Origin: Nitrospiraceae bacterium
Lineage (GTDB): Bacteria > Hydrogenedentota > Hydrogenedentia > Hydrogenedentales > SLHB01
Assembly: GCA_011682535.1 (NCBI GenBank)
Contig: JAACEL010000007.1
Location: 1 to 36,824 of the forward strand
DNA length: 36,824 bases
Direction of reading: 5' to 3'
Part shown: piece after piece, positions 1-36,824 of the stretch
Layout: each line of letters begins with the position of its first letter
How positions within the stretch are numbered: position 1 is the first letter of the stretch
The notes under the pieces: generated by a model
What the model was told of the DNA's origin: nothing
Seen by the model: only the letters and a program-made list of their open reading frames with translations
The model's database searches: none
Translations under genes and position numbers: made by a program

Positions 1-1
1 C

Positions 2-1111
2 GATCGCGGTGATCGTGTCGCGCTTGAGGGCGAACGGCTCTTCCTGCATCTCGGCGATGTAGAGGGGACTGCGCGGCCAGTTGCCATCGGCGTGCGTGCC
101 CTCGGGACACAGGTTGCCGATGTAGTAGATCTTGCCGTTCTCGATCGAGCGGAAACAGGCGCAGCCGGTCGCGGAGGATTCGATGGGGCCGCCGTCGGCA
201 CAGGTGAGCGCTCGGGGCGGCGCCCAGGTCTCGCCACCGTCCTCGGAGAAGCTCAGCCACTTTCGGCCGGGGATGTCGTTCATCTTAGCGTTGCTGCCGC
301 GGCAAAGCGCCGCGAGGCGGCCGTCTTTGAGTTCGACGGGGGCCGATTCGCTCAGGCCACGGCTGCTCTGTTCGGGCGTGGTGCGCAGCGCCTCGCCCAC
401 GCGCCAGGCCAGTGAGCCGTCATGCTGATACTCGCCAATCACCATGCGTACCTCGTAGACGACCATACCGGATTGGGGATGGTGGACCACGTTGCCGTCG
501 CCATCGATCTGTTGCTTGAACCCAGGTACGACGATCCGGCCGGTGCGGGTCTTGATGGGGAAACAAAAGCTGATACCCATGCCGCCGGGGAGACCGAAGT
601 CGAAACTGCGCGGCTCGGGTGGTGGCCCCGCGAGCGGGTCGTAGTGGTTGATCTCGATCTCGCGCGGTTGCTCCACGTCGATGTGGTCGTCGGGATAAAA
701 CATCTTGCTGACCAGCGTGATGAGCTTGCCGGTGTCGTTGTCGAAGAAGCCCGCGTTTTCAATGTAGCGCACGCGCCCACCCTCGACGGCGTGGCTATCC
801 AGTGCCAGCACGGGTTCCGTCCACGTCGCGCCATTGTCCTCGCTGAAGCTGTCGTGGAAATGGTCATACGTGTCCGACGCATCCACCCAGCCGAACCGAC
901 GCATCAGGGCGAGTTTCGAGCGATGGACGTATGTGACAAATCCAGGGAACACACCGGTGCCGTCTTGCGTCGGCACGAAGATCTCCTTACTCAATCGCCG
1001 CATCGTCTGCGTTTCCTCCCCGGCATGGCTCGTCCCCAGCAACGTCGCCGCCGCGCCCCCGGCCGCAACGCGCTGGAGAAACTCACGGCGAGTCGTTATG
1101 CGTCTGGTCAT
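2..1111 (-). CDS. BNR/Asp-box repeat protein, sialidase (GH33)-like, Tat-type signal peptide; partial, 3' end runs off the left window edge
   Basis: Absent from the ORF track because no stop codon lies in the window. Minus-strand ATG at 1111-1109 has AAGGAA about 8 nt upstream. My translation MTRRITTRREFLQRVAAGGAAATLLG... stays open down to position 2. Two in-frame Asp-boxes are present: SEDNGATW (W codon 821-823) and SEDGGETW (W codon 224-226). The listed + ORFs 92-415 and 422-1162 look like Arg/Ala/Gly-rich shadows. Confidence 0.8.
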   Translation of the reverse strand, partial: MTRRITTRREFLQRVAAGGAAATLLGTSHAGEETQTMRRLSKEIFVPTQDGTGVFPGFVTYVHRSKLALMRRFGWVDASDTYDHFHDSFSEDNGATWTEPVLALDSHAVEGGRVRYIENAGFFDNDTGKLITLVSKMFYPDDHIDVEQPREIEINHYDPLAGPPPEPRSFDFGLPGGMGISFCFPIKTRTGRIVVPGFKQQIDGDGNVVHHPQSGMVVYEVRMVIGEYQHDGSLAWRVGEALRTTPEQSSRGLSESAPVELKDGRLAALCRGSNAKMNDIPGRKWLSFSEDGGETWAPPRALTCADGGPIESSATGCACFRSIENGKIYYIGNLCPEGTHADGNWPRSPLYIAEMQEEPFALKRDTITAI

Positions 1112-1128
1112 CTGCTTGGATTCCTTGT

Positions 1129-3846
1129 TTACTGGGTGGCCAGGTTGACGTTGTCGATATAGAAGACGACTTCTTCGGTAGCGTTGGAGACGAACCCGTA
1201 CCAGTCGAGTCGGCGGAAGTTGGTGTCGCCGCAGGGCAGGTTGTCGTAGCGCTGCGGTGGTTGTCCGGGGAACGTGAGCGTCAGGTTCCACGTGCCGTTC
1301 GCCGCCTTGCCGAGGGGGCACTCGATCTCGACCTGCACCCAGGTGTCGGGGGGGATCGTGAGCGCCGGCTTGCCGGGGATGCCGAGTTTGCCGGTAGCGT
1401 CGAGACGCAGGCTGGGGCCGACGCGGTAGGGACTGTTGCTGTCGCGCCATTCGTGGTAGAAGACGGCGCCGGGCCCGGCGCGCAGGGCGAAGGAGCCCAC
1501 GGCGGTGCCTTTCTTGAAATGCGGAGCGTAGACGAGGTGGGGGTTGAAGGAGTGCTGCAGGCCGGGGGCGTCGGTGAACTTGAGGCTGCGCTCGCCCTGG
1601 GCAGCGGTCTCGTTCGTCACGCGGATTGTGGCGGTATCTTCTTCGCCGAGGGTGGCGGCGCTGGCGGCGGTCGCTTCGATGGGCGTGTCTTCGAACCCAT
1701 CGCTGATGACCAACGGCGCTGGCGCGGGTGGCGGCGAGAAGGGCTTACGCGGGATCCGGTTGGGCTTGTCGACCCACTCGGGTTCGCCGTAGAGACCGAT
1801 GCCGGTGGTGTCGATGGGGTTGAAGCCCAGTTGCAATGCGGGCGACTCGGGTTTGAGACGGAAGTCGCCCGCCTCCGCGTTGACAAAGAGCGGGTCGGCC
1901 ACGATCGAGTGCGTGTCGAAGCCTTCGGCCTGCCACTCCGCGAACGTGCGGCCCGCGAAGTCCAACTCGTCCGACGACGTGTCCCAGTAGCAATTGTTGT
2001 CGAGGGTGAAGTTGCCGTTCTTCCAGGTGCTGCCCAGCAGACGGCCGTTGTTGAAGTAGATGATGTTGCGGTCGAGGATGAACGACACGTGCTCCTCTTC
2101 GCGTGAACGGATAAGCTGCTCGCGGTGGGAGAAGGCGAGAATGTTGTTGACGACGCGGTTTTCCTTGCCGTAGTGCTGGTGGAGGGTGCCGGTGAGGGTG
2201 TTGTAGACGATGTTGTTTTCGGCGAGGATGCCGGTGCTGCCCTCGTCGAAGTAGATACCCCAGCCGCCGGAGACCTTGGGGTTGGAGAGGATGTCGTGCA
2301 TGAGGTTGTTGCGCAGCACCGTGCCGGGCGACATGCCGAGGGTGTAGATGGCGCCCATGTCGCTGAGTTGGCCGTGGCCGCAGTGGTGGATGTGGTTGTA
2401 TTCGACGACGTTGTGGTGGGCGGAACTCTCGGCATAGCCCCACGACCACCCGATCGACATGCCCGAGTAGCGGAAGTCGCAGATCTCATTACGGGCAATC
2501 GTGTTGTAGGAACTGCGGCCGATCCACACGCCGACAGCGCTACGGAAGATCCGGCCGCCGTCGTGCAGGAAACAGTTCTCGACCACGTTGCGGAGCACGG
2601 CTTCGTTGTCCGACGCCGGGCTGCCGCCTTCGCCGATGCGGACGCCGCCCGCGCCAAGGTCGAACGCTTCGGTGTGAGTCAGGCGGTTGTCCTGGCAACC
2701 GGTTCGGAACCATACGGCGTAGGTGCCGAGATGGGCGAGTTCGCAGCGGTCGATCGTACAGTGGCGCGCGCCCGTGGCCTCGAACGCGGCGGGAACGGAG
2801 TAGGCCGCCTGCCCATCGCTATGGCCTTCGGGGGCGATGGGATACTCGGTGTAGTGGAGCTTGAGTCCGGAGAAATGGAGGTACTCGACGAACCGGCCTT
2901 CGGCGGGTTGCCCGTCGAGCCTGATCAACTGCCGTGCGACGGGCGCGATGACGTCGGCAGTCGCCAGATCTTCATTGGGCGCGGGGATGTAGTAGACCTT
3001 GTCTTCCTTGCGGTTGAGGAACCACTCGCCGGGCCGGTCGAGAGCTTCGAAGAGGTGCTCGACGAAGTACCACTGATCGTTGCGCCAGCGGGTGAAGGGC
3101 CAACGGGCCGGGCCGGTGAACTCGATGTAGCGCCCGGCGGTGTCGATGCTCTTGGGACGGTGCAGCGAGGTGGCCCAGGAATGGAACACGACGAACACGG
3201 CGTCCTTCAGCGAAGGCCAGGACTGCAAATCGCCCGCGCGGTAGCGGAACTTCGTGGCGCTCTTCACTTCCTTACCATCGGCGCCAATTTCAAGGGCTGC
3301 GGAGGCCGTATAAAAGAAGTCGTCGTCGGTGGGTTCGTCACCGGCGGGATGGGTGGCGTTGGGGGTGCGGGCCGGTTGGCGGCGCACGCCGTTGACCCAC
3401 AACGCGCCAAATTCCCAACCGTCCGCCACATCGGCCACCCAAAAATCGCCCTCCTGACGCCAGCCGGTGATGGCGCGCCCGCCGTGAAGCACGGGCGTCT
3501 CGCCGGGATAGGCGGCGTAGGTGACGGGGGCTTGTTCCGTACCCGAGTCTTCGGGGCCAAAGACAACGGGCTCCGTCATCGAATACATACCGCCGCGCAA
3601 AAGCACCTGGACCGGTTCGGTCAACGTGCCCGCGGCGCGCATGGCGCGCAAGAGATCGCGGGCGCGGGCGATGGTGGCGACGGGGCCGTCCGAGGCGGTG
3701 GCATTGGGCGCGTCGAGTGTACCCGACCACGCGTCGTTACCGTTGGTGGCGACATAGATGGTGAGCGATTGCGCAGCGGGGCAGAGCGCGATGCACAGCG
3801 CGAACGCGACGCACCAGACGATAACGATCCCTTTGTTCCCAGACAT
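1129..3846 (-). CDS. Secreted right-handed parallel beta-helix protein (pectate-lyase-fold, DUF1565-like N-terminus) with extra C-terminal beta-sandwich-like domain
   Basis: ORF 1129-3948. I prefer the internal ATG at 3846, which has GGAGGA 6-7 nt upstream. It gives MSGNKGIVIVWCVAFALCIALCPAAQS (signal peptide) followed by LTIYVATNGNDAWSGT. There are repeated NN..xxN/G beta-helix rungs (NNIVYNT, NRVVNNILAF, DRNIIYFNN). Only 17 nt separate it from the downstream BNR gene. Confidence 0.85.
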   Translation of the reverse strand: MSGNKGIVIVWCVAFALCIALCPAAQSLTIYVATNGNDAWSGTLDAPNATASDGPVATIARARDLLRAMRAAGTLTEPVQVLLRGGMYSMTEPVVFGPEDSGTEQAPVTYAAYPGETPVLHGGRAITGWRQEGDFWVADVADGWEFGALWVNGVRRQPARTPNATHPAGDEPTDDDFFYTASAALEIGADGKEVKSATKFRYRAGDLQSWPSLKDAVFVVFHSWATSLHRPKSIDTAGRYIEFTGPARWPFTRWRNDQWYFVEHLFEALDRPGEWFLNRKEDKVYYIPAPNEDLATADVIAPVARQLIRLDGQPAEGRFVEYLHFSGLKLHYTEYPIAPEGHSDGQAAYSVPAAFEATGARHCTIDRCELAHLGTYAVWFRTGCQDNRLTHTEAFDLGAGGVRIGEGGSPASDNEAVLRNVVENCFLHDGGRIFRSAVGVWIGRSSYNTIARNEICDFRYSGMSIGWSWGYAESSAHHNVVEYNHIHHCGHGQLSDMGAIYTLGMSPGTVLRNNLMHDILSNPKVSGGWGIYFDEGSTGILAENNIVYNTLTGTLHQHYGKENRVVNNILAFSHREQLIRSREEEHVSFILDRNIIYFNNGRLLGSTWKNGNFTLDNNCYWDTSSDELDFAGRTFAEWQAEGFDTHSIVADPLFVNAEAGDFRLKPESPALQLGFNPIDTTGIGLYGEPEWVDKPNRIPRKPFSPPPAPAPLVISDGFEDTPIEATAASAATLGEEDTATIRVTNETAAQGERSLKFTDAPGLQHSFNPHLVYAPHFKKGTAVGSFALRAGPGAVFYHEWRDSNSPYRVGPSLRLDATGKLGIPGKPALTIPPDTWVQVEIECPLGKAANGTWNLTLTFPGQPPQRYDNLPCGDTNFRRLDWYGFVSNATEEVVFYIDNVNLATQ

Positions 3847-4014
3847 TACCTGTTCCTCCCGTGTCGCGCGTGTTGGCATCTTGAGCCGACGCGCCCTCCC
3901 TCCACTATAGCAAAACGGCGGGCCGCTTGGGGATGATGACGCGTTCATGGTTCGCGCACTCCGCTTGCGGCGGACGCGATGGATGTTGGAGAAAATTGTT
4001 GGTTCGTTCCTGGA

Positions 4015-4043
4015 TTGCCGCCGCGATCAGCGTCGTGTACACT
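4015..4043 (+). promoter_or_regulatory. Putative sigma70-type promoter TTGCCG-N17-TACACT for the SGNH esterase gene
   Basis: -35 at 4015-4020, exact 17-nt spacer, -10 at 4038-4043. It lies about 45 nt upstream of the GTG start at 4089. Other predicted promoters in the window have the same leader length class. Confidence 0.35.
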
Positions 4044-4088
4044 GTCATGAGCGCAAGTTGGCCTTGGATCTAAGGGAGAGAATGTCAG

Positions 4089-5288
4089 GTGCGAATCTGT
4101 AGCGTGGTGGGTGGGTGTTGGAGCGTCCTGGCGTTTACGATGGGGGCAGGCCTGGCAACGCTTTCGGGGCAGGCGGCCGAGGGGGCAGCCGTCGATGTCG
4201 AGGAACTCGACCCGGCAATGGCGACGCCGGGTCCGGATGGCAATTGGCTGTGGTACGACGTCGAGGATATCGGCGTGGAAGGCAAGGGCTGGACGGACAC
4301 GGAGCATTACTACGACCGTCTGCCCGCGAAAGCAAAGGGTGTGGTGCGCGACGCGGTGTGGCAGTTGAGCACGCACTCGGCGGGGCTATGCGTCCGGTTC
4401 GTGACGGATGCCGACACGATCGCCGCGCGATGGTCGCTCACATCATCCAATCTGGGCATGGCGCACTTCCCGCCCACAGGGGTGAGTGGCGTCGATCTCT
4501 ATGTGCTCGACAAGAGCGCCGGTGAACCGGGAATATGGCGCTGGATCGGGGCCGGCCGCCCCGACAAGCAGCAAAACGAGGGCACACTCGCCCGGGGAAT
4601 CCCCGAGGGCAAGCACGAGTTCCTCCTCTATCTCCCCCTTTACAACGGAACGGAGTCGGCCGCGATTGGGCTGCCGCCCGGCGCCGTGCTGGAGAAGCCC
4701 CCCGCGCGTCCGCCCGAGCGCGCGCTCCCCATCGTGATCTACGGAACTTCGATCGTGCAGGGCGGCTGCGCGTCGCGCCCGGGTATGGCGCACACGAGCA
4801 TACTCTCACGGAAACTGCGCCGTCCCGTCATCAACCTGGGCTTCTCCGGAAACGGCCAGATGGAAATGGAGATAGGCGAATTGCTGGCGGAGTTGGACGT
4901 AGCCGCCTACGTCATCGACTGTCTGCCCAATCTGAAGGCCACACAGGTCACTGAGCGGACTGAGCCGTTCCTCCAAGCCCTGCGCAAGGCGCGTCCCGAC
5001 ACGCCCATCGTGCTGGTGGAGAACATTCAATATCAGGCGGGCGCGTTCCTGCCTGCGGCCCGTCAGTCCTACGAAGCGAAGAACGATGCCCTGCGCGCCG
5101 CCTATGAACGGCTCAAGGCGGACGGCGTGCCAGGGCTGTACTACGTCCCGTGCGACAACTTGCTGGGCGATGACGGCGAAGCAACCGTAGATGGCACACA
5201 TCCAACGGACCTGGGTTTCCTGCGCATGGCGGAAGCAATCGAGCCCGTACTCAGCGAGATACTCAACTTAGGGCTCGTGCAAGAATAA
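4089..5288 (+). CDS. SGNH/GDSL-family hydrolase with N-terminal GxDLY-type domain (carbohydrate O-acyl esterase-like), secreted
   Basis: GTG start with GGGAGAG upstream and a hydrophobic N-terminus. GVSGVDLYV matches the GxDLY motif. SGNH blocks are IVIYGTSIVQGG (block I Ser), GFSGNG (block II Gly), and DGTHPTDLGF (block V D..H). Confidence 0.85.
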   Translation: MRICSVVGGCWSVLAFTMGAGLATLSGQAAEGAAVDVEELDPAMATPGPDGNWLWYDVEDIGVEGKGWTDTEHYYDRLPAKAKGVVRDAVWQLSTHSAGLCVRFVTDADTIAARWSLTSSNLGMAHFPPTGVSGVDLYVLDKSAGEPGIWRWIGAGRPDKQQNEGTLARGIPEGKHEFLLYLPLYNGTESAAIGLPPGAVLEKPPARPPERALPIVIYGTSIVQGGCASRPGMAHTSILSRKLRRPVINLGFSGNGQMEMEIGELLAELDVAAYVIDCLPNLKATQVTERTEPFLQALRKARPDTPIVLVENIQYQAGAFLPAARQSYEAKNDALRAAYERLKADGVPGLYYVPCDNLLGDDGEATVDGTHPTDLGFLRMAEAIEPVLSEILNLGLVQE

Positions 5289-5482
5289 GTTTGCCGTTTC
5301 CGCGCTCAGATTTGCGTCGAATTCAAGCGCGACGATTGAGCAAGACCGCAGGAATAGCAGGGCTATTTCGAGAATTTTGCGATTGAAGATCGTCCAAAGA
5401 TAAGCTAAGTACGAGCGCCGAATTGTCCAATTTATTCTGACTTGGCACCTAAGATTCGGTCGCGAATGGGAAAGGACAGGAG

Positions 5483-6730
5483 ATGGCTCAGGAAGAAGGA
5501 TTCTTCTCGGTCAAGGAATTCGGCGCGATGGGCGACGGCCAGACGGACGATACTGCGGCGATTCAGGCGGCCATCGACGCGGCAAGTGGTGACGGCGGGA
5601 ACGTGCTTCTGCCGCCCGGGCGATATGCGGTATCGGGGTCGCTACACATCGCTCCGGGCGTGACGGTAATGGGCGTGCACGACGCGCCGGTGGGATTCAC
5701 GGCGCCCACCGCCACTGTCCTTCTCGTGACAGGTGGACGCGATGACGAAGACGCGCCAGCCCTGTTCGAGATGGGCGATTCAAGCATGTTGCGGGCGTTG
5801 ACACTTTGGTGGCCGGACCAGACGCCCGACGATGTGCACCCCTATCCATGGGCCGTCCATATGTTCGGCAACGACAACACCGTCGAAAACCTCACATTCA
5901 TCAATGCCTACAACGGCATTCGCGTCGGACCGGAAACCAATTGCCGCCATCGCATTCGGAGTTGTTACGGGTGCCTACTGCGCCGGGGCGTGTTCGTCGA
6001 CAACACGTGGGAGATCGGGCGCATCGAGAACTGTCAATTCCATCCGCATTGGTGGTCGCAACCCGAATTTGGCGGGGATTGGAAAAAGGTCAGCGCCTAC
6101 ATGGCCGAACATCTTGAGACGTTCATCTTCGGTAGGACCGATTGGGAATATGTCACGAACAATTTCATTTTCTCCTGCAAGATAGGCTATCAATTCATCC
6201 ACACCGAACACGGCGAATTCAACGGCCACATGACCGGGTGTGGGGCGGATGGCAGCGGCACGGCAATATGGGTAGAGCGCTTGCAGAAAATGGGGCTGCT
6301 GATTGCGGGCGGCGAGTTCGTGTCACTTTCTGGAGCTGACCCTGTGCAAGTGCGCGTCCGGCCAGGTTGTGACCAGGGCAGCGTCCGCTTCACCAACTCG
6401 GCGTTCTGGGGGCTGTCGAACCACGTGGCCGTGCTCGAAGGCGACGCGTACGTCTCATTCTCAGATTGCTACTTCACCAACTGGAAGAAAGACGTTCCGG
6501 ACAAGCCCATTCTGCTGGCGGCGAAGGGACGATTCCAAGTCAACAACTCAACCTTCGACACGCCCCATCCCAGCGTCCACATCGGCCCCGAGATCCGCCA
6601 TGCCATCATCCGCGGCAACAACGGCATCACGGGTGTCCGCATCCAGGACGAGTCCCAAGGCAAGTCCATCATCGCCGACAACGAGCCCCCTTCCGCTGTC
6701 GACGATCCATTCGCCCACGAGCCCCGCTGA
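5483..6730 (+). CDS. Pectate-lyase-superfamily (Pectate_lyase_3 / GH28-related-like) beta-helix protein, no signal peptide
   Basis: ATG with AAAGGACAGGAG upstream. N-terminal FGAMGDGQTDDTAAIQAAID is the hallmark of the Pectate_lyase_3 family. It is collinear over about 400 aa with the protein at 33225-35015. Confidence 0.85.
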   Translation: MAQEEGFFSVKEFGAMGDGQTDDTAAIQAAIDAASGDGGNVLLPPGRYAVSGSLHIAPGVTVMGVHDAPVGFTAPTATVLLVTGGRDDEDAPALFEMGDSSMLRALTLWWPDQTPDDVHPYPWAVHMFGNDNTVENLTFINAYNGIRVGPETNCRHRIRSCYGCLLRRGVFVDNTWEIGRIENCQFHPHWWSQPEFGGDWKKVSAYMAEHLETFIFGRTDWEYVTNNFIFSCKIGYQFIHTEHGEFNGHMTGCGADGSGTAIWVERLQKMGLLIAGGEFVSLSGADPVQVRVRPGCDQGSVRFTNSAFWGLSNHVAVLEGDAYVSFSDCYFTNWKKDVPDKPILLAAKGRFQVNNSTFDTPHPSVHIGPEIRHAIIRGNNGITGVRIQDESQGKSIIADNEPPSAVDDPFAHEPR

Positions 6731-6832
6731 ATCACAACCTCGAATCCTGTCGGGAAAGCCAGTATAAGACTATCCGCAGCCAAGAACGCGGGCTATACGC
6801 CATCAAGATAGATAACCGTAAGGAGTACACAC

Positions 6833-8104
6833 ATGAACAAGTCGAGCAAGATTTCACGGCGCGGTTTTCTTGGCCGCGGCGCCGGGCTACTGGCCGCCGG
6901 GCTGGCCGCTCCCTACTTCGTACCGGCCGTTGCGTTCGGCGCCAACGATCGGGTCAATGTGGGTTACATCGGCGTGGGACGCCGTGCGCGCCAGTTGATG
7001 AACCTGCCGCGCGGCATGGAGATCGTCGCGTTCAGCGACGTAAATCAGGCGCGCCTCGACGAGATGACGGAGAGGAATAAGGTTCGCACTTACAAGGACT
7101 ACCGCGAGATGCTCGCCAGCGACGACGTCGACGCCGTCGTTGTCGCCAGCCCCGACCACTGGCACGCGCTTAACACCGTGCACGCGTGCGAAGCGGGCAA
7201 GGACGTCTATGTCGAAAAGCCGATGACGCTGACCGTCCGCGAGGGCCGCGCAATGGTCGACGCCGCCCGCAAGCACAAACGCATCGTGCAGGTGGGCAGT
7301 CAACAGCGGTCGATGAAAGAGTGCCGGCTGGGTTGCGAACTCGTGCGCAACGGACGCATCGGAACCGTCCACACCGTTCACGGCAGCAACTACCCCAGTC
7401 CGTGGGAGTGCGAGTTGCCCGGGCAGCCGGTGCCCGACGGACTCGACTGGGACATGTGGTGCGGCCAGACGGTACCCCGTCCCTACCATGAGGAGTTGTA
7501 CCTGCCGCGCGTTCGTGGCCACGAGCAGGGCTGGATCTCGTTCCGCCCTTACTCCGGCGGCGAGATGACCGGCTGGGGGGCACATGGCCTCGACATCATC
7601 CAGTGGGCGCTGGGTTACGAAGAAAGCGGTCCGGTGGAGGTGTGGCCTGAACTGGACAAGGTTCCGCCGTTCGACGGCGAGCACAAGGGCCCGCGCTGCG
7701 AGGTATATTACCGCTACGACAACGACACGGTGCTCAAGCTTGACGGCAAGGGCGCTGGCGGCGGCGGACTGTTCGTGGGCGATAAGGGCGAAGTCTGGAT
7801 CGATCGCGGTAAGTGCAAGACCACGCCGGAGGCGATCGCTGAGGAACCCATCAAGGACTCGGACATCCACCTCTACAAGAGCGACCACCACCTGAAGAAT
7901 TGGCTTGACTGCATCCGCTCGCGCGAGACTCCCGTGGCCGATGTAGAGATCGGACATCGTTCCGCCACCGTCTGCCACCTGGGCAACATCGCGCGCTGGA
8001 CGAAACGCAAGCTGCAGTGGGATCCGGAGAAAGAAGTCTTCGTCAACGACGACGACGCCAACACCTATCTCGAACGTCCGATGCGCGCCCCCTGGACGTT
8101 ATAA
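6833..8104 (+). CDS. Gfo/Idh/MocA-family NAD(P)-dependent oxidoreductase with twin-arginine signal
   Basis: AAGGAG SD. SRRGFLGRGAGLLAAGLAAP is a Tat motif. VGYIGVGRRA is a Rossmann motif. DVYVEKPM is the typical EKP motif of the family. Confidence 0.9.
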   Translation: MNKSSKISRRGFLGRGAGLLAAGLAAPYFVPAVAFGANDRVNVGYIGVGRRARQLMNLPRGMEIVAFSDVNQARLDEMTERNKVRTYKDYREMLASDDVDAVVVASPDHWHALNTVHACEAGKDVYVEKPMTLTVREGRAMVDAARKHKRIVQVGSQQRSMKECRLGCELVRNGRIGTVHTVHGSNYPSPWECELPGQPVPDGLDWDMWCGQTVPRPYHEELYLPRVRGHEQGWISFRPYSGGEMTGWGAHGLDIIQWALGYEESGPVEVWPELDKVPPFDGEHKGPRCEVYYRYDNDTVLKLDGKGAGGGGLFVGDKGEVWIDRGKCKTTPEAIAEEPIKDSDIHLYKSDHHLKNWLDCIRSRETPVADVEIGHRSATVCHLGNIARWTKRKLQWDPEKEVFVNDDDANTYLERPMRAPWTL

Positions 8105-8127
8105 GTGCGCCGCATAGCGGCGCTACT
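8104..8127. terminator. GC-rich hairpin between convergent genes (possible bidirectional terminator)
   Basis: GCGCCGC (8107-8113), ATA loop, GCGGCGC (8117-8123), a perfect 7-bp stem with flanking AGT/ACT. It overlaps both stop codons (8102-8104 and 8123-8125). There is no clear U-tract. Confidence 0.4.
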
Positions 8128-9889
8128 CTGTGTCACGCACCAGCTTATCCAAGATAAGCTGTTCACGTTTGCGCAGCAGCGCCCCGGCCGGACCGAGGCT
8201 CCATCGATATAAAAACACCGATAGCGTCAGCGAAGCAGCGGATAGCAAGGATCCTACGGGCAGCCCCTGGTATCCGTAGCGCCAGCGCATAAACGGGTCC
8301 ACGAACATGCAGCCGGCGGTCGGCAGCATCAAGAGCAGTACCAGCACGAGGGATACGAGCGCGCCAAACAGCGTCATCGCGCGATTCGTCGTCGTCTTCA
8401 AACCCGACCACGCCATGCGGTAGGGAAAGTAGGCCGACACCAAGTTGCCCACCACACTGAACAGCAAGAACAGTTGGACGACGTGCATGCAGGCCATGAA
8501 AACGGCAGCCGGCGGAGGCTTCGTCACCAACACGCTCAGTACCAGTAAGGCGAAACTCAGTCCGGCCATCAGCGGGAACAACGCGGCATTCTTGCCCAGA
8601 AGATACTTGCGCCGCTCGGTGGGCAATAGTACAAGCGCACGAAACCCTTCGGGATCCACGCCGAAGACGTTGAAGAGTAGCATGCCGAAGTTCATGGCTG
8701 GCCACACGGTCACGAGAAAGGGCACGAGACTGTTCCGGACAAGAGAGGCCGAACCCGCGTCGCCAGGCTTGTATATCACGAGACAGATGAGGCCGAACAC
8801 AATCGGCATAAAGAGCATCATGTAGATGTTGGGCTGGCGCAGGTAACTCAGCAGCGACGACATGGCCATCGCCGAGGTGTCGTCGTCGAAAAACGGCAGC
8901 TTCCACTCCGTCCATGGCGGCTTCCGCAGCGCGGAGGACGCCGTCCCCCGCTCCGGCTTCGCCCCGGCGGCGCTGTTGACGCCGGCGTAGTAGCGGTAGG
9001 TCGAGCGATACCCCAGCGCGAGCCCGATGAACATTAAGATCCCGAGTCCCACTACCGGCGCCGCCACGCCCGCGGCGCGTCCCTCGGCCAGGGCACACAC
9101 TCCGTACGGAAGCCAGCCGAACGGCACCACTATATTGCCCCATCGCAATCGCGCCTCGGTCCGCTGCTGCCGCTCAGCCCGACGCTCGCCGCGAATCCGG
9201 CCCTGCTCCTCTTCTGACACACCGCTTTCGGCCAATGCCTTCTCCGCCGCGCGCGCGGCTTCCCGCTGCGGCTTCCACACGGTGTGCTGAAGGATGTTAG
9301 GAAGCTGAAAAAGGAGCACAAAGATCATCGGCAGAATCGTCAGCACCAGCCGGCGCCGTTTCTTGTTCTCCATCAGCGCGGACAGAACCCCGCGCACGTA
9401 ATAGGTCCACGAGGCGAGCGCCAGGTAGAAGAGTACCGCCAACGGTATGGCCAACAGCATGCGAGGCCCCAGATTCCACGCCAGTGCCCCGCACAACGCC
9501 AGCGTGGGTACGATGAACATGATCAAGGCAAACGAAAACAGGGATGCCACATAGTTCATCACGAACACCATGCGCATCGAGACGGGCAGATACAGCATCT
9601 TGCGGAAGTCGATGACCTCGGAACGTTGAAGCTCCATCAACAAAGCCATCGACCAGAATCCCAGGAAGACCACAATGGCTACGTCGCCCAGGACCAGGAG
9701 CGTCCACGCTTGGTCCGCCTCGACTTGGCCGGCGGTCACGACCAGCGCGACCGAGATGCCGATCGAGACGAGGAAGGCGAGCACGGCCATGATGGCGCCG
9801 ATGACAACGGAGGCCGCTTTCCCGGCGGTCATCGTGTTCTTGAGCAGTACGAAGCGAACGGCTATCAAGGCCGCGAACTGGTCACGCAT
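8123..9889 (-). CDS. Polytopic ABC exporter permease (ABC-2-like) with a charged cytoplasmic loop
   Basis: 588 aa with many hydrophobic segments. It overlaps the upstream ATPase gene by 8 nt (9882-9889), as is typical for ABC operons. Confidence 0.8.
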   Translation of the reverse strand: MRDQFAALIAVRFVLLKNTMTAGKAASVVIGAIMAVLAFLVSIGISVALVVTAGQVEADQAWTLLVLGDVAIVVFLGFWSMALLMELQRSEVIDFRKMLYLPVSMRMVFVMNYVASLFSFALIMFIVPTLALCGALAWNLGPRMLLAIPLAVLFYLALASWTYYVRGVLSALMENKKRRRLVLTILPMIFVLLFQLPNILQHTVWKPQREAARAAEKALAESGVSEEEQGRIRGERRAERQQRTEARLRWGNIVVPFGWLPYGVCALAEGRAAGVAAPVVGLGILMFIGLALGYRSTYRYYAGVNSAAGAKPERGTASSALRKPPWTEWKLPFFDDDTSAMAMSSLLSYLRQPNIYMMLFMPIVFGLICLVIYKPGDAGSASLVRNSLVPFLVTVWPAMNFGMLLFNVFGVDPEGFRALVLLPTERRKYLLGKNAALFPLMAGLSFALLVLSVLVTKPPPAAVFMACMHVVQLFLLFSVVGNLVSAYFPYRMAWSGLKTTTNRAMTLFGALVSLVLVLLLMLPTAGCMFVDPFMRWRYGYQGLPVGSLLSAASLTLSVFLYRWSLGPAGALLRKREQLILDKLVRDTE

Positions 9890-10649
9890 CGTGGTTTTCC
9901 CCGAGCCAGGAGAGCCCCACCGCGGCCTCCTCGGGTTCGCCCACGACTTCGACGAACGCCTGCTCCAACGTCCCCCCCGCCGCCAACTCGTCCAGCCGCG
10001 TCTCCGTCACGAGCTTGCCGTCCGCGATGATCCCTACGTGACTGCACAGTTTCTCGACAATCTCGAGGATGTGGGAGGTCAGGAAAATTGTCGAGCCACG
10101 CTGGACCATACGGTCGAGGACCGTGCGGATTGTGCGCGAGGCGATAGCGTCGATGCCCTCGAACGGCTCGTCGAGAAAGAGCAACTCGGGATCGTGAAGC
10201 AGGGCCGCCGCAATCGACAGCTTCTTCTTCATACCGTGGGAGAACTCGAGCACCAGCGTCTTGCCGGTGTCGTCGAGACCAAGCAGACTCAGCAATTCCT
10301 CGCGCCGCACCGTGTACACCGGCTTGGGCACGCGGTACATGCGCGCCATGAAGGTCAGGTATTCGCGGGCGGTGAGGTTCTGAAACAGGCACAGGTCTTC
10401 GGGTACGACACCGATGCGCTCCTTGATAGCCAACGCGTCACTTGCCAGATCGCGCCCCAATAAACGCGCCGAGCCGCTCGTCGGCGCCATCAATCCGGTC
10501 AGCATCTTGATCGTCGTCGACTTGCCCGCGCCGTTCGGGCCGAGGAAGCCGTAGAAACTCCCCCGCTCTACCCGCAAGTCCACGTGGTCCACGGCACACA
10601 GGTCGCCGAAGCGCTTCGTCAGGTCGAACGTCTCTACGCAGTATTCCAT
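9882..10649 (-). CDS. ABC transporter ATP-binding protein
   Basis: Walker A GPNGAGKST, signature-like FSHGMKKKL, Walker B LLFLDEP. I prefer the ATG at 10649 (MEYCVETFDLTKRFG). The track's 10685 start is a TTG. Confidence 0.9.
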   Translation of the reverse strand: MEYCVETFDLTKRFGDLCAVDHVDLRVERGSFYGFLGPNGAGKSTTIKMLTGLMAPTSGSARLLGRDLASDALAIKERIGVVPEDLCLFQNLTAREYLTFMARMYRVPKPVYTVRREELLSLLGLDDTGKTLVLEFSHGMKKKLSIAAALLHDPELLFLDEPFEGIDAIASRTIRTVLDRMVQRGSTIFLTSHILEIVEKLCSHVGIIADGKLVTETRLDELAAGGTLEQAFVEVVGEPEEAAVGLSWLGENHDA

Positions 10650-10691
10650 GCTCTGCTGTACCCCATGCACACCGCTTCTATTCAACGACCG

Positions 10692-11819
10692 TTATTCCCC
10701 TTGATTCTTGAGCGCCTCGTGGACTTCTTTGAGTTGCTGGCGGATGGGGATGTTCTGCGGACATTTCTCTTCGCATTCGCCGCATTCCGTGCAGGCGTCC
10801 GCGGACCGGTGGCCGTCGCGGTCGGACTTGAGCATCCCGGCGTACCGGTTGCGCGAGGAGTCCCACAGACCGTACAAGCGCGCCTCATTGTAGATGCCGA
10901 ACGCTCCGGGGATATCGACGCCGGCAGGGCACGGCAGGCAATAGCGGCAGCCAGTGCAGTAGAGATCGGCCATCTTCTTGAGGCGTTCCAGGTGTTCTGC
11001 GATGGCTTGGTTATCCGTCTCTGCCAAACTGACGCCATCGGAAGCGATGGCGAGGTTTTCCTCGACTTGTTCCATCGTGGACATGCCCGAGAGAGCGATG
11101 GCGACATTCGGGTTGGCGAGCACGAAACGCAGCGCCAGTTCGGGGGCGCTTTTGGCGCCTTCGGTCATTGTCGAGAGCACTTCGCTCGGCACGCCGAGGC
11201 GTCCGCCCCCCACGGGCCCCATTACGACCACGCCGATTCCCTTTTCGTGAGCCAGCGCGATACCTTCCTCGAGCTGCCGGTCAAGCAGGTTGTACTGCAA
11301 CGTGATCACCTCGGGATAACCGGAGTCGACCAAGTTCACCAGGGCCTCGTTGTTGGCATGGAACGAACAGCAGATGTACTTGATCATCCCCTGGTCACGC
11401 GCTTTTCGCATCCATTGGCTCATGGTCGGTTCCACGTGCTCCTGGTAGCTCTTCCAGTTGACCCCATGGTGGTTGTAGATATCGATGTAATCGACCTGGA
11501 GGCGATCGAGGCTGTTCTCGAGGTTCGTCCACCAGTCTTTTTCATCACCGCCGTAGTAGTGATTCTTGGTGGACAGCACCACCTTGTCGCGCCAGCCCTT
11601 GAGAGCCTCTCCCACGGCGCGTTCGCTGTCATGGTGGCAGTACATCACCGCCGTGTCGATGTAGTTGACGCCTGCCTCGAATGCGCGATGGATCATCGCG
11701 GTCGACTTCTCGCGATCGACACGGGCCTCCTCCCCCTCGCCCACCATCGGCAGGCGCATCGCGCCGAAGCCCAGTTGAGAAACACTGAGTCCGGTATTGC
11801 CAAGAATTCGGTAGATCAT
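10692..11819 (-). CDS. Aldo/keto reductase with C-terminal 4Fe-4S ferredoxin-type domain (COG1453-like)
   Basis: ATG at 11819 with AAGGAG upstream gives MIYRILGNTGLSVSQLGFGAMRL, a typical AKR N-terminus. Two Cys clusters are present: CTGCRYCLPCP and CTECGECEEKCP. Confidence 0.9.
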   Translation of the reverse strand: MIYRILGNTGLSVSQLGFGAMRLPMVGEGEEARVDREKSTAMIHRAFEAGVNYIDTAVMYCHHDSERAVGEALKGWRDKVVLSTKNHYYGGDEKDWWTNLENSLDRLQVDYIDIYNHHGVNWKSYQEHVEPTMSQWMRKARDQGMIKYICCSFHANNEALVNLVDSGYPEVITLQYNLLDRQLEEGIALAHEKGIGVVVMGPVGGGRLGVPSEVLSTMTEGAKSAPELALRFVLANPNVAIALSGMSTMEQVEENLAIASDGVSLAETDNQAIAEHLERLKKMADLYCTGCRYCLPCPAGVDIPGAFGIYNEARLYGLWDSSRNRYAGMLKSDRDGHRSADACTECGECEEKCPQNIPIRQQLKEVHEALKNQGE

Positions 11820-11863
11820 GCAATGCTCCTTACTTCGATTGCGCAGCCTGTTTCTTCCCCGGG

Positions 11864-11892
11864 ATTGTAGGCCCACGGACGACACGGATCAA
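11864..11892 (-). promoter_or_regulatory. Putative sigma70-type promoter TTGATC-N17-TACAAT for the AKR/ABC operon
   Basis: Read on the minus strand: -35 at 11887-11892, 17-nt spacer, -10 at 11864-11869. It lies about 45 nt upstream of the ATG at 11819. The -10 context GCCTACAATC is identical to that at 14270. Confidence 0.45.
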
Positions 11893-11898
11893 CGCCGG

Positions 11899-11914
11899 GT
11901 GGCGTATTGTGGCG
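11899..11914 (-). promoter_or_regulatory. Tandem direct repeat CGCCAC-AATA-CGCCAC (candidate operator), copy 1
   Basis: Two perfect hexamers on a 10-nt period, ending 6 nt upstream of the -35. Related copies lie at 14315-14330 and 36006-36021. Confidence 0.4.
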
Positions 11915-11957
11915 CGCCTGAAGTGCCTTGGTAGGTAAGGATCACGCGGAGCCACGC

Positions 11958-14234
11958 TCAAGGCATGGGCGTGGGCACGCTGAGGCGCAGCCAGTCGCCG
12001 GTGAGCGCAAGCAGCGGCTCGGGAACGGCTCGAGGCCAGTCCTGGAGTACGCCGTGCATGGCCCCGCCGGCGTCGCGCCACAAGGCGATGTCGACACGTT
12101 CGCCGAGTTCGATATGGAGGCCTCCACCTTGGAAACGCTTCAGCCCACCCGCGGCCAGGGCGTCCAATGCGCCCTCATCGTCGAGACGGACACCCACCAC
12201 GCCCACGGCGTCCACGGTAACGGCATGTCCGTCGACCTCGAACGCGGCCCGAATGGGATCCCCGGCCACGTCTTCGGCGCCGGATACGCGAATTACCGTC
12301 CCGTCGATCAGCCGGCACTCGCCCTGCGTGCCGGGGGCGGCGCTCGACCGGCCGAACTCGGTCATCATGCGTGTGGCCGGTGATTGCGGGCGCACGCCCA
12401 TTTCCCGCAGACGGTCAACCAGAGCCGCCGCGTCGTTCAACGTTTCCATCGCGGCGGGAAGCGCCCCCGCGCCGTCGAACGCGGCCGCCGCGTGGTCGCA
12501 GGCCCATTCACCCACGCGGTAGAGTGCCGTGCTTCCGCCCGCGGCCTTGGCAAACAAGGCGGCCGTCTCGGAACGCTCGAACTCGGGGTGGTACAACACG
12601 GCCGCGCGGTAGCGCTGCGGGCCGTACCTGAGAGTCCCATCGGCATCCACGCGCAACGAGCCGTTGTGTATCTCGCTGCTAGGAATGAGGTCGGCCGGAT
12701 AACCGGCTTGCCACAGGGCGTCGGTGAGCCCAATGCCCACGTCATCATACGAAGGCCCGGCCCAGTTCATGGCGCAGGCATGGCCGAACACGACGGCCAC
12801 CGGGCAGTCCAGCGGGGTACGCGTGATGAAGTTGAGCAAACGAACACGGCAATCCCCGCGCATCAAGCCGCCACGCAGTAACTCCGCATAGGCGTGATAC
12901 TCGGGATGGACGCCTTCGCGGGGGTAGAGCGGGTGATAGTCGATCCGCCCTCCGCCCAAGGCATGCGCCCAGACTTCGGTCCGGTAATCGCCCAGTTTGC
13001 GGGAGTAGTACATGTTGTACCAGACGGGGCTGTTCCATTTCTTGGCCAGAGCGGTACGTGCGCAATAGGGCGTCACTTCGTCCGTCTGCGCGAGGTCGCG
13101 GGTGGCCGTCCACCAGGACAGGCCGTTCTTCTTGAACTCGCGGGTGCCGGGATAGGGATACCATGTCGGGTGGGTGGCCACGATGGCCAATGGCCCGAAC
13201 ACGTCCTTCGTGGCGCGGTAGAAGGCGTCCTCGAGCGCGGCGTTGCGCTGGGTCGACATCTCCAGGAAGGTGTTGATCGCCGCCTGGCGATCGCGTTCCC
13301 TGCCCTGTTCGCCGAAGGTCATCAGCAGGCAATCGCGCACGAGATCGCCGCCCTGGGTACGTTCGGCATAGGCCTCGGCGCGGAAACGGGAGAACCAGTA
13401 GTCGTTCTTGTCGGGGCATCCGTCGAAACAGGGCGGGAACCCCCATTCGTCCTTGCACACACCGGCGAGTTCCGTATCGGCGTAGGACTCGATGATGCTG
13501 CGCTGGAACTGGACCAGGTGGGGCGCGAAGACGGCCGGAGTGAGATGGGTGAACGCCGCGGCGACACACGCCGTGCGGCCTGCGGTTTCCCCGCTACACG
13601 CTATAGATACACGCACTTCCTCCGCGTCCGCCCGGAGAACGGTGCATGCCGCGCCGGTGATGTCGCGCACACTGCCAGGCTCAATGCCGTCGGGGCCGCG
13701 CGTGTACGAGTAGACGCGCACCAAGCGTCCTGACAGCGGGATGTAGTGTTCTGTCGCGAAGGTGTAGTGATCGGAGAGGTCATCGCTGCCGATGCTGAAC
13801 TCGACCGCGCCCGTTCCGTTCAACGCGACTTCCCGCAGGCGTAACATCTCCTGCTGTTCGTCCGGGTGGGCCGCCAGAAAGGCCCGACGGGCCAAGCGCA
13901 CGTCCAGGTCCATGGCGACACGCATACCCAGCCGATTGGCATAGGCGGCCGCTTGCTTGATCTGCTCGTGCACGTCGGCACTCGTCACCTCGCGATTCGG
14001 CGCGCGCAAGGAGGCGGCCAGCACGTTGACGGCGGAGTGCTCGGCCATCATGTCAAGATAAGGTGCGAATCCGTTTGGCGCGAAATCACGCTCCCACCAG
14101 AACCACGCCGCGATCACGGGCAGAACGTCATCGGGCAGGCGTGAGGACACCGCCTGCTGCGCCGTGGCCGTGCCGGCCGCGGCCAACAATCCGAAAACAG
14201 CCACACCACCCAGAATCACCCATTCCCTGTACAC
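11958..14234 (-). CDS. Large secreted hypothetical protein (possibly carbohydrate-active; family not recognised)
   Basis: GTG start at 14234 with GGAGGG 8 nt upstream. Signal peptide MYREWVILGGVAVFGLLAAAGTATAQQ. Coding-like composition over 758 aa. I recognise no catalytic motif. Confidence 0.8.
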   Translation of the reverse strand: MYREWVILGGVAVFGLLAAAGTATAQQAVSSRLPDDVLPVIAAWFWWERDFAPNGFAPYLDMMAEHSAVNVLAASLRAPNREVTSADVHEQIKQAAAYANRLGMRVAMDLDVRLARRAFLAAHPDEQQEMLRLREVALNGTGAVEFSIGSDDLSDHYTFATEHYIPLSGRLVRVYSYTRGPDGIEPGSVRDITGAACTVLRADAEEVRVSIACSGETAGRTACVAAAFTHLTPAVFAPHLVQFQRSIIESYADTELAGVCKDEWGFPPCFDGCPDKNDYWFSRFRAEAYAERTQGGDLVRDCLLMTFGEQGRERDRQAAINTFLEMSTQRNAALEDAFYRATKDVFGPLAIVATHPTWYPYPGTREFKKNGLSWWTATRDLAQTDEVTPYCARTALAKKWNSPVWYNMYYSRKLGDYRTEVWAHALGGGRIDYHPLYPREGVHPEYHAYAELLRGGLMRGDCRVRLLNFITRTPLDCPVAVVFGHACAMNWAGPSYDDVGIGLTDALWQAGYPADLIPSSEIHNGSLRVDADGTLRYGPQRYRAAVLYHPEFERSETAALFAKAAGGSTALYRVGEWACDHAAAAFDGAGALPAAMETLNDAAALVDRLREMGVRPQSPATRMMTEFGRSSAAPGTQGECRLIDGTVIRVSGAEDVAGDPIRAAFEVDGHAVTVDAVGVVGVRLDDEGALDALAAGGLKRFQGGGLHIELGERVDIALWRDAGGAMHGVLQDWPRAVPEPLLALTGDWLRLSVPTPMP

Positions 14235-14269
14235 GCGCCACCCTCCAGAAGTGGTTCGTTTCCGTGGCG

Positions 14270-14298
14270 ATTGTAGGCATGTGCGACGGCCACGTCAA
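14270..14298 (-). promoter_or_regulatory. Putative sigma70-type promoter TTGACG-N17-TACAAT for the 758-aa gene
   Basis: Minus strand: -35 at 14293-14298, 17-nt spacer, -10 at 14270-14275. It lies about 36 nt upstream of the GTG at 14234. Confidence 0.45.
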
Positions 14299-14314
14299 CA
14301 CGCCCGAACATCGG

Positions 14315-14330
14315 GTGACGTATTGTGTCG
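14315..14330 (-). promoter_or_regulatory. Tandem direct repeat CGACAC-AATA-CGTCAC (candidate operator), copy 2
   Basis: Same architecture as copy 1 and the same CACAATACG core. It sits 16 nt upstream of the -35 and overlaps a possible + strand -35 (TTGTGT-N17-TACTAT) for the divergent lipoprotein gene. Confidence 0.35.
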
Positions 14331-14400
14331 GCGCGGTCGCGGTGGTACTATGGCGCTCACATGCAACGGCATCCGTGAAGGGAAACTTGAGGGGAATACG

Positions 14401-15225
14401 ATGGGGAACGCACGCACGCCGATCTTCGCGGTACTCGCACTCCTTATGCTCTGGACCACGGGTTGCGCCAACCTACCCGCCCTGCCGCGCACACAGGATC
14501 TGCGCGTGCGCGCCGAACGCGCACAAGGGGCCGTGCAAAGCGCGCTCGATTCGATGGACCTGGAGATGGCCCGAGCGGCCCGGCAGCTTGAGGGCATGGG
14601 ATTGGAGACGCCGGAGGCCCGGGCCATACTGGCCAAACTCTGCGCCGGCCGTCCTTACGTGGCCGGTTGCGCAACGGTGGACGCAAGCGGTGTGATTGTC
14701 GCCATCGAGCCCGCGACCTACGCCGAGTCTGAGGGGGCCAACATCAGCGAACAGGAGCAGGTCGTGCGTCTGCGCGCCACGGGTAGTCCGGTCCTGAGCG
14801 GAGCTTTCGTTGCCGTGGCGGGCTTCGGCGCCGTCGATCTCCAACACCCGGTGCGCAACGCGGCGGGCGAGATCGCCGGCTCGCTCAGCATGCTCATCCG
14901 CCCCGAGCGGTTCCTGGCGCAAGTGCTGGGCCCCTACGCCAAAGGAGACGACTGGGATTGCTGGGTGATGCAGCGCGACGGCATGATTCTGTACGAGCCC
15001 GACCCGGAGGAAGTCGGCCTGAACCTATTTACCTCGCCCTTGTACCGGGGGTTCGACGAGCTGCGAGCGCTTGCCCGGCGGGCGGCCGAGGAACCCGAGG
15101 GTTCGGGCCGGTACGACTTCTTCGCCGAGGATTTCAACTTCGTCAAGAGGAAACTGTGCTACTGGCAAACCGCCGGTCTGCACGGGACGGAATGGCGCGT
15201 TGCCGTGTCGCAGGTGGTGGAATGA
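14401..15225 (+). CDS. Probable lipoprotein with double Cache-like periplasmic ligand-binding fold and no transmitter domain
   Basis: I prefer the ATG at 14401 (MGNARTPIFAVLALLMLWTTGC, lipobox-like). The Cache-like pattern is PYVAGCATVDASGVIVAIEP ... ISEQEQV ... SGAFVAVAGFGAVDLQHPV ... GSLSMLI, followed by a second lobe WVMQRDGMILYEPD. The track's upstream extension from 14164 is Arg/Pro-rich. Confidence 0.7.
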   Translation: MGNARTPIFAVLALLMLWTTGCANLPALPRTQDLRVRAERAQGAVQSALDSMDLEMARAARQLEGMGLETPEARAILAKLCAGRPYVAGCATVDASGVIVAIEPATYAESEGANISEQEQVVRLRATGSPVLSGAFVAVAGFGAVDLQHPVRNAAGEIAGSLSMLIRPERFLAQVLGPYAKGDDWDCWVMQRDGMILYEPDPEEVGLNLFTSPLYRGFDELRALARRAAEEPEGSGRYDFFAEDFNFVKRKLCYWQTAGLHGTEWRVAVSQVVE

Positions 15226-15250
15226 GTCCGAACGAACGCCCCGTACAGCC

Positions 15251-15880
15251 ATGAACGAGCGTCCGCGCATCATCGCGATCGCCGGCCCCTCGTGCTCGGG
15301 CAAGACGGCCTTGGCCAACCACTTGGTGGAATCGCTGGCCGAACCGGGCGCCGCCCACTTGCCCCTCGACGCGTACTACCGCGATCTCACCGGCATGACC
15401 CCGGCGCAACGCGCCCGATGGAATTTCGACGATCCCGCGTCGCTGGAGAAAGCCCTTCTGATCGAACACTTTGCCGCCCTGACCAGCGGCGAGACCATCC
15501 ACCGCCCCGTCTATAACTTCGCCACGCATGCGCGCAAACCCTTGAGCGTCCTCCTTGCCCCCGCTCCGTTCATCGTCCTGGAGGGCATCTACGCCCTGTA
15601 CTGGCGGGAGGTCCGCGCGTTCCTCGACTTATCCGTCTTCATCAACCTCGACGACGCGACCTGTCTCGCCCGCAGGATTGTCCGTGACACTCACGAACGC
15701 CGACGCGCCGAGCAGTCCATACGAACCCAATACGCCCGAACCGTCCGCCCCATGTACGAACAGCACGTCGAACCCACGAAGCTGTTCGCCGACCTCCTGC
15801 TCGACGGACGCCAATCCACCGAGGAACTCGCCGTGCAGGTTCTATCGGCCCTGCACAGCGCCGATTCGCCCACCCCTTGA
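15251..15880 (+). CDS. udk: Uridine kinase (PRK/uridine kinase family)
   Basis: ATG at 15251. P-loop IIAIAGPSCSGKT. Family-typical RRIVRDTHERRRAEQSIRTQYARTVRPMYEQHVEPTKLFADLLL. Confidence 0.8.
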   Translation: MNERPRIIAIAGPSCSGKTALANHLVESLAEPGAAHLPLDAYYRDLTGMTPAQRARWNFDDPASLEKALLIEHFAALTSGETIHRPVYNFATHARKPLSVLLAPAPFIVLEGIYALYWREVRAFLDLSVFINLDDATCLARRIVRDTHERRRAEQSIRTQYARTVRPMYEQHVEPTKLFADLLLDGRQSTEELAVQVLSALHSADSPTP

Positions 15881-15979
15881 CATCGTTCCGGCCACCTCCT
15901 TACCATGCGCTTTGTTTCGAGAAGGCACTAACCCGGACAGCAGAATTGGCATCGACGGCATCGATTGAATCGGCTATGA

Positions 15980-15998
15980 GCCTGCGGAGGCCGCAGGC
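15980..15998 (+). terminator. Hairpin GCCTGCGG-AGG-CCGCAGGC about 100 nt downstream of udk (weak terminator candidate)
   Basis: Perfect 8-bp GC-rich stem (15980-15987 / 15991-15998). No following T-tract. Confidence 0.25.
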
Positions 15999-16129
15999 GG
16001 GTCTATATAGGAAATCTCGGGTCAAATGCCAATCAACGATAGTCATTATTTCAATCGCGTGCTGCGGCCTATACTTCCGCACCCGCCAACACTGATTGCA
16101 GTTGGTTGACCTGTGATCCAAAAGGGCCT

Positions 16130-18922
16130 ATGCGCCTTCCAAACAAACTTCGAATTCTGGCCGCTCGCTTCGGCACGTCGCGTCCGCAGGCCGTGTCAAC
16201 AATGGATTCCGGGCGGTCTAGGAGTCGAGCGTTCGCTAGGCTGGCACGCGGTTTATGGCCGTGGATCTTCAGTGCGCTGATCATATCCATCGCTATCTTG
16301 GCGGTCTATAGCGTCCCCCGCTCCGCCTCAACCCCTGGGGGCACGGCTAGACTGTTCGGACTCCTAGATGAGTGGCACTACTATGTGCCGATGGCCCTGT
16401 TTATGGACGAAGCCATACAGAACGGCGAGTTCCCGCTATGGAATCCCCTCACCTACTGTGGCATGCCATTTGCGGCCAATCCGCAGTCATACGCCTTCTA
16501 TCCCCCCAATCTCATACGAAGCCTCTTGACCTTCAACCCATCGCCCATGAACACCCATATCGGTCTCCTGATCGTTCTTGGGTTGCACATTCTGTTGGGC
16601 GGGGTTTCCACGTTCTTTTTCGCGCGCGAACATAGGCTTGGCTTCGGCGCGTCGCTGTCGGCGGCTCTTGTGTTCATCTTCAGCGCCACGTTTGTACGCC
16701 GGGTCATGGCCATGCATCTTATCACCACCATTGTCTGGCTGCCGCTGATTCTCCTGCTCTTGCGCCGTGCTTTCATTGCGCAACGCTTTAGCTCGCGAAT
16801 GTTGTATGCGGTCGCGGCAGGAACGGCTTTCGGCATGGCCGTACTCGCGGGATTTCCCCAGGTGGTCTTGTATATGGCGTTTGCCATTATCGGCTATGGC
16901 GCCGTGTACCGCGTTCTGCATATCGGGTGGCGGGATTTCAGACTCAAGAAAGGGCTGGTCCAGCTTGTTGCGAAGGATACCACGGTTGGGGTGACCGTGT
17001 TTGTCATCGGTGCGCTCCTCGCGGCGGCCATGCTGATTCCCGGCCTCGAGGTGGCGTCGTTCAGTGAGCGCAGCCACCTGTCCAATGCTATTCCCGACCG
17101 CACGCACGCACCGTCCCGTCTGCTTAACCTGTTTGTGAGCTACATTGGCTCAGGAAGCCACCATGCGAACTACCGCTTGGCGGGGCTTGGGGCGATCATG
17201 CTGGCTTTAGCGGCATTTGCGCATCCCAGGCGGCGCGATGTAATCGTGTTTACATGCATGTTCTTGATCATGCTGGATTTGGCGCTCGGTCCGCCGCTGC
17301 CCTTCTCGAGGCTGCTGTTGAGTGTGGCGCCGTTCAAACTCAAAGACCTCACCCGGGCCTTCTTGGCCGTGGGCTTTCCACTGGCGATGTTGGTGGGCTT
17401 TGGCGTGGATGCCGTGGCCATGCGATGGCAGGCACGCGACGCAAGCCCACTGCACACGGCCTTCTTCGTGATGTTGGGCGTCTTCACATTGAAGACGTTG
17501 CATTCGACCGTCGAGGCCACCACCATCTTCTCGCCTTCGAACCTCGTCCTCGCGTTTCCCTGCGCCATCTTGGTCATCATTGCCTTGGCAGGCGGTCCCT
17601 TCCGGCGCGACGCCTTCGCAAGATTGCGCACCATGCTTTCGCGGCTGATTCCATTGCGAACCGGAAGTGCTTACGTCATCGTCTCGATGGTGCTGGCCGC
17701 ACTGGTATTTGGCGAGATCTACGTGTGGGCCAATCCGTATGTGGGCTATCTGCGCGGGCGATTGGGATACAGGGGATCTACCGCGCCGCTTTACGAGCAC
17801 TCTTCGCTGTGGAGCAGCAATTACCGCGGGGCCGACAGGCATCCCAACAAGTTCATCCTGTCCATGAGACCTTCAATAAATGGCTACGATCCCCTGTACA
17901 TTGAACGCGTCCACCGAGTCCTGAAATCGCCACACAACACGGAAATGTCGCTCAGGCCGCCCGCGGTGCTTGCTGAGAATCACCGTGGCAATCTCTTTTT
18001 GAAGCGATCCTTCTGGCTTGCACGACAGTATGTCGCGGGCCCCCTGCCAGGAGCGAATTCACTCTTCCCGGCGGCAACCACCGTATTCCTGCAGAACGTG
18101 CCGGGTGAATTGCCGGTACCAGAAGTTGCGTCTGCTGAGGTAATAGGGAAAAGCATTTCCGGCACGCCAATCCGGCAAACACTGGCAGATGAATCCAGTA
18201 TTGAGCGATGGGTCTCCAGGAGAGCGGGCAGCAAGGGCGGACTCTATCTGTCAATCCCCACCTTCGAGACACAACCCTTGCACGGCGTACTGGCGGTTCG
18301 TTTTGAGAGTAACGCCCGCGTTACCATTGAGTCCTTCTTTCGTGAAAAGACTTCTAGAGTGCCTGTGAGCGGAAAAACGTATCGCGTTAGGCCGACGCGA
18401 GACGGCGATGGTGTGCTCGAGTTTCCGCTGCCCGATTTTCGAGAGATGCGGATATCCTTGAGCGTGAAACCGACTCCGTCTGACGCAGCATTCCGGTTCA
18501 AGGAAGCGTATGTGCTCTACGACTCGAACGACGAAGACGCTCGAATCAGTATTCTGCGACGCCGTCCCAACACGGTGGACGTGCAGCTTAGCGATCTGCC
18601 TGAGCATAGGATCCTGACGTTCCTCGATAGCAGCTTTCCCGGTTGGAAGGCATTCGTGGATAACGAGGAAGTGCCCATTCTTCTGGCCAACGATGCCTTC
18701 AAAGCCATTGTCGTGCCACCTGGCACGCACCGGGTCCGGTTTGCTTTCGGGTCGAGGCCGGTATATACGGGGATTCTCGTTTCCACGGTGACGCTGCTGG
18801 CCATCTGTCTGCTGTTTGGGTGGGCGTGGAGACGCCACTCACCATCCAGTTCCCACGCGTCCTGTGAACAACCAGAAGACGATACCGCACGCGTCGGCGA
18901 TCCTGTCGCGCCCTCATTCTGA
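16130..18922 (+). CDS. YfhO-like GT-C-fold integral membrane protein (putative polyprenyl-phosphate-sugar-dependent glycosyltransferase)
   Basis: N-terminal multi-TM domain with WNPLTYCGMPFAANPQSYAFYPPNL. The C-terminal extracytoplasmic domain ends FLDSSFPGWKAFVDNEEVPILLANDAFKAIVVPPGTHRVRFAF and is followed by a last TM, as in the YfhO family. The start is uncertain: TTG 16106, ATG 16130 or ATG 16202. Confidence 0.75.
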   Translation: MRLPNKLRILAARFGTSRPQAVSTMDSGRSRSRAFARLARGLWPWIFSALIISIAILAVYSVPRSASTPGGTARLFGLLDEWHYYVPMALFMDEAIQNGEFPLWNPLTYCGMPFAANPQSYAFYPPNLIRSLLTFNPSPMNTHIGLLIVLGLHILLGGVSTFFFAREHRLGFGASLSAALVFIFSATFVRRVMAMHLITTIVWLPLILLLLRRAFIAQRFSSRMLYAVAAGTAFGMAVLAGFPQVVLYMAFAIIGYGAVYRVLHIGWRDFRLKKGLVQLVAKDTTVGVTVFVIGALLAAAMLIPGLEVASFSERSHLSNAIPDRTHAPSRLLNLFVSYIGSGSHHANYRLAGLGAIMLALAAFAHPRRRDVIVFTCMFLIMLDLALGPPLPFSRLLLSVAPFKLKDLTRAFLAVGFPLAMLVGFGVDAVAMRWQARDASPLHTAFFVMLGVFTLKTLHSTVEATTIFSPSNLVLAFPCAILVIIALAGGPFRRDAFARLRTMLSRLIPLRTGSAYVIVSMVLAALVFGEIYVWANPYVGYLRGRLGYRGSTAPLYEHSSLWSSNYRGADRHPNKFILSMRPSINGYDPLYIERVHRVLKSPHNTEMSLRPPAVLAENHRGNLFLKRSFWLARQYVAGPLPGANSLFPAATTVFLQNVPGELPVPEVASAEVIGKSISGTPIRQTLADESSIERWVSRRAGSKGGLYLSIPTFETQPLHGVLAVRFESNARVTIESFFREKTSRVPVSGKTYRVRPTRDGDGVLEFPLPDFREMRISLSVKPTPSDAAFRFKEAYVLYDSNDEDARISILRRRPNTVDVQLSDLPEHRILTFLDSSFPGWKAFVDNEEVPILLANDAFKAIVVPPGTHRVRFAFGSRPVYTGILVSTVTLLAICLLFGWAWRRHSPSSSHASCEQPEDDTARVGDPVAPSF

Positions 18923-19258
18923 CAAGCGCCCTGCCGTGCGCGATTCATCGAGAGTTGGCTATCCGGCGGCCCGTTGTTCCGGTTGCCGGGCTTGCGCGTT
19001 AGAGGCCTTTTCAGCTATCTGCTCGGTCTCCCTTGGAGGGCAGCCCCCCCGGGTGGCCACGTCCACAGCGCGTTGCCACGCGGAGGCGAAGCAGAACCCG
19101 TCCCCCTGAGAATTGATTTTTGCCCTATTGGTTGCCTACCATGGAGTTTCTGCGGAATACAGGTTCTCCAACAAGCCATCTCGTACGATCTCCGTGCAGA
19201 GTTGGAGTATTTCAAATGGCTCATTGTGGCTGCTCACTTTGTGGAAGAGGATACCCGC

Positions 19259-20992
19259 ATGGGTAATGGACAAAGCCGGATGGCCGGAGTCTTTCACGCC
19301 ATTTTATCAAACTTTCCGTATGTGGCCCTCTTGGCAGGCACCGTGTTGTGGTGTGTGGAGAAGGGGCCTATCTCGTGGCACCTATCGCATAAGTATGCCT
19401 GCATTCTGTCGATCGTAGCGGTTGCGATCACCGTAGGATTCAGCATGTTGCGCCGCTGTAACCCGGAACTGGCTTGGCCCTGGCATTGGCGGAAAATGTC
19501 GCCCAAAGGCATTTCGTCGAAGATCCTCTTTGCCGTTCTAATCTGCACGTCCATTTTCGGGGTCTTCAACTACTACAAATTCGACAAGAAAGTGTTGACG
19601 ACGGTCCGAGATTATATGGACGTTATCTACTACTACACCAACTCGAAGTACTTCGACGAGTTGGGCCACTTCGACCTCTACCCGGCGATCTTGCTGGCCG
19701 ATCAGGAAGGCCCCAACCGCTTGAAGCGCATTAGATCCTTTCGCGATCTGCGCACCTACAAGCACGTGCGGCGCACAAGCGGACTGACACCGAAACGCAT
19801 CAAGGAAATCAAGGACAACTTCTCCCCTGAACAGTGGCAGGCGTTTCAACATGACGTCAATTTCCTGACACAACACTATCGCAACTGGAAATACGTCATG
19901 GCGGATCGCGGTTACAATCCGCCAGCAACCTGGACCGTGGTTGGCGGCACGTTGAGCAGCGCCACGCCTATCGAGAAGATGAAGTATATAACGATGGTCG
20001 ATTTTGTGCTCATGGCGATCATGTTTGTCGTGATTGCCAGGGCCTATGGCATGTCCGTGATGCTGTTTGCCTTGCTATGGTACTCGCTTACGTTCAGTGG
20101 GCGGTGGCCGATCCTGGGGGAGGCGCTACTGCGCTTCGACTGGGTGGCCACTTCGATCATGGGCATCTGCATGCTCAAGATGAAACGCCACGCCATGGCC
20201 GGCGGGCTGATGACCTATGCGGCACTCAGCCGCGTGTTTCCAGCCATCTTCGTGTTCCCCTATTTCGTGCTCATGGCCCGCGATTGGATCCGCGACCGCA
20301 AACTCGCCACTGAGCACATCCGTTTTCTTGTCGGGTGTACGGTGGTTTTCACGGTTCTGTGCGGGGCCACGTATGTACGTCTTGGCCCCAAGGCTTTTGT
20401 TGAGACTGTGGAGAACCTCTCCGTCCATGCCAAGTCCTACAGTTCCCATCGCGTTGGACTTGGGGATGCGCTGGTCTATCGTGGCGAACAAGATAAAGCC
20501 GACCTCGCCAAGAGTGGTGGCATAGCTGGGAAGAAAGCCCAGGTCAACGCAATGAAGCCGCTCCTTTACGCGGCGGGGTGCGCCACATTGGCGCTCATCA
20601 TTATCTATGTGTTTCGTACGCGCCACGCCGCCTTCAATCTAATCATGCTATCGACGATTCCCCTGTTCTGCATGACCAACGCACAAACCAATTACTACAA
20701 CCTTCGGTTGATGCTCATCATCGCCCACGCGTCGGATTTGAAGCGATGGCGGAACAAGGTGGGATTGATCCTACTCTTCCTAGTCGAGACGGCCACCCAG
20801 TTCGCCATGTACAAAGGATACATGCGCTATCTCGTAACCACGGTGATGTCCTACGGAATGCTGGTCTATTTTGTGGTGCTCATCGGTTTCATGATTGCTG
20901 AGATCATCAAGCCGGACCTGGAAACAGATGAGCCTGATACGGACGATAAAGTGCCGCGCGGCGAGCCTGAATCTGAACCCGAACCGGCGTAG
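19259..20992 (+). CDS. Polytopic membrane protein, uncharacterised (possible GT-C-like glycosyltransferase), acidic C-terminal tail
   Basis: I prefer the ATG at 19259 (GGAAGAGGA upstream). It lies in frame inside track ORF 18974-20992, whose first 95 codons look non-coding. There are about 12 or more hydrophobic segments. The loop motif YFDELGHF lies at 19652-19672. This is the lowest-GC part of the window. Confidence 0.8.
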   Translation: MGNGQSRMAGVFHAILSNFPYVALLAGTVLWCVEKGPISWHLSHKYACILSIVAVAITVGFSMLRRCNPELAWPWHWRKMSPKGISSKILFAVLICTSIFGVFNYYKFDKKVLTTVRDYMDVIYYYTNSKYFDELGHFDLYPAILLADQEGPNRLKRIRSFRDLRTYKHVRRTSGLTPKRIKEIKDNFSPEQWQAFQHDVNFLTQHYRNWKYVMADRGYNPPATWTVVGGTLSSATPIEKMKYITMVDFVLMAIMFVVIARAYGMSVMLFALLWYSLTFSGRWPILGEALLRFDWVATSIMGICMLKMKRHAMAGGLMTYAALSRVFPAIFVFPYFVLMARDWIRDRKLATEHIRFLVGCTVVFTVLCGATYVRLGPKAFVETVENLSVHAKSYSSHRVGLGDALVYRGEQDKADLAKSGGIAGKKAQVNAMKPLLYAAGCATLALIIIYVFRTRHAAFNLIMLSTIPLFCMTNAQTNYYNLRLMLIIAHASDLKRWRNKVGLILLFLVETATQFAMYKGYMRYLVTTVMSYGMLVYFVVLIGFMIAEIIKPDLETDEPDTDDKVPRGEPESEPEPA

Positions 20993-21006
20993 GCGTGAAT
21001 AGCCGT

Positions 21007-22413
21007 CTATAGATATCCGAGCGCTTCGAGATCCTGCTCTTCTTTGGGCGTCAGTTTCCGATCGGGGATCGTTGTATCCAGATCCGTCTTCACCCCCGTT
21101 TCCCGCACATTCAGAAACACGTCCATTTTCCGTACAAGTTTCGATGCGACTTCCGGACGGTCAGCGACCCGATTGATCAACTCCCCGGGATCTTCGACAA
21201 GGTGGTAGAGTTCCGTGATGCCCTTGGTGCTGTGGATGTACTTGTAGGGCCATTGGACCAAGGCTGTCCGTTTCCGATCGAATCGTTTGGCGTACGGCTT
21301 GGAATTGAACTCGCGTTTACGATCGCCCATCAGGTGGTTCTCGCATAGCAGGGCGGCGCCCCCGGGCGCATGGGGGAACTGTGCGGCATGGCGTTCGGCC
21401 ATGGCCTCTGGCAAGGCCTGCAAAATCATGCGGGGAAGATGCACCAGCGAAATGGGTGAATCGACAACCTTCTTCTGCTGCTGTCCGGGATACTTGATGA
21501 GCAGCGGCACGCGGATCTCGGGTGCATACACATCCAGGCAGTGTTCGGCGAGCCGGTGTTCGCCGAAGCTCTCACCATGGTCTGAGGTAATGATGATCAC
21601 GGTGTTGTCCCAAAGCCCCAATGCTGTCAGCTTTGCCAGTAACACGCCGACCGCCGCATCGATGTGGGCGATCGCCGTATCGTACTGATCAATGACACGG
21701 CGAACCAAATCGGAGGAAATGGGGCGATCCGTTGCCAGGACGAGATTTATCAGTTTCTTGATAAGGTATTTATCCTGCGACACGGGCTCATCGATCAAGC
21801 CCGGAATGGGCGTAGTGTTATACGGACGATGCGCATCAATGTAATTGATGAAGAGGAAAAAGGGAGATCGGGCATTCGAGGTCAGCCAATTATCTATCTG
21901 TTCATTGGTCTTGGGCGCATACATCCGCTCGATGAGGCGGGTATCAAACCCTTGAAGCACCTGGCGTCCTTTGAAATTCGTGTTCGCACTGATCGCTCCG
22001 GTTGCATACCCTTCCTGAGACAATAACTCGGCCAGGGTAACATGCTTTTCAGACAGGGGGCGTACTTTGGCGATAGGCCGCCCGGTTTCGGACAGTTGCC
22101 TGAAGGCATGCGCGCCGTGCTCAAATGAATAGCGTCCCGTAAACATCGACGCATGTGTAGGAATAGTCCAGGGCGACGTCGCAAAGGTACGAAGGTACTG
22201 TGTGGCCCGTGATGCGAAGCGGTCGATACACGGTGTTGCGGGCCGTTGTGCCCCATAGCATCCCACATGGTCGGCACGGACCGTGTCGAGGACGATCAAT
22301 ACGATGTTGGGCGCAAGGCCGCTATGCCGAACGCCACACCCCCATTGGGAACCCGCGACGAAAGGCATACCGGCCAATGCGAGGTTACGCATGAATTTAC
22401 GGCGGGTCAACAT
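21007..22413 (-). CDS. Sulfatase-fold (alkaline-phosphatase superfamily) exported enzyme with Thr-type active-site motif; probably not a true sulfatase
   Basis: Tat-like MLTRRKFMRNLALAG. NIVLIVLDTVRADHVG is the first metal-binding block. The C/S-x-P-x-R position reads T-I-P-T-H (22153-22167). Later sulfatase-family blocks ITSDHGESFGEH are present. Confidence 0.85.
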   Translation of the reverse strand: MLTRRKFMRNLALAGMPFVAGSQWGCGVRHSGLAPNIVLIVLDTVRADHVGCYGAQRPATPCIDRFASRATQYLRTFATSPWTIPTHASMFTGRYSFEHGAHAFRQLSETGRPIAKVRPLSEKHVTLAELLSQEGYATGAISANTNFKGRQVLQGFDTRLIERMYAPKTNEQIDNWLTSNARSPFFLFINYIDAHRPYNTTPIPGLIDEPVSQDKYLIKKLINLVLATDRPISSDLVRRVIDQYDTAIAHIDAAVGVLLAKLTALGLWDNTVIIITSDHGESFGEHRLAEHCLDVYAPEIRVPLLIKYPGQQQKKVVDSPISLVHLPRMILQALPEAMAERHAAQFPHAPGGAALLCENHLMGDRKREFNSKPYAKRFDRKRTALVQWPYKYIHSTKGITELYHLVEDPGELINRVADRPEVASKLVRKMDVFLNVRETGVKTDLDTTIPDRKLTPKEEQDLEALGYL

Positions 22414-22519
22414 CTGTTCTTGACAGTCCTTTCATGCTGCATATTCTGCGTGTTCCGGCGATGGCGCTCACGTAGTCCCAAGGTTTCGGGCCACTTGTCG
22501 GAGCGTGCAACAATGCGCC

Positions 22520-23167
22520 CTACACCCTCCCCACCCCTGGCAGGTTGAACGTGGTGGTGTGGGGCCACACTTCCTGCTCGCGGCTGGGGGCGAGGAAACA
22601 GGTATGGCCTCGCTCCTCGTGTGGGGGTTTGTGCCAACAGACTACGCCCCGTTTGAGGAAATCTTGGCCGAGGCAGCACAGGGTGGCGGGCACTTTCTTC
22701 CCGAGACAGAGATGGAACTGGGGAATCTTCAAACCCCAGTCGATATAAGGGCTTGCAACTGCGACGCGCAGACGCGACAAGACCAGGCCGCGGAAGATCG
22801 CGGGCCGCTGGCTGGCGCTGGGCAGGTAGCGCGTGGCGTCAACGTATGGGGGAAGTGCCCGGCCTGGACCCAAGGGGCTGCGTATGGCGCGGTGACGAAC
22901 AAGCTCCTCCCATCCGCGCCATACGGCGCGGCCGACGAATGAGAAGGGCAGGTCGGGACGCACCTCGAAGAATACCTTCGGGATGGGCGTGAAGGCACGC
23001 AGGTTGCGCGGAGTGACGGGCCGGTTCTGATAGTCGACCAGGTATAGGTCGAACACGAGCCGCCTGACGCCTTGAACGCCGTCCAGAGTAAACAGGCCGT
23101 TGCCCTCGATAAACGCAGGCCCGTATTCGCCGGACTGAGGCGCGGATCGTCCAAACCGCAGACTCAT
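22520..23167 (-). CDS. Hypothetical 215-aa protein, last gene of the ATPase/kinase/receiver module; no family recognised
   Basis: In-frame ATG at 23167-23165 inside track ORF 22520-23449. Its A is shared with the receiver gene's TGA (TGATG). GGAGAGGAGAG lies upstream. From this Met on, composition and GC3 are coding-like (MSLRFGRSAPQSGEYGPAFIEGNGLFTLDG...). The upstream 94 codons are Arg/Gly/Pro-rich and overlap the receiver gene. Confidence 0.7.
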   Translation of the reverse strand: MSLRFGRSAPQSGEYGPAFIEGNGLFTLDGVQGVRRLVFDLYLVDYQNRPVTPRNLRAFTPIPKVFFEVRPDLPFSFVGRAVWRGWEELVRHRAIRSPLGPGRALPPYVDATRYLPSASQRPAIFRGLVLSRLRVAVASPYIDWGLKIPQFHLCLGKKVPATLCCLGQDFLKRGVVCWHKPPHEERGHTCFLAPSREQEVWPHTTTFNLPGVGRV

Positions 23168-23793
23168 CAGGCGCTCTCCTCTCCGGGAATTTCGATCACA
23201 TCGGGGAAATCGGGCCAGTTGGGATGGGTATCCATCTTGTCGTTGTAGCGCACGAGCGCTTCGAGGCGATTGGTTCCGTGGGCGACCACGCGCTTGCCCA
23301 CGAGAACGATGAACTCGCCCGGGTATTTGTCTTCCCACTTCGCGTAGTTGCGGGCCATCAGTTCCTCGACCTCTTCCTTGCGCTTGAGGTCGGCCATCTG
23401 ATCGAGGAAGATCTGCTCGATCCGGGTACCCAGATCGGCGGGATCGCATTTGCGCTTGCAGATGAAGTCGCTGGCGCCGAACTGGATCGATTTGATGATG
23501 TTCGAGTCGCTGTCATACTCGGAGAAGACGATGATGGGATCGCCGGGGAAGCGGATCGTGCGATCCAGGATCACGCGGAGCCCGCAGACGGGAAACCTCC
23601 CTTTGACCAGTTCAAGATCGACGACGACCAGATCGAACCGTCTCTCGTGAAAGCCCTTTTTCAGGTACTCCGATGGCCCAGAAGCCACGGCCACGGTAAA
23701 GTCGAACCGCGTCGAATCGAGCAGGCTGGCCTCGATGGCGGCGGACGCGTCTACATCATCCTCAACAACCAGAATGGATTTCTTCTCGGGCAT
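23167..23793 (-). CDS. Response-regulator receiver protein with about 70-aa non-HTH C-terminal domain (DUF5678-like by memory)
   Basis: ATG at 23793 with AAGGAGG 7 nt upstream. The track start at 23799 is a GTG. Receiver signature: ILVVEDD, phospho-acceptor D59 in DLVVVDL (codon 23617-23619), IIVFSEY, DFICKR. The tail is YAKWEDKYPGEFIVLVGKRVVAHGTNRLEAL. Confidence 0.85.
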   Translation of the reverse strand: MPEKKSILVVEDDVDASAAIEASLLDSTRFDFTVAVASGPSEYLKKGFHERRFDLVVVDLELVKGRFPVCGLRVILDRTIRFPGDPIIVFSEYDSDSNIIKSIQFGASDFICKRKCDPADLGTRIEQIFLDQMADLKRKEEVEELMARNYAKWEDKYPGEFIVLVGKRVVAHGTNRLEALVRYNDKMDTHPNWPDFPDVIEIPGEESA

Positions 23794-23795
23794 CC

Positions 23796-26700
23796 TCACC
23801 CTCCTTTTTCAATCACCGGCAGGTAAATCATAAAGCACGCGCCTTGGCCGTAGCGCCCCTCCTCCGTCATCTCACCGCCCAACCGCCTCACGTGCCGCCG
23901 CGCTATCGACAATCCAAGCCCCGTTCCTTGCGGATGGTACGTCCGGAACGGATGAAAGATCGTCTCCTTGTTGCGGCTCGGCACGCCTCGCCCGTTGTCG
24001 CGACAGGCGATCCGGACGAATCTCTTGGAAGCCGCCTGAAGAACGGCAGGCGGTTCGGCCAGCGCGGCGCCTAATTCCAAGCGCACGCCGGGTTTGCCAT
24101 GTTTTATGCTATTTTCCGCGAGTATTTCAAGCACCTCGAAAAACGCACGCCGGCTGACGTCGACCGACACGCGCGGTGCACGCCCCACGAGCCGAACCGC
24201 ACCCACGCCGGGAAACTGGTCGGAGATGTTGGCGCGCCCTTCTTTCAATAGGTCCCACACGCTCACTACCTCCGTGTCCTCGAAAGGATTGTCGGCCGCG
24301 TACTGTTTGAAGTCGTCGAGGATATGGAAGGCCCGGTCGAGACTGATCCGGGCCTTGCGCAGGAAATCTTCCACTTGGGGCGTCTCGTCCGTACAACGCC
24401 GTTCGGCGAGTTTGATGAACGACCGCGCCGCCCCGACTTTCGCGGCCAACTGGTGCGCCGCCATGGCCGACGAGGTCTTCCACGCCTCTTCCACAGCCCG
24501 CTCGGCGTCCTCCTCAGAGCGCCGCGCTTCGTCCAGGGCGGCGGCGGCGCCTGCCACGGCGATGCGCAGCAACTCCCACGCGGCGGGCCGCAGGTCGGTG
24601 GGCATCGAGATGGACAGCTTGCCGATACACCGTTGCCCGACGCACAGCGGGGCCTCGATCCACGGCGCGCTCCCTTTCTCCAGGTTCCGCTTGGATTGCG
24701 CCTCTCTCACCTGGAACCGGGGCAGTCCGTTGGCGGGCGGCGCCTCGACGATCCTGTTCGCCCGAATGCCCTTGCGTTCTTCGTAGGTCGTCAGATCCTT
24801 GGTCACCTCGATGGCGTGCCACGGCTGCGGATCCTTGCCGCCCCGGGCATAGCGCACCCCCCCGTCCCGGAACAGGTTCCGGTGGCCCTGATTGCGCATG
24901 CCGAACTGCTCGAAGCTCTCGATCCACTCCTCGTCCTGCGTCTTTTGGACCAGGTAGATGCGCCCCCACTGGAATCCCTCGCGCTCGAAGAACCCCAGTA
25001 TGCGCCGTGCCGTTTCGCGCGTCCCTTGCTCTGTCAGCCAGTCCTGAAACGCGCGCACCACGCTATACAGGCCCGACAGATCGTGGATGCGCTCCACGTA
25101 CCCGATCCGGCCGTTGGCCTCGAACGGAGGCTCCAGCGCCGCCCGGAAGTCGTCGATCGGCGCCATCAGCCAGTCGTGCGCGCGGGTTTCTTCGCCGGGG
25201 AGAATGTGGTAGCGATGGACGGGCCGGTTCCCGCGCGCCACGTCGCGGATCAGGCATTCCTCCTCGCTTGACTCGGCTTCGGAACGCCGCAAGCATCGGT
25301 GGTGAAGCGGGCGCGCCTGCCATCCAGGACGCCATTCGCCGTCATCGGCGGCGGCCTGATTGAGGAACAGGATCTGCCGTTGCGCGTCGACGATGCGAAT
25401 CTTGTCCGTCAACACGGACACCGACTGCTGGAGCAGCATGAGCCGTTTGGCTTGGTGAAACACGGCGGCGATCTGGCTGGCCAGCGTGCGGAACAGGTCG
25501 CATTCGGCGCTCGACGGCACTTCACGGTCCTGGCGCTCGAGGTGGATTGTTCCGATCACTTCATCGCCGATTCTCATCGGCACCACGGCGATGGCCTTCA
25601 TCCCCATCTCCGCCGCCCTGCGCCAGTTCGTCGCCGGGTTAACCTGGCCGGATGAAGAAGCATCACGGACAACGCAGATCTCGCCTTTGCGAACCACCCA
25701 AGGCTGAACGTCGCATTGCTCGATCGGGGCGCCGTCGTTGAGGGCGTAGTTGGTCTTGTAGTGGAATTCCGCGGCCCGCCGGTGGTGGGCCTGGGCCACG
25801 GCCTCGATCCGTTCCCGAAGCGGGTCGACCAGGCAGATCAGCACGCGGAAGTAGCCCGCCTCCTGGATCAACGCTTCCGCGGCCCCGCGTACGACGTCGC
25901 CCATATCGAGAGGGTCGTTGGCCAGCAGCCGGTTGACCTTGGCCATGATCTCGTAGTGCTTGGCATAGAGCAGCCCGATTTTCTGGCGGAACTCGATCTT
26001 GCAGGCCGTGTCATAGGCATGCCAGAAATGACCAAGCACGCGGCTGACTTTTTTCTGCTCAGCGGAGTCGATGTCGCGGCCGAACCCTCTGCGTTCCAAC
26101 GACAACACCGGCCGGGATTCGGGGGTCCACGACAACTGAATCTGCGGATCCGAGTAGACGCTGGTGCGCAGGTTGTCCAGCCAGTCCCGCCGCTTGGCGC
26201 CATCATCACGCGGAATCGCAACGGACGGCCTTCCCGGTTCCGGTACAAACAGCCGGCCTTGACCGAACGAACTCACCCGCACGAGATCCTTGGGGTTCGG
26301 AGGCTCGTCGCAAGGGGGGCTACCGGGCGCGTGGTACAGCCCGCCCGCGTCAAAACCCAGCAAGTACTTCGCCCCCAGGTAGAACTGCTCACAGACCGCT
26401 TCGGGTCCGTCGTCCACGAAGGCGGCGAAGCTGTTGCGCCACCGCGACAGGACGGAACGCAGGCGGAACGTCGCATGACCCGACACCGGACGGAACCGTT
26501 GCGCCGCGGGCAGTCTGCGATAGCAGGCCCACGCCTTGTCCCATTGACGTTGCCAGGCGTACACGTCGGCCACATGGCGTCCGTTCACCGAGCGCTTGAG
26601 AAACCGATGCCATATCGGAGAAAAGACCACGGCCATGCCGTCACGTTCCCGGCGCAGTAGTCCCGAGACTTCCAGTTGATGCGGCTGTGCGCCCGGCAGC

Positions 26701-27632
26701 GGGGCTTTGCCCTCTCGCAAAACCTGCATCAGCAGTTCGAACGACTCAGGCATGTGCTCGACCTCGCGCAGCGCCATGCGGCAGAAGAAGTCATTCTGCA
26801 TCGACGATTCGACAAAGCTCTTGACGCAGGTCCGGGTCTGTTGCAGATTCCAGCGTCCGCCCAGTTCGAAATGTTGGAGCGTGTAGGGGTGGCGCGCGGC
26901 GGTCACGACGATTTCCTGAATGAGGTGGATGCACCCGCCCGTCTGCTCGTAGAGATAGTCGAAGGCCTTGGGCGTGATCTCGCGATCCAGATCGATCTGC
27001 TCCGGGGGCACGTCCGGGTCGGCCGTTAACTCGCCCCGCTGGCGCATGCGGCGGCAGCAGTAAAAGCGGGCCGCGTAATCCCTGTCCGTCCCGCGAAGCA
27101 CGAACTGTTCGGCATGTCGATAGGGCGACAACTGGCCATAGGTGAGGGGAATGAAGTCCGCACTGCCCGTCACCACCACCGCCAGCCGCTCTTGAAACGA
27201 ACCCGCCTTGCACTGGTGAAAAGCATTGAGCAATTCGCGGGCAATGGGGACCGGAAAGCCGAGGATGTCTTGCACGAACAGCCATAACGGACGCAGGCGG
27301 TTTCGAAGCAACCGCTCAAACAGGCGATCGAGCTTGCCCGACAGGGGCGTGGCGGCTCCTCCGAGCGAACGCGCCTCCACCCCAAGACGCTGGGCCAGCG
27401 TGCGCACGAAGCGCTCCTCGCCCATGGTCCGAAAGTCGTCCCACATCAGCCGCACCACCTGCGGCCGTACCGGTTCGGGCTGACGTAGACTCCGTTGGGC
27501 GAGTTCCTCGAGTACCAGGGCTTTGCCGCTATTGCGCGGCCCCAAGAGCGCCAGGTGACTGCCCGATTCGAGCCGTCCCAGCAGCAGGTCGAACAGGTCG
27601 CTCCCAATCTGGCTGTACGTCTGCTTGGCCAT
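23796..27632 (-). CDS. Multidomain sensor histidine kinase: N-terminal P-loop STAND/AAA-like NTPase + winged-helix-like region, linker, GAF, PAS-like, GAF, DHp, HATPase_c
   Basis: ATG at 27632 with GGAGG upstream. Walker A GPRNSGKA (27519-27542), Walker B LWLFVQD. GAF-like regions are GYFRVLICLVDP...AIAVVPMRIGDEVIGTIHLER and GFQWGRIYLVQ...PLCVGQRCIGKLSISM. The H-box is SAMAAHQLAAKV (His codon 24453-24455). N-box LAENSIKHG, G1 DNGRGVP, F IFHPF, G2 GTGLGLSI. Confidence 0.9.
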   Translation of the reverse strand: MAKQTYSQIGSDLFDLLLGRLESGSHLALLGPRNSGKALVLEELAQRSLRQPEPVRPQVVRLMWDDFRTMGEERFVRTLAQRLGVEARSLGGAATPLSGKLDRLFERLLRNRLRPLWLFVQDILGFPVPIARELLNAFHQCKAGSFQERLAVVVTGSADFIPLTYGQLSPYRHAEQFVLRGTDRDYAARFYCCRRMRQRGELTADPDVPPEQIDLDREITPKAFDYLYEQTGGCIHLIQEIVVTAARHPYTLQHFELGGRWNLQQTRTCVKSFVESSMQNDFFCRMALREVEHMPESFELLMQVLREGKAPLPGAQPHQLEVSGLLRRERDGMAVVFSPIWHRFLKRSVNGRHVADVYAWQRQWDKAWACYRRLPAAQRFRPVSGHATFRLRSVLSRWRNSFAAFVDDGPEAVCEQFYLGAKYLLGFDAGGLYHAPGSPPCDEPPNPKDLVRVSSFGQGRLFVPEPGRPSVAIPRDDGAKRRDWLDNLRTSVYSDPQIQLSWTPESRPVLSLERRGFGRDIDSAEQKKVSRVLGHFWHAYDTACKIEFRQKIGLLYAKHYEIMAKVNRLLANDPLDMGDVVRGAAEALIQEAGYFRVLICLVDPLRERIEAVAQAHHRRAAEFHYKTNYALNDGAPIEQCDVQPWVVRKGEICVVRDASSSGQVNPATNWRRAAEMGMKAIAVVPMRIGDEVIGTIHLERQDREVPSSAECDLFRTLASQIAAVFHQAKRLMLLQQSVSVLTDKIRIVDAQRQILFLNQAAADDGEWRPGWQARPLHHRCLRRSEAESSEEECLIRDVARGNRPVHRYHILPGEETRAHDWLMAPIDDFRAALEPPFEANGRIGYVERIHDLSGLYSVVRAFQDWLTEQGTRETARRILGFFEREGFQWGRIYLVQKTQDEEWIESFEQFGMRNQGHRNLFRDGGVRYARGGKDPQPWHAIEVTKDLTTYEERKGIRANRIVEAPPANGLPRFQVREAQSKRNLEKGSAPWIEAPLCVGQRCIGKLSISMPTDLRPAAWELLRIAVAGAAAALDEARRSEEDAERAVEEAWKTSSAMAAHQLAAKVGAARSFIKLAERRCTDETPQVEDFLRKARISLDRAFHILDDFKQYAADNPFEDTEVVSVWDLLKEGRANISDQFPGVGAVRLVGRAPRVSVDVSRRAFFEVLEILAENSIKHGKPGVRLELGAALAEPPAVLQAASKRFVRIACRDNGRGVPSRNKETIFHPFRTYHPQGTGLGLSIARRHVRRLGGEMTEEGRYGQGACFMIYLPVIEKGG

Positions 27633-27647
27633 CTCCGCCCTCCGCTT

Positions 27648-29195
27648 CTACAACGCGTTGACGAACGTGTCGACGTTCGGATAGGTATCGGTCAGAATCT
27701 CGCGAAACACGGGGAACGTGAACGTATAGCCCCCTTTTTGGAACCGGAGAACGCACGCGTTGCGCAGGTTGGTCACCGCGCGGTGTATCTCGTCGAGCTT
27801 CTGCGGCCGCCCAGCTTGGGCGCACGCTTCCAGAAAGCGCCCCTCAGCCCAAGGGTCCGTGGTTTGGGCCTGCGCGTAGAGATAGGCGCACAGACGCTCG
27901 CTCGCCACGGGAACGCCGTTGTCCAAGGTATTCTCCAGAAAATGTCCCACGAGAAACTTCGTCAGTTCGTAACTCACCCCGATATCTTCCACATCGCCCA
28001 GATTGAGGCCGGCAGCGCTACGCTCCGAGGCAAGTTGATAGAGTTGCTCGCCATAGAACTGCACGAGAAACGGATAGCCTTCCGTAGCCTGCCAGATCCG
28101 GTCACACACCACGTCTTCGTTCTCGATGGGGATGCCGATGCTTTGGAACGGCTCGGCGATCAGCGAAAACGTCTCGCCACGCGTGAGCGACTTCAACGTC
28201 AACGGCTCCAGCGATCCGTGGAACGGACTGTCCCCCAGCGCCAGCCGCGTCATCGAGCGATACCCCGCAAACACCACCCGGATCCACCGGGCACTCGCCG
28301 CCTCGGCCAACACTCGGAAAAACGGCCAGTCGTTGGCCTCGTCGATGTCGACCACCCGGTCCAATTCGTCGAAAAACAGCAACAACGGCTTCGAGCCGCG
28401 TGCACTGCGGCGCTCGAACATGTACGAGACGTTCCGGATTCCCTTCTCGATGCGCAGCTCGCGTTTCGGGTCCACCTCGTGGGCAATGCGGTCGAAACAG
28501 TCCCAGTGCGTGCCCCACGTCAGACACGTGAAGCAGCGCACACGTCCGCGGTACTCGGGATGGATGCGCAGCACGTTCGTGGCCTTCTTCAGCAACGAGG
28601 TCTTTCCCACCCGGCGCGCGCCGTTGACGACGAAGTGCGTGTCCAACTGACTGGTCAGACGCTCCACCTCGTGTGCGCGGCCCTTGAACATGGCCCCGCG
28701 CGCCTCTTCCGTCGTGTTGAACGGGCAGACCTGCTGCAGGTTCACCTGGCGCCGGATGACCTCGAACAACACAGAGGACGGCACCTGCGCTGAAAACAGG
28801 CGTTCCAGATCGGCGCCGCAGATGAACACCGGGTGCAGGGAGGGCGGCACGAAAGGGTTGGGGGTCTCCAGATCCCACGACAACACGATATACAGGCAGA
28901 ACCCAAGCGATTCGACGGTGCTCTTGTACTGCGCGAGCAAGTTGGCCTGTTCGTGGGCTTCCTCGTCGTTTTCCGGGGGATGCGCCACCATCACCACGTT
29001 CAGGTCCATCTCCTTGAAGCCACCGAGGTGGCTCAGGTCCAGCAAGAACAGCGCCGCACGATGCACGCTCGCGTCCGCGATCTGTTCCGCCTCGAACAGA
29101 TCGGCAATCGCGCTCATCAACCGGCCGGCCGCGCCGCACGTGTCGGGCTTCTCCTCCCCGCACGCCGCGCGCCACAATCGCTGAAAATCGGGCAT
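27648..29195 (-). CDS. AAA/STAND-like ATPase (Arch_ATPase/ORC-Cdc6-like P-loop + winged helix) with unassigned about 160-aa N-terminal domain
   Basis: F(K)GRAHEVERL precedes Walker A GARRVGKTS (28596-28622). Walker B LLLFFDELD. VVFAGY is a sensor-1-like strand, and EGYPFLVQFYG is present. The C-terminal GGYTFTFPVFREIL is winged-helix-like. It is the first gene behind the promoter at 29240-29268. Confidence 0.85.
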   Translation of the reverse strand: MPDFQRLWRAACGEEKPDTCGAAGRLMSAIADLFEAEQIADASVHRAALFLLDLSHLGGFKEMDLNVVMVAHPPENDEEAHEQANLLAQYKSTVESLGFCLYIVLSWDLETPNPFVPPSLHPVFICGADLERLFSAQVPSSVLFEVIRRQVNLQQVCPFNTTEEARGAMFKGRAHEVERLTSQLDTHFVVNGARRVGKTSLLKKATNVLRIHPEYRGRVRCFTCLTWGTHWDCFDRIAHEVDPKRELRIEKGIRNVSYMFERRSARGSKPLLLFFDELDRVVDIDEANDWPFFRVLAEAASARWIRVVFAGYRSMTRLALGDSPFHGSLEPLTLKSLTRGETFSLIAEPFQSIGIPIENEDVVCDRIWQATEGYPFLVQFYGEQLYQLASERSAAGLNLGDVEDIGVSYELTKFLVGHFLENTLDNGVPVASERLCAYLYAQAQTTDPWAEGRFLEACAQAGRPQKLDEIHRAVTNLRNACVLRFQKGGYTFTFPVFREILTDTYPNVDTFVNAL

Positions 29196-29239
29196 TCCTT
29201 TCTTCTCCGCTTCAACTCAGGGCACCCCCCTACCGCCGA

Positions 29240-29268
29240 AGTGTATTCATGCGGCCCGTCCGATGCAA
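29240..29268 (-). promoter_or_regulatory. Putative sigma70-type promoter TTGCAT-N17-TACACT for the four-gene ATPase/kinase module
   Basis: Minus strand: -35 at 29263-29268, 17-nt spacer, -10 at 29240-29245. It lies about 45 nt upstream of the ATG at 29195. Confidence 0.4.
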
Positions 29269-29372
29269 ACCCACACGCATCAACACCGGCCTGCGCGCCG
29301 GATCAAAGGTGCGCCGCGCGCGTTGCGTATCCAGGCCCCCCGGCAACGCTTGGGGAATGACAAGAGCCCCGC

Positions 29373-29436
29373 AGGGGCGACAGCACATAAGCCGTGGGTG
29401 AGCGGAGCGAGCCCACGGCTACAGCCTGTCGCCCCT
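29373..29436. repeat. Nested GC-rich palindrome / long imperfect hairpin in the divergent intergenic region
   Basis: An 11-bp outer stem (29373-29383 / 29426-29436) and a 9-bp inner stem (29390-29398 / 29412-29420) with a 13-nt loop. Alternative flanking mini-hairpins are GCCCC-GCA-GGGGC (29366-29378) and GCCCC-TACC-GGGGC (29431-29444). Confidence 0.6.
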
Positions 29437-29624
29437 ACCGGGGCTGCAAACGCCTTGCCGAGGATGGCCGGATAAGTTCTGGGCTCAGCGCGAATACGGT
29501 TCCCTGGGAAGCGGACGTCAAACTGGGGATCATTCAACTCTGATGCAAGCGAACTCGACCTCCTTCCCCGTCTCTGGCATACTGCAAACACATTCGGATG
29601 ACCTGAATTACTGGAGAGTCCAAG

Positions 29625-31196
29625 ATGAGCGAACGTACACAATGGACCCGCCGCGGTTTCATGAAGGCGGGTGCGGGCGCGGCGGCCTTGGTGGCCACGA
29701 GCGGCAAGGGGAATGGAATGAGCACGGATCGGAAAAAGGAAGCGCGCAGACCCAATATCCTACTGCTGATGGCGGACCAGTTCCGGGGCGATTGCCTGTC
29801 ATCCGACGGGCACCCCGCCGTGCGCACCCCCAACCTCGACCGCATCGGGGAGGAAGGCGTCCGGTTCCGGTGCGGCTACTCGACCACGCCTACCTGCACG
29901 CCCGCGCGGGCGGGTCTCCTGACGGGACTCGGCCCTTGGCGGCACGGGATGCTGGGCTACGCGCGCGTCGCGCCCGAATACCCGCTCGAAATGCCCCGCG
30001 CGTTGCGTGAGGCGGGTTATTACACCATGGGCATCGGCAAGATGCATTGGCATCCCCAACGCAATCTGCACGGATTCCATGATGTCCTGCTCGACGAGTC
30101 GGGCCGGGAAGAATCCTACGACTTCAAGAGCGACTACCGCTGCTGGTTCGCGTCGCAGGCGCCCAATCTCGACCCCGATGTGACGGGCATTGGGTGGAAC
30201 GAGTTCCAGGCCAAACCGTACGCGCTGCCCGAAGAACTGCACCCGACGCACTGGACCGGCGAAACCGCCGTCCGCTTTCTCAGCACCTACGAACGGGAGG
30301 AGCCGTTCTTCCTCAAGGTCTCGTTCGCCCGGCCGCACAGTCCCTACGACGCCCCGCAGCGCTTCTTCGACCAGTACACCGACGCCGACATCCCCGCTCC
30401 GTCCATCGGCGACTGGGCCGGGCGGTACACTGAACGTAGCGGCGACGACCCCAACATCTGGCACGGCGACCTCGGCCCCGAGCAGGCCCGCTGGTCCCGG
30501 CAGGGATACTACGGCTCCATTTCCTTCATCGACGAGCAGGTCGGCCGCATTCTGGACGCGTTGGAACAGCGCGGCTTGATCGACGATACGCTGATTATCT
30601 TCACCGCCGACCACGGCGACATGACCGGCGACCACCACATGTGGAGAAAGTCGTACGCCTACGAGGCCTCCGCCCGAATCCCATTCCTCATGCGCTGGCA
30701 TGAAGGCGCCACGTCCGAACAGCGGGGCCAGGTCTCCGAAGCTCCCGTCGAACTGCGCGACATCCTCCCCACGTTCCTCGACGCGGCCGGAGGAGCAGGC
30801 GCGGAGCAATGCGAAGGACGGACGCTCCTCGACCTCTTCCGTGGGAAGGCCGGCGAATGGCGTCCCTGGATCGACCTCGAGCACGACGTGTGCTACAGCC
30901 CCAAGAATCATTGGAACGCGCTCACCGACGGCAAGGTCAAATACATCTTCCATACGTACGACGGCGAAGAGCAGCTATTCGACCTGGAAAACGACCCGGG
31001 GGAGTGCACGGACCTCGCGCGCGACCCGGCGCATGCCGACACGCTCCACACATGGCGCAAATGCCTTGTGGAACATCTCGCCGAGCGTGGCGAGGCCTAC
31101 GTCAAAGACGGTCAACTCGCCCTACGCCCCGAACGGATGCTCTACTCGCCCCACTATCCCAAGGTCGAGACGCCCAAGAAGAGACGCAGGGGTTAG
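29625..31196 (+). CDS. Arylsulfatase-family, formylglycine-dependent (Cys-type) sulfatase with Tat signal
   Basis: GGAGAG SD. WTRRGFMKAGAGAAALVA is a Tat motif. NILLLMADQFRGD is present. The canonical C-T-P-A-R lies at 29895-29909, followed by AGLLTG. Also IIFTADHGDMTGDH. Confidence 0.9.
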   Translation: MSERTQWTRRGFMKAGAGAAALVATSGKGNGMSTDRKKEARRPNILLLMADQFRGDCLSSDGHPAVRTPNLDRIGEEGVRFRCGYSTTPTCTPARAGLLTGLGPWRHGMLGYARVAPEYPLEMPRALREAGYYTMGIGKMHWHPQRNLHGFHDVLLDESGREESYDFKSDYRCWFASQAPNLDPDVTGIGWNEFQAKPYALPEELHPTHWTGETAVRFLSTYEREEPFFLKVSFARPHSPYDAPQRFFDQYTDADIPAPSIGDWAGRYTERSGDDPNIWHGDLGPEQARWSRQGYYGSISFIDEQVGRILDALEQRGLIDDTLIIFTADHGDMTGDHHMWRKSYAYEASARIPFLMRWHEGATSEQRGQVSEAPVELRDILPTFLDAAGGAGAEQCEGRTLLDLFRGKAGEWRPWIDLEHDVCYSPKNHWNALTDGKVKYIFHTYDGEEQLFDLENDPGECTDLARDPAHADTLHTWRKCLVEHLAERGEAYVKDGQLALRPERMLYSPHYPKVETPKKRRRG

Positions 31197-31212
31197 CTAC
31201 ATCGTACGCGTG

Positions 31213-33228
31213 TCATTCCTTTGGCGCCGGGAGCCATTGCACGGCATCGGCGATCACGCTGCCGTCGGTATTTGCGTTTCCGATCTCGACGTAGCCATCG
31301 CCCCCCGCGGCCATACGAAACACGCCGACGCTCACGAAAGGCGCATGGTTGCCTGTGTACTTGCGCTGATTGAGCGTCACTTCCTTCACACCATCCGATG
31401 TGTGGATGCGGACGGGCGTGTTGGTGGCGCGGTTCGGGTGGGCCGAGTAAGAAACACGCACTTCGTACTGACCCGCCTTGGGCAACTCGGGCACGAACCG
31501 CACCCGCCGCTCGCCCTTTCCCGCGTCATGATCGTGGAGGTAGTCCATCCCCACGTAGGGCCCCACCGAGATCGAGGGCGTCCACGCTCCCACGACAACC
31601 GCCTTGTCGTTGTCGACGACGACTCCCTCCAGTTTCCGAATGTCGACATGCGGCGCCGCGGCGTCTTCGAGCGACAGCACCTGGCGCTGCTCGCGCAGTC
31701 GTGCGCGCAACGTCTCGACGTCTACCGCGTGCACCGGCACGTCACTCCCGATCGCAAGCGCGGCGGCAACACCGGCGGCCTGCCCCATGATCATGTACTG
31801 CGGCTCCATGCGGATCGACGAGTAGGCCACGTGCGAGGCCGATACGCAGCCCGTCACTAACAGGTTGGCGCATTCGGTGCGCTTGGGAACCAGGGCGCGG
31901 TAGGCGATCTCGTAGGGCTGCACCCCCACCTGCATGTCGCCCTCGTTGACGACGGCGGGCACGCCCTCGGGCCAACCTTCGACGTCCTCCGAGGGGATCC
32001 GTTGTACGTGATGCGAATCGGAGTTGTAGGAGCCCATCCCGATGGAGTCAGTCTTCGTGCGTTCCGTCTGCAGGTCTTTCTGACGCATCACGTACTCGCC
32101 CACCATCCGGCGCGCTTCGCGAATGTAGAGCTGGTGGGGCCAGTGGTCCGTATCGACAAACTCGTCCTTCGCAAGCCCCCACTCGTTCACTTCCTTCTGC
32201 AAGGCCTGCGGAACGCGGGGGGCATGGGCGAGGAAGTAGAAAAAGCCTTGTTGATACCGCCGGTGTTCGTCCCAGATCTCCGCACGCCGCGCGTAGTCCG
32301 CCTCCGGGTACTCCCAACTCCCCCCGATGTAGTCTGTCGAAATCGCACCATTATTGTTCGTATCCGTCTTGCCGTTAGGCATGGGAGACGGATTGCACAG
32401 TTCCCCAAGCGTCAATGCCGGCATCTTGGCCAAGTATCGCGCCAGCAGAACGTAGCGTTCTGGATCGTACCCCTCGGGCCGCGGCCACGGCACCCGGTTC
32501 TCCGTACGCTTGGTCATGCACAGCCGGAAGTTGTAGGCCTGTACTTTGCGGTCGCCCTCGCCGGGACGCCCCGGATCGCCGTCGTACACGAGCGGGAGCA
32601 ACTTGCCGTCGTCGCCGTAGGGCGACACCGGGCAGGCGAATTGATGCTTGGGACTGTGCGCAATCCGGCCGGCCAGCGACTCGCCGTACACGTCCCGGCC
32701 TTCGCGCCCCCAGGTGTACGAGATGCCCGCGCGCGGCAAGAGGTCGCCCTCATACGATGCGTCGATGTAGATGCTTGCCGCGAAGGCCGTCCCGTTCTCC
32801 ATGCGAATAGAGCGGATGCGCAACCCTTCCTTCTCGACGCCGTCGACGCGGTGCCCGAAGTAGACCTCCACCCCCGCCTCGTCCAACCACGCGCGAAAGA
32901 TTTCCTCGGCGACATGCGGCTCGAAGAACCAGGACACGTCTTCGCCGTAGTGGTCGCCGGCGCGCTCGAAGAACTCCAGCGACATCCCGCCGATCACGCT
33001 CTTCTTGCCAAAGTCCGTACGCCCAAGGCCCCCCGAAACCATGCCGCCGACATGGCGGCCCGGTTCGAGGAGGGCGACTTGTAGGCCTTCGTTCGCCGCC
33101 GCGATGGCGCCCACGACGCCCCCGGCCGTGCCACCGTAGACGACGACGTCATACGTCCGCGGTTCCGCGGCCCCGGAAAAAACCGAAACCGACGCGAGCA
33201 ACAAACTCAACGCCGCTGTACGCATCAT
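31213..33228 (-). CDS. Secreted FAD-dependent oxidoreductase (FAD_oxidored-type) with C-terminal beta-sandwich/carbohydrate-binding-like domain
   Basis: ATG at 33228 overlaps the upstream stop (ATGA). Signal peptide MMRTAALSLLLASVSVFSGAAEP. Dinucleotide fold VVVYGGTAGGVVGAIAAANEG...LEPGRHVGGM. Confidence 0.85.
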   Translation of the reverse strand: MMRTAALSLLLASVSVFSGAAEPRTYDVVVYGGTAGGVVGAIAAANEGLQVALLEPGRHVGGMVSGGLGRTDFGKKSVIGGMSLEFFERAGDHYGEDVSWFFEPHVAEEIFRAWLDEAGVEVYFGHRVDGVEKEGLRIRSIRMENGTAFAASIYIDASYEGDLLPRAGISYTWGREGRDVYGESLAGRIAHSPKHQFACPVSPYGDDGKLLPLVYDGDPGRPGEGDRKVQAYNFRLCMTKRTENRVPWPRPEGYDPERYVLLARYLAKMPALTLGELCNPSPMPNGKTDTNNNGAISTDYIGGSWEYPEADYARRAEIWDEHRRYQQGFFYFLAHAPRVPQALQKEVNEWGLAKDEFVDTDHWPHQLYIREARRMVGEYVMRQKDLQTERTKTDSIGMGSYNSDSHHVQRIPSEDVEGWPEGVPAVVNEGDMQVGVQPYEIAYRALVPKRTECANLLVTGCVSASHVAYSSIRMEPQYMIMGQAAGVAAALAIGSDVPVHAVDVETLRARLREQRQVLSLEDAAAPHVDIRKLEGVVVDNDKAVVVGAWTPSISVGPYVGMDYLHDHDAGKGERRVRFVPELPKAGQYEVRVSYSAHPNRATNTPVRIHTSDGVKEVTLNQRKYTGNHAPFVSVGVFRMAAGGDGYVEIGNANTDGSVIADAVQWLPAPKE

Positions 33229-35015
33229 TTCGAATCCCCGTTTTCCGTTTTCTCGTCCACCCAATCCCCCGCGCACGCGTCGAAAACCCGGCTCTTATCT
33301 TGGACCGCTTCCATCAACACCGAACGCACCGCGGCGCCCAGCGTGCGCACGTCGCTGTTGCCCTCGATGCACTCTTTGGGCGACCACTCCTTGACGCGCA
33401 GCTCTACCCGTGCCTCCTTGGCCTCCATCGCGGGCAACACCCCACTCACCACGCCCTGCTCCTCGTTGAACGTCAGCTTAGCAACGCAGTAATCGCCCAT
33501 ATACAGGCCGTTGCCTTCCGCCGCCGCGTATGTCGGCACATAGATGTCCACACTGAGCGTGTAGGTCTTGTCCGGCAACACCGGCAGCACCAGAAACGCT
33601 TCCGGCCCCGACCAACGCTTGGTACCCTCTCCATCGGGCCACTCGCCCGCGGCTTCCCCGGCGTGCCAACCTTCCAGATAGGGACTGTCGCCGTCGCTGC
33701 CCACGTCGATCCGATAGCGCGTGAGCGCCTCGCCGCTCCACTGCACCGGGCTGGTCTCGTTGAACGAGGCTTGCATGCGGGGTCCGGCGGCGTTGTCGAT
33801 GCGCATACCGCCCCGCGCCTGGTTTCCGATGATGATAGCCGACACGGCGCGCTCGCCCACGGCAACGTGTTTCTCACCCGCCGCGAAGGTGTTGCCCTGT
33901 ACGATCACACGTCCCGCATCGATCTGTATGGCCGCGGAGCCCTTGCCGGCCACGTCCCAAGCGGCAAAATTGCAACCTATCGCCGTGAGTTGGGCGCTCG
34001 GACTCTTCAACCAAAGCGCGTGGTCCAGCGGACCCCAGAAAGAGCAGTTGTTCAGGCTCACCTTCCCCTTGGATACGGTGTCGATTTCGATGCCCACCGA
34101 GTCCTCGCTCCCCCAACGCCCCACGAATTCGCCGTTGGTAATCAGCAGTCCCGGCGACTGGCATTGTTCGACCAGTACCGGACGCCGGCAGGAGTCCGCG
34201 CCGATGCCCACGAAGTTGCCATTGCACGCGCCGTTGTCCGTCTCGGAGAACTTGTAGCCCACGCCGTAGCCAAAACAGAACGTGTTCAACACGTATTGCC
34301 AGTCGGTTCGCGCGAACTCGAAGGCGACGCCGTTGGTGTTGATCCACTTGCAGTAGGGATCGTCCTGCTTGTAGGCAACGCCGAACGGCCAAAAGTGGCA
34401 GTTTTCCACACGCCCCACGTCGTAACAAGCGTCCACATAGAGTCCGCGGAAACTCGGATATCCGTACACGTTCCGAACGAGGAAGCGTCCCACGCCCTGG
34501 AAGTGGATCGCTTCGTAGGGATTGACGAAGCAGCAGTCCAGCACGGAGGGGTTGTCGATGTGCTCCGCCAGCACCGTCGGCGGGTACGCCACCGGCGGCA
34601 CGTCGGTCTGCTTCCACTCGGGATACACGACAAGCAAACCGGCCACCGTGGCGTTGGACCCGGTCAAGCGCAGGAGGGGGTCGGCCGTCGCGTCGCCCCG
34701 GCCGCCGTAGGCCAGCAACACTGAACCGGCGAGTTGCGCCTTCGCCCCGACCGCGTTCGTCGGCGGGGCGCGGAACACGCCCTGCAGCGTGACCCCGGCC
34801 CCCACTTTCAGGCCGCCGTCGATGCGGAAGTGGCCCGTTGGCACAGATACCACGCCACCGCCGGCCGCCTCGGCCTTGTCCAGGGCCTGCTGAAAGGCCG
34901 CCGTGCAGTCGGCCTTTCCATCATTAAGCGCGCCTTCGTCCAGCACGTTCCACGCCGCACCCAACGCGACGGGGGCCAACACCAGCCACAAGCCCAGAGC
35001 ACCGAGTACGCGCAT
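33225..35015 (-). CDS. Secreted pectate-lyase-superfamily (Pectate_lyase_3-like) beta-helix protein with about 150-aa C-terminal extension; paralogue of 5483-6730
   Basis: I prefer the ATG at 35015 (AAGGAGAGG SD; MRVLGALGLWLVLAPVALGA signal). The alternative ATG is at 35036. Blocks shared with 5483-6730 include DGKADCTAAFQQALD, NPYEAIHFQG, VENCHFWPF, RTDWQYVLNTF and GIGADS. Confidence 0.85.
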   Translation of the reverse strand: MRVLGALGLWLVLAPVALGAAWNVLDEGALNDGKADCTAAFQQALDKAEAAGGGVVSVPTGHFRIDGGLKVGAGVTLQGVFRAPPTNAVGAKAQLAGSVLLAYGGRGDATADPLLRLTGSNATVAGLLVVYPEWKQTDVPPVAYPPTVLAEHIDNPSVLDCCFVNPYEAIHFQGVGRFLVRNVYGYPSFRGLYVDACYDVGRVENCHFWPFGVAYKQDDPYCKWINTNGVAFEFARTDWQYVLNTFCFGYGVGYKFSETDNGACNGNFVGIGADSCRRPVLVEQCQSPGLLITNGEFVGRWGSEDSVGIEIDTVSKGKVSLNNCSFWGPLDHALWLKSPSAQLTAIGCNFAAWDVAGKGSAAIQIDAGRVIVQGNTFAAGEKHVAVGERAVSAIIIGNQARGGMRIDNAAGPRMQASFNETSPVQWSGEALTRYRIDVGSDGDSPYLEGWHAGEAAGEWPDGEGTKRWSGPEAFLVLPVLPDKTYTLSVDIYVPTYAAAEGNGLYMGDYCVAKLTFNEEQGVVSGVLPAMEAKEARVELRVKEWSPKECIEGNSDVRTLGAAVRSVLMEAVQDKSRVFDACAGDWVDEKTENGDSK

Positions 35016-35045
35016 CAATCGCCTCTCCTTCCGCATGCCGTGCCG

Positions 35046-35777
35046 CTACTTCGAGTCGCTCCCAACCTTCTCCGCTTTCTTGCCGTAGATCCGGATGTCG
35101 TCGTACAGGCCGACATCGTCGAACGAGCCCAGACCGATCGTGCCGGACGCGAAGGTCTTGTCCTCGGCTACCATGATGGGCTTGTCCATGTCGTCGAAAA
35201 AGACCTCGATGCGACCGGTGACCGTGTCGCGTGTCAGGCGGACGTCGTGCCAGCCCGTGGCCCAGTCCGTGCCCTTCGTGCGTTCCGTGGCGATCGACGT
35301 GCGCGGTTCGCCATTCACGATGAAGATTGAATTGGCGTGAGCGTCGGATTTCGTGGCGATGTGGACATAGTAGTAGTGGCTCGGATCTTGGTGCCCGAAG
35401 AACAGGCACAGGTCGCGGTGGCCATACTCCTTGCCCGTCTGTTTCATGCGCAGGTCCATCACAAAATCCGTTACCGAGAAATCCTGGATCAGCGAGATGC
35501 TGAGCGGCGAGCGCACAGGCGGCTTGTAGTCGCTGCTCTTGTGCAGGTTGTAGGCCATGTTGCCGGTGTCTTCCTGCCGGCGCACCGCCCATGCCTGCGC
35601 ATCGGTGGGTTTCCAACGTGCCGCGCCGTCCTCGAACGACTCCTCGAAGATCAGCGGCAGACCATTGAGTTCTTTCGGCTTCGTGTCGCTTCCTTCGGCC
35701 CCCACGGCCACGCACGGCACTACGAACGTTCCCAACAACGCCGTCAGCGCAACCACGTTCAAGATTCCCCTTGACAT
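35046..35777 (-). CDS. DUF1080 (3-keto-disaccharide hydrolase family, LamG-like) secreted protein
   Basis: ATG at 35777 with GGAGG upstream and signal peptide MSRGILNVVALTALLGTFVVPCVAVGA. Family-typical W.P......W.V..., HRDLCLFFG, GWHDVRLT, and an ending SGTIGLGSFDDVGLYDDIRIYG. Confidence 0.85.
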   Translation of the reverse strand: MSRGILNVVALTALLGTFVVPCVAVGAEGSDTKPKELNGLPLIFEESFEDGAARWKPTDAQAWAVRRQEDTGNMAYNLHKSSDYKPPVRSPLSISLIQDFSVTDFVMDLRMKQTGKEYGHRDLCLFFGHQDPSHYYYVHIATKSDAHANSIFIVNGEPRTSIATERTKGTDWATGWHDVRLTRDTVTGRIEVFFDDMDKPIMVAEDKTFASGTIGLGSFDDVGLYDDIRIYGKKAEKVGSDSK

Positions 35778-35832
35778 AACCTTACCTCCTTGCTTACATC
35801 TGCGTCGCCCGTACTTCAACAGGCCCTGGTTG

Positions 35833-35861
35833 ATTCTAGCCTACGAGCCTCGCCGACTCAA
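35833..35861 (-). promoter_or_regulatory. Putative sigma70-type promoter TTGAGT-N17-TAGAAT for the DUF1080/beta-helix/FAD operon
   Basis: Minus strand: -35 at 35856-35861, 17-nt spacer, -10 at 35833-35838. It lies about 55 nt upstream of the ATG at 35777. Confidence 0.4.
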
Positions 35862-36005
35862 TGACGCTCGTGTTCTCCGAATCCGGATAACTTCGCTGTG
35901 GCGCACGGAGCAAGCTCAGCCTCGCTACCAACTCCAGAACGGCCTTCACCTGCTTGGTGACAGCGTAGCTGAGCGGAATGCAGGCCCTGGGCGGTACTTC
36001 GGGCA

Positions 36006-36021
36006 CGCCACAATACGCTAC
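36006..36021 (+). promoter_or_regulatory. Tandem direct repeat CGCCAC-AATA-CGCTAC (candidate operator), copy 3
   Basis: The 31-nt block CTTCGGGCACGCCACAATACGCTACCCGGCG differs at only 3 positions from the minus-strand block around copy 1 (CTTCAGGCGCGCCACAATACGCCACCCGGCG). Here it is in + orientation inside a 395-nt non-coding gap. Confidence 0.35.
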
Positions 36022-36172
36022 CCGGCGTCCGGGGATATTCGCGCTACGCAGTTGGAATATGAGGCAGGCATCCTGCCTGCCAACGCACAGGCTGAAAGCC
36101 TGCGTCACACTGCTTCGCGCTGGACAAACAGCCGGACGTCTTAGGGCTCGCGTTGGAAACAGTCGCCGCTAC

Positions 36173-36547
36173 TCAAGTCGGCTCCAGCGAAGCTACTTCT
36201 TGCTGCACGCGTCCTTTCTTGAGCGATGACAAGCCCGACGCGGCGAGGATGCCCCCGCCGACGAACGTGCCGAAGATGGGAAACGGAACGCCCACGACGA
36301 TTCCCGCGCAGACGCCTTTTAGCAAGCTCGCTCCCCAACTGCTCCGCCCCGCGTAACGCTGGCAGGCCGTAGTGGCGATGATGCCCGCAACGAAACCCAG
36401 GAGACACACCAGCGGAGTAGCCGCTCCGCCCGTCAGCACGTTACCCGAAAACAGAAGCCAGTCCAACCCAAGAATCGCCATCCCGGACGAGGGATGAAAG
36501 AAGGTGCGCTTCGGCAGAGGCGCGGACACATTCTGGTCGGTCGGCAT
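36173..36547 (-). CDS. Small Gly-rich integral membrane protein (hypothetical)
   Basis: ATG at 36547 with GGAG 6 nt upstream. The track start at 36577 is possible. Three hydrophobic Gly/Ala-rich segments are present (MAILGLDWLLFSGNVL, PLVCLLGFVAGIIATTA, GIVVGVPFPIFGTFVGGGILAA). Confidence 0.6.
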   Translation of the reverse strand: MPTDQNVSAPLPKRTFFHPSSGMAILGLDWLLFSGNVLTGGAATPLVCLLGFVAGIIATTACQRYAGRSSWGASLLKGVCAGIVVGVPFPIFGTFVGGGILAASGLSSLKKGRVQQEVASLEPT

Positions 36548-36678
36548 CGGATTCTCCGTAGTCAGGCACAGCATCAAGTATCCCCCACTCTAACGAATCG
36601 ACACACTGGCTACAAACCGATCCCGCGCAAAGGCGCTTCGCTCCTCCCTAGAGTGTCAATTGTGCTTGCACCCTCGTG

Positions 36679-36822
36679 TCATCTCGACCGCAGGGAGAGA
36701 TCTCGTCCTGCCTCAACGCTCTGCCCCGTCACCAAGAAGGCCAATGGCCCGCGGCAGAACTGGGCGAACGCGCGTTGCGTGCCCAGCATTTGCGCAGCAT
36801 GAATCCGGCTTGAGATCTCTCC
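36679..36822 (-). CDS. Possible 3' end of a CDS entering from beyond the right window edge (47 codons + TGA)
   Basis: Not in the ORF track because it has no start in the window. The minus-strand frame reads ...IHAAQMLGTQRAFAQFCRGPLAFLVTGQSVEAGRDLSLRSR* with the stop at 36679-36681. By hand count 33 of 47 third positions are G/C, higher than the alternative frame I counted (19 of 36). Confidence 0.3.
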   Translation of the reverse strand, partial: GEISSRIHAAQMLGTQRAFAQFCRGPLAFLVTGQSVEAGRDLSLRSR

Positions 36823-36824
36823 CT
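36692..36824. repeat. 13-bp perfect inverted repeat AGGGAGAGATCTC ... GAGATCTCTCCCT
   Basis: Arms at 36692-36704 and 36812-36824. The right arm ends exactly at the window edge. Each arm contains the palindrome GAGATCTC. Confidence 0.6.

Follow-up and report, generated by a model that had tools for sequence, protein, structure and literature searches.

A rare four-gene bacterial cassette combining an AAA+ ATPase with a two-component system and a retropepsin-like protein

Several described systems resemble parts of the four-gene cassette analyzed here. Classical two-component systems possess an invariant H-box histidine, the G1, F and G2 ATP-lid boxes, cytoplasmic GAF and PAS sensors, and a D-D-K receiver triad. 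Among two-component systems with defensive functions, for which Detocs and Ambrosia are precedents, Detocs comprises the DtcA kinase, the DtcB buffer receiver and the DtcC receiver-effector (bioRxiv 10.1101/2023.01.24.525353). The nSTAND1 domain was defined in predicted conflict systems and stands beside other STAND and NLR-like NTPases (Kaur et al., 2021; PMC8195603), and Avs also belongs in this comparison. The actinobacterial conservons consist of the kinase-like protein CvnA together with CvnB, CvnC and the GTPase CvnD (PMC13343842). Individual proteins also invite comparison with the ORC/Cdc6 initiators and archaeal Arch_ATPase proteins (2fna and 2qen), and with the clan AA aspartic proteases, such as HIV and FIV proteases, the RVP domain of Ddi1 and cathepsin D.

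The cassette shares each of the above features of classical two-component systems, but differs in that the kinase bears an N-terminal degenerate AAA+ module and is always preceded by a paralogous, apparently active AAA+ protein, and in that the receiver output is a DUF5678-like domain instead of a DNA-binding or enzymatic one and is followed by a dedicated fourth protein. By analogy with Detocs, phosphotransfer would lead to a receiver without DNA-binding output which may act via a non-transcriptional effector. However, no Detocs HMM was matched, there is neither a stand-alone buffer receiver nor a receiver-fused effector (PNP, REase, TOPRIM or TM), and Detocs itself has no AAA+ partner or retropepsin-like protein. 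The likeness proposed in a preliminary description of this DNA therefore extends to the logic but to none of the defining features of Detocs. Similarly, the term STAND-like suits the NTPase core of the gene 1 product, which exceeds the nSTAND1 threshold and has plant NLR resistosomes among its lower-ranked structural matches, but not the remainder: the match covers only profile positions 10-239 of 379, Pfam detected no TPR, WD40 or LRR sensor array or other repeat domain, and at its C-terminus the model shows just a short helical/beta region. The protein has none of the known effector-associated domains, and signaling would proceed through a separate kinase. ORC/Cdc6 and Arch_ATPase proteins are the best profile and structural matches of gene 1, and the combination of an active AAA+ protein with a degenerate paralogue recalls ORC. 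In contrast to these proteins, the cassette lies outside any replication initiator context, a histidine kinase is fused to one of the two paralogues, and the Pfam ATPase_2 score (26.4) is below threshold (33.2). The analogy with conservons resides in a four-gene operon that joins a histidine-kinase-like protein with a P-loop NTPase switch and uncharacterized accessory proteins, but the components are unrelated: a Ras-like GTPase, a roadblock protein and DUF742 there, and AAA+ paralogues, a receiver and a retropepsin-like protein here. As the preliminary description had suspected, no system of this composition was found in PADLOC, Pfam, NCBIfam, PHROGs or the literature, and by these sources an AAA+-coupled two-component cassette of this type has not been described previously.

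The window analyzed is a 36,824-nucleotide stretch in which four tightly packed minus-strand genes, numbered 1 to 4 in order, form a rare but conserved bacterial signaling unit (Table 1). The TAG stop codon of gene 1 is separated by the 15-nt spacer AAGCGGAGGGCGGAG from the ATG of gene 2, which terminates with AAAGGAGGGTGA followed by GG and the ATG of gene 3. An alternative GTG start for gene 3 at position 23799 overlaps the gene 2 stop codon, and the sequence TGATG is common to the end of gene 3 and the start of gene 4. The frames and junctions thus are as originally described, including the GGAGG in the spacer and the TGA-GG-ATG arrangement. Tight or overlapping junctions between genes 1 and 2 also are evident elsewhere (L003, L005, L006, L153, L154, L159). 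All four frames display the coding pattern GC3 > GC1 > GC2, as does each 50-codon window of gene 4, and hydrophobic segments are absent from all four proteins. The promoter-like site suggested upstream, TTGCAT-N17-TACACT, fared less well as it matches 7 of 12 consensus positions and was absent from the list produced by a promoter scan of the region, which found one site compared to 1.6 expected.

Table 1. Features of the four-gene cassette and their positions in the window.
Feature	Position	Strand	Basis
Gene 1, 515-aa AAA+ ATPase (nSTAND1/ORC-Cdc6/Arch_ATPase type)	27648..29195	-	Pfam, PDB profiles, AF2, Foldseek
Gene 1 N-terminal domain, aa 1-158, family-specific alpha/beta	28722..29195	-	Conserved residues and predicted structure
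Gene 1 AAA+ core and lid, aa ~165-390	28026..28703	-	Invariant residues
Gene 1 Walker A, GARRVGKTS	28596-28622	-	Residues checked
Gene 1 Walker B, LLLFFDEL	28362-28385	-	Residues checked
Gene 1 C-terminal helical region and beta-hairpin, aa ~391-515	27651..28025	-	AF2 secondary structure
Spacer between genes 1 and 2, 15 nt with GGAGG	27633..27647	-	Sequence read
Gene 2, 1278-aa cytoplasmic kinase: degenerate AAA+/helical region/GAF/PAS-like/GAF-like/DHp/HATPase_c	23796..27632	-	Pfam
Gene 2 N-terminal pseudo-ATPase, aa 22-243	26904..27569	-	Paralogue of gene 1 AAA+ core
Gene 2 GAF domain, aa 579-723	25464..25898	-	Pfam GAF 50.9 bits, GAF_2 36.8 bits, each exceeding its cut-off
Gene 2 PAS-like segment, aa 742-828, weak	25149..25409	-	PAS_4 E 0.037, 14.7 bits, below cut-off
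Gene 2 H1060 codon, predicted phospho-accepting histidine (AAHQLAAK)	24453..24455	-	Invariant in 16 homologues
Gene 2 HATPase_c, aa 1163-1273, DNGxG and GTGLGL boxes	23814..24146	-	Pfam 56.9 bits
Gene 3, 208-aa response regulator	23167..23793	-	Response_reg 39.8 bits
Gene 3 receiver domain, aa 7-125	23419-23775	-	Pfam Response_reg
Gene 3 predicted phospho-acceptor D59	23617-23619	-	Invariant
Gene 3 DUF5678-like C-terminal domain	about 23170-23376	-	Below-threshold Pfam match
Gene 4, 215-aa soluble beta-rich protein, small fast-evolving family	22520..23167	-	phmmer, AF2, Foldseek
Promoter-like site of the preliminary description	29240..29268	-	Sequence present; no better than chance

The same gene order recurs in ~20 contigs of Planctomycetota, Armatimonadota and Acidobacteriota, so the synteny proposed earlier as a check on the module is borne out in other genomes. 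Of 20 informative loci, 18 have gene 2 directly after gene 1, the gene 1 homologues of L011 and L081 have no accompanying kinase, and the receiver occupies the third position at all 16 loci examined. For the gene 4 family there are 10 informative loci, including the window, and at every one of them its member directly follows the kinase and receiver. Gene 4 could not be detected in L003, L009 and L010 and is missing from L005, L006, L008 and L013, and hence is dispensable for the three-gene core. The receivers in L006, L008 and L013 also are devoid of the DUF5678-like tail, such that tail and gene 4 co-occur. These patterns support the view that the module is one co-inherited, translationally coupled unit.

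The gene 1 protein matches Pfam nSTAND1 with 37.9 bits (cut-off 27.1) and its best PDB profile matches are 2fna, Cdc6 and ORC1. Foldseek searches with the AF2 model (pLDDT 86.5) placed 2fna and 2qen first, followed by ORC/Cdc6 proteins; the alignments with these structures encompass the whole chain and are not domain by domain comparisons. Full-length homologues number 24 with 34-57% identity, and among the 25 sequences K198, D276 and E277 are invariant and T199 is nearly so. The N-terminal domain, with conserved residues W8, E14, D53, N66, G98, D129 and R132, produced no match in Pfam and PDB sequence searches, and AF2 predicts the element order alpha-alpha-beta-beta-beta-alpha-beta-beta-alpha-alpha. 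The domain is a candidate sensor, but could be an effector instead. At the other end of the protein the model has helices at 399-479, strands at 483-486 and 489-492, and further helices, which is our own reading of a putative winged helix.

The N-terminus of the gene 2 protein, for which ORC4 is the best PDB match, aligned with gene 1 by hhalign over 198 columns (probability 91.9%, E 6.9e-7). The profile-profile alignment pairs the Walker A and B motifs, the sensor-1 strand and the GYPFLVQ/GGCIHLIQ segments, and the paralogy of two ORC/Cdc6/Arch_ATPase-type P-loop modules noted previously thereby is corroborated. In the kinase-borne copy K37 is invariant, but the Mg-binding Ser or Thr at position 38 is retained in only 5 of 16 homologues and lost in 11. 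The Asp of Walker B has been kept by 11 of the 16, and in none is it followed by the catalytic Glu. Because this copy is catalytically degenerate, probably only gene 1 hydrolyzes ATP, and of the two NTPases it alone looks active judged by its residues. The proposal that two NTPases feed the relay thus requires revision. The kinase portion, arranged as GAF-PAS-GAF and histidine kinase, is intact by sequence, with invariant H-box, G1, F and G2 residues in 16 homologues. The domain assignments made initially were borne out by Pfam matches to GAF, HATPase_c, Response_reg and nSTAND1.

The gene 3 receiver is functional-looking, with D12, D59 and K113 invariant in 16 homologues. The description of a receiver without DNA-binding output is correct in the latter respect, but the receiver is not bare: it continues into a conserved C-terminal domain of ~70 aa with a WPxxPxhhxI end. 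This domain scores 22.4 bits against DUF5678, just under the cut-off of 23.2, and weak matches to the same family occur in 5 of 16 homologues. DUF5678 is an uncharacterized domain.

Gene 4 had been regarded as an orphan. A word-indexed search retrieved only the query itself, but phmmer run in full against 1.84 billion representatives uncovered 17 distant homologues, which constitute a family tied to this module. Identity is 27-39% where gene 1 keeps 50-57%, and the last gene therefore is the fastest evolving. The protein had no match in Pfam, NCBIfam, PADLOC, PHROGs or PDB sequence searches. The AF2 model (pLDDT 82.4, pTM 0.80) resembles retropepsin and pepsin folds, with aspartic proteases as top Foldseek matches in PDB (E 0.04) and BFVD (E 0.004), although the match is weak in absolute terms (TM 0.26-0.56). 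In contrast to clan AA proteases, the protein is ~200 aa with insertions, no sequence profile connecting it to the clan was found in Pfam and PDB sequence searches, and the D-T/S-G catalytic motif occurs in none of the 17 family members. The consensus at this location is F-D-L-x-L, in which most members keep the acidic residue, with Asn or Ser replacing the first Asp in 4 of 17. An acidic residue at G-x-[DE]-x-L is present in all 17 and C164 is nearly invariant. The former presumably corresponds to the C-terminal hhG-x-D-x-L motif of retropepsins, in which this residue is structural and not catalytic. Given the loss of D-T/S-G, gene 4 most likely is a peptide- or protein-binding adaptor and not a protease; for a small, fast-evolving family that has a retropepsin-like fold and lacks the catalytic motif, a toxic-effector role is unproven.

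The reading favored here, to which a probability of roughly 0.45 is assigned, is of a soluble four-protein cassette in which two-component phosphotransfer receives its input from an AAA+ switch and has a protein partner, not DNA binding, as its output. The data establish the domain content, the paralogy and degeneracy of the kinase-borne ATPase, the intact residues of kinase and receiver, the fold class to which the gene 4 protein belongs, and a conserved, tightly coupled gene order; the physical interactions, direction of control and output are inferred. Gene 1, as the sole catalytically competent ATPase, would sense or be regulated through its private N-terminal domain and would pair with its degenerate paralogue on the kinase, resembling the mixed active and inactive subunits of ORC or clamp loaders. 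ATP-dependent assembly or remodeling of this hetero-complex, together with ligand binding to the GAF and PAS domains, might gate autophosphorylation of H1060, from which the phosphoryl group would pass to D59 of the receiver. Phosphorylation then may alter how the DUF5678-like tail engages the gene 4 adaptor.

A role in phage defense or other conflict, in which the AAA+ pair would detect an invader and the kinase would pass the alarm to the receiver, whose phosphorylation unleashes growth arrest by gene 4 or the gene 1 N-terminal domain, follows Detocs-like logic but is rather unlikely. It draws on the origin of nSTAND1 in conflict systems, the defensive two-component precedents, the receiver without DNA-binding output, the rapid evolution of gene 4, and the rare and patchy occurrence of the module across at least three phyla. 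Moreover, the place of gene 4 in L005 is taken by an NNH3/NACHT protein beside an integrase, and L154 and L156 have integrase or recombinase neighbors. Against this, PADLOC gave no meaningful match for any of the four proteins, and 73 neighboring genes in eight genomes included only four weak-context matches, the listed Pfam families being housekeeping (tRNA synthetase, urease, YidC, TPP enzymes). The module in the window, which matches its surroundings in GC content, is situated amid sulfatases and other polysaccharide-degradation genes, and the module in L160 also is amid genes for polysaccharide degradation. Furthermore, no toxic domain is recognizable, gene 4 is without the aspartic protease motif, and input through GAF and PAS domains is typical of small-molecule sensing. 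The caveat entered at the outset that a housekeeping signaling role is equally possible therefore stands, the evidence does not favor defense, and the balance tips somewhat toward a specialized regulatory role over immunity.

Information might instead flow in reverse: if the putative winged helix of gene 1 binds DNA, then kinase and receiver would be the input and gene 1 an ORC/Cdc6-like output, recruited via the pseudo-ATPase, that regulates transcription or acts on DNA. The alignment of the model with DNA-binding ORC1/Cdc6, the lack of a DNA-binding domain in any other component and the two kinase-free homologues, which make an independent function of gene 1 possible, are compatible with this arrangement. 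It is improbable nonetheless, as gene 1 has no evident link with the receiver or gene 4, Arch_ATPase-type proteins mostly are uncharacterized and DNA binding by gene 1 is putative, and the first position of gene 1, fixed beside the paralogous module of the kinase, suits an input partner equally well. That gene 4 is a genuine protease with a non-canonical site (the F-D-L Asp, the G-x-D/E-x-L acid or Cys164), activated by the phosphorylated receiver or acting on it as substrate, is quite improbable since the conserved candidate residues and the best structural matches in two libraries are offset by the missing motif, the absence of Pfam or PDB sequence matches and the low TM-scores. For the favored cassette with an AAA+ switch as input, a fused protein in L014 that contains two tandem nSTAND1/ATPase_2 modules is consistent with paired ATPase modules working together.

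The four genes lie on the minus strand as reading frames that are all present as the preliminary description had claimed, and the three junctions between them read exactly as they were given there. The TAG stop codon of gene 1, which encodes an AAA+ ATPase, is followed by a 15-nt spacer, AAGCGGAGGGCGGAG, and then by the ATG of gene 2, the histidine kinase gene. Gene 2 ends in ...AAAGGAGGGTGA, after which GG precedes the ATG of gene 3, which specifies a receiver protein, and genes 3 and 4 overlap in TGATG, gene 4 encoding a beta-rich protein. The order GC3 > GC1 > GC2 that is expected of coding sequence was observed in all four frames on this contig of 62% GC, and in gene 4 the coding pattern is maintained in every 50-codon window. 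The plus-strand ORF at 22505-22942, which overlaps gene 4, departs from the pattern in having less GC3 than GC1 and was dismissed as non-coding. Hydrophobic segments are absent from all four proteins.

Coordinates of the genes and of the principal domain call in the cassette
Feature	Position	Strand	Description
Gene 1	27648-29195	minus	515 aa ORF
Gene 2	23796-27632	minus	1278 aa ORF
GAF domain	gene 2 aa 579-723	minus	domain call
Gene 3	23167-23793	minus	208 aa counted from ATG; GTG at 23799 is an alternative start
Gene 4	22520-23167	minus	215 aa ORF

The promoter TTGCAT-N17-TACACT that had been proposed upstream of gene 1 is present in the sequence, yet agrees with the consensus at 7 of 12 positions and was not listed by a promoter scan in which sites in the region were no more numerous than in shuffles; the proposal is regarded as unsupported. 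Overall the scan for promoters and terminators yielded nothing above chance. Nor did it place a terminator-like site in the 106 nt that separate gene 4 from the sulfatase gene downstream, and read-through is therefore possible. Rfam and tRNA scans of the window, which is part of a 55-kb metagenomic scaffold, were empty.

The preliminary description had named four-gene synteny in other genomes as a point to be checked, and the order does recur in other loci. Gene 1 has 24 full-length homologues, and genome and metagenome scans produced further loci. A gene 2 homologue directly follows gene 1 at 18 of the 20 distinct loci with enough downstream sequence, and the receiver gene is third at all 16 loci examined. 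In context look-ups, gene 4 directly follows the kinase and receiver genes for six of eight family members, the other two being on truncated contigs, and HMM or jackhmmer searches placed further members in the same position at loci L084, L082 and L012. The junctions in homologous loci likewise overlap or are a few nucleotides long. Conservation declines from gene 1 through genes 2 and 3 to gene 4, as exemplified by identities of 50, 41, 37 and 27.5%, respectively, between the window and locus L159. At three loci (L003, L009 and L010) the receiver gene is followed by an ORF of ~200 aa, but these ORFs were rejected as gene 4 with profile-comparison probabilities of <1% and without a Pfam match. 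Three others (L006, L008 and L013) are devoid of gene 4 and their receivers are without the DUF5678-like tail. Because gene 4 is missing or unrecognisable at these six loci and at L005, the conserved core comprises genes 1-3, and gene 4 and the receiver tail vary together as a fast-evolving output pair. Among the carriers are Planctomycetota, Armatimonadota (Chthonomonadales) and Acidobacteriota. The cassette is rare, with a few dozen metagenomic instances in uncultured lineages, and the names of family members in their source records are absent or 'hypothetical protein'.

Certain loci depart from this arrangement. The two exceptions to gene 2 adjacency, L011:6827-9044 and L081:879-2648, harbor full-length gene 1 homologues (46 and 42% identity, respectively) with no adjoining kinase gene; in L011 a gene for a 130-aa RRM_1 protein occupies that position. 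Conversely, at L156:1028-5440 no gene 1 homologue precedes the kinase gene, and the stretch before it contains a gene for a 908-aa protein without a Pfam match and 1.4 kb without called genes. The 204-aa ORF at L010:7236-7850 is in register with the gene 4 family over FDxxhW ... PxVxFxhxxxxPF (positions 23-79 against 23-78), an alignment that has no statistical support (hhalign probability 0.3%), and may be an extremely diverged gene 4.

The gene 1 product scores 37.9 bits against Pfam nSTAND1 (PF20703; threshold 27.1) in a match that spans positions 10-239 of the 379-position profile and therefore covers the NTPase core only, and 26.4 against ATPase_2, which is below the threshold of 33.2. 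A profile of 25 family members retrieved the Arch_ATPase structure 2fna from the PDB (E 7.5e-8) followed by Cdc6 and ORC1, and Foldseek searches with the AlphaFold model (pLDDT 86.5) returned 2fna and 2qen (E ~1e-9) and then ORC/Cdc6, RuvB, RFC and plant NLRs. Thus, profile and fold similarity place gene 1 in the ORC/Cdc6/Arch_ATPase clade of AAA+ proteins. Gene 1 carries both motifs of an active P-loop ATPase (Walker A GxxxxGK[ST]; Walker B hhhhD[DE]): Walker A is the canonical GARRVGKTS with K198 invariant, and Walker B is the canonical LLFFDE with D276 and E277 invariant. Strict STAND NTPases combine the NTPase with a helical or winged-helix arm and C-terminal sensor repeats such as TPR, WD40 or LRR. 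The earlier designation of gene 1 as STAND-like is upheld by its nSTAND1 score but not by its architecture: only NTPase-core families and no repeat domain were matched in Pfam, and the 515-aa model terminates in helices with a short beta-hairpin. Gene 1 accordingly is nSTAND1 by the Pfam threshold without the sensor layout of strict STAND proteins. Residues 1-158 make up a conserved alpha/beta domain for which Pfam and PDB profile searches found no relatives, and the structures that Foldseek matched to the whole chain mainly reflect the AAA+ core. A degenerate PD-(D/E)xK nuclease, with E14 ... D53 ... D64-x-N66 on an alpha-beta-beta-beta-alpha-beta pattern, was considered for this domain but is not claimed. 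Elsewhere, loci L015, L024 and L087 encode AAA+ cores like that of gene 1, preceded by N-terminal extensions of ~300 aa.

Homologues of the N-terminal region of the gene 2 product were gathered from the loci because a word-indexed search gave a single truncated match. The profile of 16 such N-termini aligned with the gene 1 family over 198 columns (hhalign probability 91.9%, E 6.9e-7), pairing precisely the motifs on which the paralogy of the two regions had been proposed. The best PDB relative of this module is ORC4 (E 4e-4), and it has no match to Pfam nSTAND1. In Walker A the lysine is invariant; alanine succeeds it in 9 of the 16 sequences, and serine or threonine in only five. The Walker B aspartate is retained in 11 of the 16, and in none is it followed by glutamate or another acidic residue. 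Judged by these motifs, the N-terminal module is a degenerate copy that falls short of an active P-loop ATPase. The suggestion that two NTPases supply the phosphorelay therefore is sustained as regards two paralogous P-loop modules, but not as regards two predicted active enzymes. A related locus, L014:8522-11401, encodes a 959-aa protein in which nSTAND1/ATPase_2 modules at aa 34-258 and 603-811 stand in tandem, an arrangement consistent with paired modules acting together; the protein is a fused analogue of gene 1 and the gene 2 N-terminus.

Downstream of the GAF domain, the gene 2 product has a weak PAS-like segment and then a second GAF-like region. Its HATPase_c domain scores 56.9 bits in Pfam, and the DNGxG, F box and GTGLGL motifs are invariant or nearly so in 16 homologues, as is, without exception, the predicted phospho-acceptor H1060. 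No Pfam HisKA model matches, and assignment of the DHp helix that bears H1060 consequently rests on the alignment. The protein thus has the attributes of a histidine kinase with a core that is predicted to be intact. In gene 3, D12, D59 and K113 are invariant and all 16 homologues match Response_reg, which identifies a putative response regulator. Genes 2 and 3 therefore constitute a two-component system by sequence criteria, and phosphotransfer between their products is predicted. The receiver is extended by a C-terminal domain of ~70 aa that scores 22.4 bits against DUF5678 (PF18929), just below the threshold of 23.2, and 5 of the 16 homologues show weak matches to this family. In the literature searched, DUF5678 is mentioned only in an unrelated proteomics study of a plant pathogen.

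Gene 4 had been described as an orphan, and would have looked like one because a word-indexed search returned the query alone. That view was overturned when an exhaustive phmmer scan, covering 1.84 billion representatives, recovered 17 homologues of 184-233 aa with 28-41% identity. The protein has no match in Pfam, NCBIfam, PADLOC or PHROGs, nor has the family alignment in Pfam or among PDB sequences. The AlphaFold model built from the 17-homologue alignment is confident and mostly beta (pLDDT 82.4, pTM 0.80). Foldseek comparison, the course previously suggested for this protein, ranked aspartic proteases first in both libraries: cathepsin D (E 0.04, probability 0.90), plasmepsins, FIV protease and Ddi1 in the PDB, and retroviral F-pol, a siphovirus aspartic protease, Gag-Pol and a crAss-like retropepsin-like protein in BFVD (E 0.004-0.016, probability 0.8-1.0). 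As TM-scores were modest (0.26-0.56), the modeled acid-protease fold (clan AA, retropepsin/pepsin) is considered probable rather than certain. Residues W83, G167 and G174 are invariant, and Y108 and C164 nearly so. The family also retains the motif C-C-L-G-x-D-F-L-x-x-G-L-L-C, which we take to resemble the hhG-x-D/N-x-L helix motif of retropepsins.

A model of the cassette has to accommodate four points: only one AAA+ ATPase is competent, and its gene is adjacent to that of a kinase bearing a degenerate paralogue; the genes are translationally coupled throughout; the His-Asp pair is intact; and the receiver tail occurs together with a retropepsin-fold protein that has no catalytic residues. 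The most parsimonious reading takes three steps, each involving an interaction that we infer. First, gene 1 and the pseudo-ATPase of the kinase would form an ORC-like hetero-assembly whose ATP state gates autophosphorylation, inputs arriving through the N-terminal domain of gene 1 as well as through the GAF and PAS domains. Second, the phosphoryl group would pass to D59 of the receiver. Third, phosphorylation of D59 would alter engagement of the receiver tail with gene 4.

The principal rival is a conflict system in which gene 4 or the gene 1 N-terminal domain is the effector. In the parts of the literature covered here, nSTAND1 is a rare term that is discussed only within predicted conflict systems. 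Integrase, recombinase or NACHT neighbors were noted at 3 of ~18 loci. The remainder are in housekeeping surroundings that include genes for tRNA synthetases, isocitrate dehydrogenase, urease, YidC and ABC transporters. Flanking the module in the window are genes for sulfatases, pectate-lyase-like proteins, a GDSL esterase and oxidoreductases, and GC content is uniform as remarked previously. The four cassette proteins have no significant match in PADLOC-DB v2, the best values (E 0.0075-0.06) involving P-loop or receiver fragments only and the families mad8 and PDC-M60B only. Among 73 neighbors in eight genomes (loci L008-L013, L082 and L084), four PADLOC matches were obtained at E <= 1e-10, namely mad2 twice, mad3 and PDC-M60C (E 7.8e-54), none of them among the ten largest neighbor proteins; these matches show neither enrichment nor exclusion of a defence context. 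It is improbable, in our estimation, that the cassette is a new immune or conflict system in which a heteromeric AAA+ sensor, composed of an active subunit and a kinase-borne pseudo-subunit, recognises an invader and generates a phosphoryl signal that frees a rapidly diversifying retropepsin-fold effector from the DUF5678-like tether of the receiver.

A second rival holds that gene 4 is an active, non-canonical protease. The predicted fold is compatible with this proposal, but the D-[TS]-G catalytic motif of clan AA is not conserved in the 17-member alignment, and the candidate catalytic strand reads F-D-L-x-L with asparagine or serine in place of aspartate in four members. In a third rival the flow is reversed and gene 1 would provide the output by binding DNA, a reading that would draw on its C-terminal region, modeled as helices followed by a short beta-hairpin and interpreted by us as a winged helix.

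Detocs is defined by DtcA, DtcB and DtcC, with a stand-alone buffer receiver and a receiver fused to an effector domain. The cassette differs in having no HMM match to this system, no buffer receiver and no fused effector; gene 3 is its sole receiver, with the DUF5678-like tail as the only extra domain. It also is unlike Ambrosia. Compared with the literature on nSTAND1, Detocs, Ambrosia and DUF5678, its composition is new as well as conserved. If the three-step reading holds, control of a histidine kinase by two AAA+ modules paired in the manner of ORC, one active and the other degenerate, with one residing in a separate protein, would be new, as would a non-transcriptional output that couples a DUF5678-like-tailed receiver with a retropepsin-fold protein. 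Three unannotated families, namely DUF5678-like tails, the gene 4 family and the N-terminal domain of gene 1, would acquire their first functional contexts, and the nSTAND1/Arch_ATPase group, so far only predicted in conflict systems, would be tied to phosphorelay signaling. This importance is potential rather than demonstrated because the module is rare, is confined to poorly tractable phyla and has no attached phenotype; its solubility, small size and self-contained makeup allow the proposed interactions to be tested directly in vitro.

Several neighborhoods merit description. At L005:8045-12113, the only locus with a recognisable conflict-type gene directly beside the module, the gene 4 position is held by a gene for a 1013-aa NNH3/NACHT (NLR-like) protein, which is followed by a phage-type integrase gene. 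At L006:226-5000, genes with bAvd/23S_rRNA_IVP and RNase_H/RVT_3 domains that may be remnants of a diversity-generating retroelement are located 4-8 kb upstream of the module. Sulfatase genes at 21007-22413 and 29625-31196 bracket the module of the window in a polysaccharide-degradation neighborhood, and at L160:1317-10156 the gene for a distant gene 4 homologue, P0031, is beside three sulfatase genes and a PhoD gene; these shared surroundings may reflect related hosts or a recurring context. Three long ORFs in the window have no Pfam match at E <= 1e-5: 8123-9889 (minus strand, 588 aa), 11958-14234 (minus strand, 758 aa) and 18974-20992 (plus strand, 672 aa), the last of which looks like a multi-pass membrane protein.
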